From Candidatus Dojkabacteria bacterium (GTDB lineage: Bacteria; Patescibacteriota; Dojkabacteria; SC72; JAFGCJ01): a stretch of DNA of 56,146 bases. Shown one piece after another: positions 1-56,146 of this stretch. Position 1 is the first letter of the stretch. Each line of letters opens with the position of its first letter. Where the stretch lies: contig JAFGIK010000036.1 of the NCBI GenBank assembly GCA_016929645.1, positions 1 through 56,146 on the forward strand. The letters run 5' to 3'. The notes beneath the pieces were generated by a model. It had not been told where the DNA came from. It made no database searches and saw nothing but the letters and a program-made list of their open reading frames with translations. The position numbers and the translations under genes were made by a program.

Positions 1-94
1 CATTGATAGGTTAGATCTCTCAATTCTCGCAACTGGTCCCATTTTTGTGAACCATGTAGGTGGGCATTATCTACCCGATGAGTAGACTTTTGCT

Positions 95-123
95 TTGACA
101 CAAAGCTTAATAGTTATTATAAT
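95..123 (+). promoter_or_regulatory. sigma70 promoter, perfect consensus
   Basis: TTGACA (95-100), 17-nt spacer, TATAAT (118-123), about 50 nt upstream of ATG 174. Confidence 0.8.
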
Positions 124-173
124 TGCTTGACATAACGCCCTTTCTTTTTTCTAATTTCATCAGAACTCGAAGA

Positions 174-2075
174 ATGAAAAATCCTGTAGAAAAAGCGGAT
201 TTCAACAAATATCGGCTATACAAAAAACGCAATCTCATACCTTTAGCCAAAAGAATTCCAGCACAAAATACCGAAAAACAAAATATCCAAGAGGAAGAAA
301 AAAAATACAGTGAGGTATACGATAAGATAAAAGACGATTATAAAAAATGGGAAAAGTTTCTAAAAAAACAATATGACCTGATGCAAATGTTTAACCGCGA
401 AATTGACCTTACCTCAAAACCAGATGATAAAGCAAGTGCAAGAAGCCAGTACAGAAAATCTGTTACAAATTTAGAACAAACAACAAAAAGGATAAATAAT
501 ATATCCAATATTTCAACAAGCCCTTACTTTGGAAAGATAAAATTCAAATTTTCAGAAAACACACCACTACACAACTACAAAAATAAAGAATTAGTATTTT
601 ACATAGGAAAACAAGGACTCCAATTACAAAAAACAAAAATAACAGATTGGAGAGCCCCAATTTCAACAATTTACTACAATTTTCCAAAACCCCAGAGCAA
701 TTGCTTTTACAAAACACAAGGAAATGTAGTCTCAGGAGATCTCAAGCAGAAACGAAAAATCGATATCGAACACTCCCAGCTGATCGAAGTTTTCGAAGGA
801 GAAGATCTGCCAAGCTTGGTTGGTTCAGATCCTTTTTTGCTGAAACAATTGACAAAAAGCGCAAGCACAAGACTAAAAGATATTATTTCAACAATACAAG
901 CAGAGCAAAACGAAATAATCTCTCACGAGATTGATAAGGATATAATAATCCAAGGTGTTGCAGGAAGTGGGAAAACAAGCATTGCAGTTCATAGATTATC
1001 TTGGCTTTTGTACAACTACAAAGAAATCGATCCCAAAAAATGCTTGATCATTGCCCCAAGCAAGCTATTCTTGAAATATATTGCAGAAATACTGCCAGAA
1101 ATTGGATCAGAAGACGTGCCACAAACAACATTCGAAGACTGGGCTTTGAGTAAACTCAAACCTTCATTAAAAGACGAACAGATAAATCTTGACAAAAAAG
1201 ATCCAGAAGCAAAGAGAAAATCTCAGATAAAGTATTTATCCGGTTTAGAAAAATTTGTAAGAAATTTAAAAAAAGATAATACAAAGGTATCAACAGGAAA
1301 TTTGGTAAAAATTTATAAAAAATACGCAAAGACCAAAGAACTTTCAAAATTTGATCTTTCTGCCCTAATCTACATGAAAGTCTTAAGTCTTGGAATTGCC
1401 CCAGCAGAAAAGATTGATTATCTTGTGGTTGATGAAGCTCAAGATCACTCTCCAGCTGAGGTTTTCATTCTAAAAAAGTTCACAGATATTGGAAGAAATC
1501 TATTTGTTGGAGACATTATGCAAGGAATAATAAATCATTATGGATTTGAGTCCTGGGAAGAACTGATAAAAGAGGTTTTTAATGAAAATGAAACAGATTT
1601 TTATAAAATAAAAGTCAGTTACCGTTCAACAAAGAACATAATTGAGTTTATTAATAAAATATTAATAAAAAAAGGAATATCCGCAAACAAACTACCCCGC
1701 CCGGTTCTAAGAACAGGAAAAGATCCATTAGTATTCGAGGAAGACACCGAGTCTGTCTTCAATAAGATTATCGAAATTTTGAAAAAACAAAAAGACGACA
1801 TTGGGGAAAATGTTGCAGTAATAGTACCCGAAAAATACGTAGAACTTTTTTATGATGAAATTTCACAGAAAATAAAAAAGTTAAGCCAGGTAAAAACATT
1901 TGACGATAATTATAATGGAGGCATTGTAGTCGGTCATGCCAAAGTTTTCAAAGGAATCGAATTCGATAGTGTCATATACGTCAACAGTAATATCAGCGAA
2001 GAAAAACTAGCCTTGAAAGAATTCTATGTAGCATGCACAAGAGCGATGCATAATCTATACTTAATCAATATCTAA
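174..2075 (+). CDS. helD: HelD-like SF1 (UvrD-family) helicase / RNA polymerase recycling ATPase
   Basis: PYFGKI, IGKQG, DWRAPIS N-terminal HelD motifs; Walker A GVAGSGKT; DEAQD; FKGIEFD; FYVACTRA. Start moved to ATG 174 because the TTG at 123 overlaps the -10 box. Confidence 0.75.
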   Translation: MKNPVEKADFNKYRLYKKRNLIPLAKRIPAQNTEKQNIQEEEKKYSEVYDKIKDDYKKWEKFLKKQYDLMQMFNREIDLTSKPDDKASARSQYRKSVTNLEQTTKRINNISNISTSPYFGKIKFKFSENTPLHNYKNKELVFYIGKQGLQLQKTKITDWRAPISTIYYNFPKPQSNCFYKTQGNVVSGDLKQKRKIDIEHSQLIEVFEGEDLPSLVGSDPFLLKQLTKSASTRLKDIISTIQAEQNEIISHEIDKDIIIQGVAGSGKTSIAVHRLSWLLYNYKEIDPKKCLIIAPSKLFLKYIAEILPEIGSEDVPQTTFEDWALSKLKPSLKDEQINLDKKDPEAKRKSQIKYLSGLEKFVRNLKKDNTKVSTGNLVKIYKKYAKTKELSKFDLSALIYMKVLSLGIAPAEKIDYLVVDEAQDHSPAEVFILKKFTDIGRNLFVGDIMQGIINHYGFESWEELIKEVFNENETDFYKIKVSYRSTKNIIEFINKILIKKGISANKLPRPVLRTGKDPLVFEEDTESVFNKIIEILKKQKDDIGENVAVIVPEKYVELFYDEISQKIKKLSQVKTFDDNYNGGIVVGHAKVFKGIEFDSVIYVNSNISEEKLALKEFYVACTRAMHNLYLINI

Positions 2076-2108
2076 ATTTGGTTTATCAAACGGTTCAAAT
2101 TTAAGAGG

Positions 2109-2137
2109 TTGACCCGAAAACCCAAAACAAATATAAT
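2109..2137 (+). promoter_or_regulatory. sigma70 promoter of the rpmG-secE-nusG operon
   Basis: TTGACC (2109-2114), 17 nt, TATAAT (2132-2137). Confidence 0.7.
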
Positions 2138-2181
2138 TCCAACAGATTTAATACAGTTTTTAACCTCATTTTTCCGAAATT

Positions 2182-2349
2182 ATGGCAAAAAAAGAAATAA
2201 AAACAGTAATCGCTCTGCAATGTTCAGAATGTAAAAGCAAAAACTACACAACGTACAAATCAAAGCAATTACAAGGAAAATTAAATACAAAGAAACATTG
2301 TAATGTCTGTGGAAAGCACACAGTTCATAACGAGACAAAGGCCAAATAA
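2182..2349 (+). CDS. rpmG: 50S ribosomal protein L33 (Zn-ribbon type), 55 aa, absent from the ORF track
   Basis: Manual translation MAKKEIKTVIALQCSECKSKNYTTYKSKQLQGKLNTKKHCNVCGKHTVHNETKAK; two CxxC pairs; canonical position before tRNA-Trp/secE. Confidence 0.95.
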   Translation: MAKKEIKTVIALQCSECKSKNYTTYKSKQLQGKLNTKKHCNVCGKHTVHNETKAK

Positions 2350-2380
2350 GTTAAGTTACAACACATTACAGGATAATCAA

Positions 2381-2455
2381 GGGCCTATAGTTTCAATGGT
2401 AAAACAACGGTCTCCAAAACCGTAATTCTCCGTTCAAATCGGAGTAGGCCTGCCA
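2381..2455 (+). tRNA. trnW: tRNA-Trp(CCA)
   Basis: Acceptor GGGCCTA/TAGGCCT, anticodon arm ACGGT-CTCCAAA-ACCGT, T arm CTCCG-TTCAAAT-CGGAG, encoded CCA end. Confidence 0.95.
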
Positions 2456-2560
2456 AACTAACGAAACTACCAATCTTGATTAATTCGCAAAATTAAAGAA
2501 AGTGCCATTAAAAAGCAATAAGTAAAGAATTTTAGTTAAAAATATGATATATTTAAGACA

Positions 2561-2749
2561 ATGCTAAATAATTTAGGACAAAATATAAAGAAATTAATAA
2601 AGGAGTACAAGGAAGTTAAGTGGCCTTCAGCAAAGACAACAATTAACCTTACACTTTATGTAATTATAGTTTCTGCTATAATCACGCTGATGATCTTAGG
2701 CGCAGATGCATTCTTCTACGAGCTACGATCAAGATTTATTATTAACTAA
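2561..2749 (+). CDS. secE: preprotein translocase subunit SecE
   Basis: EYKEVKWPS motif, single TM helix, synteny. Confidence 0.92.
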   Translation: MLNNLGQNIKKLIKEYKEVKWPSAKTTINLTLYVIIVSAIITLMILGADAFFYELRSRFIIN

Positions 2750-2764
2750 TACAGATTAAATACA

Positions 2765-3424
2765 ATGAGTCCCAAAAAGAAGCTGAAAGAAGAAAGCAAA
2801 GATTCTAGAGTAAAAATTACACAAAAAGCTGACAAAGAAAAAGTTAAAGCTGCAAAAAAACAGGCAGAAAAGAAAGCTAACCAGAAACCTCCAAAAAACG
2901 ACAAGACAAAATGGTATGTAATCAGTACTCAATCAGGACATGAGAAGCGAGTTGAAGAAGCAATAAAGCAACGAATCGAGGCAATGCAATTACAAGATAT
3001 TATCAGTGAAGTTTTCGTCCCGATCCAGAAGAAAATAGTTATCAAAGACGGCAAACAGAAAGTTAAGGAGGAACGAATTTTCCCAGGATATGTCTTAGTC
3101 AAAATGATGCTTGATAAAGATACTTGGGAAATTATAAGTAATACTGAAGGAGTCTCAGGATTTGTTAGATCATCAAAATACCCAAGACCATTACCAGACG
3201 ACGAAGTTCAGGCAATATTGAAATTTATGGAAATTGAACAGCCAGCATTCCAGGCAAGCTTTAGTATTGGGGATGCAGTTAAGATCAAAGATGGTGCTTT
3301 TGTTGATTTTGTCGGAAGCGTAAAAGAGATCGATCAGGCGAAAGGTAAGGTTAAGGTTCTTATTTCAATATTTGGAAGAGAAACACCAGTCGAGCTTGAA
3401 CTAAGCCAAGTAGTCAAACTCTAG
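2765..3424 (+). CDS. nusG: transcription factor NusG with Lys-rich N-terminal extension
   Basis: WYVI..SGHE, IFPGYVLV, KOW domain, IFGRETPVEL. Confidence 0.97.
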   Translation: MSPKKKLKEESKDSRVKITQKADKEKVKAAKKQAEKKANQKPPKNDKTKWYVISTQSGHEKRVEEAIKQRIEAMQLQDIISEVFVPIQKKIVIKDGKQKVKEERIFPGYVLVKMMLDKDTWEIISNTEGVSGFVRSSKYPRPLPDDEVQAILKFMEIEQPAFQASFSIGDAVKIKDGAFVDFVGSVKEIDQAKGKVKVLISIFGRETPVELELSQVVKL

Positions 3425-3461
3425 AAAATTGAAAATTATATTAAATTATTGTTAAGAAAAA

Positions 3462-3881
3462 ATGGCAAAAGAAGTAAAAATCAAATTAAAACTACAGATA
3501 GCAGCAGGACAAGCAACTCCTGCTCCACCTATTGGACCAGTATTAGCTCCTCATGGAATTGATTTGAAGGCATTTTGTGATCAATTTAATGAAAAGACAA
3601 AAGAAGCTCAGGGTATAATTACACCCGTTGTTTTGACAGTATACGAAGATCGATCTTTTGATTTTGTGACCAAAACTCCACCTGTTGGTGAGTTAATTCG
3701 AAGAGAGCTCAAACTAAAGAAAGGTTCTGATAGACCAAATCTTAACAAGGTTGGAAAATTGACTGAGGAACAGATTTCAAAAATTGCAGAAGTCAAAATG
3801 CCAGATCTTAATACAACCGATTTAGAAAAAGCAAAGGAGATCATAAAAGGAACAGCTAGACAGATGGGTATAGAATACTAA
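3462..3881 (+). CDS. rplK: 50S ribosomal protein L11
   Basis: AGQATPAPPIGPVL, KMPDLN, GTARQMGI. Confidence 0.98.
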   Translation: MAKEVKIKLKLQIAAGQATPAPPIGPVLAPHGIDLKAFCDQFNEKTKEAQGIITPVVLTVYEDRSFDFVTKTPPVGELIRRELKLKKGSDRPNLNKVGKLTEEQISKIAEVKMPDLNTTDLEKAKEIIKGTARQMGIEY

Positions 3882-3996
3882 AACTTAACATTCGTTTATT
3901 TTAAAATTTATTTTGAAATTCGAAAATAACCCAACAGTTTAGAGTAAAATATGTTGGAAGATTATTAAATTACAATTAATTTATATTACTTGATAA

Positions 3997-4689
3997 ATGA
4001 AACACAGAGGAAAAAAATACAAAAAGATAACAGAAAATGTTACAAAATCAGAGTTATCTGTAATTGAAGCAATAAAAAACGTCAAAAAACAAGCATACAC
4101 ATCATTTGCGTCAAGCATTGATTTACATGTATCACTGAATCTACCAAAAGACAAAGATTCAAAATCCATTAAGGCTTCAGTTTCACTACCAAACCCTGTA
4201 AGCCAGGAAGACTCAAAAATTATTGTATTTTGTGAAAAAGATGATATTAAATCAGCAAAAGATGCAGGTGCAATTGATGCTGGACTTGAAGATTTAGTTA
4301 AAAAAGTTCAAGAAGGATGGACCGACTTTGATATAGTTCTAGCTACTTCAGAGGTCATGCCTAAAATTGCAATATTAGGTAAAGCTCTTGGACCAAAAGG
4401 ATTAATGCCAAATCCAAAAACAGGTACACTTGTCACAGATATTAAAAAAGGCGTTGAAGAATTTAAAAAAGGTAAAACAAAGTTTTCTTGTGATGAGGGA
4501 GGTGTTGTTCATTTTAAGGTTGGAACTACAGAAATGGAAGACGATAAAGTAAAAAATAATATTGACTCAGCTATCAAGGCAATAAGAGAAGCCGTAGGTA
4601 AAAACTCACCTACCCTACTAAAAACAATCGTTATTGCTCCGACAATGGGACCAAGTGTAAAAATCAAGAATTCAGAATACCAGGAGTAA
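3997..4689 (+). CDS. rplA: 50S ribosomal protein L1
   Basis: LGPKGLMPNPKTGT, PTMGPS. Confidence 0.98.
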   Translation: MKHRGKKYKKITENVTKSELSVIEAIKNVKKQAYTSFASSIDLHVSLNLPKDKDSKSIKASVSLPNPVSQEDSKIIVFCEKDDIKSAKDAGAIDAGLEDLVKKVQEGWTDFDIVLATSEVMPKIAILGKALGPKGLMPNPKTGTLVTDIKKGVEEFKKGKTKFSCDEGGVVHFKVGTTEMEDDKVKNNIDSAIKAIREAVGKNSPTLLKTIVIAPTMGPSVKIKNSEYQE

Positions 4690-4776
4690 TTTGATCAATA
4701 ACGACTTCTAAAGCAGGGAATAAAAGATTAATTACCAAAAGGTAACAGGGAAATAAAGTATTCACGATAAGATAAT

Positions 4777-4805
4777 TTGACAAAATATCTTATCTAAACT
4801 ATCAT
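4777..4805 (+). promoter_or_regulatory. sigma70 promoter of rplJ-rplL
   Basis: TTGACA (4777-4782), 17 nt, TATCAT (4800-4805). Confidence 0.7.
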
Positions 4806-4816
4806 TCAGACCAATA

Positions 4817-4847
4817 GCCAAAGACTGCAGCCTTAAACTGCATAGGC
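4817..4847 (+). promoter_or_regulatory. minimal L10 leader (autoregulatory RNA)
   Basis: GCC-AAAGAC-TGCAG-CCTTAAA-CTGCA-TA-GGC: nested stems with the AAGAC internal loop and TTAA loop typical of L10 leaders, right after the promoter and upstream of rplJ. Confidence 0.6.
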
Positions 4848-4898
4848 AAGTAATGATTTTCAAATAAAAATAATAATAAATTCAATAATAAGACCAAC

Positions 4899-5423
4899 AT
4901 GGCAAAAACCAAACAAGAGAAAGAAGTATTGTTGGAACAATATAAGGAGCTAATTGCTAATAAACCAAATTATATTTTGGTCAACACAGAAAAAGCTTCA
5001 GCAAACCAACTCACAGAATTAAAAAAGTTATTGAAAAATATAGATTCTGTTTTAGTAGTTGTAAAAAATACATTGTTCAAAATAGCAGCACAGGAAAAAA
5101 ATCAACCTGATCAGATGCAGGAGCTAGAAAATGCTACAGCTGTAATATTCTCAGGAGAGGATATAGCTGCAACAGCAAAAGCTTTAAAAGAAATGCAAAA
5201 AAATGATGAGATCTTAGAAACAAGATTTGGAGTACTTTTCGGAGAATATGCAGATCAAGGCAAAGTGAAGCAGATTGCCGATCTTCCATCAAGAGAAGTC
5301 TTACTTTCGAAGCTTATTGGTTCCATGCAAGCTCCTATCTCTGGATTTATGAATGCAATTACAGGTAATGCAAAAGGGTTTGTTCGTGTTTTATCAGAAA
5401 TTAAAAATACAAAAAGTAATTAA
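4899..5423 (+). CDS. rplJ: 50S ribosomal protein L10
   Basis: VVKNTLFKIA, LPSREVLLSKL, synteny. Confidence 0.96.
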   Translation: MAKTKQEKEVLLEQYKELIANKPNYILVNTEKASANQLTELKKLLKNIDSVLVVVKNTLFKIAAQEKNQPDQMQELENATAVIFSGEDIAATAKALKEMQKNDEILETRFGVLFGEYADQGKVKQIADLPSREVLLSKLIGSMQAPISGFMNAITGNAKGFVRVLSEIKNTKSN

Positions 5424-5448
5424 TATAAATTTATAATTAATAAAAATT

Positions 5449-5895
5449 ATGGCAGAAGAAAAAGTTACAAAAGAAGTAGAAGCCCCAAAAGAAGAGGCCA
5501 AAGAGGTTGATACTTCAAAGCTTTCGAAGGAAGCACAACAGGTTTTAGAACTCGTTGAAAAAATGACAGTTCTAGAGCTAGCTGATCTTGTCAAAGTAAT
5601 GGAAGACAAGTTCGGTGTCAGTGCAGCAGCTCCAGTAGCAGTTGCAGCAGTTGGTGCAGCAGCAGGAGAGCCAGCAGAGGAAAAAAGCTCCTTCACTGTA
5701 GTCCTTAAATCAGCAGGTGATCAAAAGATCAACGTAATTCGTGTTGTCAAAGACGTTACAGGACTAGGATTGAAAGAGGCAAAAGATCTCGTAGAGGCCG
5801 CTCCTCAAAATATCAAGGAAAATGTAAAAAAAGAGGATGCCGAAGAGCTTAAAACAAAGCTTGAAGAAGCCGGTGCCGTTGTTGAACTAGCGTAA
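5449..5895 (+). CDS. rplL: 50S ribosomal protein L7/L12
   Basis: [10 protein letters not shown] hinge, [18 protein letters not shown]. Confidence 0.98.
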
Positions 5896-5914
5896 TCATG
5901 ATCTAGACTAAATT

Positions 5915-5973
5915 TGGGGCCGGAGGGAGATTTTTTGATACTCAAAAAATCTCCCTCCGGCCCCATCGTTTTT
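5915..5973 (+). terminator. intrinsic terminator / 24-bp perfect hairpin after rplL
   Basis: TGGGGCCGGAGGGAGATTTTTTGA-TAC-TCAAAAAATCTCCCTCCGGCCCCA followed by TCGTTTTT. Confidence 0.75.
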
Positions 5974-6148
5974 ACACCTTAAAAATTGCACAAATCCCCT
6001 ACTATCTCGATATCTGTCAGAAAAACCTACTATAACAACCAAATATCAACACTCCGCATCTAGTAAAGTAACATAAAATATAGTAAAATTAGGTGATTTT
6101 TTTCAATACTGACAAAAACAGCACAACTAAAATTAGACCCAAAAACCT

Positions 6149-6820
6149 ATGCCTCAATTAACTCAATGGTTCTTAGATAGAGGTATATCAGAAGACATTC
6201 TCCTTATCATAAGCTTCATACCAATACTTGTAACAATGACATCAATCTCAAGGTATATTTTCGGTATAAAAACATTTGGTATATATTCTCCAATGGTACT
6301 AGCATTTTCCTTTTATTTTATGGGAGCAAGACAAGCCTTTATTTTTACATTTATTGTAATACTTGGAGCATGGTTAATTAGAGATCTTATTCGGAGGATG
6401 CAATTCCACTACATTTCCCGTATTGCAATTATTTACTGCGGTGTAAGCATTTTCATGCTCATTTCTATTACATTATCAACATTTATTTCAAGTAAAGACC
6501 CGTTTTTTAATTTTGGTCAACTTTCAATAATTCCAGCAATAATGATCATTTCAATTACAGATAGATTTGTTTCAAATTTTATTAAAAAAGGGCCAGATGC
6601 GGCGGTAAGATTAACATTAGAAACTCTTATAATTGCAATTCTTGGATGGGCATTAATGAGATTTGAACCGACCCGATATTTTGTTTTAAACAATCTATGG
6701 CTAATACCTGTAATGATTTTTGTAAATTATCTAACAGGCAACTATACAGGGATGCGTTGGACAGAATTTATTCGTTTTAATCAGGTAATAAAAAATGCTT
6801 CCGATAGTTCAAATGATTAA
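6149..6820 (+). CDS. 7TM integral membrane protein of the 'inactive transglutaminase 7TM' family (7TM domain only)
   Basis: About 7 hydrophobic helices; GIKTFGIYSP and GNYTGMRWTEFIRF motifs; overlaps the downstream glutamate-ligase-like gene as in known operons. Confidence 0.8.
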   Translation: MPQLTQWFLDRGISEDILLIISFIPILVTMTSISRYIFGIKTFGIYSPMVLAFSFYFMGARQAFIFTFIVILGAWLIRDLIRRMQFHYISRIAIIYCGVSIFMLISITLSTFISSKDPFFNFGQLSIIPAIMIISITDRFVSNFIKKGPDAAVRLTLETLIIAILGWALMRFEPTRYFVLNNLWLIPVMIFVNYLTGNYTGMRWTEFIRFNQVIKNASDSSND

Positions 6821-8330
6821 AAATAGCAGACAGACACTTGGACTTAACCATAGAAATGCGGTTTACATTAGGCCGTACAACAAGTCAAAATTCAAGAGAA
6901 TCGCAGATGATAAACTCTTGTGCAAAAAGATTCTTTCACGGAATAATATTCCGACATCTCAGATCTACAAAGTCATCCGAAACCATGACCAGCTAGACTC
7001 TATCAAATGGGAAGAACTGCCTAAAAGTTTTGCATTAAAACCTAATATCGGTACAGGTGGTAGTGGGATCATCGTTGTCTATGGTCGAGTCAAAAACAGT
7101 CTTGAATGGATAAGAACTGATGGATCAACATTAAATGTAAATGCTCTTAAAAATCATATAAGTAAAATTCTTGACGGACAATTTTCTATGGGAAACCGAA
7201 AAGATACAGCATTTATAGAAGAACGGGTCATCAATGATCCATTATTGAAGAAGTATTCATATAAAGGTGTTCCAGATATTAGAGTAATTGTCTTTAACAG
7301 GGTTCCCATTATGGCTGAGTTAAGACTGCCGACAGCAGAATCAAGAGGTGCTGCAAACCTTCACGCAGGTGGTATTGGTGTTGGTATCGATATTGCAACA
7401 GGTATAACTACAGTCGCAATCCACCGAATAAGTAATCTCTTAACTTGTTTCCCTGGAATGTCCGACATGTATGAGATTATTGAAAACACTCTTGACGAAA
7501 ATCAACTTCCGATTAGCGGTATTCAGATTCCTCATTGGAGAGAAATTCTAGAGATAGCAATCAAATGCCAAGATGTTTCAGGACTAAAATTCCTTGGTGC
7601 AGATATAGCATTAGATCGAGATAAAGGACCACTAGTCTTTGAGCTCAATGCACGATCAGGAATAGCAATTCAAACAGCAAATCTATCTGGGATGCGAGAC
7701 CGACTAGAAAGAATTAACGGGCTAAAGATAAAGGATGCCGAGCATGGAATACGAATCGCTAAAAACTTATTCGGAGGAGAAGTTGAGGATGAAATTAAAT
7801 CAATTTCAGGAAGGAATATTCTTGGGCTTATAGAGAAAGCAATATTCCAACCAGTACCTCCAACAGAAGTTCCTGTAGAAGAGGTGAAAAAACACAAAAA
7901 AAGAAACAGAAAGAAAAGGAGTGGTTTTACAACAATAAAAACAAAAGTTAGAATTAATACAGGTATAAGAACATCTAAAATTTCTCCGATCCTTGCTACT
8001 CGCCTGGGATTTAGGCCAGCTTTAGATTTTTTTAAAAATGAAGAAATACCGGATTCTTTTCAATCAAGAGATGACGCTCGGAAATATCTTGAATCTGTAA
8101 AAGAAAAATTAATAGGTCATACAAATATTGTTGATGTTGTAATAACTGTTGAGGATGACAAAATTTCAATACGACCTGTGATCGAAATAGAAATAGAGCT
8201 TGATGAGGAGAATATAAAAACCCAAATGATAATAAGTAACAGGAAGGATATGCCATACAGTGCAGAAATTGGTAGAAATGATCTCAAAAATTTTCTCATC
8301 GATACAAGTAAGACGTTCTCTTTACACTAA
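6795..8330 (+). CDS. alpha-L-glutamate ligase-like ATP-grasp protein fused to a C-terminal retropepsin (RimB-like) domain
   Basis: LGLNHRN, ADDKLLCK, KPNIGTGGSGI, GVPDIRVIV, ANLHAGGIGVGIDIATG, ELNARSG; C-terminal INTG...RPVI...IGRNDLKNFLID; alternative start 6813. Confidence 0.8.
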   Translation: MLPIVQMIKNSRQTLGLNHRNAVYIRPYNKSKFKRIADDKLLCKKILSRNNIPTSQIYKVIRNHDQLDSIKWEELPKSFALKPNIGTGGSGIIVVYGRVKNSLEWIRTDGSTLNVNALKNHISKILDGQFSMGNRKDTAFIEERVINDPLLKKYSYKGVPDIRVIVFNRVPIMAELRLPTAESRGAANLHAGGIGVGIDIATGITTVAIHRISNLLTCFPGMSDMYEIIENTLDENQLPISGIQIPHWREILEIAIKCQDVSGLKFLGADIALDRDKGPLVFELNARSGIAIQTANLSGMRDRLERINGLKIKDAEHGIRIAKNLFGGEVEDEIKSISGRNILGLIEKAIFQPVPPTEVPVEEVKKHKKRNRKKRSGFTTIKTKVRINTGIRTSKISPILATRLGFRPALDFFKNEEIPDSFQSRDDARKYLESVKEKLIGHTNIVDVVITVEDDKISIRPVIEIEIELDEENIKTQMIISNRKDMPYSAEIGRNDLKNFLIDTSKTFSLH

Positions 8331-8382
8331 TCAACATATTGATATTTAACCCGACAATATTTAGTTAACATATCTTACAAAA

Positions 8383-9378
8383 ATGCATAAATATACTCTC
8401 GAGGAATTTAGACAACAGGTCTGTAACTCACAAATGTCACTTTACATGAAAGCTGCACAAGATCTTGGTATTAAGAGCAAGATCTTAATAAAAGGTATTT
8501 TGGTAGAATTTGAAAAAGATAACAAAAAATGGAGAATTCATAAATCATTACTACCTATAAATGACTCTGTATCAATGATGCTATCAAGCTACAAATCTAC
8601 TTGTAACCAGTTTTTAGGGAAAAATAGTATCCCTGTTCCAATTCAGATAAGCACTGACAAATCTGAAGACATTCATAAATTTGTCGAACAAAATCATCTC
8701 GCTAAAATTGTCATAAAACCAATACGTGGATTTGGAGGATCCGGAATTACAATGCTTCCTCAAAAAAATCAGATAGATGGAGCATTCAACCTTGCTTATG
8801 AAAAAGCCCTGACAAATTTACGAAAAAGAGTGATTGCTGAAGAATTCATTTCTGGAGAAAATTACAGAATACTTGTATTAGGAGGCAAAGTAATTGCAGC
8901 CATACATAGAATTCCAGCGTTTGTTGTCGGTAATGGTAAATCAACGATTGAAGAACTAATAAAACAAAAAAACATTGAAAAAAGTAAGAATGATGCAATT
9001 GAAATTCCTGTTGATAACGAAACCCTACTCGCTCTCAAAGATCAAGATTTATCAATTGAGTCGGTTCCACAAAAACAAGAACGAATCAAACTTAGATTTA
9101 ATGCTAATTTTTGCACAGGAGGATCGACTAGAGAATGTCTAGCCGAAGTTCATGAAGAATACAAGAAAATTGCAATTGCAGCAACGAAACTTTTAGGTCT
9201 TAAGTTCTCAGGTATTGATTTGATAACCCCTGATATCTCAAATACCAATGTAAAATATGCAATTAATGAAGTTAATCATGACCCAGGGCTTCGAATACAT
9301 TATAATGTAGATGAAGGGGAAAAAACTGATATCGCAGTAATAGTTCAGAAATATATTCTTGAAAATTATAATAATTAA
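8383..9378 (+). CDS. stand-alone ATP-grasp ligase of cyanophycin synthetase G-domain / GshF type
   Basis: IKPIRGFGGSGI, EEFISGENYRILV, PAFVVGNGKSTIEELI, ANFCTGG, GIDLI, NEVNHDPGL. Confidence 0.75.
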   Translation: MHKYTLEEFRQQVCNSQMSLYMKAAQDLGIKSKILIKGILVEFEKDNKKWRIHKSLLPINDSVSMMLSSYKSTCNQFLGKNSIPVPIQISTDKSEDIHKFVEQNHLAKIVIKPIRGFGGSGITMLPQKNQIDGAFNLAYEKALTNLRKRVIAEEFISGENYRILVLGGKVIAAIHRIPAFVVGNGKSTIEELIKQKNIEKSKNDAIEIPVDNETLLALKDQDLSIESVPQKQERIKLRFNANFCTGGSTRECLAEVHEEYKKIAIAATKLLGLKFSGIDLITPDISNTNVKYAINEVNHDPGLRIHYNVDEGEKTDIAVIVQKYILENYNN

Positions 9379-9395
9379 ATTCTAATAATCCAAAG

Positions 9396-11078
9396 ATGAA
9401 AATAAAAGTTCTTCAAGGTTTAAATTTAATAAATCCGCACACAACAGTAATTGTCGAGATGGAAAAAGTAAGCGATGAACTTGTAAAAATGATAAAAGAA
9501 ATTCATCCAATATTCCTTATCGACTACAAAATACACACGGAGGCCAAGCTAGAAGTGCAAACACATATTCCAAACTTATGGAAGAATGAACAATTTCTAC
9601 AGCCAATAGAAGACTATGCAACAGGTAAAATCGATTATGAAAAAGCACGTCTTGAAATGCTTGAAGTCGCACGGTTACTTTTAGGTTCAATGTCTACAAT
9701 CCCTACCCTACATGCTGCGCACAAGAAAGGTTATGAAACTATCCAGTATTTTGTAAATGACAGTTCAATAGAAAAACTTTCTTTTAATAGGACTTATTCA
9801 ATAGGAATTGGCTTAGAGTCAGAGGTCATGACATCAGCATCATCTACAAGAGATGCTCATCTTGCCCAAAAAATACAGCGAGATAAATCAATAACCAATC
9901 AGGTCATAGAAAAGATGGGAATGCCAATTGCTAAATGGGCAATTGTAGACTCAAAAGAAAAATTAAAAGACCTAGGAGATAAAGTCGGCTACCCTCTTGT
10001 CATGAAACCAGTTGGCTTAACAGGTGGCCATGGTGTCCAAATCGGTATGAAAAATTCTCAAGAACTTGAGGAGGCTTGGGATAGAATACAAAGTTACTAT
10101 GAGAAAGATATGACACATCAAGAAAAAAAATCAGAATGGCAAAAAACAATAATCATTCAGCAAGTATTAAAAGGCTCAGATTACAGAATCCTTGTAGTTA
10201 ACGGAAAGTTCCAAATCGCAACACACAGGCTTCAGGCACAGGTTACAGGAGATGGCTCAAGTTCTATTGAAGAACTAATCAAAAAAGAAAATGAAAACCC
10301 AGCCCGTGATATTAACCTGCCAACTCACACACTCAAGCCAATTGTTATAGATAAAGATCTCATCAAAGTTTTAGAAAAACAAAACCTAAATATCAACTAC
10401 ATACCAAAGAAAGATGAAGTCGTAAGGGTCAGAGACGTTGCAAGTATGAGCCAAGGTGGAATTACAGCTGATGTAACAGACAAAATTCATCCTCAGATAA
10501 AATATATTTGCGAATCAATTGCACAGACTATTCATGCATTTGTTCTTGGAGTTGATGTACTAGCCCAGGACATCTCTAAACCACTCACAACAGACAATGG
10601 AGGAATTATTGAGATGAATACAATGCCTGAAATATATCTCAATACTCATCCAGTAATAGGGACTAAGAGAGAAGACTTTGGTGAACTGATTTTACAAAAT
10701 CTAATTAACCAGAATATCCATACAAATCGTGTAGTAGTATTAGGAGATATCTCTTATGAAAAGATCGAAAAGAACGTAACGGAACAACTGCCAGGTGCAA
10801 CAAAGATTGGAAGATTCTACAACAACACAATATACATCAATGGATTTGAAATCAATAGTAAATTATCGATACATACTGGTGTTTTATGTATGAAAAAGAA
10901 TAAATCCCTGGATACAATAGTCCTTCACTACCAAGATATTCAGGAGATAGAGGAAAATGGTCTAGGATTCGACAATATTGACCTTCTAATCTCAACGGAA
11001 GAGACTATCAATAAAGTTAAGGCAGATGTTCAAAAATACCTTGACGAAAAATTAATAAAACGAATGATTATAGTTTAG
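9396..11078 (+). CDS. cyanophycin synthetase-like ATP-grasp ligase with truncated, degenerate C-terminal Mur-like domain
   Basis: KPVGLTGGHGV, GSDYRILVVNG, VTGDGSSSIEELI, ASMSQGG..DVTDKIHP, GVDVLAQDISKPL, IEMNTMP; C-terminal GLGFDNIDL remnant without a GTNGKTT P-loop. Confidence 0.72.
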   Translation: MKIKVLQGLNLINPHTTVIVEMEKVSDELVKMIKEIHPIFLIDYKIHTEAKLEVQTHIPNLWKNEQFLQPIEDYATGKIDYEKARLEMLEVARLLLGSMSTIPTLHAAHKKGYETIQYFVNDSSIEKLSFNRTYSIGIGLESEVMTSASSTRDAHLAQKIQRDKSITNQVIEKMGMPIAKWAIVDSKEKLKDLGDKVGYPLVMKPVGLTGGHGVQIGMKNSQELEEAWDRIQSYYEKDMTHQEKKSEWQKTIIIQQVLKGSDYRILVVNGKFQIATHRLQAQVTGDGSSSIEELIKKENENPARDINLPTHTLKPIVIDKDLIKVLEKQNLNINYIPKKDEVVRVRDVASMSQGGITADVTDKIHPQIKYICESIAQTIHAFVLGVDVLAQDISKPLTTDNGGIIEMNTMPEIYLNTHPVIGTKREDFGELILQNLINQNIHTNRVVVLGDISYEKIEKNVTEQLPGATKIGRFYNNTIYINGFEINSKLSIHTGVLCMKKNKSLDTIVLHYQDIQEIEENGLGFDNIDLLISTEETINKVKADVQKYLDEKLIKRMIIV

Positions 11079-11122
11079 TAAAAGAATAAAGTTCAAGTTA
11101 TTTAAATTATAAGAAATTTATA

Positions 11123-12052
11123 ATGAAATTTTTGATCGTTGATAAGAGCAAGAGAGTTGGAGATCTTGATTCACAACACTACGCAGTACAACGTATTATT
11201 GACAGTCTTGGTAAAAAACAAATAGAACACGAATTCTGCCATTTTGATGAAATTTCAATATGTGTTGAAAATGGACAGTTAATGCTTAGAATCAAAGGAA
11301 AACCACTCACTGACTTTTCACACATAATAATGAGAGGACACAGAAGAGAGGAATTTCAGATAAAACAAGCTGTCGTGTTCTTCAGTGAAAAACATGGGAT
11401 CAAAGTACAAAACGCAGAATTCATTAAGTTAATGCCAAGCTACAACAAGCTATTTCAACAGGTATTTATGGCACAAAACGGAATTCCATATATTGATTCA
11501 GCATATGTACTCAACGGAATGTATCACGAAGAATCAGAAACACTTGACAGGTTAGAGTTTCCGCTAATTTACAAACATGTCTGGGGTGAATATCGCGTAG
11601 AAAAAATCGATGGAGAAGACAAACTGAAAAAAAATGTTTTTCTAGTAAACAACATCGATGAGTTAAAAAAACAATGTACTGATCGAAGCGATCCCCAGGA
11701 TTATTTTATTCAAAAATATGTCGATATAGGAGAAGATACAAGAGCAATGATGATTGATGGAAAATTTATTGGAGGTTGGAAAAGAGAAGCAAACGAAAGC
11801 TTTTTAACAGTCGGGGGAAAACCCAAGTACAGCCTTTTTAATAATCCAGATCAAGAATATCTCGAATTAGTTGAAAAAACAGCAAAACTATTCAAAGCTC
11901 AATACTGTGCACTAGATGTCATATACTACAAAGATAAACCTCACATTCTCGAGATTAATATGGACCCAGGATTTAAAGCATTTGAGACCAAAATTGAAGG
12001 AATGGAAATCGACATCGCAATGGCAATCGTTGATAACATGCTTGAGAAATAA
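11123..12052 (+). CDS. RimK/LysX-family ATP-grasp amino-acid ligase
   Basis: NKLFQ...GIPY, FPLIYK, IQKYV, DTRAMMI, ALDVI, ILEINMDPGF. Confidence 0.75.
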   Translation: MKFLIVDKSKRVGDLDSQHYAVQRIIDSLGKKQIEHEFCHFDEISICVENGQLMLRIKGKPLTDFSHIIMRGHRREEFQIKQAVVFFSEKHGIKVQNAEFIKLMPSYNKLFQQVFMAQNGIPYIDSAYVLNGMYHEESETLDRLEFPLIYKHVWGEYRVEKIDGEDKLKKNVFLVNNIDELKKQCTDRSDPQDYFIQKYVDIGEDTRAMMIDGKFIGGWKREANESFLTVGGKPKYSLFNNPDQEYLELVEKTAKLFKAQYCALDVIYYKDKPHILEINMDPGFKAFETKIEGMEIDIAMAIVDNMLEK

Positions 12053-12080
12053 GTAAGATTTACAAAAAACTGAAATTAAT

Positions 12081-13244
12081 CTATACCAATCCTGTTTCAG
12101 AGAATATCCTATCAACAAGATGTTGCGTTGGATATACCGAAGGTTTTGGAATAATACCCTCCTCTACTAAAGGAATCCAGGAATATGCAATTTTACCTGC
12201 ATACATATATTTATACCCATTCTCATCGCCAGAAAGCTTTCTTCGAATATTAAGAAAACCTCGGAAATATGACACATCTTTACAGTAGCAACCAGTAAGA
12301 GACGTATCTGACATTCCGCGTTTAACTCGATACGTTATCTCAAATGCTGATCGTCTAGCATAAATCGATCTAAGTGCATCAAAGATTTGCCTAAAAGATG
12401 AATACTGAGCCAAATATATTGCATATACAAATGCAGCCCTCTTCTTAATATCTATCGCTCTTAATAACCCAAACTTTTCCTCGTTATATGTTGCTAGACC
12501 TTCTTCATCATCAAGATAATCAGCAACAGTAGGCTTGCCAAAGGATTCTATACCTGTAGCAAAGCCGTTACTTGAACGAAGAACATGAGTTAGAATCTCA
12601 TGAACAATCGTCTTCCTTATCTTCTCAACGTTAGTATCAATATTCGGATCAAGCATAACTCTCTTTGTCTTTGCAACAGTACGGATACCAGAAGACACAA
12701 TAGCCTTTGATTTATCAACCTCCCAATCAGTCAGATCAAGAATCTCAAAAACTTTTTGAAAAACAACAACTAAATCATCATATCTAAGCTTTCGCTGTCT
12801 TAACTTTTTATCAGATTCTACAATATTTATGTCACCATAACGCCTTCGTAAAACTCTACAAGCTTTTCGAAACAATTTGTAAGATGGAAGTTTAAAACGC
12901 TCATAGGAAATCTTGACAAAACGCTCATCATCTCCGATCGATTCAAGCAGCTCGGATGTCTGTTTTTTACTTTCTACAATTTGAAGAATTATATTTGATA
13001 TCGCAGGATCTACATCACTAACAACCCGAAGATTATCAAGAATTTTAAGTTGCTCCATATTATCTTTTTCAGCTTTACGGTATTTAAAAACCGGGTTATA
13101 ATCATCTTCTTTAAAAAACTTAGCCCGCTCTTCTTCAAGATTTTCAGGAACAAGATACAAACTTAACGGAGTCGCGATATTTGATAGAATTTCGTTAACT
13201 TCTTCAAGAGTAAATTCTGTTTTATTTTTAGTGAAATTAAACAT
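12081..13244 (-). CDS. DUF1704 / MATCAP-type metallocarboxypeptidase
   Basis: YNPVFKY, HEILTH (HExxxH), EEGLATYNE, RVKRG, KDVSYFRG, YAGKI. Confidence 0.8.
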   Translation of the reverse strand: MFNFTKNKTEFTLEEVNEILSNIATPLSLYLVPENLEEERAKFFKEDDYNPVFKYRKAEKDNMEQLKILDNLRVVSDVDPAISNIILQIVESKKQTSELLESIGDDERFVKISYERFKLPSYKLFRKACRVLRRRYGDINIVESDKKLRQRKLRYDDLVVVFQKVFEILDLTDWEVDKSKAIVSSGIRTVAKTKRVMLDPNIDTNVEKIRKTIVHEILTHVLRSSNGFATGIESFGKPTVADYLDDEEGLATYNEEKFGLLRAIDIKKRAAFVYAIYLAQYSSFRQIFDALRSIYARRSAFEITYRVKRGMSDTSLTGCYCKDVSYFRGFLNIRRKLSGDENGYKYMYAGKIAYSWIPLVEEGIIPKPSVYPTQHLVDRIFSETGLV

Positions 13245-13258
13245 CTATAATTATTGGA

Positions 13259-14899
13259 TTATGTAATTTTATCTATTAACATATACATCGAAGATTCGAG
13301 AAAACCCGTCCAAACACGGAAAAATCTTTTTATATTAGCATTAAATCCTCCACCTTGCTTGCTAAAACCACGAAAAAACCACTCCAAGCCTAAATATCCT
13401 AAATTGACATCCACTTTGTTAGCCTCACCAGCAACAAAATCAAAAGTCCCACCAAGGCTAATACCAAGCCCACACTTTAATTGAGATCTATTTGCAAAAA
13501 GCCATTCTTCTCCGCCTTTTACACAAACAACAAGTATATCAGGATTTGCTTTATTTATTAACTTCAGAGCCTCGGAAGATGATTCTTCTGAACGCTTCCC
13601 AGGATAAACATCCTTGATTTTAAGACCAGGATACTCTTTGCTTAAGCGTTCAGAAGCAAGAATACCAGTATTTCCATGTCCGAAATCAAATCCTCCATAA
13701 AAGAACACAGAATACCCCCTTTTTAAGGCAAGTTCCATAAGTGGACGGATTAACTCAGACCCGGAAACTTTTGCACGCAAGACACTTCTAATCGCGTCAG
13801 GATAGAAAATTACAAGGATACCAGACAGGATAAAATGAAACACCCCCTCCACCAATCGTATCACAAAATTATTACTCAATTCTAAACTCCTCAAATATGC
13901 AGCCCACAAAACAAAAATACCATCGGACAATGATAAAACCCCATTATTCAGCGCATCTCTGAAATACCTGTCACGCTGGGCCTTCACAACATATTCAGAA
14001 TAAGGAGTAACAACATACGAAAATTCCCCAGAATTTATCAGCTTGTCCATCTTTCCGATTGCAGATTCCACTGTCTCATTATTGATTTGCACACCCAAGA
14101 CATCAACAACATCTACCCTCCTTCTTGATTTATCTTGAATATACAATTTGAACAAATCATTAATCTCAGACAATATTACTGAAATGCAAACACACAGAAT
14201 TGCAAAAGAAAAAAGTCCAAAATAAGGAATAATTGAAAATAAATACCCTAAAATAGCAATTAAAATTATACTTGAAAGAAAATTTATTAAATCTTGAAAT
14301 TTTTTAGCTTTGTGAAGCCAACGTATAAGAAAAATAGATAAAAATACAATACTAAGTGCCCAAAATATAGAGATAAACATAAATAATACTAGAAAAATAT
14401 AGCAGAGTACTATCGGAATTACTCTTAACAATCCAGATTCCATATTCCTTATAAAAACCAACTTAGAGAAAAATATATAAAAAAGAGCCATGGAACCAAC
14501 AAAAATTGACAAAAACAATCCATAATAAATATACGTAGAAACAATATTCCTTAAAATAGAAATTTCAATCATAGGAAGTTGCTGATTGAAATAGTAACCA
14601 ATACATAGCAAAATCAAACAGTAAATTGAGAAAATAAGTTTATTACTCCAAAGCTGAAACCCAAGGAATATAATTATGAAAAATATTAGCGAATATACCC
14701 AGACCCCAGAATTAATTATGTTAAATCCAAAAAAATTAAACAGAAACAAAATAAAAATGCTAAAACAGAACAACCCAACAATATAAATATTCTCAAGACC
14801 AGAAATATCAAACAGGCTTTGTTTCAAGGATGGGTCCTTTTCTTTAGTCAAAATTTTCAATGTTGCTTTATCTTTTCCAAAATTTTTAGATTTGGGCAT
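13259..14899 (-). CDS. WecB/TagA/CpsF glycosyltransferase fused to an N-terminal multi-TM domain
   Basis: About 8 TM helices in residues 30-250; VVTPYSE, LSDGI, VSGSEL, VFFYGG, LGGTFDFVAG, GLEWFFR. Confidence 0.8.
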   Translation of the reverse strand: MPKSKNFGKDKATLKILTKEKDPSLKQSLFDISGLENIYIVGLFCFSIFILFLFNFFGFNIINSGVWVYSLIFFIIIFLGFQLWSNKLIFSIYCLILLCIGYYFNQQLPMIEISILRNIVSTYIYYGLFLSIFVGSMALFYIFFSKLVFIRNMESGLLRVIPIVLCYIFLVLFMFISIFWALSIVFLSIFLIRWLHKAKKFQDLINFLSSIILIAILGYLFSIIPYFGLFSFAILCVCISVILSEINDLFKLYIQDKSRRRVDVVDVLGVQINNETVESAIGKMDKLINSGEFSYVVTPYSEYVVKAQRDRYFRDALNNGVLSLSDGIFVLWAAYLRSLELSNNFVIRLVEGVFHFILSGILVIFYPDAIRSVLRAKVSGSELIRPLMELALKRGYSVFFYGGFDFGHGNTGILASERLSKEYPGLKIKDVYPGKRSEESSSEALKLINKANPDILVVCVKGGEEWLFANRSQLKCGLGISLGGTFDFVAGEANKVDVNLGYLGLEWFFRGFSKQGGGFNANIKRFFRVWTGFLESSMYMLIDKIT

Positions 14900-14982
14900 A
14901 ATTAATTTTGTATAAAATTACTCCTTGTCCTATGCTCCATATTACCAAATACAAAACCTATTTACCTGTATGATCGTATAAG

Positions 14983-15987
14983 TTACTCGCTATCTAAACT
15001 TTTTTGTAATATATCAAGATTCTTTAGAGCTTCTCCCGTACCTTTCACAACACAATACATAGGTTCCTCTGCTACGTGAGCAGGAACACCTGTCGCTTTT
15101 GTCAGCAATCGATCAATGTTTCGAAGCATCGCAGTACCTCCGCTAAGGACCATTCCTCGATTAATAACGTCAGAAGATAACTCTGGTGGTGTTTTTTCAA
15201 GAACATCCTTAACAGCCTTAATTATCTTGCTTAATGGATAATTCAAAGCTTCAACCGTTTCATTTGATGTTACTTCAACCGATCTTGGCATACCACTAGT
15301 ACTATCACGACCACGAACATCCATAGTCATAAAGTTATCAATAGGTAAAGCAGAACCAATTTTTAACTTAATTTCTTCTGCAGTTTGTTCACCAATCAAT
15401 AGTCCATGATGTTTCCTCATATAAGAAATAAGAGCATCATTCAATGCATCACCTGCAACACGTACTGAATTATATACAACCATACCATTAAGTGAGATAA
15501 CAGCAACTTCTGTCGTACCACCACCCATATTTACAATCATATTCCCAGACGAAGTATGAATAGGAAGCTTTGCTCCAATTGACGCTGCAAGGGGTTCAGG
15601 AATAAGCCAAACTCTTTTTGCTCCAGCAGAGAGAGCAGCTTTTCGTACAGCACGCTTCTCTACTGACGTAATACCAGCAGGAACACTTATCATTACATCA
15701 GGCTTAAATAAACGTGAATAGCCAATTGTTTTATTCAGGAAATATTTCAATAATGCTTCCGTTATGCGATAGCTGGCGATAACACCACTTCTCAACGGTC
15801 TTCTGGCAATGATATTGTCAGGAGTCTTTCCAATCATTGTCTTTGCTTCATTTCCAACAGCTACAACAGAATAATCATCCGTATTCAAGGCAACAACAGT
15901 TGGCTCTACAAGTACAACGCCCTGTGGTTCAAGGAAAACTATTGAATTTGCTGTGCCAAGGTCAATACCAATTCTTTTGTTAAACAT
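14983..15987 (-). CDS. mreB: rod shape-determining actin MreB
   Basis: IGIDLGTAN, RPLRSGVIA, GGGTTEVAVISL, GEQTAEEIK, LSGGTAML. Confidence 0.97.
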   Translation of the reverse strand: MFNKRIGIDLGTANSIVFLEPQGVVLVEPTVVALNTDDYSVVAVGNEAKTMIGKTPDNIIARRPLRSGVIASYRITEALLKYFLNKTIGYSRLFKPDVMISVPAGITSVEKRAVRKAALSAGAKRVWLIPEPLAASIGAKLPIHTSSGNMIVNMGGGTTEVAVISLNGMVVYNSVRVAGDALNDALISYMRKHHGLLIGEQTAEEIKLKIGSALPIDNFMTMDVRGRDSTSGMPRSVEVTSNETVEALNYPLSKIIKAVKDVLEKTPPELSSDVINRGMVLSGGTAMLRNIDRLLTKATGVPAHVAEEPMYCVVKGTGEALKNLDILQKSLDSE

Positions 15988-16111
15988 ATAAGCCTTATTA
16001 TAACATTGATCATTATCTCAGTCATGTGAGAATTTATTACAAAAATTAATATTTATGAAACAAATCCAGAACATTGATTCATATACAGCAGACTGATATA
16101 CTTCAGAAGAT

Positions 16112-17854
16112 ATGATTAAGACAGATTCAAACAAACAACTTGACATAGCTGTCCTTTCATCATACATATTGCCCATTCTCCTAATTATTGGAACAATCCT
16201 CGTCTATTTCACTGCAAGAGGTTACAGAATTGACTTTGAAAATCAAGAAATCGAGACAACCGGTACACTAAACATCAAATCTTCACCCACAAGAGCATAC
16301 GTAATTCTTGACGATAAGTTAATAGGCAAGACACCCAAAGTTAGCACTGGACTGGCAGAAGGCGAACATTCAATAACCATACAAAAAGAAAACTATCACT
16401 CATGGAGTATGGATTTTTACCTTGAAGGAGAAAGCTTAATCCCAATACATATTCCATTGTATCTTAAAGAAACAATGCATAAGAAAATTTTCCAAATAGA
16501 TGCAGACACAGAGCTAGATCAGATTATCAATTCTGAGAATAATGAATTTATTTACTTTACTACCATGAGGAAAGAAGAGACACAAGATCAGCAGCAAGAG
16601 GAATCAGAAAACAATCAAACAGATCAGGCTCTGGACACTTATACTGACATAGAAATCTGGAGATACCAGATTAATAAATACTTTTGGCAATTCGACATAA
16701 AACCAGAGATCGTCTATACCCTGGAAGTTTATGATGAGCAAAACGACAACAATAAAACAGCCCAAAAAATCAATATCAAAAATTACAGCATTTTACCTTC
16801 ACCTAATAATGAAAATATTCTTATAAAAACGAATATTAACGATAGAGTTTACTATTATATTACGGGCAACCTTACTCAAAACGAAAACAAACTTACAGAG
16901 TTGGATTTACCTAACATTACAGAACAAGACAAAATATCATGGTCCAAAGATTCCAAGTACCTGATACTGGAAAAAGAAAATGAGCTTCGATCCATAAACA
17001 TACAGGATGGACAACAAACAATAATTATTGAGAAAAATCACAATACTGAATTTATCTGGACGTCAGACATGCAAGGAAATCTATACTATGTTGACGAGAC
17101 AAAAAATTCCTACGATTTTTACCAAGTTCTTCAAAACGGAAAACAAAAACAAATGATATTCAGGACATACAGAACAAACATAAACGAATCAACAGAAGAA
17201 ACACAAACAAATCCTGATCAACAAGATATAAACCAAGATACAAAGCAGGAGGCTCAAGACAACACAGAAGATTCAAAACTAATCGAAGAACAGAACCAAG
17301 ATGTCAAAGGAGCACAAACAGAAGCCATCGAAGTTACATTAAATAAATTGAACGATATTATAGTATCAGATAACGGAAACTTCATGATAATCTTTTCCGA
17401 TAACAAATTAATCGTGAACAATAATAAAGAGAGTACCACAGACAGTTACTCTGTCGACAATCCTGAATTCATTGGATTTTCACCATCACAAGAAGGCTTT
17501 TTATTTCTGGAGGAAGGGAATAAAGTCATAAATTACAACATTGAAATAGAGGAAAATCATCCACAAAAAAAAGAAGGTCCAACATATCTTTTTGAATTTG
17601 ACGAAAATTCAAGCTATTCAAACTTCAACTGGCATCCTTACGAAAACGTTATTTTCTATACGAAAGAAATAAAGAATTCTGAAAATGTAGATGACACACA
17701 ACTCAAGTTATGCGTATTCTATATTTATAATAAACAGGAAATCGAGATCGACGACAATTTAATATTCAGTCAGTATTCTATAAACAGCGAAAGAAATAAA
17801 CTCTATACCTTTTGTCAAAAAAATTACCTGTGTGAAATAATAATTTCAGAATAA
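16112..17854 (+). CDS. PEGA-domain surface protein with probable beta-propeller repeats
   Basis: N-terminal TM + ARGYR; PEGA TGTLNIKSSP...GKTP...GEHSITIQKENY; WSKDSKYL, FSPSQ, WHP repeats. Confidence 0.7.
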   Translation: MIKTDSNKQLDIAVLSSYILPILLIIGTILVYFTARGYRIDFENQEIETTGTLNIKSSPTRAYVILDDKLIGKTPKVSTGLAEGEHSITIQKENYHSWSMDFYLEGESLIPIHIPLYLKETMHKKIFQIDADTELDQIINSENNEFIYFTTMRKEETQDQQQEESENNQTDQALDTYTDIEIWRYQINKYFWQFDIKPEIVYTLEVYDEQNDNNKTAQKINIKNYSILPSPNNENILIKTNINDRVYYYITGNLTQNENKLTELDLPNITEQDKISWSKDSKYLILEKENELRSINIQDGQQTIIIEKNHNTEFIWTSDMQGNLYYVDETKNSYDFYQVLQNGKQKQMIFRTYRTNINESTEETQTNPDQQDINQDTKQEAQDNTEDSKLIEEQNQDVKGAQTEAIEVTLNKLNDIIVSDNGNFMIIFSDNKLIVNNNKESTTDSYSVDNPEFIGFSPSQEGFLFLEEGNKVINYNIEIEENHPQKKEGPTYLFEFDENSSYSNFNWHPYENVIFYTKEIKNSENVDDTQLKLCVFYIYNKQEIEIDDNLIFSQYSINSERNKLYTFCQKNYLCEIIISE

Positions 17855-17917
17855 AACATATTCAAGGGGAAAAATATCTTGTGATTAAGAAAAATAAAAA
17901 AATATCACTAACCTTTT

Positions 17918-18523
17918 TTACGAATTAATAACCTTTTCTATCCTCTTTAAATTCACAAGAAATTCCGTATTTTTACTACCTTTCCCTTTAATTGGAGATT
18001 CCACTACACCTTCGATAGAAAATCCAAATTTATCAATATTTTCAAGTACAGCATCTAAAACACTTTTTACTTTCAAAGGATCAAGCTGACCACGAATCAG
18101 CCATTTTTGAGGAGCTTCATAATGAGGCTTTATTAAACTTACAGCCCTACCATTAGTCTTAAGCAATTTGTACGCTTGTGGCAATATTTTATCCTGTCTT
18201 GTCCAACTAACATCAACAGAGATAAAATCAACCTTTTCTGGCAATTCGACAAATAAAGCATTAGTGCGCTCCATAACAACAACCCTTTTATCGTTACGAA
18301 GTTTCCAATCAAGAACCCCATACCCAGTATCAACTGCATAAACTTTTCTCGCACCAAATCTAAGAAGACAATCTACAAACCCCCCGGTACTACAACCTAA
18401 ATCAGCGCACACAAGATCTTTTACACTAACATTGAATACTTTAAGTCCATACTCAAGCTTCTGTCCTGCTCTTGATGCAAAATCTGAATTTGATGAAGAT
18501 TGTTTATCCAAAAAGTTATTCAA
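17918..18523 (-). CDS. tlyA: TlyA-family rRNA 2'-O-methyltransferase lacking the S4 domain
   Basis: SRAGQKL, DLGCSTGGFVDCLL, YAVDTG, ERTNA, LIKPHYE, SPIKG..NTEFL. Confidence 0.88.
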   Translation of the reverse strand: MNNFLDKQSSSNSDFASRAGQKLEYGLKVFNVSVKDLVCADLGCSTGGFVDCLLRFGARKVYAVDTGYGVLDWKLRNDKRVVVMERTNALFVELPEKVDFISVDVSWTRQDKILPQAYKLLKTNGRAVSLIKPHYEAPQKWLIRGQLDPLKVKSVLDAVLENIDKFGFSIEGVVESPIKGKGSKNTEFLVNLKRIEKVINS

Positions 18524-18573
18524 GAAATGTTATATATTTTCCAGTTTTACTGGAGAATCAGACAACACCAAAT

Positions 18574-18648
18574 CGCACCTGGCGGGAATCGAACCTGCAA
18601 TCTACGCGTTAGGAGTGCGTTGCTCTATCCAAATTGAGCTACAGGTGC
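18574..18648 (-). tRNA. trnR: tRNA-Arg(CCT)
   Basis: Minus strand GCACCTGTAGCTCAATTTGGATAGAGCAACGCA-CTCCTAA-CGCGTAGATTGCAGGTTCGATTCCCGCCAGGTGCG; A20; no encoded CCA. Confidence 0.92.
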
Positions 18649-19060
18649 AAAGATAGTATGAATATTATATTATGAATTATATTGCATTTTTCCCAAAATT
18701 ACCTAATTTTACAGAAATTCAGTTAACTTGACTAATAATATGATCTATCTCGACGGTCCTAATTAAAGAATAACTTGAAGTTATCAATCAACGAAACATT
18801 ATGCTAATATCAATATATAATATTAATATATCGAGACAACAATATTGCAAGGTGTTGACAGTACTACATGTAGACAAATAGTAATTTATCATATTAAATA
18901 TAAATAGTATTTTATAGAATAATTATGTTTATGTAAAAAAGAATCTAAACAGTATATTGAGTAGATAATAATGGTAAAAGATCAGATTAATACAAAACAA
19001 GACCCCAAACAAACTCTTAAAATTCTGCTATAAAAGTTCTTAAATTTCACCCCGGTAAAA

Positions 19061-20320
19061 ATGGATAAAAAAATATTACATGAAAAACTAGTAAAAGAGA
19101 TCTCCAAAGAAATAGCCCAAAAAAATTGTTTTTATTTCAAAAAACAGAAATTCCTTGTATCTAAAACCGGTTTATACCTATACAAAATGAAAAAAGAAGA
19201 AAAACGATTAAGAATAAGACAGGTACGAAAGTTCCATTCATTCTTTTCAAAACAATGGATTAATTTATTAAAACGGAAAATACATAAAATTAGAATTAGC
19301 GATTGGATCGGGATAGACTCAAAAGACATTGCTTTCGCAAAGGAATTTAATCCAAATGATAAAATTTGGACTCACTACTTTGGTCTTGATCTTTGTGGAA
19401 AAGATAGCAAAATATGCGATTTAAACAGCGATAGAACAACAATAGTCGGATATCAAGACGAATTTATTGAAGTCTTTAGTAAATATTTTCCAAAATCAAA
19501 ATATCAAGGATTTTATTATCAGCTAAACAAAACAATTAATAAAGAATACAAAGGAATCGATCCTAAAAAAGTTTTTGTACTAATATCTACTGAAGAGAGT
19601 CAAATAAAACCCATAACAAGCTTTGCTAACAGATTCAACTACTCCATCGGTGACATTACAAAATTCGATTCCAATAATATTGACTTGGTCATAAGACAGG
19701 TTAAGACTGAGGAAATATTAGCAAACAAGAAGAAATATTCAAAATTATTAAAATTCCTACGAGATGGAGGAAAAATAATAAATCCACTCGGCTCATATTT
19801 ACCAGGAAATAAAGGATGGATAACAATAATTAAAGTTCTAAGATTAATGCCAGATAATTGGTTTCCAAAGACCTGGCTAATTAGTAAAGGAATGGTTCTT
19901 GAGGATACAGGCAAAATATATAAAATTGAAGAAATTATTGATCAATTTAAAGACAAAAAAGGTGTAAATATAAGAAAAAATTATGTTATCAAAAAAGGAT
20001 TCAGTGCTGGTGGTTGGAAAGTAATGATAGGAAATCAGATGAGAAAAAATAAGTGGGAAAGTTTATGGAAAAAAATTATAAAAAGTAAAGATAGTTGGGT
20101 CGTAGAGAAAAAAGAAGAAAACAACATGACAAAAATATTAGTTGGCGATTGGGAAAGCCAAGATGACAAAATAATTACTTCAGAAAAATATTTAAATATA
20201 ATACAACGAATTTACTCATCTTCTGGAAAACCAGATCTTTTCTCTGGTGAAGTTTTTGGCAGTACTTCGGACAAAGTTAATGCTAGTGGGTATACTTTTC
20301 CAATTACCATAGACGACTAA
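19061..20320 (+). CDS. circularly permuted ATP-grasp / glutathionylspermidine-synthase-like ligase
   Basis: DLVIR, INPLGSYLPGNKG, FPKTW, YVIKKGFSAGGWKVMIG, WVVEK, KVNAS in the order typical of CP-grasp proteins. Confidence 0.55.
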   Translation: MDKKILHEKLVKEISKEIAQKNCFYFKKQKFLVSKTGLYLYKMKKEEKRLRIRQVRKFHSFFSKQWINLLKRKIHKIRISDWIGIDSKDIAFAKEFNPNDKIWTHYFGLDLCGKDSKICDLNSDRTTIVGYQDEFIEVFSKYFPKSKYQGFYYQLNKTINKEYKGIDPKKVFVLISTEESQIKPITSFANRFNYSIGDITKFDSNNIDLVIRQVKTEEILANKKKYSKLLKFLRDGGKIINPLGSYLPGNKGWITIIKVLRLMPDNWFPKTWLISKGMVLEDTGKIYKIEEIIDQFKDKKGVNIRKNYVIKKGFSAGGWKVMIGNQMRKNKWESLWKKIIKSKDSWVVEKKEENNMTKILVGDWESQDDKIITSEKYLNIIQRIYSSSGKPDLFSGEVFGSTSDKVNASGYTFPITIDD

Positions 20321-20333
20321 AATTGAGAATAAA

Positions 20334-21140
20334 TTAATTATCTCCAAGCAGAGACCATAGTGCAACATGAAAGGATTTGAACCCAGCGGCAATAGAACTC
20401 GATTTCACCTCTATAACATAAGGATTTTGTTTCTCCAGTTGAATTAAGGCCACAGAATCGTTAAAAATAATAAAATCAAATCCGGAAAAATGTGATTCAG
20501 CAGGTATAAATTTCACTTTATAGTTTTTAGAATAACCACCCTCCATACGTTTTTTTATAACTTCTCTAGCAAGTGGTGTATCAACAAGTATATCTCTAAC
20601 ATTTCTACTTATCTTTTGTTCAACAGCCCTTTTTTGAACTCCCAATCCATATTCAAAAACTTCATAATATTTATCAAGATTCGCATAAGAATAAACTTCT
20701 TCCTCCGTAACAGTCTTATAGTAGTATGATTTAACACTTGTCTTTCCTTCATAATAACGAATATTAACTTCAGCACGATTATCATTCCTTACTGAAGTGG
20801 TATTAAAACTCTCAATAAATTCCTCAAAATTTTTTTCAACACTCTCTATCTGCTTAAACTTGTTTTCAAGATCAAGCTTCTTTTCCATAATAAGAACTTT
20901 AATTTTGTTCAGATCCTCAGCAACAAGCTTTTTCCTTGAATGGTTAACTGTTTGACTTAATAAGCCTTTTTGCATAAGCCTTTCCACATTTTCTCTAACT
21001 GTCGTCCTAGGAATTTCTACTTTCCTCGTAAGATCTGCAATCGAAGAAGGACCAATCTCTAAAAGCTTAAGATATATCATAGTCTCAGTGTCGGAAATCC
21101 CCAATTTCTCCATAACCTCACTGATATTCGTAGTATTCAT
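20334..21140 (-). CDS. TrmB-family transcriptional regulator
   Basis: LGISDTETMIYLKLL...IPRTTV..L.QKGL wHTH; IRYYEG; start at ATG 21140 preferred over 21191. Confidence 0.85.
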   Translation of the reverse strand: MNTTNISEVMEKLGISDTETMIYLKLLEIGPSSIADLTRKVEIPRTTVRENVERLMQKGLLSQTVNHSRKKLVAEDLNKIKVLIMEKKLDLENKFKQIESVEKNFEEFIESFNTTSVRNDNRAEVNIRYYEGKTSVKSYYYKTVTEEEVYSYANLDKYYEVFEYGLGVQKRAVEQKISRNVRDILVDTPLAREVIKKRMEGGYSKNYKVKFIPAESHFSGFDFIIFNDSVALIQLEKQNPYVIEVKSSSIAAGFKSFHVALWSLLGDN

Positions 21141-21479
21141 GTGTTGGCAGATAAGTTTGAATTTAAAAACGGTAACGACGATTACCGTCAATTAGTTTAA
21201 ATTGATAATACATCACAGTTACATAAATGTCAATATAACTTATCATAACGGCAAAAGATTAATAGACCGTCGTATTCAACCGTTATCCAAGAGCTTCGTT
21301 ATATTTCATAAATTTACTCAGTTATCAAATTTTAACCATAATTTTTTACATAATTATGTAATTCTCTATTAATATCAGATTTTGTTGACACAAATACCAA
21401 TCGTAATACAAATTTGCTAATTGACACAAAGACAGTTAATAGTAAAATAGAAACAATAGTAAATTAAAAACTGCCAAAA

Positions 21480-22394
21480 ATGACCGGTCTTCAAGTATGG
21501 GAGCAAATAAAAAGATTGAAACTCGATAAACTACCCGAGGTATACGAGATACAAAAAAGTATTGTACCCTACTTTTACACAAATATACCAACAGGCTTAT
21601 TAAATAGAATTAATGACAAAATCAAACAACTTCTAAATCAATCAGTGCAACAGACACCTCTCGAAAATACTACAGATACTTCACAAAATGATGTACAAAT
21701 CAACAAATCAAAATCAGAAATCCTGATAAACACTGATATTGAAGACAAACAAGAAGATAAGTTTTTTGAGAACAAAGGAGAAAAAGAAACAAAGTCTCCC
21801 AACAGCACAGCAGCAATCAATGCTAAAATTGATAAAATCGAAAGGAGACTAGATTTAGTAATGGCTTTACTTAATAAACTAAATAACACTGCCAAACGAA
21901 ATACTTCAGAGTATGACTACAAATCAAGCACGTATGACGAACCACATCTAAATGAGAATACACCAATCAAGCCATTACCAATACCACCTGCACTAGAGTC
22001 TCACACAGACCCAAATATTACCAAACCAACAAAAACCTTGCCCAAAAGTGAAGATCCATCGTTTAAACCTAAACATCCTTTTTTTGATAAATTACAGAAA
22101 AACATCTCAAACATATCTCAACAACTGCAACCAGATCTACAAGAACAAAATACATCACAAAATCAACAACCTGATACCCAAACACCTCAATTTTCAAGTC
22201 CAGCACCAACAATACCACCACATACACAAGATTTGAACCAACCAAACACAACAAATCCTAATACTCCGCAAGGACCTACACAAGAGGATATAAAAAAACA
22301 GAATCAACAAAAAGATCAAGAACAACTTAATAGAGTAATGCAAAAACTAAACGAACTTCGCCAACAACGTCTAGTAGCAAACCAACAACAATAA
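21480..22394 (+). CDS. hypothetical protein with Q/P/T/N-rich disordered region and coiled coils
   Basis: 304-aa ORF preceded by TTGACA-16-TAAAAT (21421-21448). Confidence 0.7.
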   Translation: MTGLQVWEQIKRLKLDKLPEVYEIQKSIVPYFYTNIPTGLLNRINDKIKQLLNQSVQQTPLENTTDTSQNDVQINKSKSEILINTDIEDKQEDKFFENKGEKETKSPNSTAAINAKIDKIERRLDLVMALLNKLNNTAKRNTSEYDYKSSTYDEPHLNENTPIKPLPIPPALESHTDPNITKPTKTLPKSEDPSFKPKHPFFDKLQKNISNISQQLQPDLQEQNTSQNQQPDTQTPQFSSPAPTIPPHTQDLNQPNTTNPNTPQGPTQEDIKKQNQQKDQEQLNRVMQKLNELRQQRLVANQQQ

Positions 22395-22465
22395 GCATCA
22401 TCGAAATAATAATCACTCAAGATACAGCAAATTTTACAAACTGATAATGTCAGAACTCTAAAAAA

Positions 22466-23473
22466 CTATTCTAAATAACTCTCCCTATTATCAACTTCAA
22501 TTGTTACAGAGCCATTATCTGCCGAAAGTGAAACCCTGCCACCAACCGGAAATGTGAACCTTGGTTCAGTATGACCAAAATCAAAGTCTACTACAACAGG
22601 CAAATTACTAAGCTCTTTTTTAGATCCAATGATCTCCATTAATTTATCAAAAGTAATCCCACTATTATTTTGAAATCTTCCAATCACCAATCCTCTCACA
22701 TTTTCAAACCAATCTTGATGAAATATTGACTGCAAAAATCTATCAAGCAAAAGAGCATTAGTACCACAGTCATCTTCCAAGAATAGAACAATATCATCAA
22801 ACACTCTTACATATTCCGTACCGGAAAGAAGACAAAACGTACTTATATTACCACCAATAATAAAGCCTTCGGCATCACCCTCATTTATCACAACTGGACC
22901 CTGATTCTTAACAGGATTCCGACTATCCTGATCAATCCACCATTCATCATCACTCCACTCCAAACTTGGCTCAACAATAAATCTATCTTTTGACATAACA
23001 CATTTTTGAAAATGATCAACAGTATAATCCACCTGAGATTTCTGTCCAAAAGTCGAATAATGCGGTCCATAAAAGGTTACCAGTCCTGTTTTAGCAAGAA
23101 TTGCATTACATAATATTGTAATATCGGAATACCCGCAAAATACCTTAGGATTCTCAGCAATAATCTCCCAGTCAATATATTTCAAAAGTTGATTTGAATT
23201 GAAACCACCAATAACAGTTAGTACTCCATTGATATTTTTATCTGAAAATGCCCAATGTAGGTCCTCAACCCTGCTTTCAATCGATGAAGACAGAAAATCA
23301 TCAGATTCCTCAACATTTTTTCCAAAAATTAGCTCCAATCCAAGATCGTCGAAACGCTGCTTGGCAATTTCTCTGGTCTGTGCAGAGATTATAGACATCG
23401 ACCTTGAAGGAGCAATTACCGCTATTTTATCGCCTTTTCCTAAAGGCTTTGGAAAAATTGGTTTCATATACAT
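22466..23473 (-). CDS. S66 family LD-carboxypeptidase / MccF-like serine peptidase
   Basis: IAVIAPS, GGFNSNQLL, GYSDIT (Ser), FLED (Glu), FGHT (His). Confidence 0.92.
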   Translation of the reverse strand: MYMKPIFPKPLGKGDKIAVIAPSRSMSIISAQTREIAKQRFDDLGLELIFGKNVEESDDFLSSSIESRVEDLHWAFSDKNINGVLTVIGGFNSNQLLKYIDWEIIAENPKVFCGYSDITILCNAILAKTGLVTFYGPHYSTFGQKSQVDYTVDHFQKCVMSKDRFIVEPSLEWSDDEWWIDQDSRNPVKNQGPVVINEGDAEGFIIGGNISTFCLLSGTEYVRVFDDIVLFLEDDCGTNALLLDRFLQSIFHQDWFENVRGLVIGRFQNNSGITFDKLMEIIGSKKELSNLPVVVDFDFGHTEPRFTFPVGGRVSLSADNGSVTIEVDNRESYLE

Positions 23474-23523
23474 TAATGCTAATATTAATGTTTGTTAATT
23501 AATTCTATAATAATTCTCAACAT

Positions 23524-24945
23524 ATGGAAAATAACGTTCAGAAAACAGAAATTAACGGACAAACAGAAAAAAAAGAATGCAACATACCAAAGCTATCAAG
23601 AAGACAATTCCTGCAACTCACCGGGGCTGCTGGACTTCTTTTGGCAGTACAAAACGGATTTGAAGCGTCAAAGATTTACAGCCAGCTAAAAGAGCAACTT
23701 GATAAAGATTATGAATACGCTAGACGATTCTCTACTCCTGAGGCATTTTTCAAAGAAAATCAAAGCTGGTTAAGTCAAATAGAGGTAGGCTGGAACTTCA
23801 GAGTCAGCCATATGCTTTACGTGTCAGCAAAAACTGGCATCCCATTTGGTAAAGGCCAAGGCATAATTCCAGAGGCGATCTTTGTTGCGGATGTAATAAA
23901 CGAAAAGTTAGCAATGACAAAAGGCAGACTAGGAATTCGCTTAAGCGAGGTGTTACCAACAGATGTAACTAAATGTAACCTTGATGATCCACAGCTAAAT
24001 ATGGACTTTTATCGCCCATGGCTTGATCAATTTCAGGCCTGCAACCAAAAGCTATATATAAGCCCAGGCATAAAGTCGCCTGGATGGCCGGAAATTCATA
24101 TCCCTAATGCATATATCAAAAAAATATATCAACAAGCAGGCATGGAAACCCCAAATAACAGTCACTTAATACACAAAGATGATCCATTAGCCAAATTCGC
24201 ACTCAAAGCGATGGCTCAGGTATACCAATATTTCCAAGAAAATTACCCGAACTTGATAGCCGGAATCGTCCCAGAAAACGAGCATAACAATAAATTTGGC
24301 CCTAATGGAAGACAATGGTTACTAGCAGACGATTATTTAATACTAGCTTCCCAACTAGCAAACCATTATTTTCCAGATGTTCCAATTATCATGAACTGTC
24401 CTGGAACTAGGAATACATTAAGAAAAACAATCAAGTCAATAAACATAGTTAGTGCAGCAGTACCAAAAATTCCATATTTTATTGCAGGAATCAACTCATA
24501 TCACATGCAGCCATATACCAGAGAATTTGGTGATAATTATCTTATGACAAGACTAAATGACCTTTTCTGGCTTGGTTTATTTATGGGAAAGCTAGAGCCA
24601 CAAATACAACAACTGGATAAAAGAGGCAATAAAGTTATTATCACAGAGGCTCAAGCAGAGCCATGGTATAACAATAACGACAAACACCCGGATATGTTCA
24701 AACCGGGAAACGATTTTCAATTCTTCTGCTTCTTTCTTATTAGAATGATGCGATACTGGTGCCAGGATCAGGAGATATCTGATTTTTCGTTGCCCAACTA
24801 TGTAAATGAAAGAGTTGAGATTTTACTTTGGGGCATTGAAGAGCTTACTCGTCATATGATGAGAGGCGAAAATGACAACTATACGATGGAGCATGAAAAA
24901 ATTATCAGACTAATAAATATGATTGGAGCTCAAAATTTGCGCTGA
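23524..24945 (+). CDS. putative clan GH-A glycoside hydrolase with twin-arginine-like signal
   Basis: SRRQFLQL + hydrophobic helix; GIKSPGWPEIHIP, ENEH (acid/base-like), ITEAQAEPW (nucleophile-like), LLWGIE. Confidence 0.6.
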   Translation: MENNVQKTEINGQTEKKECNIPKLSRRQFLQLTGAAGLLLAVQNGFEASKIYSQLKEQLDKDYEYARRFSTPEAFFKENQSWLSQIEVGWNFRVSHMLYVSAKTGIPFGKGQGIIPEAIFVADVINEKLAMTKGRLGIRLSEVLPTDVTKCNLDDPQLNMDFYRPWLDQFQACNQKLYISPGIKSPGWPEIHIPNAYIKKIYQQAGMETPNNSHLIHKDDPLAKFALKAMAQVYQYFQENYPNLIAGIVPENEHNNKFGPNGRQWLLADDYLILASQLANHYFPDVPIIMNCPGTRNTLRKTIKSINIVSAAVPKIPYFIAGINSYHMQPYTREFGDNYLMTRLNDLFWLGLFMGKLEPQIQQLDKRGNKVIITEAQAEPWYNNNDKHPDMFKPGNDFQFFCFFLIRMMRYWCQDQEISDFSLPNYVNERVEILLWGIEELTRHMMRGENDNYTMEHEKIIRLINMIGAQNLR

Positions 24946-24969
24946 GCTAGCTGAGCTAAACGCAAAAAA

Positions 24970-25821
24970 CTATTTCATTTCAATTAAAATTTCCTCATAA
25001 TATCTGACTTCCCAACTGTAAAGACCAGTATCAAGAAAGTCCTTTACGACGACATCTGGCGTTGATGAAACATCCTTGACTGTCGCATGCCCAAAATCAC
25101 TTGCATTATCACGAGATGGAAACATAATTGCCAGATTCATTGGCTTGCCGGCATAAGCATATACAAGAGCTCGAAAAATCGATTGTTCAAGACAATAACC
25201 AGCCTTTGACTCGGCCAGATCAGACAATTTTACAGGATCCTGTTCACTCGACTTTGCCATTTTTTCATCATAATTAAAATCTTCAATATTTAGTGCTGAG
25301 AAATTCTGTTTTGAAAAATCATACAATGCAGAAGAATCATCAACCATAGATGTTCCTTGCTCGATTAGTGAATTCAGATATGGGTCAGAAATATCCGCAA
25401 GGACATTCTGCTCATCCGAGAGAAACAAGATATCACCATTTGACGCAAAATTCACAACTACAGGTACAAAATCAGGATCCTGATTTTCCATAGCATTCAC
25501 TTGCCCATCGCTTACATCAATATCAAAGTTCTTGATTGTTATATCAAATGTATCGTTTGATAACTGACTCTCAAAACTTACATCTCGATCAGATCCAGTA
25601 TTTTTGTCATCTTCAGATTGACCATCGCCACTGTCCGACGATTCCGACACATCATCATCACCGGACTCATCAGAAGTATCATCTTTCTGTAATTCATCTT
25701 TTTTAACAGTTTTAATATTTGATAAAATTAAAATCACAAGAACTAAAGACACAATAATACAAGCGACAATACCCGTAGCACCCAAAAGGCCGCCAAAAAG
25801 GATTCTATTTTTCCGATTCAT
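24970..25821 (-). CDS. membrane-anchored transglutaminase-like / cysteine protease domain protein
   Basis: N-terminal TM, D/S-rich linker, GYCLEQS (Cys) ... GHA (His) ... FLD. Confidence 0.55.
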   Translation of the reverse strand: MNRKNRILFGGLLGATGIVACIIVSLVLVILILSNIKTVKKDELQKDDTSDESGDDDVSESSDSGDGQSEDDKNTGSDRDVSFESQLSNDTFDITIKNFDIDVSDGQVNAMENQDPDFVPVVVNFASNGDILFLSDEQNVLADISDPYLNSLIEQGTSMVDDSSALYDFSKQNFSALNIEDFNYDEKMAKSSEQDPVKLSDLAESKAGYCLEQSIFRALVYAYAGKPMNLAIMFPSRDNASDFGHATVKDVSSTPDVVVKDFLDTGLYSWEVRYYEEILIEMK

Positions 25822-25929
25822 GTTTTTTAAGAAGTTAAAAATAAGTGTTGATACTCAAATATTAACACTTATTGCTAAGGAAAATATACTATTGCGTTTT
25901 TCATCAGAAAATCAACGATGAGATGAAAG

Positions 25930-28900
25930 TTATCGACCTATGCCACCACGATTTTTTTCACGTTTTAATTCTTCATCAACAACATGGGGATCTACGTGAG
26001 ATACAAGGGTAAGTAATAAAAAAGGATATGAGAAAACTCTATTTTGCCACTTTACAATAGATTGTCTAACACCTTCCTGTACTCCATATTGTCCCCTAGC
26101 TTCAAAGGCATTATATACGCAGGCTCTATCATGTAGTTTTTCCAAAAACTTACGACCGAGAACTTTAGGGAACGCAGACACGGCTTTAGCTCTATTTGCA
26201 GCAGCTACAAGCAATTTCCTTATTGATTCCGTTCCTAAATATGCTTTGAAGTTCTTAAACAGACTAATTATTCCTTCTGCAATACCATCGACCATCCTTT
26301 TTCCAATTTCCTCTGACACTGATATTAACCACAAATCATGATCGGAGAAGACTGGTATATTTGAAGTACATGTCATTATATAGCCATCTTGTTCCTCTTT
26401 GAAAGCAAACAGTCCATTCAATGTAGGATATAATCCATTCAATGTAGGATCACCACGAAATCTGTTTGAAATTACATCGTATTGACCCTTTGTTATTGTT
26501 ATACTTCTATCTTTCTCATCCTTGCTTCCAGAAAACAGGACATTTATAGCATCGACATCCCCGCCAAGACACTGCGTTAAAACACCTTTATCATCATCCG
26601 TTATCAGAGTATAATTTCTTTGAGATTGCACCACGTTACAGAATTCAAAGTATTTTTCACCAAGCTTTTCCTTATCGCTTTCTGTTACTAAGACCGATTT
26701 TGTGTAATATGTAAGGTTAGCAAATATTTCAGGATTAATTTCACGTAAATCTTCAAGGCCAAGACCGGCAGCTCTTGCACCAGCAATATCTAGTATATAT
26801 ATCGTAGATTTAGGACTACCAAACAAAACATCAAAACGACGATTATCACTACCAATATTGAGCATCCTCATAACAGATTGCACCTGGTGAGGAGTCAACT
26901 TAAGTATCATGTTAACAACAAGATTTGCAAGAAAATCAGTAATAGGCTCAGACATTTCACCATCCACTGACTCTCCAGTAATTCTCTTACCACTCATATC
27001 TGATACAAGGGCTGTATCGTAAAGTTCTTCAATAGATTTTAGCAACTTTATCAATGAAGGAAGTTTAAGCATAGGTGTTTCACCAGAAGTAAGATCTGCA
27101 TTCAATTCTTGAACCAGGCCTTCATTATATATTGGTCCCAAAGATATCAGGCCTTCCCACATTGCAATCCCACATGCTCTTTCTAAAGCTTCCATAATCC
27201 CTTTTTCAGCAACACTCCCAGCAGCATCTTGATATAATGCGCATAATAATGAAGGAAACGTTCCCACAGGTCGATGCTCACCTTCCCTCCACTCCTGAAG
27301 GATTCCATCTATCTGCTCCTGAGTACACCAAGCGTTTAAAGCATCATGATCAAAAATACCTTCATATAAACTCAGAGGAAGCATCGCATATAAATCTGCA
27401 GATACACCGTCAGCCTTTTCTGTTGGACCCAAAGGCTTAAATCCGGTTGCTCTTTCAAGCAGTGTAACTCTTTCAGCTAAAAGTGGCATACGACTAGAAG
27501 TATCTCTCGCTTCAAGAACATCATCCCAGCGCGCAGTAAGTACTTCACCTGCCATAACTCTAAGTTTATGCTCCAATTGGGCATTTTCGACATCACGATC
27601 ATATCCGCTAATCACACTTGAAACCTTGGCAAGACGCAATAGCAGCTCCACTCGACTCCTAGCTACAGCAACAATGTTTGAGCCAGATTCACTATCTACT
27701 ACCTTGAGAAAATTATCAACAAGTGAAGAATCTCTTCCTCTTGGTTCAGGACTTACTGAACGACCCAACTTTGGACTTGTCCTGGCTAAATAATCAGCCT
27801 GTTCTATCATCTGACTTGCATCTTCTGAAGTAAATCTATCATTCCCATAATCCATTACGGTCACACCTGATAAAATCTTATCCAGAGCAAAGTCAACCCT
27901 GAAATATGATGAAAGTAACAACATATCAGATAAAGCAACCACCGCGTTATGCTGCTCACCTGTAATCTTACCTTCTTTTAGTCTTGATAACAGAATTTCA
28001 TAAAAATGATCTAAGCGCTCGACATCTGCATCATCCGTACTTATTAAATTGATAATATGCCTGGCACTTCCAAAATTTAATAGGGTCTGTGCAACATCAG
28101 GACATTGGGCTACGGGAAGCTCTTCAATATACCTTCGCCAATCTTCAATATCATGGAAATACGCTTCTGCACCACTTAAATGCTGGGTAGCCAAATCATT
28201 ATCTTTTCGTTTTCTATCTTCAAAATCGGCAACAGTTTCATGAATTGCACGGGAATCTAAAAGTATCTCAGGTAAAAGATTGGAATAACCGTTATTTACA
28301 ACATTATCTACTAAATTATAGGATTGACGGAAAGCTTTACCTTCAGAAGAAGGATAAACACAGCGTTCATAACATCCACGCAAATAGGCATATCCCGAAA
28401 AAGAAGAAGTATCACAAAGAGACACAATGCCAAGAGTATTTTCAATATTCGAAATAGTTTGTTCTGATCCTAATATACTGGAAATCAATACATTTAATTG
28501 TTCTGCATTTTGATAACCTGATGTCAGAATTTCAGCAATTCGCTGAGGCATATCTTTTCGTTTTGATCCTTTATGCCAGGATTTAAGAACCTCATAAACC
28601 AGCCTTGATTGAATGTTTTTAAGCTGAGTATCTGGACTGGAAAACGCCCGAAACATACCACAAAGATTTTGCTCAAAGCTAGAATGCAAATTTTTAGATA
28701 ACCTCCTGCCGGATCTATTATCATCCAATCCTTTTAGCTGGTCTTTTTCCAATTCAAGATAAAGACCTAAAAGCTTGGAATTCCTTGGATCTGAAGAAAA
28801 TTTCTCACTAAGTTGAGGTATATACTCTAATGGGAATTGATCCTTTTTGCTAGGGGTAAGAAACTTAAAATCGCGATTGAGATTTTCAATATAACGAGGA

Positions 28901-29019
28901 TTACTATAGACCGCAGCCAAATCATGACCCCAGGTTTTCTTATCAAAAACCAAATGATGCTCACCCGAGCCTTCGCAACCAGAAGTCCAATTATCTCTTG
29001 CGTATGATTTAACATCCAT
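25930..29019 (-). CDS. large hypothetical protein (1029 aa)
   Basis: Long uninterrupted ORF, helical-looking composition, no motif recognised. Confidence 0.8.
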   Translation of the reverse strand: MDVKSYARDNWTSGCEGSGEHHLVFDKKTWGHDLAAVYSNPRYIENLNRDFKFLTPSKKDQFPLEYIPQLSEKFSSDPRNSKLLGLYLELEKDQLKGLDDNRSGRRLSKNLHSSFEQNLCGMFRAFSSPDTQLKNIQSRLVYEVLKSWHKGSKRKDMPQRIAEILTSGYQNAEQLNVLISSILGSEQTISNIENTLGIVSLCDTSSFSGYAYLRGCYERCVYPSSEGKAFRQSYNLVDNVVNNGYSNLLPEILLDSRAIHETVADFEDRKRKDNDLATQHLSGAEAYFHDIEDWRRYIEELPVAQCPDVAQTLLNFGSARHIINLISTDDADVERLDHFYEILLSRLKEGKITGEQHNAVVALSDMLLLSSYFRVDFALDKILSGVTVMDYGNDRFTSEDASQMIEQADYLARTSPKLGRSVSPEPRGRDSSLVDNFLKVVDSESGSNIVAVARSRVELLLRLAKVSSVISGYDRDVENAQLEHKLRVMAGEVLTARWDDVLEARDTSSRMPLLAERVTLLERATGFKPLGPTEKADGVSADLYAMLPLSLYEGIFDHDALNAWCTQEQIDGILQEWREGEHRPVGTFPSLLCALYQDAAGSVAEKGIMEALERACGIAMWEGLISLGPIYNEGLVQELNADLTSGETPMLKLPSLIKLLKSIEELYDTALVSDMSGKRITGESVDGEMSEPITDFLANLVVNMILKLTPHQVQSVMRMLNIGSDNRRFDVLFGSPKSTIYILDIAGARAAGLGLEDLREINPEIFANLTYYTKSVLVTESDKEKLGEKYFEFCNVVQSQRNYTLITDDDKGVLTQCLGGDVDAINVLFSGSKDEKDRSITITKGQYDVISNRFRGDPTLNGLYPTLNGLFAFKEEQDGYIMTCTSNIPVFSDHDLWLISVSEEIGKRMVDGIAEGIISLFKNFKAYLGTESIRKLLVAAANRAKAVSAFPKVLGRKFLEKLHDRACVYNAFEARGQYGVQEGVRQSIVKWQNRVFSYPFLLLTLVSHVDPHVVDEELKREKNRGGIGR

Positions 29020-29144
29020 AGCTTAATATTTACGCCTTATCTATAAAATAATGGGCTAGATTTGCCGCCATTATATCATCAGTTATAGAGCCAAACAATA
29101 GCATAATAGTTTTCGATAATACTCAAAGAAATCTACCAAATTAC

Positions 29145-29627
29145 CTATTTTTCGGGCTTTTCAAAATCCTTATCCCACTCAATCAAAATATCCTCTTTGT
29201 TATCAGGATTAATAAGCACAGGCAGCTCAATACCCCTTACAAGTCTGCCAATATCTAAAATATCAACAATTTCTTTATGTTTAATCGTATATTTTCCAAA
29301 CATACTGTTATCAATTTCAAATGTCATCTCCAGCTGGGGCTGATCATTGACAGTAAGGCCTGTTCTCTCGCAGCCTATCAACCGAGCATTTCCAGACAAA
29401 CCGACTTCATGGAATCTCTGCACACGTTTCAGATTCTTTTTTTCAAGATAGTTCAAAAACATCACTAATCCTATGGGAAAAATCGTAAAACTCATACCCA
29501 TAATAAAGAAAAACCACCGAAGCGAAAACCCATCATCAGTCAAAGCCTCAGGATCAGTGAAGAAAATTGCTATAAAAAAACCTATTCCGACAAGAAATTG
29601 AGGGATAACAAAAAGGAATTTGGACAT
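29145..29627 (-). CDS. 2-TM membrane protein with C-terminal OB-like domain
   Basis: Two TM helices, then TGLTVNDQP...V.INPDN pattern. Confidence 0.7.
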   Translation of the reverse strand: MSKFLFVIPQFLVGIGFFIAIFFTDPEALTDDGFSLRWFFFIMGMSFTIFPIGLVMFLNYLEKKNLKRVQRFHEVGLSGNARLIGCERTGLTVNDQPQLEMTFEIDNSMFGKYTIKHKEIVDILDIGRLVRGIELPVLINPDNKEDILIEWDKDFEKPEK

Positions 29628-29676
29628 AATTATAAAAGAATTAGTTTAATTATAGGGCAAATATAAAAATTAAATA

Positions 29677-30132
29677 TTAAGCAATACCAAGCTTCTTTTT
29701 TCTAATATTATTGATAATCAAAACTGTAATAAAATAGACAAGAGAAAACATTACAAAGACAGCTACAAATATAATAATCGCTAAAAATACCAACCCCAAC
29801 CCATTGAAACCTCCCCAAAAATTCTGTAAATATTCATCCAAATCACAAGAATACACTGGAATATCAGTAGCATATGGACCACAAACACCACTATAAGACA
29901 TAAGATGTCCCATATAAAGAGTACCAATTACAAGAACATCGACAATCACAGGAATACTTAATGCAAGAAGAAAATAAGTCAATATCAGAAGAGCTATATT
30001 CAACCTTTTTGGGGAACTTTTACTGGAGCACGAAGCTGAAGAATCACAAGATATTTGAGAGTTATCTGCCATAATATTCCTAAAAAAGTTAGTTTTATGC
30101 CAGCCAAATACTCCTAATACTTCAGCATCCAT
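29677..30132 (-). CDS. hypothetical membrane protein
   Basis: Two TM helices flanking a Cys-containing loop; alternative start 30072. Confidence 0.65.
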   Translation of the reverse strand: MDAEVLGVFGWHKTNFFRNIMADNSQISCDSSASCSSKSSPKRLNIALLILTYFLLALSIPVIVDVLVIGTLYMGHLMSYSGVCGPYATDIPVYSCDLDEYLQNFWGGFNGLGLVFLAIIIFVAVFVMFSLVYFITVLIINNIRKKKLGIA

Positions 30133-30229
30133 AGTGGATTATTAATTATAAGTTTATCATACAAGGAAAACTTTTGATATAATCTCAAATATTTAACATT
30201 AAGAGAATAAGCCGATTCAGATATATACC

Positions 30230-30871
30230 ATGGAAAATCAATCCACTCTAAATGCAGTTTTTAGTATTTCTGAGCCCTTAAAGTCAGAAATCATTAAAAT
30301 TTCATTAGAAATTAAGGAAAAATACGGTTCAACCTGGTGGCTCGATAACAAACAATACTATCTTCATCTTCCGCTGTACCTTTTTGCATGCAATAAAAGC
30401 TCTGTTCCTAAAGCAATTGAAGCAGGTGAAAAATTTGCTGCAAAACTAGAACCTATTGAAGTCAAAGTCGAGGATTTATTTAAAAGCCATGGAGGACTGA
30501 TTATGATTAAGTTTTCCCTTCCTGAAAAGCTATATCAATACCATATTGAATCATTAGAAATATTCAACCCTATACGTAATGGATGCCTTAGAGACAAGAT
30601 GAAAAACAAAGAATTTCTTGAGAAGCTCTCAGACACCGAGCGCAAAAATATTGATGACTACGGACATATCTGGATCAAAGATAAGTACAGTCCCCATGTA
30701 ACAATAGCAAGAATCGAAGACGAATCAATAGCCAATGAAATTATCGACAAATACAAATTCAAATTCATAGGTAAAAAGGCTTTAATTGAAAGATTTCAGA
30801 TCCATGAAGCATTCTATGGTGTTGACGACAGGGTGGAATTGGCACTGGATGTGAAGATCGGCGGAAAATGA
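30230..30871 (+). CDS. 2H phosphoesterase (2'-5' RNA ligase superfamily)
   Basis: HLPL (degenerate) and PHVTI motifs. Confidence 0.7.
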   Translation: MENQSTLNAVFSISEPLKSEIIKISLEIKEKYGSTWWLDNKQYYLHLPLYLFACNKSSVPKAIEAGEKFAAKLEPIEVKVEDLFKSHGGLIMIKFSLPEKLYQYHIESLEIFNPIRNGCLRDKMKNKEFLEKLSDTERKNIDDYGHIWIKDKYSPHVTIARIEDESIANEIIDKYKFKFIGKKALIERFQIHEAFYGVDDRVELALDVKIGGK

Positions 30872-31189
30872 TCAAGGATAACAGTGATTTGATGGGATTT
30901 TATATCATCAGAAAACTATCTTTTGATATTGTTGCTACTCGACTATAAATTAAAGGCTTTTTCTCGATTAATTATTTCAGACTTAATTTCGTATCACTCA
31001 TATCCCCCAATTATGTCAAATTGAGGGAAACAAATCCCGCAATTTAACAAATTTGTGGGAATCATGAAACGATTAAGCATTTAATAATTGCATATTTCAA
31101 GACGACTAGACATTTTTTCAAGCAGCGCGAAAAGTTAAATGAAATTTATCGATACTCTTATCAACTTTTTAAACTAAATCCAACGTAAT

Positions 31190-32899
31190 TCAGCGAATAG
31201 ATATGCCAAGCGGACAGGGAACATTATCAGAAGTTTTTCCAACCCATAGCAATGAGGCTACTTGTGACAAGTCCGTAATACTTACATCATCAGGCGCTAA
31301 GAACGTTGTACCATCTAATTTAGTAACTACTAGTTGAAGCAACTGTGGATCATATTCTATTGTAATGTTTGAAGGTGTCTCAAATTCTATTAGTCCAAAT
31401 TTTTCATACCCACCACAAGCAAGCGTTAAGTTGGTATTTACTTGTCCCGCAGGGATAAAGCTAACATTGCTCGTATTTGCACTTGAAGCATTTCTATATA
31501 TTTCCGCCCCAGGAAAATAAAAGCTACCACTTATTGTTCCTGCATACCAATAACTCACAAGTTCTTCAATAGTTGTAATATCTGCCAAAAATGGGTTACC
31601 AGAAGATCTTACCATTTCTATCAAAACCTGATCAGCATCTACGTATATACTTTGGCCTCCATTAAGATAATATGCATTTGCATTTTCAACCTGCTTGGCA
31701 CGAATCTTATCAACATAATTGTAGACAAAGTTAGCATATGCATTTTGTAAATCGACTTCCGGTTGGAGAGTCTGCGACAACCAAATATAAAAACCCCATA
31801 AGCCATAGTTTTTATCCTGAATATCCAAATTCCCTTGCGCAGTAAACCATTCGACACTTTCAACAAAATGCCTACGTATTGATGGATTATTATTATATGC
31901 AAATTCGGTAAAATCCTGAGCTGGAATCTGCTGTAAATAATAAACAACCTCCATAGCTCTAGCCATGCTTTCTTCAATTTCTGGACGCGATCCACAAAAG
32001 TAAGTTTGAGGATCTGCCCAGTCATCTACTTTTGTTACATTACCCAAAACAGAAGTAAAGTACTTATGAATAAATTCATGGAGTAAAGTTGCAATCCATT
32101 CCTGTGACGATTCAGACGGTATTTGGCCATAATCTGTACTTACAATAATATACCCACCTCTAGCACAAGGCTTATTTGGATCTTTTGCATCAGAATATGT
32201 CCAATCCGTCATTGTTACAGCATTACCACCAGATTCCTTTTTTAAAAATATCTCTAATTTATCATCTTCTACTGGGTAAAGCGGTAAAGCTAACGATCCT
32301 TTCCAAAAACCAACCGCTTGCTCACTAGCTGATTGTATTGACTGTAAAAGACCTGCAGAGGCAGGATCTTGCGCATCATAATAAATACGAAAGTCAGGAG
32401 AATCAACAACTTTTGGCTCAACAAATGTTGAAATCTCCTCGCGTACACGATTGTAAGGCTCTACTGTCGAAACTGGACATTCACCAGCACACGGTGTGAA
32501 AGTCGGACGAGGAGTAGATGTTAACCTTATCGGAACTGTAGGTGTAGGAGTGAAAATTGAAGATTCTCGAGGAATAATATTAGTTGCAGTTGGAGATGGT
32601 CCTACACTAGGACCCGAAGTAGACACTCCACTCGGTTCAGACCCACATGAAGTTCCTAAAGTAAGCATAATCAAAGCAACAACAAAAGCTTTAGCAAGGC
32701 GATTATCGCAGATTGATCCTTTCAAATGATTTTGAGAAAGTCTTAGAAACCTTGTATAAAGATCAGGCAAAATTTGCAATAAATCATCACCAGCTTCAAA
32801 TATTTCTGCTACATAAGGATTAAAATCAGGCAAAATACCTTCTGTATAAGGATTTCTTTCGTATCCAATATTTAAGACATTTTCATTGATTTGAAGCAT
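31190..32899 (-). CDS. surface/lipoprotein zinc metallopeptidase
   Basis: Hydrophobic segment ending LGTSC, P/T-rich linker, LLHEFIH followed by EESMA (gluzincin-like). Confidence 0.6.
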   Translation of the reverse strand: MLQINENVLNIGYERNPYTEGILPDFNPYVAEIFEAGDDLLQILPDLYTRFLRLSQNHLKGSICDNRLAKAFVVALIMLTLGTSCGSEPSGVSTSGPSVGPSPTATNIIPRESSIFTPTPTVPIRLTSTPRPTFTPCAGECPVSTVEPYNRVREEISTFVEPKVVDSPDFRIYYDAQDPASAGLLQSIQSASEQAVGFWKGSLALPLYPVEDDKLEIFLKKESGGNAVTMTDWTYSDAKDPNKPCARGGYIIVSTDYGQIPSESSQEWIATLLHEFIHKYFTSVLGNVTKVDDWADPQTYFCGSRPEIEESMARAMEVVYYLQQIPAQDFTEFAYNNNPSIRRHFVESVEWFTAQGNLDIQDKNYGLWGFYIWLSQTLQPEVDLQNAYANFVYNYVDKIRAKQVENANAYYLNGGQSIYVDADQVLIEMVRSSGNPFLADITTIEELVSYWYAGTISGSFYFPGAEIYRNASSANTSNVSFIPAGQVNTNLTLACGGYEKFGLIEFETPSNITIEYDPQLLQLVVTKLDGTTFLAPDDVSITDLSQVASLLWVGKTSDNVPCPLGISIR

Positions 32900-33147
32900 A
32901 GCGCGATGATATCACAATATGCCCCATAAACATACATATTAGGTCTACAACGTATTGAGGCAGTCGCACTATGTAAAAACTATTTTTCCCTAATATTGAC
33001 AGAATAATCTTACATGTTAAGGCGTATGAATATAAGTGGAAGTTCTTATTTAAGATTCCAGATTTAGATTAATTGATGTCCGATTCCAAAAGCTCGGAAT
33101 AAGCTTTAGCTTTGGGAATAAGCGATAAAATTGTTTAACAAAACAAC

Positions 33148-33165
33148 ATCGGGCTAGCCGGACTC
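33148..33165 (-). repeat. partial duplicate of the tRNA-Pro 3' end (att-like direct repeat)
   Basis: ATCGGGCTAGCCGGACTC matches ATCGGGGTAGCCGGACTC at 33320-33337 at 17/18 positions. Confidence 0.7.
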
Positions 33166-33282
33166 AGTCTCTTCATATTAATCTTTTATTGTAAGACATA
33201 CGTAACTGTAAGCTCGTTGCATTCGTCACTCGCTAACCAGTATACGGAAACCGGCTTCGCCGGTGTTATTCCATATACTCGT

Positions 33283-33321
33283 ATATGTTTGAAAATACAA
33301 ACTTTGTATTTTCAAACATAT
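33283..33321. repeat. perfect 19-bp inverted repeat directly 3' of tRNA-Pro
   Basis: ATATGTTTGAAAATACAAA-C-TTTGTATTTTCAAACATAT. Confidence 0.85.
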
Positions 33322-33394
33322 CGGGGTAGCCGGACTCGAACCGGCGACCTCACGTACCCGAAACGTGCGCTCTAGCCAACTGAGCTATACCCCG
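33321..33394 (-). tRNA. trnP: tRNA-Pro(CGG)
   Basis: Minus strand CGGGGTATAGCTCAGTTGGCTAGAGCGCACGT-TTCGGGT-ACGTGAGGTCGCCGGTTCGAGTCCGGCTACCCCGA. Confidence 0.95.
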
Positions 33395-33542
33395 AATATG
33401 ATGAATTTTCACACTATTATAACACTAAAATATTGTTACTTAATTGCCTAGATACGCGTACTATAAGGTATCGAATACCCCATAAGGGTGATTCATTAAA
33501 AACCAAAAGACTTGAGAAATCTTTCAGAAAAGGAGATATAAC

Positions 33543-33914
33543 ATGGGAAAGAGAATGTTGCAAAAAATCGGTCTGGGAGGAGTTTTTTTCCTCCTTTGCA
33601 TCATCGGGCTCATACTGGCAGACACATTTGGCATCCTGCCAAGAAAAACCGATATTACGGCAACACCTCCGGTTTTACGGAGTACTAGTTACTCGTGGCA
33701 ACGAGTAGAAACGCAACAGTACCTCCTGGAACCCGGCAAAACAATGGAATTTCAAAGTCAGGGAGAAGTCTTCTCCATGACAAATTCCACGAATGCCGGA
33801 CTAATCTGCGCAAGATGCGAAAGCATCGCAGACGGGAGGATAAAAGTTAACGGAAAAATAGTTGGTTCATATTCGCAATCAGAGGAGGATTTTATAATTT
33901 CAATAATAAAGTAA
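33543..33914 (+). CDS. small membrane-anchored/secreted hypothetical protein
   Basis: AAAGGAG RBS-like motif before ATG, N-terminal TM helix. Confidence 0.65.
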   Translation: MGKRMLQKIGLGGVFFLLCIIGLILADTFGILPRKTDITATPPVLRSTSYSWQRVETQQYLLEPGKTMEFQSQGEVFSMTNSTNAGLICARCESIADGRIKVNGKIVGSYSQSEEDFIISIIK

Positions 33915-34034
33915 AATCCCGCCACAATCCAATGTAAACCATATTTTCAAAACAAAACTCAAGTCTTTTGGTTTACATTCCTTGATATTCAGAGAAAACG
34001 CCAGAGATCGAAAACCATCAAATACGTAATCAAA

Positions 34035-36668
34035 CTACATTCTCTCCAAAACCTTAATTCCAAGAACCGTTAATCCACGCTTAATCACCCTTGTTACTAA
34101 TTCAGAAATTGCAATTCTAAGGGATTTTTCAGAACCCATAGCTTCACCCAAACTCTCATGTTCATAGAAATTGTTGAATTTCGAAGAAATCTCAAACAAA
34201 TATTCAGCCAATATATTCGGTGCATAATTGTTTGCAGCTTCTAGTACGATTTTAGGATATTTTAATAATGAAATTATCAAATCCCGATCTATCTGGCTAA
34301 TACTTGAAGACACATCAGACGATAGTCTAGCAACATTATTAATATTTTTTTCATTAAATCCACTTTCAAGAACGTTTCGTAAAACGTTTCTAGCCCTGGA
34401 ATAAGAATACATCACATAAGGCCCACTCTTACCAGTAAATGACAAGGCCTCATCTTTATCAAAAACAATATTTTTATAGGGATCTTTGGACAGAAACTGA
34501 TATCTCAAGGCCCCAATACCAACGTCCTCAGCAATAGATTCTTCTTGTTCTGCACTTAACTTTATATTACTTTTTCTCTTCTTCATAACTTCAAGTGCAG
34601 CAGCATGCATCATATCCAAAAATGAATCTGCCGTAGTGTCGCCACTTCTAGAACTCACTTTTTTCCCATCTTTTCCTACAACCATACCATAAGCAAAATG
34701 GTAAACCCTATCAACTGACAAAATTTTTAGACTATCAAGAAGGGCAAAAAGCTTATGAAAATGCGATATTTGCTCATTACCAACAACCCATATCGCCTTC
34801 CAGGGATTAAATTTATCTATCTTCTGTAGAGTCAGGAAAATATCCTGCGTATGATACAAACTTGTCCCATCCGATCGTAACAATATAACATCATCAACAC
34901 CATACTTTTCCTTTAAACGACCAATAACCGCACCATCAGGAAGTTTTTCAATGACACCATTGCCAAGATGGTTTAAAATAATATCTTTTCCTTTTTTATA
35001 AACATCACTTTCAAGCCAAAGATGACCACGCTCTTCATCAAGTCTACTCAACGTAGATACATGTCCATCAAATGCCCACTTAATAACCTTTTTCCACAAT
35101 TCCATCACTTCAGGAACTCCAGACTCCCAGTCAATAAGCATTTGATCCATCTCTTTTTTATCTTTTTCTTCACTCTTATAGTGCTTGATACCTATCCTGT
35201 AATATTTCCCAACGAAATGATCTGACTTAAGGCCCTCGTCTTCAGGAGTTTTACCCTTAGAAAAGTTTTTTATTGCCCACATAGCCTGACAGATCTTTAT
35301 TCCTCGATCGTTAATCAAATTATCAACATCTACATTGAATCCAGTTTTAGAGAAAAGGCGAGTTAAAGCCCTTCCTATAAACAAATTTAATAAGTGACCA
35401 ACATGTGCAGGAGCATTTGGATTAATTGATGGACTTTCAACCAACATATTTTTATCTTTACCTACTGATGAATCACCATATTTTTCTCCTTTTTCTAAAG
35501 CATCATTTAACTCTTTAATAATAAATTCATTATTTAATGAAAAATTAATGAACCCATTTGGAGCAACAGAAATTGAAGCAAATGTATTAATTAACTCTTT
35601 TTCCCCATCAATAAACTCGACTATATCGCTTGCAATTTCCCTTGGAGCTTTTTTTAAATCCCCTGCCAATAGCATCGCAACATTACAAGAAAAATCTCCA
35701 AACTGAGGATTCTGAGATGTAGCTAGACTTATATTAGCAACACCCTCAACTTGGTTTTTAATTAAAAATTCATTAATTCGAGACATAATCAAATTATGAA
35801 TTCTGCTTTGAAACTGTGTTTCATCAATCAAACCCATGGATTGGACTTTCCTCTTAAGAAAATCATGTTTTGCTCCCACAGGATTGATATTTTCTTTATC
35901 TGATAATGTTTTTTTAAGGTTTTCTTCTATATCGATGTCATTAACATCTTTAGTTTCGTAATCAATTTCAATTGAAAGATTGTCTTTGTTCAAAACAGAA
36001 ATTTCTACAGTAGCACCAAATTTAGACTCAAGATCAGAGGAAAAATCCTTAACGACTTTTTCTACATTCACTCCATCAATAGACGAAAAAGTTTCAATAA
36101 TAAAATAAGCGTCCTTAGTCTTCTTTGTAATTTTTGTCCTATCGCTTTGCCTCCAGTTCCACATTCTACAGGTAACAGAGTGTTTATCTACCCACACGAT
36201 CTCCCCTTTTGAAGGTATCTCAATCTTAGAGCTTGCAATTCCAACATATTTATCATTACCATCGGAAAATCTGAGCTCCAGATCTCCATAAACCTGGGCT
36301 AAATCTTCTCCACCAAACGGAAGTCCATACTTGAGAGAATACCAGTTATAAAGATTCACAACAGGATTGATATTAGGAAGACGTTGCCCTTTTATTATTC
36401 TTTTAATCAAAGCAATATGAGAAGATTTAAATTTGTCTGATTTTAGACCTGCATTTTGGGCTAACTTTGATATCACATCAGACCATACACTAAATCGACT
36501 TTCTTTTAAAATGTCATTATTATCATTTTTCAGATTGGAATAAGTCTTATCAATACGATCGTTAATCCACTTCCCTGGGATCTCATTATTAAGACCTCTT
36601 GCAATAACAATATACTCACACAAATCTGGAAATCTCTTAATAATATCAGGCGAAAGTTTAAACTCCAT
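34035..36668 (-). CDS. argS: arginyl-tRNA synthetase with N-terminal B3/B4 (PheT/CtdA-like) domain
   Basis: ArgRS: FGDFSCNVAM, NGFINF, HVGH (HIGH), LLRSDGTSLY, KVSSR (KMSK-like), GKSGPYVMYSYSR DALR domain, LERM C-terminus; residues about 1-235: LPNINPVVNLYN...GGED...GEIVW.D...CRMWNWRQ. Confidence 0.93.
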   Translation of the reverse strand: MEFKLSPDIIKRFPDLCEYIVIARGLNNEIPGKWINDRIDKTYSNLKNDNNDILKESRFSVWSDVISKLAQNAGLKSDKFKSSHIALIKRIIKGQRLPNINPVVNLYNWYSLKYGLPFGGEDLAQVYGDLELRFSDGNDKYVGIASSKIEIPSKGEIVWVDKHSVTCRMWNWRQSDRTKITKKTKDAYFIIETFSSIDGVNVEKVVKDFSSDLESKFGATVEISVLNKDNLSIEIDYETKDVNDIDIEENLKKTLSDKENINPVGAKHDFLKRKVQSMGLIDETQFQSRIHNLIMSRINEFLIKNQVEGVANISLATSQNPQFGDFSCNVAMLLAGDLKKAPREIASDIVEFIDGEKELINTFASISVAPNGFINFSLNNEFIIKELNDALEKGEKYGDSSVGKDKNMLVESPSINPNAPAHVGHLLNLFIGRALTRLFSKTGFNVDVDNLINDRGIKICQAMWAIKNFSKGKTPEDEGLKSDHFVGKYYRIGIKHYKSEEKDKKEMDQMLIDWESGVPEVMELWKKVIKWAFDGHVSTLSRLDEERGHLWLESDVYKKGKDIILNHLGNGVIEKLPDGAVIGRLKEKYGVDDVILLRSDGTSLYHTQDIFLTLQKIDKFNPWKAIWVVGNEQISHFHKLFALLDSLKILSVDRVYHFAYGMVVGKDGKKVSSRSGDTTADSFLDMMHAAALEVMKKRKSNIKLSAEQEESIAEDVGIGALRYQFLSKDPYKNIVFDKDEALSFTGKSGPYVMYSYSRARNVLRNVLESGFNEKNINNVARLSSDVSSSISQIDRDLIISLLKYPKIVLEAANNYAPNILAEYLFEISSKFNNFYEHESLGEAMGSEKSLRIAISELVTRVIKRGLTVLGIKVLERM

Positions 36669-36697
36669 GACTACAAAAAATTATATCAAAATAAAAT

Positions 36698-36771
<74 letters not shown>

Positions 36772-36912
36772 ATCACACATATCCTTATACCAATACGAAA
36801 AACTCAATACACCACTAATTATATCATTACTTACCTATACAAAAGCAATTCAAACAAATCATCTTCAAACTGCTGTTCAAAAATACCAAAAGTGAAACAA
36901 TAAATTCAAAAA

Positions 36913-36985
36913 CGCACCTGGCAGGATTCGAACCAGCAACCTTTGGTTCCGCAAACCAATGCTCTATCCATTAAGCTACAGGTGC
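36913..36985 (-). tRNA. trnR: tRNA-Arg(GCG)
   Basis: GCACCTG acceptor; anticodon arm TTGGT-TTGCGGA-ACCAA; T arm GCTGG-TTCGAAT-CCTGC. Confidence 0.92.
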
Positions 36986-37098
36986 AAAAATACCAGAAAG
37001 GAATAATAAACAAATTAAATTTTAAGGAACTAGCCCGAGGGAAACATAATCCAAAAGTAACAAAATATATCATGTTACAAAAAAGTACTTTTACAACA

Positions 37099-37172
37099 CG
37101 CACCCGAGGGGATTCGAACCTCTAACCTACTGCTTAGAAGGCAATTGCTCTATCCAATTGAGCTACGGGTGC
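37099..37172 (-). tRNA. trnR: tRNA-Arg(TCT)
   Basis: GCACCCG acceptor; anticodon arm ATTGC-CTTCTAA-GCAGT; T arm AGAGG-TTCGAAT-CCCCT. Confidence 0.93.
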
Positions 37173-37327
37173 ATTAAAAGTGCTATCAAACGAATAGTAT
37201 TTTACCACGAAATGAGCAAATTACTAAGACAAAAAGACAACGGTCATTAACAGACCTGCATATTTCACCAAAATATTAAAATTTTGTCAAAAAAATATCA
37301 ACACACAACAATATGGGCTAGTATTAT

Positions 37328-38278
37328 TCAGTAGCGTTGCCAGCTTAATCCATCGGTTTTTACCCTAATAGTACCTTCAAAATCAGTCCTCAGGTAATCA
37401 ATATCCAGAGAATCAAAGGTCTCAAGCGTTTCTTCGTGCGGATGGCCAAACTTATTATCTTTGCCACAACTACAGATAACAAGATCAGGATTCGTTTTCT
37501 CCAGAAATGCCTGACTGCTAGCAGTTTTAGAGCAATGATGCCCTGCTTTTAGAACATCAATATCATCGAATTCCAGAGAATTTGTTGAAGACAAAAGCTC
37601 TGATTCCACCTCATTTTCCGCATCTCCCATCAACAAAAGGTTAAAATCTCCAAAAGTCACCAACAATACGATAGAGTCATTATTTACATTTTCGTCAAAT
37701 GATAAACAACGACTAATCTGACAAGTTTTCATGCCTTTTGAAGCATAATTCATGGAAATAGAAGTAGATAAACCTGCATCATTAATCCCATATTCGCCAG
37801 AGTACTGACAAGTCACTGGCCACAACACTCGAAACCGAACCCCATCGATATCAATTGAAAATGTATTTTCAACGAGCTTTATACTAATATCCTTGTCGCA
37901 AACATATTTTAAAAAAATCTCAAAATATAAACTTTCATAAACAACAGGATTCAACCATACTTCAGAAATATCGTAAAACCTAATCACATCGATAAGTCCA
38001 CCAATATGGTCCAGATGAGGATGAGTTAACACAACAATATCAATTTTCTTTGATCCAAAAGGTATTTCATCTGCTAAAGAATATAGAGTTTCGGCATTTT
38101 CTCCGCCATCTACAAGTATTCGTTTGTGGCAGGGCGATTCGATTAAAATCGAATCGCCCTGCCCTACATCCAAAAAAGAAACCTTCAAAAAAGAACTTCC
38201 AAAACTAGAAATCAGGTTAAACAATAAATAAATCATAATTCCTGCAAGCGACACTTTTTTTTCTAGATCAATTTTCAT
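37328..38278 (-). CDS. ComEC C-terminal metallo-beta-lactamase domain protein (stand-alone)
   Basis: FLDVGQGDSILI, THPHLDHIGG, NNDSIV, LMGDAE, KAGHH, FGHPH. Confidence 0.92.
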   Translation of the reverse strand: MKIDLEKKVSLAGIMIYLLFNLISSFGSSFLKVSFLDVGQGDSILIESPCHKRILVDGGENAETLYSLADEIPFGSKKIDIVVLTHPHLDHIGGLIDVIRFYDISEVWLNPVVYESLYFEIFLKYVCDKDISIKLVENTFSIDIDGVRFRVLWPVTCQYSGEYGINDAGLSTSISMNYASKGMKTCQISRCLSFDENVNNDSIVLLVTFGDFNLLLMGDAENEVESELLSSTNSLEFDDIDVLKAGHHCSKTASSQAFLEKTNPDLVICSCGKDNKFGHPHEETLETFDSLDIDYLRTDFEGTIRVKTDGLSWQRY

Positions 38279-39788
38279 TTAGTGAATAATCCTTATGAAA
38301 ATTTAAAATAAAGCAAAATATCAGAAAATAACAAAAAATAGCGTGTGGTGTTTTGAACCATGTTATTTGAATCACGGTTACAGGGAGAGTAGACACAAAC
38401 TCCAATATCTTTATAAACAAATCAGTATAAATCCATGCGAAAAAACAAGGAATAAACGATAACGGACAAAACATGATATTAACAAGCAAAACGGCAGCAC
38501 AACAAAACACAATACCGTCGCACAAGGAAAATACTAAAAGATTAGCAATCAATCCAACGACTGACAAAACCCCAAAATTAACAATGCATATAGGCGTTGT
38601 CAACAAAAAGGCAGATAAGGTTATTGCAATTTGCTCGCAAAAAACAAGATTCTTAAAAGCTCTAAGTTGCAATAACACCGGAGACAAAAACACAATACCT
38701 ATTACTGAACAATAAGATAATTGAAAACCCAAATCAAAAATAATCTCAGGATTTATAAGCACATGAAGTGCGGCACAGATAATTACCAATAGTTGCGAAT
38801 CGACTTTATAACCCAATAATAACGCTACATTTCTAATAACCATAGAAATGAAAGCTCGTTGCAAGGATGCACCAAATCCCGCCACTAAACAAAAAACAAA
38901 AGCCATTACAGAACCTAAAAACAATCGATATTTACGATTAATCATGAATAAATAACCTGACATTGACGACACTAATTCCAAATTAGAACCCGATGCTGCA
39001 ATCAAATGAGTCGTACCAGTAACCCAGAGAATATTACTAAACGATTCTGAAACATCTTCTTGAACACCACTAACAAAACCCATCGCTAACGATGCATGAG
39101 GCTCTGGTAAACTGGATTCATAGATGTTTAGCAGATACAGTCTTGTGTTGCTAACCGTGTTATATTTTCCTGAATCAGCTTTGCTTACAAGTGTAGCTTT
39201 GTAAGGATAGTACATAACCATGTCTAAACCATGATTATGCAAATAATTCTTATACTTAGAATCGAAATCCAATGCATCTACATCTTGAACAATCCCATCA
39301 AATTTAATAATATCGCCTATCCTATAGAGCGGATACTTGTCCGCATATACTAGAAGGTTGCAACTAGCAGGATTCTAATAATTTACTAAATTTGGATCTT
39401 CAATTAAATCATTAGCAGTAGAACTGTCAGTAATTCTTATAACATTCAATTTTATCAGTTGTTTATCTAATTTTTCTTCAGGCTCAGATGAAATATAGCC
39501 AATAACTGCATTTGAACTGCCTAAATACTTATCATATAAAGATAAATCACATAGATCTTCAGATCTAAATGTAAATAAAGAACGAACAAGAAATATAAGC
39601 ATGCCCAAGCCCAAAAACAGCAGAAACCGATAAGTTTTACGAAAAACTAAGCCTGCTAATATGATAAAAATGCATAATACCGCAAGGATTTGCTTACCTA
39701 AAATTACTGACAAAAGAATCCCAAAACTTACAAGCAGTACTGGAACCTTCTCTATATATCTCAACAAATTTAAGAATTTCACAAGCAT
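38268..39788 (-). pseudogene. comEC: comEC (OB + competence TM domains) interrupted by a single in-frame TAG at 39375-39377
   Basis: Track ORFs 39375-39788 and 38268-39272 are in the same frame; the gap reads NY*NPASCNLLVYADKYPLYRIGDIIKFDG (OB-domain YxxGD motif); GTTHLIAASGSN and GFQLSY competence motifs. Confidence 0.75.
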
Positions 39789-40477
39789 ATCTGATCCTTC
39801 ATTTTCTCAAAAGTCGATTCACCAATCCCCTTTACATCCATAATATCTTCGATCCTATTATATGGCCTTGCCTCAATAATTTTGGTTGCAGTTGCTGGAC
39901 CTACACCAGTAATCGATTCAAGTTGTGAAGAATCGGCAGTATTAATACTTATCCTGCCATCAGAACATAGACCCGAACTATTTGATATAACACCATTATT
40001 TAAGTCTCCATCTAATGATTGAACCTCCCTGTTAAGCAAAATACAATCAGAATCAGTTAAGCTTGGAATGTAAATCTTTTGATTAGGTTGCAGCAACTCG
40101 GCACGATTAAGATTTTTATCAACCCATTCTATACAAACATCATCAGAAAAGCCTTCTGAAAGACTAATAATGTCGTTAACAATAGACCCGGATTTAAGGC
40201 AATAAACATCAGGCAAAATAACACTCCCAGAGATGTCGACCCAGAGATCACAATCTGATGATTGCTGTTCAATATCACCATTTTCTTGCAATTTTTCTTC
40301 ATCACTATAACTTCCATCAGTATATAAAGGACTTGGTGATATATTTTTGCCATTTTTATTGAAAAATACGTATCCAAGTACCAAAATCACTAAAATTATT
40401 CCAACAACAACATATATTTGATGTTTCTTGTCTTTAAAAAATAATTTATAGTCAAAATTTAATATATTTTCATTCAT
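39779..40477 (-). CDS. comEA: ComEA DNA receptor (SLBB + helix-hairpin-helix)
   Basis: TM anchor, VDISGSV..PDVY, ISINTAD..QLESITGVGPATATKII, VKGIGE. Confidence 0.92.
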   Translation of the reverse strand: MNENILNFDYKLFFKDKKHQIYVVVGIILVILVLGYVFFNKNGKNISPSPLYTDGSYSDEEKLQENGDIEQQSSDCDLWVDISGSVILPDVYCLKSGSIVNDIISLSEGFSDDVCIEWVDKNLNRAELLQPNQKIYIPSLTDSDCILLNREVQSLDGDLNNGVISNSSGLCSDGRISINTADSSQLESITGVGPATATKIIEARPYNRIEDIMDVKGIGESTFEKMKDQICL

Positions 40478-40532
40478 GTTCTAATTTTAGACAACAAGGA
40501 TTAAAAAAACATAAAAGTGATATAATATAAAT

Positions 40533-40886
40533 ATGGGACTCACATACATAACAGTAAAACTTGTTAACCCCAAAAACACACAAGCGAAATTCAAGAGAAA
40601 GTTTCTTGTAGATAGCGGTGCAACTTATTCTGTTGTTGATGCCAATGTTCTTAAGACATTAAAAGTTGAATCTATTCGAACACAGAAATTTATCCTTGCA
40701 AACGGTGAGGAAATAAAAAAAGATATTGGTGAAATTACATTTATTTATAAAGGGGATAAAGCTACTTCTCCGGTAGTATTTGGAGATGATAATATTTTCC
40801 TTCTTGGTGCAGTAACACTTGAAAGTTTTGGATTTATCGTCGATCCTCTGAATAGAAAACTAAAGAAACTCCCAATGCTTATTTGA
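40533..40886 (+). CDS. clan AA (retropepsin-like) aspartyl protease
   Basis: FLVDSGAT, LANG, LLGAVTLESFG..VDP. Confidence 0.85.
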   Translation: MGLTYITVKLVNPKNTQAKFKRKFLVDSGATYSVVDANVLKTLKVESIRTQKFILANGEEIKKDIGEITFIYKGDKATSPVVFGDDNIFLLGAVTLESFGFIVDPLNRKLKKLPMLI

Positions 40887-40941
40887 AGACATTTTAGTCA
40901 ACATTCACACATATAAAAAATACCCCCAAAAAGCAAAGAAT

Positions 40942-41622
40942 TTAATTTTCGTGAATTACTATATCTTCAATAACAACATCACTTAAAGGTTTATCACTAG
41001 AATCAGTACTTACCTTTGATATTTCATCGACTACATCCATTCCTGAAATGACTTTCCCGAAAATCGTATGTTTCCCGTTAAGATAAGTTGGATTTGAGCC
41101 CGTCACTGTGATAAAAAACTGAGAACCGTTTGTATTTGTGCCACTATTTGCCATAGCAAGAACACCATTATCAGAAAATGTATACTTTGCAAGGATCTCA
41201 TCATTAAATGTATAACCAGGACCGCCAGAACCATTTCCATTAGGATCACCCCCCTGAATAACAAAATTTTCAACAACTCGATGAAAAAGAAGACCATCAT
41301 AGAAGTTTTCTTTGGCAAGGAATATAAAGTTATTCACTGCTTTTGGAGTATCTTTTTCATATAAATCAACAACAATGTCCCCATGATTCGTCTTAATTGT
41401 AGCAGTATAGTCAATGTCCTGATCTATCTGCATTTCAGGATATTCAGAATATTCACCTCCTTCTGAGTTACCAAGATTTGAGATATCGTTACTACCTGAA
41501 AAATAATCACCTCCCTGACCAAAATAAATTCCTATGAAAACTATCAACGCAACAGCACCAGCAAGAGGAAGTAATACATCTTTATGATCTTTTAACATAT
41601 CTACAGGATTTAATGCTCCCAT
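40942..41622 (-). CDS. membrane-anchored cyclophilin-type peptidyl-prolyl isomerase
   Basis: FHRVVENFVIQGGDP, LAMANSG..TNGSQFFI, HTIFGKV. Confidence 0.95.
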   Translation of the reverse strand: MGALNPVDMLKDHKDVLLPLAGAVALIVFIGIYFGQGGDYFSGSNDISNLGNSEGGEYSEYPEMQIDQDIDYTATIKTNHGDIVVDLYEKDTPKAVNNFIFLAKENFYDGLLFHRVVENFVIQGGDPNGNGSGGPGYTFNDEILAKYTFSDNGVLAMANSGTNTNGSQFFITVTGSNPTYLNGKHTIFGKVISGMDVVDEISKVSTDSSDKPLSDVVIEDIVIHEN

Positions 41623-41755
41623 AATAATCTATATCAAAATTAATTTGTGCCTGCCTATAGGCACAGCAATCTTAATAAATACCCTGACAAACCCTTATAA
41701 AATAAATAAATACAAGTATAACTGGGCATAGAACGATCAATATTGTTTCGACATA

Positions 41756-44179
41756 TTATACAACAATCGTTACAATCCTACCCGGTACATAAATAAACTT
41801 CTTAATTTCGTTTCCCTCCATATATTTTTTGACATTATTATCTGAGATTGCAAGTTCCTTTACCTGATCCTCAGTCATACCCTCTGTAACATTTACTTTA
41901 CCTCGAACTTTACCATTGATTTGAACAGCAATCTCTTTTGCCTCATTTTTAAGAGAATTTTCATCAAACTTTGGCCACATTTGAGAATGAACGGAGAATT
42001 CCTGACCTAAAATATCCCAAAGTTCCTCAGCAGTGTACGGCATAAATACCGATGTCAAAAGAACAATCTTCTTTACAGATTCTTTAGAAATTTCAGATTT
42101 TTCAGCCTTATCAACACCATTTAAAAATTCCATTAACTTAGCAATAGCTGTGTTATACCCAAATTTAGCAATATCTTCAGAAACATTCTTAATCGTCTTG
42201 TTAACCAGAGATGAAATTTTATCAGAATCTTTCTGGCCAAAATCATCTTTATTTTCCGACACAAAACAGTAGAATCTCTCGATGAACCTTTTTACACCAA
42301 CTAAAGTATTCTCATTCCAAGCCATTGTTCCATCAAATGGTCCCATAAACATCAAATAAGTTCTTACCACATCAACACCATGTTTTTCTGCAACTTCATC
42401 AGGGATAATAACGTTTCCTCTGGATTTGCTCATTCTCTGACTATCAGGACCAAGAATCACACCATGAGACATTCTTCGATAATATGGTTCAGGAACAGAT
42501 TTTGGCACAACACCGAGATCCCATAAAAATTGATAGATAAAGCGAGAATACAATAAATGCAAGGTATTATGCTCATCACCACCGACATATACATCAACTG
42601 GCATCCAATACTCAAGTTTTTTCATATCTGCAAATGATTTGTCGTTATCTGGATCAAGATATCTCAGAAAATACCAATCACTACCAGCCCAATTAGGCAT
42701 AGTATCGGTCTCTCTTTTGGCAGAACCACCGCATTTAGGGCATGTCGTATTTACCCATTCTTCAATATTTGCCAATGGACTTTCACCTGTATCAGTCGGC
42801 TCATACTTCTCAACCTTTGGTAACTCAATTGGCAAGTTCTCTTCTTTTACAGGAACCCATCCGCATTTCTCACAATGAACCATAGGAATAGGCTCACCCC
42901 AATAATGCTGTCTTGAGAAAATCCAATCACGAAGATGATAATTAACAGCTTTGACACCAACACCTTTTTCACCAAGCCATTTAATAATTTTTGCAATTGC
43001 GTCCTTTGGAACCATACCTGTAAGAAAATCAGAATTGATCATCTCACCAGTATTTACATCAGTGTATGCTCCATCATCATAATTCCATTCAGTTTTTGAT
43101 TTAATTACAGGAATAATTTCAAGTCCAAATTTCTTCGCAAAATCATAATCACGCTGATCATGTGCAGGAACAGCCATAATGGCACCAGTTCCGTAAGTAG
43201 AAAGTACAAAATCAGAAATCCAAATAGGAATCTCTTTATTATTAACAGGGTTAATAGCATAAAAGCCCGAAAAAACACCAGTTTTTTCTTTCTGCAATTC
43301 AGATCGCTCTAATTCAGATTTCTTCTTTGATTCCTCAACATATTGCTTAATCTCTGGATTACTAATAACTTCTGAAACCAACCAATGCTCTGGTGCTACA
43401 ACCATAAAAGTGGCACCCCACAAAGTATCGGGCCTTGTGGTATAAACTTTCAATTTTTTATCAAAGCCTTTTATCTCAAAATCAACTTCTGCTCCTTCAC
43501 TTCTGTCAATCCAGTTAATTTGAGCAGCCTTAACTTTTTCAATAAAATTCGTCTTTTCCAAACCACTGATTAATCTATCAGCATAATCTGTAATTTTGAC
43601 AATCCACTGACTCAGATTCTTCTTAGTGGCAACTGCCCCACACCTTTCACACTTACCATCAACAACTTCCTCATTAGCAAGGCCTGTCTTGCAACTTGGA
43701 CACCAGTTTATTGGCTTTTCTTCCTTATACGCAAGACCTTTTTCAAAAAGTTTTATAAAAATCCATTGAGTCCACTTATAATAATTCGAATCTGTGGTAT
43801 TAACTTCTCTTGTCCAATCAAAAGAAAATGCAAGCTGCTTCATTTGATTTTTAAATGTGGCCGTATTCTGATCCGTTGCTTTCGACGGATGAATTCCCGT
43901 CTTAATTGCATAATTCTCAGTAGGTAAACCAAAAGCATCCCATCCCATAGGGAAAAGAACATTAAAACCACTCATCCTTTGATATCGTGCATAAACATCA
44001 GCACCGGTCATTGTGAAAGCGTGGCCAATATGAAGACCCTCACCTGAAGGATAAGGAAACTCTACCAAGACATATTTTTTCTGTTTTTTGGAAAAATCTT
44101 CAGCTTTATAAAGGAGATCAGCAGATGCCCATTTTTCTTGCCATTTAGATTCTATTTTCTTTGAGTCCATCTTGCTCAT
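41756..44179 (-). CDS. leuS: leucyl-tRNA synthetase
   Basis: FPYPSGEGLHIGH, YTTRPDT editing domain, GTGAIMAVPAHDQRD, RMSKSRGN. Confidence 0.98.
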   Translation of the reverse strand: MSKMDSKKIESKWQEKWASADLLYKAEDFSKKQKKYVLVEFPYPSGEGLHIGHAFTMTGADVYARYQRMSGFNVLFPMGWDAFGLPTENYAIKTGIHPSKATDQNTATFKNQMKQLAFSFDWTREVNTTDSNYYKWTQWIFIKLFEKGLAYKEEKPINWCPSCKTGLANEEVVDGKCERCGAVATKKNLSQWIVKITDYADRLISGLEKTNFIEKVKAAQINWIDRSEGAEVDFEIKGFDKKLKVYTTRPDTLWGATFMVVAPEHWLVSEVISNPEIKQYVEESKKKSELERSELQKEKTGVFSGFYAINPVNNKEIPIWISDFVLSTYGTGAIMAVPAHDQRDYDFAKKFGLEIIPVIKSKTEWNYDDGAYTDVNTGEMINSDFLTGMVPKDAIAKIIKWLGEKGVGVKAVNYHLRDWIFSRQHYWGEPIPMVHCEKCGWVPVKEENLPIELPKVEKYEPTDTGESPLANIEEWVNTTCPKCGGSAKRETDTMPNWAGSDWYFLRYLDPDNDKSFADMKKLEYWMPVDVYVGGDEHNTLHLLYSRFIYQFLWDLGVVPKSVPEPYYRRMSHGVILGPDSQRMSKSRGNVIIPDEVAEKHGVDVVRTYLMFMGPFDGTMAWNENTLVGVKRFIERFYCFVSENKDDFGQKDSDKISSLVNKTIKNVSEDIAKFGYNTAIAKLMEFLNGVDKAEKSEISKESVKKIVLLTSVFMPYTAEELWDILGQEFSVHSQMWPKFDENSLKNEAKEIAVQINGKVRGKVNVTEGMTEDQVKELAISDNNVKKYMEGNEIKKFIYVPGRIVTIVV

Positions 44180-44409
44180 CTTTATAAAGATTAAAATTAT
44201 GTAAATTTTTTATTGAACGAAAAAATGAGGGATTACGAAAAATATTAATAAGAAAAGTACACACATATCTTTAAGAATTCCCGCACCAAATCATAGTTCA
44301 ATGAGATACATTATATCAAAATTTGGTTAAAACAGTAATTATGATGACAGATAACATCCTATAGCTTGTCAATCAAAATCAGAATCCAGTCATTCTCAGC
44401 AAAAATGCC

Positions 44410-44976
44410 TTAAGTGCAGTTAGCATAGCAAAGAAAAACCTTACCACGGATAGCGTTTTTTTGCACAACACTTTTTAGAGAAACCTCTCTGTTATCACCA
44501 CTGATAAGAAATTCATTATCAGAAAGCTCATAACCAAAAGAACAATCACCAAAATCGCTCTCAAGGAAAGCCTTACCAAAATCCGGATCAGAATCCGCAT
44601 ACATATCCTCGTTCTCTTCTTCTCCATCTATCATAAGTATGCCATCAGCAAACTGAATTTTTTCACCAGGAAGACCGACAACCCGTCCAATATATAATTT
44701 ACCTTTATTATAATAGGTGACAATATCCCCACGATTAAAATTCTTCCTCAAAGAATTCATTGATAAAACATAGGACCCATCTTTGAAAGTCGGGTCCATA
44801 CTGCTTCCCACTACTTCATTGGTACCAAACATGTTTAATCCCAAGAACAATAAACCACCCAAAACCAAAAGTATCATTAGACCTACTGGTAAAAAGATAC
44901 CAACCAGCAATAAGCTTTTGTTTACCTTAACTTTTTGCAAATTGTTCATTCTTTCCATTTTGGACTTTAATTTCAT
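44410..44976 (-). CDS. signal peptidase I homologue with catalytic Lys replaced by Gly
   Basis: GSSMDPTF (Ser), RGDIV, YIGRVVGLPGE (normally KR), GDNR. Confidence 0.8.
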   Translation of the reverse strand: MKLKSKMERMNNLQKVKVNKSLLLVGIFLPVGLMILLVLGGLLFLGLNMFGTNEVVGSSMDPTFKDGSYVLSMNSLRKNFNRGDIVTYYNKGKLYIGRVVGLPGEKIQFADGILMIDGEEENEDMYADSDPDFGKAFLESDFGDCSFGYELSDNEFLISGDNREVSLKSVVQKNAIRGKVFLCYANCT

Positions 44977-45076
44977 GAAAATCTAATCAAAGTTTTATTT
45001 AATAATTAATATTGAGTTAAATATTTTAATCATTATATACGTAGCCAGTCAATAAAACAGCACCACAAAAAGACCA

Positions 45077-45895
45077 TTAACCTTCAGGCACAAACTTTTC
45101 AAAAAGCGGCATATCTTCACCAATGTTCCAAAAATGGTCAAACATTTGCTTTTGGAGATGGAACATCTGATCGTTATGAATCTCAATTGCCATATAATCC
45201 TCGTTTAAAAAATGTGAAAAAACAACAATATCATCATACAAATAAATATCGTGCTTTATTTCAAGAACCTTTGGTGAAATATACCTTTCCTTATGAATTT
45301 CCTTCATTTCTTCCGGATATTGAGACCACAATGTACCGTCTTCAATAGTATTCGACAGCTCAAAACTATATATTTTTCGATTGAACAACTCACGATGTAT
45401 CAGACTTGCATAATCTGCTCCAAGTATGAGTTTCCAGTCAAGATAGCCTAATTGATAAATCTTTTTATTTTTAGATTTCGTACAGTTCCATATTACCTGT
45501 TTAATACCTTCCACTCCTCGGTATAAGTGCGCTAATGAAGAACAACTCGACTGAGACATAGAACTTTGAAGCTTCATTATAGTTGTTTGTAAACAACTTT
45601 TAACCTTAGACAATTTCTGTTGTTCAGTATTATAAATCATTTTCAGAAATTCAGGATCTTGAGCAGAAAAATATGATTTCTTTTCCTCATAAAGCGGTTT
45701 AATCAAACCTTTTTTTATAATTTCCTCCAAAGCCCTATATACAGAAGCACGGTTTATACCAGTTTCCCTGGAGATCTGTAAAACACTTAAGCCTGGTTTT
45801 CTTAATAAAGTTTTATATATTTTTATTTGTTTCACATTCAACCCTAGTAGGATAAGAGTCTGATCTACATTTGATTCAACAATTCTGTTCGACAT
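45077..45895 (-). CDS. TrmB-family transcriptional regulator
   Basis: LGLNVKQIKIY...TGINRASVYRAL..KGL; YRGVEGIKQ. Confidence 0.85.
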   Translation of the reverse strand: MSNRIVESNVDQTLILLGLNVKQIKIYKTLLRKPGLSVLQISRETGINRASVYRALEEIIKKGLIKPLYEEKKSYFSAQDPEFLKMIYNTEQQKLSKVKSCLQTTIMKLQSSMSQSSCSSLAHLYRGVEGIKQVIWNCTKSKNKKIYQLGYLDWKLILGADYASLIHRELFNRKIYSFELSNTIEDGTLWSQYPEEMKEIHKERYISPKVLEIKHDIYLYDDIVVFSHFLNEDYMAIEIHNDQMFHLQKQMFDHFWNIGEDMPLFEKFVPEG

Positions 45896-45966
45896 ATCGT
45901 ACAACAATTATGTTAATTACGGCCTTCATTATAAAATTTAGCATTAATTTGTTCAAGTAATCAAAC

Positions 45967-46920
45967 ATGGAAATATATATACAATCAAATAAAACTTTAT
46001 TTAGCAGAGCTATTAATGATATTTCGAAAAAGTCGCCAGACAAACAGAAAAACATAAAATTCATTAATATTCCATTAATTATTCAAAAATTAGGGCTTTT
46101 TCCCAAAATATACGAATCAGATGACAAAAAAATATTAGGCGTGGCTGATCCACACGAACTAGGCTGGGATTTATCATCAAAACAAATCAAAAGTATTAGA
46201 AATCTAAAATCAATTTGTACAAAATCAAGTTATATCGAATATATTGATCTCAAATTATGCCGTGAAAAAAGAATTAGCGTAAAAAATAATCCAGGTATAA
46301 ATTCACAATCAGTTGCAGAATATGCCATATGGATGATGCTTTCTCTTGCACGAAGGCTACCCCAACAGATAAATAATAAATTCGTAAGTGAATATGATGA
46401 AAAAGATGAACAAACCGAAATTTCTGGGAAAACCGCCGGAATATTTGGCCTTGGGAAAATTGGAAGTCGAATTGCAAAAATGAGCAAAGGGTTAGGAATG
46501 AAAGTCATTTATTGGAGTAGAAAGAGCCGTGAAAAGAACTATAAATATGTAGCAATTGAGAAATTAATGAAAACTTCAGATTTCATTTTCAACTGCCTGG
46601 ATTTAAATAAAGATACAATGGGATTTTTTAATCAAGAATTACTAAAATTGATGAAGAGTAATGCATATTTTATAAGTGTAATGGGAGGCATGGGATATGG
46701 AATCGAAGACAATGATTATTTATGCAAAGCTGTTATAAAGGGGAAAATTGCGGGTTTTTCTATAGAAAAAGAACATGAAAAAAATTATAAAATAATGAAA
46801 ATACCTGCTGGCACGAATATATTTATTCCTTCAAGCCTGGCATTTTTCACAAAAGAAGCAAACGAAAGAGCGTATTTGCATTTTATAGAAAATATTTGCG
46901 AAGAAGTAAAAAAGAGTTAA
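45967..46920 (+). CDS. D-isomer-specific 2-hydroxyacid dehydrogenase family protein
   Basis: NNPG.NSQSVAE, GIFGLGKIG Rossmann motif; the usual catalytic Arg/His positions look divergent. Confidence 0.82.
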   Translation: MEIYIQSNKTLFSRAINDISKKSPDKQKNIKFINIPLIIQKLGLFPKIYESDDKKILGVADPHELGWDLSSKQIKSIRNLKSICTKSSYIEYIDLKLCREKRISVKNNPGINSQSVAEYAIWMMLSLARRLPQQINNKFVSEYDEKDEQTEISGKTAGIFGLGKIGSRIAKMSKGLGMKVIYWSRKSREKNYKYVAIEKLMKTSDFIFNCLDLNKDTMGFFNQELLKLMKSNAYFISVMGGMGYGIEDNDYLCKAVIKGKIAGFSIEKEHEKNYKIMKIPAGTNIFIPSSLAFFTKEANERAYLHFIENICEEVKKS

Positions 46921-46989
46921 TTAGTTTAATTTGGCCTTGCGTCAACAAAAAGGCTGGAAAATATTATCAAAAATGACAAGACAATAGAC

Positions 46990-47898
46990 TTATCCAAATA
47001 TTCTTTTGTTCTGAACTTCCAGATATTTATTTTTTCCCCATAACCTCACCATCCTTTCAGTCACAGGTTTGGCCAAAGCCCAGTTTAAAAGAAAAATAGA
47101 CTTTAATGAGGTTGCCAAAGCATCACTGCAAATTTTCATTCCCCATACCTCATTTTCATCTGCACTTGCGATTCGGACATAACGATCCTTAATAGAAATT
47201 CGAAGGCGCATATCAAAAACTGGATTATCAATATATCTAATCTCTGTTTTTATTAAATATTCAGGATCGCGATTCCATTGATAAGAAATAACATGTTTTG
47301 CCCAATCATTAAGACATACAAGCTCACGATCAATTGATTTTCGATGACGACGAACACGATTATCAGACGTTACAATTTTATTTAAAACTTTCTGTCCGAA
47401 AACATCAGTTGGCACCAAATTATCCCAAGCATATTGATCTAGATCCACCGCATATAACTCCTTGTCATTGTAAATTTGTATCAATCCATCAATGCCTGGA
47501 AAAAATTGAAAATCCACGTCATTCTTTTTATCGTGAAAAATACCCCTAAGCCACGGCAGAATCTCAACAATATCAACTTCAAGCTTAACAAGATCTTTTT
47601 GCTTTTCCCTTGTTATTTTTCTAAGCAAAGACGGATTTTTAGCTCTAACCAAAGTCTGGTATTTTGTTATTCCGTCACTCTGTTCAAGTTCAACTAAACC
47701 CTTAAGTGACAAGTTCATTAAAACATCATATATGGAAGATCTTGGAATCCCGGTTAATTTTGAAATTTCAGTAGGATTCAGCCCATCATTTTTAATAGCA
47801 ACAACATATACTTTAATTTCCTTTTCATTAAGACCAAATTTCTTTAGAGTCCGAACTACCAATGGATTAGATTTACTAAGGTCATTAACTTTATTCAT
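46990..47898 (-). CDS. TrmB-family transcriptional regulator
   Basis: FGLNEKEIKVY...TGIPRSSIYDVL..KGLV; FFPGIDG; ATG 47898 preferred over the track start 48057. Confidence 0.85.
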   Translation of the reverse strand: MNKVNDLSKSNPLVVRTLKKFGLNEKEIKVYVVAIKNDGLNPTEISKLTGIPRSSIYDVLMNLSLKGLVELEQSDGITKYQTLVRAKNPSLLRKITREKQKDLVKLEVDIVEILPWLRGIFHDKKNDVDFQFFPGIDGLIQIYNDKELYAVDLDQYAWDNLVPTDVFGQKVLNKIVTSDNRVRRHRKSIDRELVCLNDWAKHVISYQWNRDPEYLIKTEIRYIDNPVFDMRLRISIKDRYVRIASADENEVWGMKICSDALATSLKSIFLLNWALAKPVTERMVRLWGKNKYLEVQNKRIFG

Positions 47899-47917
47899 AA
47901 AGGATATTTTACTGCAA

Positions 47918-47966
47918 GTGCCGGGGTTTGTCGAAAGTGTTCGACACTTTCGACAAACCCCGGCAC
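47918..47966. repeat. perfect 23-bp GC-rich inverted repeat between divergent genes
   Basis: GTGCCGGGGTTTGTCGAAAGTGT-TCG-ACACTTTCGACAAACCCCGGCAC. Confidence 0.9.
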
Positions 47967-48035
47967 CCAGTGATACAATCCCAACATCTGCCAACAAGCC
48001 TAAAACAACATATCGTTCACAAATACGTAGACGAA

Positions 48036-49238
48036 ATGAGTAATAAAATACCAACAAAACTGAAAATGATTTACCTGATAACCTTTCTTGGAGAACTCTA
48101 CCTCATCATCCCAATCTGGATATTTTTCTATCAAAGGGTTCTAACCTTTGAACAGATTGCCCTTATAACTTCAATTCAACAGCTCACTGCAGTCTTATTT
48201 GAACTGCCGACAGGAGCATTCGCTGACCTCTTCGGCAAAAAGAAAACTCTAATTATATGCTACTTTTTGTACTCAATATCACTGCTTTTCATGCCATTCG
48301 GATTTGCGTTTATTTACTTCATAATCCTAGAAATCATTAAAGGTATAGCAAAAGCAATGTATTCCGGCACATTTGAAGCGTTTGTTTATGACACATTAAA
48401 AGATCAAAACAAGGAAAAAGAATATCCGAAAATCACAGCAAACATGACTACAATTTCGTGGGTCGCCCTTATTATCGCTGGCGTCTTAGGAGGGTTTATG
48501 TATGAAATATGGTATGGCCTACCATATATTGTCCTCGGAATAATTTACGTAATTATTACCATTATAATGATATTTTTCACCACAGAACCAAATACAGACA
48601 CGATAAAATATAGCCTCAAAAGCTACATATCTCAGAACACAAAAGGATTTAAGGAACTCTTTGCATCTTTCAAGACGTCAACTATTGTTTTAATCCTTGC
48701 TATAGTAACCTTTGGATACTATGTTGCTTCAGAACTTCTCGGCATATCTCAAGCCAAAGAATATGGAATGAACGGAATACAGGTTGGTTTTCTATTTTCA
48801 ATCGGCTATCTATTTTCTGCAGTTGCATCTCAATTTTTCCCAAAATTACTCAAGAAATTTGGTAATAAAATACTATTCACAGTATCAACAACAATGCTGA
48901 TTCTATCCTTCTTGCTAGCAAAATTTGTAAGTCCAGTACTTGGTGCAATGCTAATTATCATGCGAATATCGTCTTCTACTACATTTTCAAACCTTAGAAC
49001 AGTAAAGGTTAATTCCCTGGTAAGCTCGAAAAATAGGGCTACCGCACTATCCTCGTTCTCTTTAATGTACGTATCAGCCTACATTATTACAGCCTATTTT
49101 GCAGGAAAATATATTGAGGCGAAATCACCAAATGAATTTGCCTTTTTAATAGGAATAATCGTAACAATAATGGCAGGATTTTTAGGATTTATCAGTATTT
49201 TTGGGAGGTCTATTCGGACAAATTCGAAGGAGGTTTGA
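48036..49238 (+). CDS. MFS transporter
   Basis: FELPTGAFADLFGKKK motif A, SGTFEAFVYD, about 12 TM helices, RATALS. Confidence 0.92.
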   Translation: MSNKIPTKLKMIYLITFLGELYLIIPIWIFFYQRVLTFEQIALITSIQQLTAVLFELPTGAFADLFGKKKTLIICYFLYSISLLFMPFGFAFIYFIILEIIKGIAKAMYSGTFEAFVYDTLKDQNKEKEYPKITANMTTISWVALIIAGVLGGFMYEIWYGLPYIVLGIIYVIITIIMIFFTTEPNTDTIKYSLKSYISQNTKGFKELFASFKTSTIVLILAIVTFGYYVASELLGISQAKEYGMNGIQVGFLFSIGYLFSAVASQFFPKLLKKFGNKILFTVSTTMLILSFLLAKFVSPVLGAMLIIMRISSSTTFSNLRTVKVNSLVSSKNRATALSSFSLMYVSAYIITAYFAGKYIEAKSPNEFAFLIGIIVTIMAGFLGFISIFGRSIRTNSKEV

Positions 49239-49253
49239 GACCGAGACTCAACT

Positions 49254-49502
49254 TCATGAAATTTTAACCCCTAATTCCTTAATCTTGTCCTCTCTCGATA
49301 ATTTCTTAATTTGAACTTCACGCCTCAATGCCAAGGATTTATCCTTAAACTTTTCTTTATGTATCAATCTAAAAGGCAAGCGGGAATTAACATATTTCGA
49401 ACCTTTACCACTTCTGTGAGCCAACATACGACGGGGAATATTATTGGTTATACCTGTATATAAAGATTTATCGCAACACAATAAAACATATAAATAGTAC
49501 AT
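49254..49502 (-). CDS. GIY-YIG nuclease (UPF0213-like)
   Basis: YLYVL..LYTGITNN..RR..H..GKGSKY..ALRRE..IKKL. Confidence 0.92.
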   Translation of the reverse strand: MYYLYVLLCCDKSLYTGITNNIPRRMLAHRSGKGSKYVNSRLPFRLIHKEKFKDKSLALRREVQIKKLSREDKIKELGVKIS

Positions 49503-49525
49503 TATACGCTTAATACCAACAAAGT

Positions 49526-50149
49526 TTACTTTTTGATATCTTTTATCTTGGAAACTATATTATCAGCCTCACCAGATTCTATCTCAGCCTTTCTATCTTT
49601 CAAATGTCCCTCAAAAATGGACCTTGCCGTATCTGTAAAAAACTTGTTTTTACTTCTATATTCAAAAACAGTTGTTGGTGAAAGGCCATATGATACTACG
49701 TTACTGTAAAAGCCCTCTTTATAAGTATCAGACAGATTATCTGCATCAACCATACAAGCAATTTCTGTATCTCCATTAGGTTCTTTAGATTTGTGGTTAA
49801 TAACTACCCTTATAATCGAATTTATTAGCTCCTTGGAATATCCAAGCTCTTCAAGTACTTCTTTGATTATTTCTGGTGCTTTCTCCAAATGCAGTTTTTC
49901 AGCAATTTCCTTATCTTCACCCTTCACATCAGCTTGATATTTTTCTGGAACATTTACCCAACCAATATCATGAAGCATAGCAGCAGGTATCAAAACATCC
50001 TTATTCCCACCCTCCCCTGCAATAATTTCCTCCATAGCTAGTGTGACCAGTTTGGAATGCAAAACATAATCCTTTTTCCCAACACCTTTTAATTTCGCAG
50101 TAACAACATTCCAAACATTTTCATACTTAGTGTCCATATTCATGAACAT
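49526..50149 (-). CDS. HD-domain phosphohydrolase
   Basis: H...AAMLHDIG...H...NH...DAD. Confidence 0.85.
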   Translation of the reverse strand: MFMNMDTKYENVWNVVTAKLKGVGKKDYVLHSKLVTLAMEEIIAGEGGNKDVLIPAAMLHDIGWVNVPEKYQADVKGEDKEIAEKLHLEKAPEIIKEVLEELGYSKELINSIIRVVINHKSKEPNGDTEIACMVDADNLSDTYKEGFYSNVVSYGLSPTTVFEYRSKNKFFTDTARSIFEGHLKDRKAEIESGEADNIVSKIKDIKK

Positions 50150-50241
50150 TAAAATTTAGTTAAATACAAAAATTATACTGACATTATTAGTAATCTCAGA
50201 AATAGTCAAATTTTGCTCGCCAATTAAATAAAAACAAAATT

Positions 50242-50841
50242 TCACTTATTTGTAGCCTTAGTTAGGTATTTATTATCCATTCCTTCAGCAAAAAGTCGAT
50301 CTAATTCGGACACATAACTTGATATAAAATCAAAATGGAAGTTTCGGATTATATTTATTTCAACATTATACATTTTGAATATCCATTTATGCGTATTACC
50401 TTTTTGCTTCAAGTCTACAAGCTCAAAAATTACTGCAGTACAATCTGCTATTTCTAATATATCTCTCTCAAGATCAGATAATTCTGGTACATCAATATCG
50501 CCATCTTTAATAAGAGCCTGCGTAGCCTTATTTTCAGCAAATTTATGTACCTGCCTAATATCCTGATCAAAATATGATTGATAAGAACGACTTCGAGAAG
50601 GTATATCACCAATTATTGCCTCACTCCAATCATGTATTAGTGCACCTGTTAACAAATTGCCAACATTGATTTCCCCTTTGAACTTAGAACACAACAACAA
50701 AACAATTGAACTAACACGAAATGAGTGACCTGCAATACTATCAAGGCTTTCTGAAGGGATTCCAGCAAAAAGATTAGGTCCAATTCTTTTAACATACTTA
50801 AGATTATTCAAACACTGTAAAACATCAAAAATTTCTTTCAT
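50242..50841 (-). CDS. YfbR-like HD-domain 5'-deoxynucleotidase
   Basis: LKYVKRIG, SIAGHSFRV, LIHDWSEAIIGDIP, AD. Confidence 0.8.
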   Translation of the reverse strand: MKEIFDVLQCLNNLKYVKRIGPNLFAGIPSESLDSIAGHSFRVSSIVLLLCSKFKGEINVGNLLTGALIHDWSEAIIGDIPSRSRSYQSYFDQDIRQVHKFAENKATQALIKDGDIDVPELSDLERDILEIADCTAVIFELVDLKQKGNTHKWIFKMYNVEINIIRNFHFDFISSYVSELDRLFAEGMDNKYLTKATNK

Positions 50842-50861
50842 AATTAGGATGGTGGATTAAA

Positions 50862-51878
50862 TTATTTGCCGCCCTTCTTCCTGAAAACAGAACAAAGAAT
50901 AAACTGTTTTTTAATGAAATTATTACACAATTGTTGCCAAAGTATAGCCAGTCGATAAAGACGTAGATAAATATCATTTAAAAAAGCAGAACTTGTAATA
51001 AATTTTTTAACATCTTTTTTAAATACAGATTCTGAATAAATGAAATTTTCATCTTTATCAAAAAAAGGCTTTCTTGTAACATCAATTCTCTCTGGACTAT
51101 CAATTATGGTCCCACTGTTATACTCTCGAAAATCAACAAAATTAACATCAAACCCATACTTTTGCGCCATAATTTTCATAGAATTTTCAGAAAACCACCA
51201 TAAATGAACAGGAGGCAAATCAGTATCCCAAATGACATTAACACCAAACAACGACTTGTTTGGTGTTGTCAAAATCAATCTTCCACCAGGATTAAGCATC
51301 TTTTGAAAAGCATTCATGAAAGCATCAGGATGTTCAAGATGCTCAATCAGCTCTGTAGCAATTATAACGTCATACTTTTTACTTGATGTTTCACTTAGTT
51401 TTAATACATCTGCTACTTCATATAGATCTCCAAAAGACTCTTTTGCTAGTCTAATTGCATTCTCAGATATATCAACGCCCCTTATATTAAAACCTTTTTT
51501 GCTAATAGCGTAAGTCAGATAACCCTGTCCACAACCTACCTCTAAAATTTTAAGGCTCTTATCTTTAATTTCATTAAGAACATTATAAATTGCCCAATAC
51601 GTTTCTTCTCTTTCTGATAAATATCCAAGAGGATCATCACTTTTTTTAATATTTTTTTTATACTCCGCATATCTATCGTAGCCAGGAACTTTATCAAGGT
51701 TAGAATATATTAAGTTATAAACGTTTTCATCGCTTTTAAGGGGATCAACAAACGAGGTATTACAAAATCCACAAGAATATATGTCAAATACAAGATTATC
51801 CTTATACCCTATCACACCTTTCTGCATAAGCCTAGCTTTATTGCCACAAATAGGACAAATAATTGTTTGCGCAACCAT
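50862..51878 (-). CDS. class I SAM-dependent methyltransferase with N-terminal Zn ribbon
   Basis: CPIC...CGFC; LEVGCGQG, GVDIS, ELIEHLEHP, LNPGG..LTTPN, PPVHLWWFS. Confidence 0.88.
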   Translation of the reverse strand: MVAQTIICPICGNKARLMQKGVIGYKDNLVFDIYSCGFCNTSFVDPLKSDENVYNLIYSNLDKVPGYDRYAEYKKNIKKSDDPLGYLSEREETYWAIYNVLNEIKDKSLKILEVGCGQGYLTYAISKKGFNIRGVDISENAIRLAKESFGDLYEVADVLKLSETSSKKYDVIIATELIEHLEHPDAFMNAFQKMLNPGGRLILTTPNKSLFGVNVIWDTDLPPVHLWWFSENSMKIMAQKYGFDVNFVDFREYNSGTIIDSPERIDVTRKPFFDKDENFIYSESVFKKDVKKFITSSAFLNDIYLRLYRLAILWQQLCNNFIKKQFILCSVFRKKGGK

Positions 51879-52025
51879 TAAAAATCAATACAAATATAAT
51901 TAATATCGATGATTATACATCATTAAAGGGAGACTTACAGATAAATACACTTATTCTAACCAAACACCCAAAACCGAAAATTCCTTTATTTTTGATCCTA
52001 AAACATCAGTAAAAAAGTATTGATT

Positions 52026-52508
52026 TCACGATATTCTTTTAAACAGCAACGTCTGTCTATTTTTAAACTCGGATTTATCATAAAATATTAACGCCATTTC
52101 ATTATAGCTTGAACACTGCAACTCGACCCATTCAAGACCCTTTTCTTTAAAGAAATTCTCAACACTCTCCATAAGTTTGGTACCGATGCCTTTCCTTCGA
52201 TATTTTCCACTCACATATAACTCAATAATAGAGCCAAATTTCTTAATGTTTGTATCAAAATAATCAGCCTCCTCTGTCTTAAAAGTAATAAACCCCGCAT
52301 ATTCACCATCTAGCAAAGCAACCAGAATATACGGGTCATTCTTTTCAATAGATTTTGTAAGATATTCACGAAATTTATTCGTTAAATCCTCAGAATTCGT
52401 CACATAATAATCAGAATCTAAATCGTGATGATATTTGTACTGTTCCTCCCACAAAGGAATTAATCTATCTAAATCTTTAATTTCAGGCTTAATAATCCTT
52501 ATTTGCAT
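52026..52508 (-). CDS. GNAT acetyltransferase
   Basis: LYVSGKYRRKGIGTKLM motif A, N..AL.FY. Confidence 0.92.
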   Translation of the reverse strand: MQIRIIKPEIKDLDRLIPLWEEQYKYHHDLDSDYYVTNSEDLTNKFREYLTKSIEKNDPYILVALLDGEYAGFITFKTEEADYFDTNIKKFGSIIELYVSGKYRRKGIGTKLMESVENFFKEKGLEWVELQCSSYNEMALIFYDKSEFKNRQTLLFKRIS

Positions 52509-52753
52509 AAATCAGAAAATATAAATTTATATTCAAGATTATACAATAATCAGGGTTTATTAGTTCACCTAATTTATATAGTTATAATAAGATGATAGAG
52601 GTTGGAGATGTGGAAGTTTTTCAATCACAAGCTAGCCTGCTTGGGAAGCCTAATCTCACTTAACAATAGGACCGACCCACAACAATCAAGCTTCTATTGT
52701 CGATAAGCTTGCAATACTTGAGCTTTTATTGCGGTACATGGTATAATCTGGAC

Positions 52754-53899
52754 ATGAAAATCAAAAGAATAATAACAGAACAGTTAAAGAATAGTGTCCT
52801 CTCATCAGGGAAGATTGTAATATTATACGGCGCAAGACAAGTAGGAAAAACAACTTTAGTAAAGGACATTTCTGAGAGTTTGAACTTAAATTCACTATAC
52901 ATTTCTGCTGATGAATCAGATTTAGCTGAAATATTTTCTTCACAAAGCCTTCAGAAGATGAAAGAAATTGTTGGAAATAAGGAACTGTTGATAATAGACG
53001 AAGCCCAAAGGATAGAAAACATAGGAATTAATCTAAAAATACTACATGACAACCTTAAATATCTTAAAATAATCGTCACCGGTTCCTCCTCTCTTGACTT
53101 AGCCAATAAAATTAGCGAACCACTTACAGGAAGGACTCGTACATATCACCTGTACCCTATTTCAGTGCTTGAGTTACAACACTCAAACACAGATCACGAA
53201 ATAAAATCGAGTTTAGAAAATCTATTAATTTACGGAATGTACCCTGAAATAGTGCAATACGAGTCTTTAGAAGAAAAAAAGCAGCAAATTGAAGAGATAG
53301 AAAAACAGTATCTCTACAAAGACGCGTTGGAAATAACAAATATCAAATATTCAAAAAAACTAAAATACTTGATGAAATTACTTTCTTTCCAGATTGGTTC
53401 AGAAGTATCTATAAACGAAATATCTACACAACTCGGAATTTCTCGAGATACAATAAATGATTATATCGATTTGCTTGAGAAAAATTTCATATTATTCAGG
53501 TTAGGGGGGTTTAGTCGCAATAGCAGAAAGGAAATAACAAAAAACGATAAAATCTATTTTTACGATTTGGGAATTAGAAATGCTGTAATCGGCAATTTTC
53601 ACAGGATTGAAGATCGCAATGACATCGGACAGCTGTGGGAAAATTTCTTAATAATTGAAAGACTCAAACTTTTAAAGTATTCAAAAGCTTCTTTTACTCA
53701 GTATTTCTGGAGACTTTGGTCTGGAGCGGAACTTGACTACGTTGAAGAGCTGAACAGCGAACTATACGGTTATGAGTTTAAATTTCGCAAGGATAAATTC
53801 AAAGTTCCAAAGTCATGGCAAGAAAAGTACAACACTTCCGCAAAGTTGATAAACAAAGAAAATTTTATTGAGTTTTTAAGACTGAAAGAAAGTTTTTAA
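52754..53899 (+). CDS. AAA_14 ATPase with DUF4143 C-terminal domain
   Basis: GARQVGKT, IDEAQ, VTGSS, LTGR, KIYFYDLG, WEN, ELDYV..YEFK; extended -10 TGGTATAAT just upstream of ATG 52754. Confidence 0.9.
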   Translation: MKIKRIITEQLKNSVLSSGKIVILYGARQVGKTTLVKDISESLNLNSLYISADESDLAEIFSSQSLQKMKEIVGNKELLIIDEAQRIENIGINLKILHDNLKYLKIIVTGSSSLDLANKISEPLTGRTRTYHLYPISVLELQHSNTDHEIKSSLENLLIYGMYPEIVQYESLEEKKQQIEEIEKQYLYKDALEITNIKYSKKLKYLMKLLSFQIGSEVSINEISTQLGISRDTINDYIDLLEKNFILFRLGGFSRNSRKEITKNDKIYFYDLGIRNAVIGNFHRIEDRNDIGQLWENFLIIERLKLLKYSKASFTQYFWRLWSGAELDYVEELNSELYGYEFKFRKDKFKVPKSWQEKYNTSAKLINKENFIEFLRLKESF

Positions 53900-53982
53900 C
53901 TGGAGACAGCAGGTTGAATCTCGAACACTCGGAGAGGCTGGAGGTGTGGAGGTTTCTATTTGATAAGTGAGAATATTCGACC

Positions 53983-55116
53983 TTAAGACCAAGGTCCCCA
54001 TGAATCAATAGGTTCTTCAATCACAGCTACCTCTGGAATTTGATACATTCCCGGTTTAATTAAGTGTTGATTACATATGTAGTAATAAGGAACTTTTACT
54101 CGCTCAAAGATAGGTTCATGGCATTTCTTGTATTTCTTTCCGCTATTACAAGGACATTGATCATTCCTACCTGTTTCTTTTAGTTTTTCTATCAAGTAAG
54201 GTTGATTAAGTAAAAAATATGCAGCAGTATCGAAAGAATCGAAGAATACTTCCTTCTTTTTAATAAACCCCGAATGATCTCCTGATGTATGCCCAATATA
54301 TATTTGAGAAGGAGACTCAAATTGATATTCAGAGAGAAGACTTTCTAGATAGTCCTTTTGTGAACAAATAGCTTTTTTGTATGAGTTATTGATAATGACA
54401 TTATTAATCAAGGAAATATCTCAGTTAGACAGAGAGTTTAAAATTTCCTCTTCAAGAATGAAACTATCTGTAGAATGCCAATACGCCACATAAAATGATG
54501 ATGATAAAGGAATAAGTATCAAAGTATCCTTCAAACCCATATGACGATTGGAGATATTCATAAATTGGCATTTGATCTTTAACCCAGCCGTAGAAATGAA
54601 TTGGTCGCTCAATAAAAAGTTTTTCACGCTTTCAATAAGTGCAAATTTATAACCATTTTTAATGGTATCCGCCAGTAACTTAATATAATGCTCATTGAGA
54701 ATTTTTTTCGATAGAAGAGGAATTTTATCTTCCTTTTGAATACTAGAAAATTCTGTCAAAAGGGCACCGCTTCGATAATAGAAAAGGAGAAAAATAGGAA
54801 GTAAAGATTCAATTTCTACCTTGTTTTCTTCAATATCATCAACTGTACCATTCTTAAATTGTTCAATCTTTTTTATAACCTCTTTGAGTTTTGGCGCTGC
54901 TTCTGTTTCAATTTTGGAAAAGAAGTTTTCTACAGTATTAGTCTTTAGATGATCGTCTTCATAAATAAATCGAGCACTCATTGAGCTGGGAGGAGATGTG
55001 GGATAGACAGTTTTTTTATTTAGAAGTGTTTCAAAAAATTTGTCATCAGAATTTACAAAATTCCATAGAACAAACTCAGGAATATAACGTTGATTTTTAA
55101 CAATATTTTGACTCAT
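53983..55116 (-). pseudogene. DUF4238-like protein with C-terminal SEC-C motif, interrupted by an in-frame TGA at 54421-54423
   Basis: Track ORFs 54421-55116 and 53983-54411 are in frame (LNSLSN*DISLINNVII); N-terminal Q-R-YIPEFVL (HxVP motif altered), FLLSD, LIPLSS; GRNDQCPCNSGKKYKKCH. Confidence 0.65.
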
Positions 55117-55234
55117 CTACATGTTAAACTAAATCATTACAACAAAGAGGGTATTAGCTCTTTCGGTCCGCTCAGCTTTTCTTTTAACAATCCTTTAGGA
55201 GACTACCCTCGGAGAATTCTTTTAATCACAATTC

Positions 55235-55450
55235 TTAATCCTCATCATCAGGCGTAAATCCTTTTCGAACTTCATTTTTTAAATCTACAGACGGTTCGTC
55301 ATTAGCTGTTTCAGGGGATGGAACATTATCTTCCCCTAAATTAATTTCATTTGTAAGCTCTGAATCTTGTGGTTCAGTCGCCTCTTGGGGATCTGGGGTA
55401 CTATCGTTAGAGTTCGTTATCACTTTATTAGAATCATCATTATTACCCAT
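55235..55450 (-). CDS. small acidic disordered protein
   Basis: 71-aa D/E/N/P-rich ORF starting 5 nt after the upstream stop. Confidence 0.5.
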   Translation of the reverse strand: MGNNDDSNKVITNSNDSTPDPQEATEPQDSELTNEINLGEDNVPSPETANDEPSVDLKNEVRKGFTPDDED

Positions 55451-55455
55451 TACTT

Positions 55456-55992
55456 CTAAAATTTAAAATTTAAATCGATAACAGGGATCTCATACATCTC
55501 TAAAACAATGTGGATCAATAAAATTATAATTGCAGCTACCAACAACCACACAGCAGTTCTAAGCCAACGATACTTTTGATTAAATAGAATATCATTCTTC
55601 TCATACGAGGCTGAAATACTCTTTATTACCTCCAGTTTCAGCCAATAAATCCCCTTCTTATAGTTCTTACTAAATGTATTAATAAGTTTTGACGGACGAG
55701 GATCATTCCTCCATATCTCTTTCTTACTCAATATAAAAACACGAAATGTATAAAAACAAGAACCTATCAGTAATAATGCCTCAACAATAACAAGATATAG
55801 GCGATCCAAAGAATCATTCTGAACAATTTGTAATAAACCTGCAAAAAGTATACCTGCAACTGCAAATACAATGCTTGATTTAGTATCAAGAGCCCCCAAT
55901 TTTTCAATCTGTTGATCCAATTTTCCTGAAACAGACTCTAATATGAAATCATACTGCTCCTTAAGATCTTTCGTATCTCCCCCTTTACTCAT
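55456..55992 (-). CDS. 3-TM membrane protein, Pycsar-effector/DUF5706-like pattern
   Basis: LDTKSSIVFAVAG helix, second TM, soluble loop, N...K..WL then final TM. Confidence 0.6.
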   Translation of the reverse strand: MSKGGDTKDLKEQYDFILESVSGKLDQQIEKLGALDTKSSIVFAVAGILFAGLLQIVQNDSLDRLYLVIVEALLLIGSCFYTFRVFILSKKEIWRNDPRPSKLINTFSKNYKKGIYWLKLEVIKSISASYEKNDILFNQKYRWLRTAVWLLVAAIIILLIHIVLEMYEIPVIDLNFKF

Positions 55993-56146
55993 TCGACAAC
56001 ATATTTTTATAAATAAATTACTACCAGATTATATCACAAGCCCTTTAATAAACTCTGACTTGTACAGGTTGGGTACATATTGCAGAAATCAAGAGAGAGA
56101 ATTGTTGACAGATAATTTATCATACATCTCCATTGGTGTTAAGTAA

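Follow-up and report, generated by a model that had tools for sequence, protein, structure and literature searches.

A conserved Dojkabacteria gene block with four ATP-grasp ligases, a 7TM protein and a MATCAP-type peptidase: a candidate membrane-associated write-erase system related to RloABC

Inside the window (the whole 56,146-nt stretch of Dojkabacteria DNA that was analysed), this small-genome bacterium, placed in the Dojkabacteria/WS6 of the Patescibacteria by the source names of homologues, carries a block that encodes one membrane protein, four amino-acid ligases and two enzymes that cut peptides (Table 1). The explanation that we favour, tentatively, is an expanded Rlo-type amidoligase system, working entirely on the cytoplasmic side of the membrane, by which a chain would be both written and trimmed. 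A single 'write-erase' pathway is the most economical reading because the genes are conserved together, re-associate in other lineages and occur there as ligase-peptidase fusions.

Table 1. Features of the block and its surroundings (positions in the window).
Feature	Position	Strand	Remarks
Terminator-like hairpin	5917..5963	+	3' of rplL; 20-bp stem, 11 G-C pairs, T-rich tail
7TM protein, 223 aa	6149..6820	+	PF14402 7TM_transglut, E 3.8e-17
RloC-type ATP-grasp ligase with retropepsin-like domain, 511 aa	6795..8330	+	PF14397 ATPgrasp_ST, E 1.7e-63; TIGR02291, E 1.6e-78
Cph331, stand-alone CphA-type G domain, 331 aa	8383..9378	+	TIGR02068, E 5.9e-60
Cph560, N + G + truncated M domains, 560 aa	9396..11078	+	TIGR02068, E 1.9e-69
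RimK309, divergent RimK-like ligase, 309 aa	11123..12052	+	PF08443 RimK, E 1.5e-12
MATCAP/DUF1704 gluzincin peptidase, 387 aa	12081..13244	-	PF08014 MATCAP, E 1.3e-27; convergent on the ligase genes
Protein with C-terminal WecG/TagA-type glycosyltransferase domain, 546 aa	13259..14899	-	between mreB and MATCAP
mreB	14983..15987	-	upstream of MATCAP, same strand

The initial annotation described tightly packed co-directional genes and a convergent peptidase in 6149-13244, and the open reading frames reproduce its coordinates exactly. The five co-directional genes are spaced by -26, 52, 17 and 44 nt, the start of the RloC gene overlapping the 7TM gene by 26 nt, and no terminator-like site was found within 6149-12052. 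Since the hairpin intervenes between rplJ-rplL and the ligase genes, it would mark the latter as a transcription unit of their own. In the alignments, the catalytic Lys/Lys/Arg and Asp/Glu-x-Asn of ATP-grasp enzymes are invariant across all four ligases. None of the block's genes scores as a known equivalog by family profile cut-offs.

Cph560 is present in 58 of the 61 genomes of the order. Twenty loci were fetched around its orthologues, with all five families of the order represented, and the gene order of the block is kept in them: RimK309 is found in 20, RloC and Cph331 in 19 each and the 7TM protein in 18, all misses of the last three falling at contig ends. MATCAP adjoins the ligase block in 16/20 loci; in the other four it lies elsewhere or on another contig (at least 13 kb away or on another contig in 3/20 genomes, one contig-end case being left uncounted). 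This arrangement is far beyond chance, and slow rearrangement could explain part of the order-wide synteny. A sister-order genome (L044) holds all six families, arranged slightly differently. Elsewhere in the Patescibacteria, variants of the core stand between other flanks (YebC-RuvC, TyrRS, PBP1) and follow a recurring pattern, an ectodomain plus 7TM protein and then an ATPgrasp_ST ligase that is fused to MATCAP or carries a retropepsin, with zero to four CphA-G-like or RimK-like ligases beside them. Among 17 long MATCAP homologues scanned, 13 have ATPgrasp_ST N-terminal to MATCAP in one polypeptide. Co-occurrence was counted in one even sample of the phylum, in which related genomes are not independent: ATPgrasp_ST accompanies MATCAP in 40/43 and a CphA-G-like ligase in 15/18 of the genomes bearing these, against a background of 82/284. 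The families are thus co-conserved across the order and re-associate between different flanks. The proposal of a ligase and peptidase write-erase pathway coupled to the membrane is supported by these data, by the fusions and by a predicted ligase-7TM complex, whereas the chemistries that had been named for it are not.

The 7TM protein covers profile positions 57-247 of 248 of PF14402 and matches only the last ~195 positions of the RloB model NF052267; by these matches it is an RloB-type 7TM module without any ectodomain. Its loop charges suggest an N-out/C-in topology with a hydrophilic cytoplasmic tail. Complex prediction for the 7TM protein and RloC, run on our own 20-row alignments, gave an ipSAE of 0.63 in three runs (0.00 for the best of three controls), a score that expresses model confidence; at least 94% of contacts agree between runs, and partner pLDDT is at least 79. 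In the calibration of the tool, the mark was reached by 116/157 solved complexes and by 2/215 mismatched pairs. The predicted interface comprises the conserved cytoplasmic residues Y36, K41, Y88, R203, R209 and F210 of the 7TM protein and segments 6-23 and 217-226 of RloC, which are disordered in the ligase-only model. Sequence search found no solved structure of any RloC relative; hence, recall of a known complex is unlikely. Docking of the RloC ligase against the cytoplasmic side of the 7TM protein is thus supported by the prediction. In our reading of the 20 orthologues and the predicted complex, the 7TM protein has its conserved polar residues gathered at this docking face, not along a membrane path. 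The predicted complex also fits a write-erase arrangement.

The RloC protein consists of a ligase domain (~aa 20-340), a disordered linker (aa 358-377) and a retropepsin-like domain (aa 378-511). The initial annotation named a glutamate-ligase-like ATP-grasp enzyme and left this C-terminal domain unplaced; the retropepsin, expected as a separate third gene of a trio, is instead fused to the ligase. Its catalytic motif reads D-T-G in 17/19 sequences compared and N-T-G in this genome, so that one of the erasers may be inactive here, the catalytic Asp being replaced by Asn. The folds nearest to the ligase domain are those of ArgX/LysX and RimK, enzymes working on protein C-termini.

Among the closest known systems is RloABC of Pseudomonas aeruginosa (mBio 2025, PMC12239564). 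As described there, a 7TM_transglut protein is likewise followed by an ATPgrasp_ST/TIGR02291-type ligase, with a PF05618 retropepsin in the same locus. In contrast to RloABC so described, the 7TM protein here lacks the inactive-transglutaminase ectodomain, the retropepsin (NTG) is fused to a cytoplasmic ligase and not secreted, and three more ligases and a MATCAP peptidase are present. The same text reports RloB as 96% proteobacterial; we find ATPgrasp_ST in 99 of the 301 Patescibacteria genomes sampled. RimK-RimB (RimABK, S6 glutamylation) offers a second likeness, as it pairs an ATP-grasp ligase with a cytoplasmic retropepsin that removes its addition, and RimK is among the folds nearest to RloC. 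The present ligases, however, score under the RimK cut-offs and have a membrane partner. RimK309 itself keeps the Mg-binding D..E-x-N. Poly-Glu synthesis by RimK, cited initially as established, is not supported for this system: RimK309 falls below the family cut-off, and ribosomal protein S6 of this genome ends in ...KKVIDI, without Glu tail or acceptor.

Cph331 contains the core, lid and omega parts of the CphA G domain. It keeps R309, R323, N394 and G456 in 20/20 and R458 in 19/20 sequences (TeCphA1 numbering; residue roles from PMC9427784), and, by alignment, thus retains the residues by which CphA1 binds the carboxylate of the acceptor and an incoming aspartate; the polymer-Arg-binding Glu and the P-loop His are missing. 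Cph560 has all the catalytic residues of an ATP-grasp enzyme and a changed substrate pocket: S350, E412 and Y414 are invariant, TeCphA1 positions 394, 456 and 458 reading S, E and Y in 21/21 sequences, and the residues with which cyanophycin synthetases bind Arg and Asp are absent. Its M domain is truncated and motif-less, which gives it the domain layout of cyanophycin synthetase 2. Compared with the CphA2 entry 7TA5, the model (pLDDT 92.7) can be aligned along its entire chain (TM 0.73/0.70), CphA2 and CphA1 being the best solved relatives of Cph560. Like CphA2 (7TA5, 8FXH/8FXI; PMC10273328), Cph560 keeps equivalents of St R308, D362, R389 and S395 and carries an aromatic residue in place of the R458 of CphA1. 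Unlike CphA2, it has K, M or E for St D212, an invariant Ser for St N393 and an invariant Glu for G456; the host is not a cyanobacterium, and Cph560 pairs with a G-domain-only paralogue, no CphA1 or cyanophycinase partner having been found in the genome. Other Patescibacteria copies differ at positions 456 and 458, and therefore the tandem copies look like enzymes of different specificities. Neither Cph331 nor Cph560 qualifies as a cyanophycin synthetase, and a search of the genome, which is 94.7% complete, found no cyanophycinase (Peptidase_S51); the cyanophycin chemistry named at first is not supported for the pair.

In the eukaryotic tubulin tyrosination cycle, TTL/TTLL ATP-grasp ligases are opposed by a MATCAP carboxypeptidase. 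The bacterial MATCAP shares the HExxxH + E gluzincin site of the eukaryotic enzyme (7Z5G/7Z6S) and the partnership with ATP-grasp ligases, which other Patescibacteria carry fused to it in one protein; the ligases here, however, are of RloC, CphA and RimK types, not TTL. Its site is intact, with invariant H215-E216-x3-H220 and E247-E248-G-L-A, and no signal peptide was seen by eye. As MATCAP lies downstream of mreB on the same strand in 16/16 loci holding both, with a gap of at most 91 nt in eight, it seems to share a transcript with mreB and not with the ligases. The place of the 546-aa glycosyltransferase-domain protein is not conserved in other genomes. In Sinorhizobium (pSymB), Shinella (a plasmid) and Photobacterium (a replicon), a MATCAP-family peptidase (QEGLA, TIGR02421) also adjoins an ATP-grasp ligase, GshB-like, together with an FGase-family hydrolase, a family also met in the Patescibacteria locus L037. 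These clusters differ in ligase subfamily and have no 7TM partner, and the window's peptidase is far under the TIGR02421 cut-off (109 vs. 338.65 bits). In Photobacterium damselae at low salinity, the MATCAP/ATP-grasp gene pair and rimK rise 27- to 52-fold, according to PMC10308900.

In the favoured Rlo-type scheme, the 7TM protein would anchor, and probably control, the RloC-type ligase at the inner membrane face. RloC and the three further ligases, whose pockets differ, would lengthen a single amide-linked chain of amino acids, every enzyme contributing a building block of its own. The predicted contribution of Cph331 is aspartate, or something closely similar, joined to a terminal carboxylate; that of Cph560 is a bulkier unit, joined to an acceptor that is already an oligomer. 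RimK309 would be another of the extending enzymes. The chain, made on or passed to a membrane-proximal acceptor, would be trimmed or recycled by the fused retropepsin domain and by MATCAP. We infer a hetero-oligomer or polymer, probably rich in Asp/Glu, its acidic nature resting on analogy with RimK, with RloA and with the Asp-binding residues of Cph331. The substrate channel of RloA is positively charged, and the enzyme can cleave substrates of RimB; in P. aeruginosa, a triple rloA protease mutant dies under hypo-osmotic conditions, and this lethality is suppressed when rloB or rloC is deleted (both from PMC12239564). By analogy with the Pseudomonas system, a role in envelope, cell-shape or osmotic homeostasis may be envisaged; nothing specific points to the storage role suggested initially.

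The acceptor may be a sugar polymer instead of a peptide, since genes for glycosyltransferases turn up repeatedly within the clusters or next to them (the window has a WecG-type one, L016 a GT2, and L018, L037, L039 and L041 a GT4). An overlapping explanation, differing in the acceptor and rather unlikely, is that the ligases put amino acids or a short peptide on the carboxylate of a lipid-linked sugar or muropeptide intermediate, presented by the 7TM protein at the inner membrane face and edited by the peptidases. PF14397 is termed 'sugar-transfer associated' in Pfam, and teichuronopeptide synthesis requires the ATP-grasp enzyme TupA. The adjacency of mreB in 16/16 loci points the same way, as do PBP1 next to the clusters of L034 and L035 and a YkuD L,D-transpeptidase at that of L045, although such wall genes belong to the common core as well. 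So do the cell-shape, ampicillin and biofilm phenotypes reported for Pseudomonas rlo mutants (PMC12239564) and the increased vesicle release of Shewanella after loss of a 7TM/inactive-transglutaminase gene (PMC12096838). However, none of the four ligases reaches the family cut-offs for Ddl, Mur or other wall ligases, glycosyltransferase family and position vary between lineages, and the conserved polar 7TM residues, as we read them, sit at the docking face.

Less probable still is the synthesis of small di- or tripeptides (an osmolyte, thiol or storage dipeptide, such as N-acetylglutaminylglutamine or glutathione analogues), recycled by the peptidases, with neither polymer nor tag. Cph331 matches the ATP-grasp halves of GshAB (E 3.1e-50) and of N-acetylglutaminylglutamine synthetase (E 1.9e-40) nearly as well as CphA, but all scores are far under the curated cut-offs of these families. 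L037 has a GNAT gene after its CphA-G-like gene, MATCAP genes of Proteobacteria have GshB-like ligases as partners and are salinity-responsive (in Photobacterium), and ligase-carboxypeptidase dipeptide operons such as LdmS-HmrA are known (PMC9486568). Yet the N domain of polymerases and a vestige of their M domain persist in Cph560, the folds nearest to RloC act on protein tails, and making a dipeptide takes less than four ligases, a retropepsin of the endopeptidase type and a partner in the membrane. It is very improbable that the two Cph genes make a true cyanophycin-like storage polymer beside functionally unrelated neighbours (an Rlo module, a ribosomal-protein ligase and an mreB-linked peptidase), even if the 560-aa protein is publicly annotated as cyanophycin synthetase, has CphA2 and CphA1 as best solved relatives, and MATCAP is grouped with mreB on the other strand. 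In both Cph proteins, the position of the Arg-binding acid (St D212/Te E215) holds K, M or a variable residue; Ser replaces N393/N394 in 21/21 Cph560 sequences, and His267 is Gly. No Mur-ligase M domain is there to add Arg, and Peptidase_S51 was not found in this genome. Further points against this reading are that S6 has no Glu tail and that, in other lineages, the families occur re-associated and fused.

In the window, nusG-rplK-rplA-rplJ-rplL are followed by a terminator-like hairpin, rated strong, and then by five close-set genes on the plus strand and a convergent sixth. The families listed in the initial annotation are borne out by family scans: a 7TM_transglut protein of 223 aa, an ATPgrasp_ST/TIGR02291 ligase of 511 aa (RloC), a RimK-like ligase of 309 aa (RimK309) and a MATCAP/DUF1704 peptidase of 387 aa. 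The two proteins that it described as cyanophycin-synthetase-like ATP-grasps (Cph331 and Cph560, of 331 and 560 aa) have the G domain of cyanophycin synthetase as their best family match. With the equivalog models for CphA, RimK, QEGLA, RloB and TIGR02291, the window proteins all score under the curated cut-offs. Close homologues carry source names that assign the organism to Dojkabacteria/WS6.

The genome (1.59 Mb, 94.7% complete) belongs to an order in which Cph560 is present in 58 of 61 genomes, covering five families; the three genomes without it include ones of 68% and 80% completeness. Synteny was compared in 20 of the 58 Cph560 loci by matching ORFs to the window proteins. The grouping, read at first as one candidate system, is conserved: the order rplA-rplJ-rplL > 7TM > RloC > Cph331 > Cph560 > RimK309 < MATCAP < mreB was found across these loci, with RimK309 in 20/20, RloC and Cph331 in 19 each, the 7TM gene in 18 and an adjacent MATCAP in 16. 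Every missing 7TM gene, RloC or Cph331 corresponds to a contig end, and where MATCAP is not adjacent (four loci), it lies at 13 kb, at 36 kb, on another contig or past the contig end. The Cph331-Cph560 interval holds a 1-3 kb insertion in 5/19 loci and the Cph560-RimK309 interval an insertion in four; the inserted genes encode a C45/AAT-family protein, a GT4 glycosyltransferase, an alpha/beta hydrolase, a class II tRNA synthetase and a TrmB regulator. The C45/AAT-family gene (Ntn-hydrolase type, 325 aa), which one genus carries in the Cph331-Cph560 interval in the same orientation, may encode an extra amidase or acyltransferase of the pathway. A sister-order genome (locus L044) carries all six families in a slightly changed order.

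Location of features in the window and in loci fetched for comparison (L0xx)
Feature	Position	Strand	Remark
Terminator-like hairpin	window 5917-5963		after rplL
N-T-G of the RloC retropepsin domain	window 7956-7964		N388-T-G
MATCAP and mreB genes	window 12081-15987	-	pair compared in L016-L033
LD-carboxypeptidase (Peptidase_S66)	window 22466-23473	-	~9 kb from the cluster
Eight successive ORFs	window 23524-33914		one of 1029 aa
Arginyl-tRNA synthetase with B3/4 domain	window 34035-36668	-	877 aa
ComEC parts	window 37328-39788	-	three consecutive ORFs
ComEA-like HHH protein	window 39779-40477		adjoins the ComEC ORFs
C45/AAT-family gene	L018:7022-7999		
C45/AAT-family gene	L021:7016-7993		
C45/AAT-family gene	L020:9193-10170		
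CphA1-like protein	L039:960-3635		genome G326, 891 aa
7TM protein with Glu-rich tail	L044:3708-4394		sister order

RloC is recognized by PF14397 with 214.8 bits (cut-off 31.4) and by TIGR02291 with 263.9 bits, under the cut-off of 314.2. No solved structure was matched by sequence at E<=1. Its AF2 model (pLDDT 83) consists of an ATP-grasp domain, with ArgX/LysX and RimK as the top Foldseek matches, a disordered linker (358-377) and a beta-rich C-terminal domain. The latter scores 23.8 bits with the retropepsin family PF05618 (cut-off 27); 14 of 20 orthologous domains match at E<=0.01, and a profile of the 20 C-terminal domains matches the PF05618-type PDB entries 9G59 (E 7e-7) and 9G58 (E 3.3e-6), with the DTG strand aligned. 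This D-T-G is present in 17/19 retropepsin sequences and is replaced by N-T-G in the window and in L015, from a related genus. With Asn in place of the catalytic Asp, one "eraser" activity may have been lost recently.

The RloABC system of Pseudomonas has the same arrangement of an ATPgrasp_ST/TIGR02291-type ligase beside a 7TM_transglut protein. Its retropepsin RloA, however, is a secreted, stand-alone protein with the catalytic Asp, whereas in the window the retropepsin-like domain forms the C-terminal part of the ligase protein. RloB has a periplasmic inactive-transglutaminase domain that is absent from the window 7TM protein, which is 223 aa long with TM1 after ~16 residues; it matches only positions 314-507 of the RloB model (508 positions; 52.5 bits vs. 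a cut-off of 900). The 7TM protein is recognized by PF14402 (63 bits, cut-off 25), found no usable match in the protein-atlas search, and its gene overlaps that of RloC by 26 nt. In 20 orthologues, with a mean identity of 47%, the polar residues R35, Y36, H87, Y88 and D138 are invariant and K41, K147, R203 and R209 nearly so. The conserved residues lie in loops that are cytoplasmic by the positive-inside rule, from which an N-out/C-in topology is inferred; this fits the N-terminal external domains of other lineages.

Complex prediction supports binding of RloC to the 7TM protein. With own alignments (20 rows for each partner) as input, three runs gave an ipSAE of 0.63, while none of the three controls exceeded 0.00; at least 94% of the contacts agree between runs, and partner pLDDT is at least 79. 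The calibration mark is reached by 116 of 157 solved complexes and by 2 of 215 mismatched pairs, figures that serve only as a rough guide with own alignments. In the predicted interface, RloC residues 6-23, 217-228 and 293-299 face the cytoplasmic loops and the tail (198-218) of the 7TM protein, and conserved residues are found on both sides (RloC N18, G128, Q293 and G299; 7TM Y36, K41, Y88, R203, R209 and F210). Segments 6-16 and 216-222 of RloC are disordered in the ligase-only model.

The MATCAP gene product is a putative carboxypeptidase by family membership: it matches PF08014 with 97.2 bits (cut-off 27) and aligns to human MATCAP (7Z5G) with an E of 1e-12. Seventy diverse homologues all share the zinc-site residues H215, E216, H220 and E248, and the HExxxH and EEGLA motifs are kept. 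TIGR02421 (QEGLA) gives 109.2 bits against a cut-off of 338.65, and is matched by 70/70 of the homologues scanned (best E 1.5e-72). In 16/16 loci with both genes, mreB is upstream of MATCAP on the same strand, separated by at most 91 nt in 8/16; elsewhere, one gene lies between, often a glycosyltransferase. MreB was considered as a MATCAP target and rejected: its C-termini are extended, but neither acidic nor conserved. A further peptide-trimming wall enzyme, an LD-carboxypeptidase, is encoded in the window.

The same core is found elsewhere. Of 301 genomes sampled evenly for the phylum, 99 have ATPgrasp_ST, 59 have MATCAP and 34 have a relative of Cph560 (E<=1e-30). Counted by hand over 284 same-phylum genomes, ATPgrasp_ST is present in 40/43 MATCAP genomes and in 15/18 genomes with a CphA-G-like ligase, against 82/284 overall, related genomes not being independent. 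In 12 loci from other families, a protein of ~500 aa recurs, in which an extracytoplasmic PKD or other domain precedes the 7TM module, and the ATPgrasp_ST ligase is either fused to MATCAP (~800 aa) or itself bears the retropepsin (PF05618 in L040). Beside this core are zero to four CphA-G-like and RimK-like ligases and sometimes a second MATCAP-like protein, an FGase-family protein or a GNAT. The flanks of the non-Dojkabacteria loci (YebC-RuvC, TyrRS, PBP1) are unlike those of Dojkabacteria.

Outside the class, the Cph560 relatives are G-domain-only proteins of ~330-400 aa, often in tandem, with two long forms of ~860-890 aa (genomes G124 and G326). The one in G326 is a CphA1-like protein with Mur-ligase M and C domains, neighboured by an RloC-like gene, a DUF3541 gene and two G-domain-only ligases.

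MATCAP relatives number 1473 at E<=0.001 in a library of 1.84 billion representatives, and an ATPgrasp_ST domain is N-terminal to MATCAP in 13 of the 17 long relatives scanned. In Proteobacteria, the order FGase > MATCAP > GshB-like ligase occurs on Sinorhizobium pSymB and a Shinella plasmid, and a GshB-like ligase is followed by an FGase-MATCAP fusion on a Photobacterium replicon. For Photobacterium damselae at low salinity, PMC10308900 gives a 38-fold increase for the neighbouring "GshB", 27-fold for QEGLA and 52-fold for rimK.

The best reading, a single ligase-plus-peptidase pathway, rests on three observations: the conservation in very small genomes, the re-association of the families in other lineages and the fusions. 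The proposed product is a mixed chain, probably with Asp/Glu units by analogy, that would be built stepwise at the membrane and trimmed there. Candidate acceptors for it are a free peptide, a lipid-linked envelope precursor and a protein tail. Near the clusters, glycosyltransferases and wall genes are found repeatedly, and the closest folds of RloC, together with the tail contacts in the docking model, hint at a protein acceptor. In Pseudomonas, effects of the Rlo locus on osmotic survival, antibiotic tolerance, biofilm and cell shape have been described. A protease-less mutant is rescued in low-salt medium when the 7TM protein or the ligase is lost, ampicillin phenotypes are also seen, and the substrate channel of the protease is basic (PMC12239564). 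These genetics fit a product that needs trimming and bears on the envelope.

A true cyanophycin store and glutamylation of ribosomal protein S6 are the readings least compatible with the tests. The first draws on the G domains of Cph331 and Cph560, in both of which the ATP, Mg and acceptor-carboxylate residues are kept, and on the architecture of Cph560. The AF2 model of the latter (pLDDT 92.7) aligns over the whole chain with Gloeothece CphA2 (7TA5; Foldseek E 1.1e-43, TM 0.73/0.70, 595 columns), as it also does with CphA1 structures; by sequence, residues 148-538 align to 186-566 of CphA2. CphA2 has an N domain, a G domain and a truncated, inactive M domain, and Cph560 is built in the same way. 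CphA1, by contrast, is an N-G-M enzyme with an active Mur-ligase M domain, which neither protein shares: no Mur_ligase domain was detected in them at E<=0.01, and their TIGR02068 scores are 203 (Cph331) and 235 bits (Cph560) against a cut-off of 850. Roles of the pocket residues were taken from the StCphA2 structure and mutagenesis (PMC10273328) and from TeCphA1 (PMC9427784). In the TeCphA1 G domain, R323, N394 and R458 serve the incoming Asp, and R309, E215 and H267 the polymer (PMC9427784); beta-Asp-Arg/cyanophycin is bound in StCphA2 by D212, N393, R308, D362, R389 and S395 (PMC10273328). In TeCphA1 numbering, Cph331 has R309, R323 and N394 in 20/20 sequences and R458 in 19/20, the Asp-holding residues thus being kept, with an acid at the Arg-binding position 215 in none and Gly at 267 in 20/20. 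Cph560 has invariant Ser 394, Glu 456 and Tyr 458 (Ser and Tyr in 21/21) and K, M or E at 215; positions 456 and 458 vary in the other Patescibacteria copies. Cph331 is predicted to depend on Asp, and Cph560 to require an oligomeric acceptor and to use a unit of more than one residue. Of the full CphA2 residue set, Cph560 keeps R264, D319, R346 and S352 (StCphA2 R308, D362, R389 and S395), but D212 is replaced by K159, at a variable position, and N393 by the invariant S350. Furthermore, a cyanophycinase (PF03575, Peptidase_S51) was not found in the 94.7%-complete genome. LdmS, considered as a relative of Cph331, was dropped; the accessible text of PMC9486568 makes no such link. As for S6, RimK309 keeps the Mg ligands, but its likeness to RimK is distant: the best solved RimK gives only an E of 0.0016, TIGR00768 gives 79.4 bits (cut-off 143.4), and NF007764 is not matched. 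True RimK passes its family model and acts on an S6 with a C-terminal Glu, whereas S6 of this genome ends in ...KKVIDI, without a Glu acceptor. A ribosomal target, prompted by the rplJ-rplL neighbours, was likewise rejected, given the hairpin after rplL, the non-acidic S6 tail and ordinary L12 tails.

Another reading, considered improbable, is a bacterial "tail code": the ligases would act on a protein C-terminus, in the simplest case the tail that the 7TM partner has in the cytoplasm, and writing and erasing there would tune the output of this protein. MATCAP trimming would expose an acidic residue on the tail, the four ligases would write a mixed amino-acid extension, and the retropepsin would remove it, the tail state setting the output of the membrane protein. 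It is hinted at because the closest folds of RloC modify protein C-termini, because the predicted interface puts the 7TM tail along the ligase, beside its E-x-N loop, and because the 7TM tails are short, hydrophilic and acid-containing. For example, the tail ends in EEEEEEEREEE in the sister-order genome and in EE in L036, L042 and L043, from other Patescibacteria in which the ligase is fused to MATCAP. The remaining tails have basic or neutral ends. What counts against this possibility is that the terminal residue is not conserved. If it were true, the eukaryotic TTL/MATCAP tubulin cycle would have its prokaryotic counterpart in the ATPgrasp_ST-MATCAP fusions of other Patescibacteria, and might derive from them.

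The proposed membrane-associated pathway, which would write and trim an amide-linked chain, remains the preferred reading. The 7TM/ATP-grasp/retropepsin module was reportedly first predicted in a 2009 comparative-genomics study of amidoligases by Iyer et al. New relative to the known Rlo system are the all-cytoplasmic layout, the fused retropepsin, the MATCAP partner and the extra ligases with distinct pockets. Neither the Patescibacteria cluster, nor a CphA2-type enzyme outside cyanobacteria, nor a MATCAP-ATP-grasp partnership was described in the literature searched. The spread in Patescibacteria is taken as new, although the phylogenetic-distribution figures of PMC12239564 may bear on this. 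About one third of the sampled Patescibacteria retain the core despite extreme genome reduction, which points to an important role in the envelope or in homeostasis, in a group where experimental handles are almost lacking. In the block, the Rlo core comes with fused or adjacent peptidases and with additional ligases that have readable pockets; it offers separately assayable enzymes and a predicted membrane-ligase complex as handles on Rlo chemistry. The CphA2 architecture occurs here outside cyanobacteria with a different pocket. Moreover, in bacteria MATCAP-family peptidases regularly accompany ATP-grasp ligases, a link relevant to how the tubulin tyrosination cycle originated.

Elsewhere in the window, eight successive ORFs have no Pfam match at E<=1e-6. 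The arginyl-tRNA synthetase carries an N-terminal B3/4 domain of the kind found in the PheRS beta subunit, an unusual fusion. The DUF4131, Competence and Lactamase_B parts of ComEC are spread over separate ORFs, reflecting either a split gene or frameshifts, and a ComEA-like HHH protein is encoded next to them.

What the first reader, a model, noticed from the sequence alone, without database searches (positions are those of the whole stretch)
34035..36668. Arginyl-tRNA synthetase fused to a CtdA-like B3/B4 editing domain: a candidate proofreading ArgRS
Seen: one 877-aa ORF whose first ~235 residues form a complete stand-alone-type B3/B4 domain (LPNINPVVNLYN, GGED, GEIVWVD, CRMWNWRQ, FIIE), joined by a linker to an intact ArgRS. 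Established: ArgRS is classically regarded as having no editing domain; B3/B4 is the PheRS editing module, and the free-standing B3/4 protein CtdA deacylates canavanyl-tRNA-Arg in trans. The residues Y107, N108, E121 and E192 here have the Y-N-x12-E...E spacing I recall for the CtdA active site (needs an alignment to confirm). Inference: a cis-editing ArgRS that removes canavanine or another Arg analogue, plausible for a host-dependent cell that imports all its amino acids.
Basis: partly seen in the sequence, partly recalled or inferred. Interest (0 to 1): 0.85.

Follow-up and report, generated by a model that had tools for sequence, protein, structure and literature searches.

The report
Arginyl-tRNA synthetase with fused proofreading domain
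The only arginyl-tRNA synthetase of this tiny candidate-phylum bacterium has a complete CtdA-type tRNA-deacylase (proofreading) domain at its front end, and sister domains sit on other synthetases long thought to lack such proofreading, although no enzyme activity has been measured yet.

Summary
Window 34035-36668 (-) is one uninterrupted 877-aa ORF. It reads B3/4 domain (1-235), a 57-aa poorly conserved linker, then a full ArgRS (Add1, Rossmann core, DALR). It is the only argS found in the genome.

The N-terminal domain is a CtdA homologue (E about 1e-24). The model superposes on both CtdA crystal structures (Z 25.6 and 25.4). All mutagenesis-validated CtdA residues are kept: Y107, N108, E121, E192, plus G119, C167, Q174, I190.

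The fusion is not an artefact. It recurs in 13 of 41 genomes of the same order and in 7 of 401 sampled genomes of the phylum. 114 distinct fused domains were collected, and 103 keep Y, N, E and E/D. The domain diverges together with the ArgRS core, at about the same rate.

The same genome also carries CtdA-like domains on TyrRS and MetRS, with different pocket residues. Elsewhere the domain is fused to class I LysRS, class II LysRS and ProRS.

Best reading (about 0.68): a tethered post-transfer editing module for tRNA-Arg mischarged with canavanine or another arginine analogue. Activity, exact substrate and cis versus tethered-trans action are untested. My literature searches found no description of the ArgRS fusion.

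The parts
35964..36668 (-). CtdA-type B3/4 aminoacyl-tRNA deacylase domain (residues 1-235), including the CtdA-specific helical insert. Pocket and catalytic residues are Y107, N108, G119, G120, E121, C167, Q174, I190 and E192.
   Evidence: Pfam B3_4 at 78-196. PDB sequence hits 9mkl_A at 1.4e-24 and 9f7e_A at 2.1e-24. Model residues 1-231 against 9f7e_A give Z 25.6, rmsd 2.7 A, 225 aligned; against 9mkl_H Z 25.4. Residue mapping.
35793..35963 (-). Linker (residues 236-292), rich in D, K, E and N. Two predicted helices flank a low-confidence hinge at 262-266. A basic KRK patch lies around residues 272-274.
   Evidence: pLDDT falls to 56-77 only here. Across 37 fusions the linker is 38-71 aa long and 4-39% identical to the query, against 26-54% for the B3/4 domain. 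Linker alignment.
35535..35792 (-). ArgRS N-terminal additional domain (Add1, residues 293-378). In ArgRS this domain is known to bind the tRNA D-loop (established knowledge).
   Evidence: Pfam Arg_tRNA_synt_N at 296-378, E 4.4e-18. Included in the structural match 282-877 to ArgRS 6ao8, Z 34.8.
34458..35510 (-). ArgRS class I catalytic (Rossmann) domain, residues 387-737, with the HIGH-type motif HVGH at 422-425 and the KMSKS-like motif KVSSR at 670-674.
   Evidence: Pfam tRNA-synt_1d, E 2.2e-38. TIGR00456 at 389 bits. Motif positions and conservation, with H425 in 37 of 37 sequences.
34035..34415 (-). DALR anticodon-binding domain (residues 752-877) plus the stop codon.
   Evidence: Pfam DALR_1, E 7.3e-24.
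36697..37173 (-). Three tRNA-Arg genes on the same strand directly upstream of the ORF: anticodon tct at 37098-37173, gcg at 36912-36986 and tcg at 36697-36772. The last one ends 28 nt before the ATG.
   Evidence: ARAGORN and Rfam tRNA hits. No terminator-like site lies between them and the ORF. The same arrangement occurs in 8 of 9 order-level relatives' loci examined.

Best explanation
The ORF encodes the cell's only arginyl-tRNA synthetase. A complete CtdA-type B3/4 aminoacyl-tRNA deacylase is tethered to its N-terminus by a flexible, poorly conserved linker of about 57 residues.

Proposed mechanism. ArgRS has no editing site of its own and is known to bind and charge arginine analogues such as canavanine, so it sometimes makes analogue-tRNA-Arg. 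The 3' end of that product is captured by the tethered B3/4 pocket. At the bottom of the pocket, two acidic residues (E121, E192) hold the guanidino or guanidinooxy group. Y107, N108 and the G119-G120 backbone position the ester and the attacking water. C167 and Q174 line the part of the pocket that in CtdA faces canavanine's oxa atom. The ester is hydrolysed, and correct Arg-tRNA-Arg is largely spared. Tethering raises the local concentration of the editor at the point where the error is made, in a cell that takes its amino acids from outside.

Shown here: the architecture, homology and fold match to CtdA, retention of every validated CtdA residue, conservation and co-divergence with the synthetase core, recurrence across lineages, and pocket residues that change with the fused synthetase.

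Inferred: hydrolytic activity, the substrate (canavanine is the prime candidate, about 0.4; another basic analogue otherwise), and whether the CCA end swings over in cis or is recaptured after release.
For: Homology and fold.
- The N-terminal 235 aa hit the two solved CtdA chains at E 1.4e-24 and 2.1e-24, but PheRS beta only at 9.5e-4.
- The AF2 model (pLDDT 89.2) superposes on CtdA at Z 25.6 and 25.4 over 225 and 222 residues, and on ArgRS structures at Z 34.8 over 560 residues.

Active site.
- Y104, N105, E118 and E191, reported as relevant for catalysis in P. canavaninivorans CtdA, are all kept.
- So are the S. enterica pocket residues N105, G116, E118, C166, Q173 and I189 (mapping).
- N108 is invariant, and Y107, G119 and E121 are at least 90% conserved, in 37 full-length fusions.
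- 103 of 114 distinct ArgRS-fused domains keep Y, N, E and E/D. 87 of 114 also keep G, C and Q/E.

Selection.
- The B3/4 domain is as conserved as the synthetase core (mean p-distance 0.636 against 0.649).
- The two parts co-diverge (Mantel r 0.66; 0 of 2000 permutations reach this value).
- The linker is free to vary.

Partner-matched pockets.
- In the same genome the TyrRS- and MetRS-fused domains replace E121 by His. E192 becomes Asp in the TyrRS fusion and Gln in the MetRS fusion.
- Across relatives, His at this position occurs in 11 of 11 MetRS fusions and 11 of 15 TyrRS fusions, while Glu occurs in 107 of 114 ArgRS fusions.
- The domains group by partner, not by genome, in a tree.

Context.
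- This is the sole argS found in a 94.7%-complete genome, so the fused protein must be the working ArgRS.
- Three tRNA-Arg genes lie directly upstream.
- A solved ArgRS structure with bound L-canavanine (4q2x) is among the structural matches.
Against: - No activity was measured.
- The pocket signature is not unique to ArgRS fusions. YNGGECEVE-type pockets also occur on some class II LysRS fusions, on an amidase fusion, on a GNAT fusion and on many free-standing proteins. It therefore cannot by itself prove canavanine specificity.
- 11 of 114 ArgRS-fused domains have lost one or more of the four catalytic residues, for example the G010 copy.
- One family of the same order (0 of 21 genomes) has no CtdA-like domain, and 5 of 5 of its genomes that I checked have a plain ArgRS in a 615-625-aa frame. 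The module is therefore dispensable.
- The usual CtdA contexts are missing. No guanidine riboswitch lies in the window and no canavanine-catabolism neighbours were seen. The holding run is labelled sediment metagenome, with no obvious canavanine source.
- The domain hangs off Add1, the D-loop-binding end of ArgRS, not next to the acceptor-binding site. Reach therefore depends on the linker, and the geometry could not be measured because no coordinates are given.
Confidence: 0.68

Rival explanations
1. The domain is an active deacylase, but its job is chiral or general proofreading (for example D-aminoacyl-tRNA, or clearing other mischarged basic residues). In this reading the fused B3/4 modules on ArgRS, TyrRS and MetRS replace a missing D-aminoacyl-tRNA deacylase.
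For: No DTD (PF02580) match was found in the 94.7%-complete genome, while 8 of 14 control genomes gave a match. Three different synthetases in one genome carry such a domain. Side-chain-matched pockets fit D-enantiomer editing as well as they fit analogue editing.
Against: Characterised relatives (CtdA) act on an L-analogue and discriminate by side chain. Absence of DTD in a draft genome is weak evidence. Nothing in the sequences speaks to stereochemistry.
Confidence: 0.1
2. The appended domain is no longer a hydrolase. It serves as an extra tRNA-binding or chaperoning module, as appended OB or EMAPII-like domains do on other synthetases. Mukai et al. read similar CPR TyrRS and LysRS appendages as an RNA-binding 'B2' domain.
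For: Appended RNA-binding domains are common on synthetases (established knowledge). PMC5370408 describes N-terminal PheRS-beta-derived appendages on WS6 TyrRS and C-terminal ones on Microgenomates LysRS as OB-fold B2 domains (passages seen). A minority of ArgRS-fused copies have degenerate catalytic residues.
Against: A pure binding role would not need the catalytic Y, N, E and E/D residues, which are kept in 103 of 114 copies. It also would not need a substrate pocket that changes systematically with the fused synthetase. Pfam and structure assign B3/4, the editing fold, not B2.
Confidence: 0.1
3. The hydrolase acts on cognate Arg-tRNA-Arg, or on a non-tRNA ester or amide, as a regulatory or metabolic activity unrelated to fidelity.
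For: S. enterica CtdA weakly deacylates Arg-tRNA-Arg at high enzyme concentration, and tethering would raise the local concentration. The same domain type is also fused to an amidase fragment and to a GNAT acetyltransferase.
Against: Futile hydrolysis of the enzyme's own product would waste ATP in an energy-poor cell. C167 is kept in 92 of 114 fused copies, and the equivalent CtdA residue C166 modulates the Can/Arg preference.
Confidence: 0.07
4. The fusion is an assembly or gene-calling artefact, or a free ArgRS is also made from an internal start (M278, preceded by an AAGAGG motif).
For: An SD-like AAGAGG lies 12 nt before the ATG of codon 278.
Against: The same continuous architecture is seen in 14 further proteins, in 39 of the 150 listed 50%-identity representatives, in 12 relatives of the order and in 57 more clusters. 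A second assembler's contig spans the junction with 0 differences. M278 is conserved in only 8 of 37 fusions, and the AAGAGG motif encodes a conserved KRK patch.
Confidence: 0.02

Closest known systems
CtdA, canavanyl-tRNA-Arg deacylase (free-standing B3/4 protein; structures 9f7e and 9mkl; CtdA-1 clade)
   Same: The fold is the same, including the CtdA-specific helical insert (Z 25.6 and 25.4). The validated residues Y104, N105, E118 and E191 and the pocket residues G116, C166, Q173 and I189 are all kept. The length of about 230 aa is the same. The presumed tRNA partner, tRNA-Arg, is the same.
   Different: The domain is not free-standing: it is covalently fused to ArgRS through a 38-71-aa linker. 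Structure-based identity is only 23-26%. There is no canavanine-catabolism operon or guanidine riboswitch context. The host is an uncultivated Patescibacteria lineage, not a rhizosphere or enteric bacterium. The three CtdA papers contain no occurrence of 'fused' or 'fusion' in their main texts.
B3/B4 editing domain of bacterial PheRS beta subunit
   Same: It is the same superfamily (Pfam B3_4), a post-transfer editing site built into a synthetase, with a shared Asn (N108 here).
   Different: It is only distantly related (E 9.5e-4 to 4p71_A). The genome has its own separate PheT. The PheRS pocket residues differ and recognise Tyr or m-Tyr. In PheRS the domain is internal and packed against other domains, whereas here it is a terminal, tethered module.
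CP1 editing domains of class I LeuRS, IleRS and ValRS (functional analogue, from established knowledge)
   Same: A class I synthetase with a second, hydrolytic site for post-transfer editing of its own mischarged product.
   Different: The fold is unrelated. CP1 is inserted into the Rossmann fold near the acceptor end. The B3/4 module here is attached at the N-terminus, before Add1.
Pairs of free-standing and fused editing modules: AlaX with the AlaRS editing domain, ProXp/YbaK with the ProRS INS domain, ThrRS-ed with ThrRS N2
   Same: One deacylase family exists both as a trans-acting protein and as a domain of the matching synthetase.
   Different: For CtdA only the free form has been described. 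The fused form found here completes the pair for ArgRS, a synthetase for which Hauth et al. state that no editing domain was known.
'B2-TyrRS' and LysRS appendages of CPR bacteria (Mukai et al. 2017, PMC5370408)
   Same: Appendages related to PheRS beta, N-terminal on WS6 (Dojkabacteria) TyrRS and C-terminal on Microgenomates LysRS. These are the same partners and the same ends as the B3/4 fusions seen here.
   Different: They were described as an OB-fold B2 RNA-binding domain, not as an editing domain, and ArgRS is not mentioned. I could not check whether they are the same proteins.

Membership tests
CtdA (canavanyl-tRNA-Arg deacylase, CtdA-1) | B3/4 fold with the CtdA-type helical insert, aligned over the whole length of about 230 aa | tested here: met
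   Pfam B3_4, E 2.1e-23. Model residues 1-231 against 9f7e_A: Z 25.6, rmsd 2.7 A, 225 of 231 aligned. Against 9mkl_H: Z 25.4, 222 of 227 aligned.
CtdA (canavanyl-tRNA-Arg deacylase, CtdA-1) | Residues Y104, N105, E118 and E191, reported as relevant for catalysis | tested here: met
   They correspond to Y107, N108, E121 and E192 by the HMMER alignment to 9f7e_A (numbering). The mutagenesis is reported in the preprint 10.1101/2024.11.30.626143.
CtdA (canavanyl-tRNA-Arg deacylase, CtdA-1) | Pocket residues G116, C166, Q173 and I189. C166 is the hallmark that separates CtdA-1 from CtdA-2. | tested here: met
   G119, C167, Q174 and I190 are present. Their roles are described in PMC12449066 sections 24, 25, 27 and 29.
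CtdA (canavanyl-tRNA-Arg deacylase, CtdA-1) | Free-standing, trans-acting single-domain protein | tested here: not met
   The domain is the N-terminus of an 877-aa ArgRS. No free-standing copy was found in the genome.
CtdA (canavanyl-tRNA-Arg deacylase, CtdA-1) | Hydrolyses Can-tRNA-Arg much faster than Arg-tRNA-Arg | not testable with these tools
   This needs deacylation assays.
CtdA (canavanyl-tRNA-Arg deacylase, CtdA-1) | Typical context (not strictly defining): a canavanine-utilisation operon or a guanidine-I riboswitch | tested here: not met
   Rfam at gathering threshold finds only six tRNAs in the window. The upstream neighbours are tRNA-Arg genes.
Arginyl-tRNA synthetase (class Ia) | Equivalog-level HMM match above the curated cut-off | tested here: met
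   TIGR00456 scores 389.1 bits against a cut-off of 261.65, covering residues 290-877.
Arginyl-tRNA synthetase (class Ia) | Add1, Rossmann core and DALR architecture, with an ArgRS-like fold | tested here: met
   Pfam domains. Residues 282-877 against ArgRS 6ao8: Z 34.8, 560 aligned. tRNA complexes 1f7u, 5b63 and 2zue score Z 32-33.
Arginyl-tRNA synthetase (class Ia) | Class I signature motifs | tested here: met
   HVGH at 422-425, with H425 in 37 of 37 fusions. KVSSR at 670-674, with K670 in 35 of 37.
Arginyl-tRNA synthetase (class Ia) | Acts as the housekeeping enzyme (sole copy) | tested here: met
   Only one match above the cut-off in the 1.59-Mb, 94.7%-complete genome. The two other weak hits (17 bits) lie in MetRS-like frames.
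PheRS beta-subunit editing domain | Part of PheT, with B1, B2 and B5 neighbours and a Tyr-recognising pocket | tested here: not met
   PheT is a separate 834-aa frame on another contig. Similarity to a PheT chain is only E 9.5e-4. CtdA and PheRS pockets differ according to PMC12449066 section 25.

The most novel reading that the evidence does not exclude
CtdA-like B3/4 domains form a modular family of post-transfer editing cassettes. Patescibacteria, and at least one protein that NCBI labels 'uncultured archaeon', have bolted them onto at least six synthetases: ArgRS, TyrRS, MetRS, class I LysRS, class II LysRS and ProRS. Each has a pocket tuned to its partner. If so, synthetases that textbooks list as having no post-transfer editing domain do proofread in these reduced, amino-acid-importing cells, and this ORF is the first cis-proofreading ArgRS. 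The fusions would also assign tRNA partners, by guilt by fusion, to free-standing B3/4 proteins of unknown specificity, for example the His/Thr/Pro-type group that clusters with the TyrRS-fused domains.
Probability: 0.5. Interest if true: 0.88.

Novelty: new variant of a known kind. Interest (0 to 1): 0.8.

Why it matters
ArgRS is the standard example of a class I synthetase with no editing function. Protection against the arginine antimetabolite canavanine was explained only in 2023, by the free-standing enzyme CtdA. A natural ArgRS-CtdA fusion would be the first ArgRS with a built-in proofreading site.

It also gives independent genomic evidence, of the Rosetta-stone kind, that CtdA works together with ArgRS on tRNA-Arg.

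The wider pattern matters more. The same domain family sits on TyrRS, MetRS, both LysRS classes and ProRS, and its pocket residues change with the partner. This suggests that symbiotic, amino-acid-scavenging bacteria met a fidelity problem by recruiting one editing scaffold repeatedly.

That makes several questions directly testable:
- which non-protein amino acids threaten these cells;
- how a terminal, tethered editing domain reaches the CCA end;
- what the uncharacterised CtdA-like clades do.

Such compact, partner-specific editing cassettes may also be useful for engineering synthetase fidelity.

Tried and rejected
1. Complex prediction of the ArgRS core (290-877) against the B3/4 domain (1-240), each with the 37-row alignment, gave 'no answer' (score 0.00, mark 0.32). 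It is not used as evidence either way.

2. The look-up of sequencing runs listed one DNA holder, a possible source sample, and no RNA holder. The two metatranscriptome runs of the same study held next to none of the sampled words. When laid, one RNA contig touched only the tRNA region at 36713-36746. There is therefore no evidence on expression.

3. A guanidine riboswitch or another cis-regulator was sought with Rfam at gathering threshold over the whole window. Only six tRNAs were found.

4. The promoter and terminator scan of 33000-37600 gave 20 promoter-like sites against 15.3 +/- 3.6 expected, and 0 terminators. It is uninformative, except that nothing terminator-like separates the tRNA-Arg genes from argS.

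5. I considered the arginine deiminase pathway as a source of competing metabolites (citrulline, ornithine). arcA (TIGR01078) was not found in the genome, so I dropped the idea.

6. I considered an internal start at M278 that would give a separate ArgRS. It is not conserved (8 of 37).

Instead I took the source names given: Candidatus Dojkabacteria, Patescibacteria group, Candidatus Gottesmanbacteria RBG_16_37_8, and 'uncultured archaeon' for one class I LysRS fusion.

9. Model coordinates are not given, so the distance from the B3/4 pocket to the synthetic site, and the reach of the linker, could not be measured.

PMC12449066 Table S2 lists 1249 organisms and Figures S8, S13 and S14 show alignments and the CtdA-2 residues. 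They might list multidomain hits, or show whether the TyrRS-type signature equals CtdA-2. I could not see them.

11. The absence of a paper on the ArgRS-B3/4 fusion rests only on the paper search and on term searches inside PMC12449066, PMC10018355, 10.1101/2024.11.30.626143, PMC13149037, PMC11580382 and PMC5370408. Subscription journals and database pages such as InterPro architectures were not searchable.


Full report
THE OBJECT

Window 34035..36668 on the minus strand is a single open reading frame of 877 codons plus a stop. Pfam finds four domains in order:
- B3_4 at 78-196 (E 2.1e-23);
- Arg_tRNA_synt_N at 296-378;
- tRNA-synt_1d at 387-737;
- DALR_1 at 752-877.

The NCBIfam equivalog model argS (TIGR00456) covers residues 290-877 at 389 bits, against a cut-off of 261.65. 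The class I motifs are present: HVGH at 422-425 and KVSSR at 670-674.

The window lies in a 1.59-Mb draft genome of 109 contigs, 94.7% complete, and this ORF is the only argS match above the cut-off. Sources name the closest proteins Candidatus Dojkabacteria or Patescibacteria group bacterium. The fused protein must therefore be the working ArgRS of a candidate-phyla-radiation bacterium.

WHAT THE N-TERMINAL DOMAIN IS

Searched against all PDB chain sequences, residues 1-235 hit the two solved canavanyl-tRNA-Arg deacylases:
- 9mkl_A, filed as 'B3/4 domain-containing protein', at 1.4e-24. Entry 9mkl is titled 'canavanyl-tRNAArg deacylase (CtdA)'. I take it to be the S. enterica structure of PMC12449066, because its numbering fits that paper with an offset of 2.
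- 9f7e_A, Pseudomonas canavaninivorans CtdA, at 2.1e-24.
- A PheRS beta chain scores only 9.5e-4.

An AlphaFold2 model of the whole protein, built from an alignment of 37 full-length fusions, has mean pLDDT 89.2 and pTM 0.71. Its only stretch below 50 is residues 262-266 in the linker. VIA-align results:
- residues 1-231 on 9f7e_A: Z 25.6, rmsd 2.7 A, 225 of 231 residues;
- residues 1-228 on 9mkl_H: Z 25.4, 222 of 227 residues;
- residues 282-877 on ArgRS structures: best is 6ao8 at Z 34.8 over 560 residues. The tRNA complexes 1f7u, 5b63 and 2zue score Z 32-33.

The match covers the whole CtdA chain, including the helical insert that distinguishes CtdA from the PheRS editing domain (PMC12449066 section 24).

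ACTIVE-SITE TEST

Two papers define the functional residues.
- The preprint 10.1101/2024.11.30.626143 reports E191, Y104, N105 and E118 of P. canavaninivorans CtdA as relevant for catalysis. [quoted passage not shown]
- PMC12449066 defines the pocket of the S. enterica enzyme as N105, G116, E118, C166, Q173 and I189. It shows loss of function for N105A, G116H/W, Q173G and C166G, and a role for C166 in the Can/Arg preference (sections 24, 25 and 27).

I counted along HMMER's alignment to 9f7e_A. Its numbering reproduces the papers' S80, Y104, N105, S108, E118, C166, Q173 and E191. The query residues that correspond are Y107, N108, G119, G120, E121, C167, Q174, I190 and E192. All are identical to CtdA.

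IS IT REAL AND IS IT MAINTAINED?

Recurrence:
- A word-indexed search restricted to proteins of 482-1535 aa, using residues 1-270 as the query, returned 15 proteins including the query. All carry B3_4 plus the three ArgRS Pfam domains. They are 714-935 aa long and 37-52% identical in the domain.
- An exhaustive HMMER search of 1.84 billion 50%-identity representatives with the 260-aa N-terminus found 2097 proteins at E <= 1e-3. Of the 150 listed, 39 are B3/4-ArgRS fusions, 6 are TyrRS fusions, 3 are class II LysRS fusions, 2 are class I LysRS fusions, 1 is an amidase fragment, 1 is a GNAT, 7 are other proteins of 310-433 aa, and 91 are short (<= 280 aa).
- Two further searches, seeded with divergent fusions, added 38 ArgRS fusions among 66 hits and 19 among 25 hits. 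One is named Candidatus Gottesmanbacteria.

Conservation:
- Pooling all distinct domains gives 114 ArgRS-fused copies. Of these, 103 keep Y, N, E and E/D at the four catalytic positions, and 87 also keep G119, C167 and Q/E174.
- In the 37-sequence full-length alignment, N108 is invariant and Y107, G119 and E121 are at least 90% conserved.
- Identity to the query by region is 26-54% for the B3/4 domain, 21-62% for the catalytic domain and only 4-39% for the linker. Linker length ranges from 38 to 71 residues.
- Pairwise distances of the domain and the ArgRS core are correlated (Mantel r 0.66; 0 of 2000 permutations reach this value). Mean p-distances are nearly equal, 0.636 and 0.649.

The domain has therefore been inherited together with the synthetase, under comparable constraint. 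A Logan contig from the probable source run spans the junction without a difference. This adds little beyond showing that a second assembler agrees.

DISTRIBUTION

In 41 genomes of the same order, including this one and many of them incomplete, every B3_4 match outside PheT lies in a synthetase fusion.
- ArgRS fusions occur in 13 of 41 genomes: family f1 6 of 6, f2 2 of 5, f4 4 of 6, f5 1 of 3, f3 0 of 21.
- TyrRS fusions occur in 7 of 41 and MetRS fusions in 10 of 41.
- Five of five f3 genomes that I checked have a plain ArgRS in a 615-625-aa frame.

In an even sample of 401 genomes of the phylum, 19 have a CtdA-like match at E <= 1e-8.
- Seven are ArgRS fusions: G000, G001, G058, G199, G288, G400 and G070.
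- The others are on TyrRS (G085), class II LysRS at the C-terminus (G085, G132, G041), class I LysRS at the C-terminus (G375, G072, G216, G045), ProRS at the N-terminus (G090; TIGR00408 at 531 bits) and MetRS (G163).
- Only two look free-standing (G342, G315). One fragment (G181) was not classified.

The module is widespread but sporadic, and it is evidently dispensable.

THE WIDER PATTERN, AND WHY IT BEARS ON FUNCTION

The genome in hand carries three such fusions:
- this ArgRS;
- a 662-aa TyrRS with an N-terminal B3/4 domain (G000:C53; L005 1312-3300);
- a 939-aa MetRS with a C-terminal B3/4 domain after its tRNA_bind domain (G000:C49; L008 1212-4031).

Aligned to CtdA, the TyrRS domain has His for E118, Thr for C166, Pro for I189 and Asp for E191. 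The MetRS domain has His for E118 and Gln for E191. Across relatives the pattern holds:
- Glu at the E118 position in 107 of 114 ArgRS fusions;
- His at that position in 11 of 11 MetRS fusions and 11 of 15 TyrRS fusions;
- Gln at the E191 position in 10 of 11 MetRS fusions;
- Asp at the E118 position in 14 of 21 class I LysRS fusions.

In a FastTree phylogeny (LG model, 200 distinct domains, 235 columns, midpoint rooted):
- all 64 ArgRS-fused domains fall in one clade of 92 (support 0.86). That clade also holds 21 short proteins, several of which are <= 196 aa and look like fragments;
- the 11 MetRS-fused domains are monophyletic (0.989);
- 13 of 14 TyrRS-fused domains fall in a clade of 25 (1.0), together with 12 short proteins.

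The three domains of one genome therefore belong to three old lineages, each with its own pocket. Only the pockets attached to synthetases for basic amino acids keep the acid at the E118 position. All fused groups except the MetRS one and the single ProRS copy keep an acid at the E191 position. This is what one expects of side-chain-specific editing sites. It is not what one expects of a generic tRNA-binding appendage.

Caveat: the sequences were gathered as hits to ArgRS-fused queries, so the proportions of partner types are biased. The partner-to-pocket association is not affected by this.

HOW IT MOST LIKELY WORKS

Established knowledge:
- ArgRS needs tRNA to activate its amino acid and has no editing domain. 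Hauth et al. say so explicitly.
- It binds and charges canavanine. An ArgRS-canavanine crystal structure, 4q2x, is among the structural matches.
- Add1 holds the tRNA D-loop.

Inference:
- The tethered CtdA module hydrolyses analogue-tRNA-Arg made by its own synthetase.
- E121 and E192 bind the cationic head group.
- Y107, N108 and G119-G120 handle the ester.
- C167 and Q174 read the position that differs between Arg and canavanine.
- The domain is attached before Add1 by a variable linker of 38-71 residues with a low-confidence hinge. It probably acts as a tethered editor that captures the acceptor end during or just after release. It is probably not a rigid second site like CP1. I could not test the geometry.
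- The three tRNA-Arg genes immediately upstream on the same strand suggest that enzyme and substrates are expressed together. This arrangement is conserved in 8 of 9 order-level relatives' loci. Co-expression is a suggestion only.

WHAT COUNTS AGAINST

- No activity has been measured.
- The pocket signature is shared with some LysRS-, amidase- and GNAT-fused domains and with many free domains. Canavanine is therefore a candidate substrate, not a conclusion.
- 11 of 114 copies have lost catalytic residues, and a whole family lacks the module.
- The known CtdA contexts (canavanine operon, guanidine riboswitch) are absent.
- The holding run is labelled as a sediment metagenome.
- The genome shows no DTD match. 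This keeps open a rival in which these modules perform chiral proofreading.

COMPARISON WITH WHAT IS KNOWN, AND NOVELTY

By sequence, fold and active site the domain is a member of the CtdA (CtdA-1-like) family, but it fails the 'free-standing' criterion. The C-terminal part is a canonical ArgRS.

None of the three CtdA papers uses the words 'fused' or 'fusion' in the main text. The AARS Online paper does not mention CtdA, and none of its occurrences of 'fused' or 'ArgRS' describes such a fusion.

Mukai et al. 2017 described PheRS-beta-derived 'B2' appendages on WS6 TyrRS and Microgenomates LysRS, read as OB-fold RNA-binding domains. They did not mention ArgRS. These may be the same fusions, interpreted differently.

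NCBI and JGI simply name the proteins arginine--tRNA ligase. The architecture is therefore present in databases but, within what I could search, not described or interpreted.

I rate it a new variant of a known kind: a known trans-editing factor found as a built-in domain of its synthetase, and part of a larger, undescribed set of partner-matched fusions.

VERDICT

- Observation: confirmed.
- Interpretation: supported at the level of sequence, structure and comparative genomics. Activity, substrate and cis versus trans action are open.
- Confidence in the editing reading: about 0.68.
- Interest: 0.8.

Noticed in passing
own genome G000:C53, locus L005 1312-3300 (+): A 662-aa TyrRS carries an N-terminal CtdA-like B3/4 domain (Pfam B3_4 at 64-194, E 4.4e-24). 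Its pocket differs from CtdA: His at E118, Thr at C166, Pro at I189 and Asp at E191. TyrRS fusions occur in 7 of 41 genomes of the order.
   Followed up: partly
own genome G000:C49, locus L008 1212-4031 (+): A 939-aa MetRS carries a C-terminal B3/4 domain after its tRNA_bind domain (Pfam B3_4 at 809-928). Its pocket has His at E118 and Gln at E191. MetRS fusions occur in 10 of 41 genomes of the order and form one clade (support 0.989).
   Followed up: partly
loci L042-L051; proteins P0055, P0062, P0075, P0091, P0105, P0191-P0220: CtdA-like B3/4 domains are also fused to class II LysRS (N- or C-terminal), class I LysRS (N- or C-terminal; one is named 'uncultured archaeon') and an archaeal-type ProRS (L044, N-terminal). 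Single cases are fused to an amidase fragment (P0037) and a GNAT acetyltransferase (P0152).
   Followed up: partly
protein P0016 (1124 aa): An ArgRS with two tandem CtdA-like B3/4 domains (1-241 and 265-512) ahead of Add1. P0017 (989 aa) also has extra sequence between the domain and the ArgRS part.
   Followed up: no
window 36697-37173 (-); also 33320-33395 (-): Three of the genome's six tRNA-Arg genes (tct, gcg, tcg) sit directly upstream of argS on the same strand, and a tRNA-Pro(cgg) lies downstream. tRNA-Arg genes directly upstream of the fused argS are seen in 8 of 9 order-level relatives' loci, but not in the 5 more distant fusions, where a tRNA-Ser is nearby instead.
   Followed up: partly
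own genome (whole): No D-aminoacyl-tRNA deacylase (PF02580) match in the 94.7%-complete genome, while 8 of 14 control genomes gave a match. The synthetase-fused B3/4 modules might compensate. This is speculative.
   Followed up: no
proteins among P0016-P0163 (short ones) in the tree: Twelve free-standing proteins with the TyrRS-type pocket (xNG[AG]HTQPD) cluster with the TyrRS-fused domains (clade support 1.0). They may correspond to the uncharacterised 'CtdA-2' group that lacks C166. Fusion partners would then point to tRNA-Tyr as their substrate. I could not check this because the supplements are closed.
   Followed up: no
locus L034 (G010) and a few others: Some ArgRS-fused B3/4 domains are degenerate (for example the signature FNVYAHQCV), so the module appears to be decaying in some lineages. 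Family f3 of the order (21 genomes of about 0.7-0.8 Mb) lacks it entirely.
   Followed up: partly
window 35835-35862 (-), codon 278: An AAGAGG motif lies 12 nt before an in-frame ATG (M278) at the end of the linker. It could give a separate ArgRS of about 600 aa. However, the Met is kept in only 8 of 37 fusions, and the motif encodes a conserved KRK patch.
   Followed up: partly
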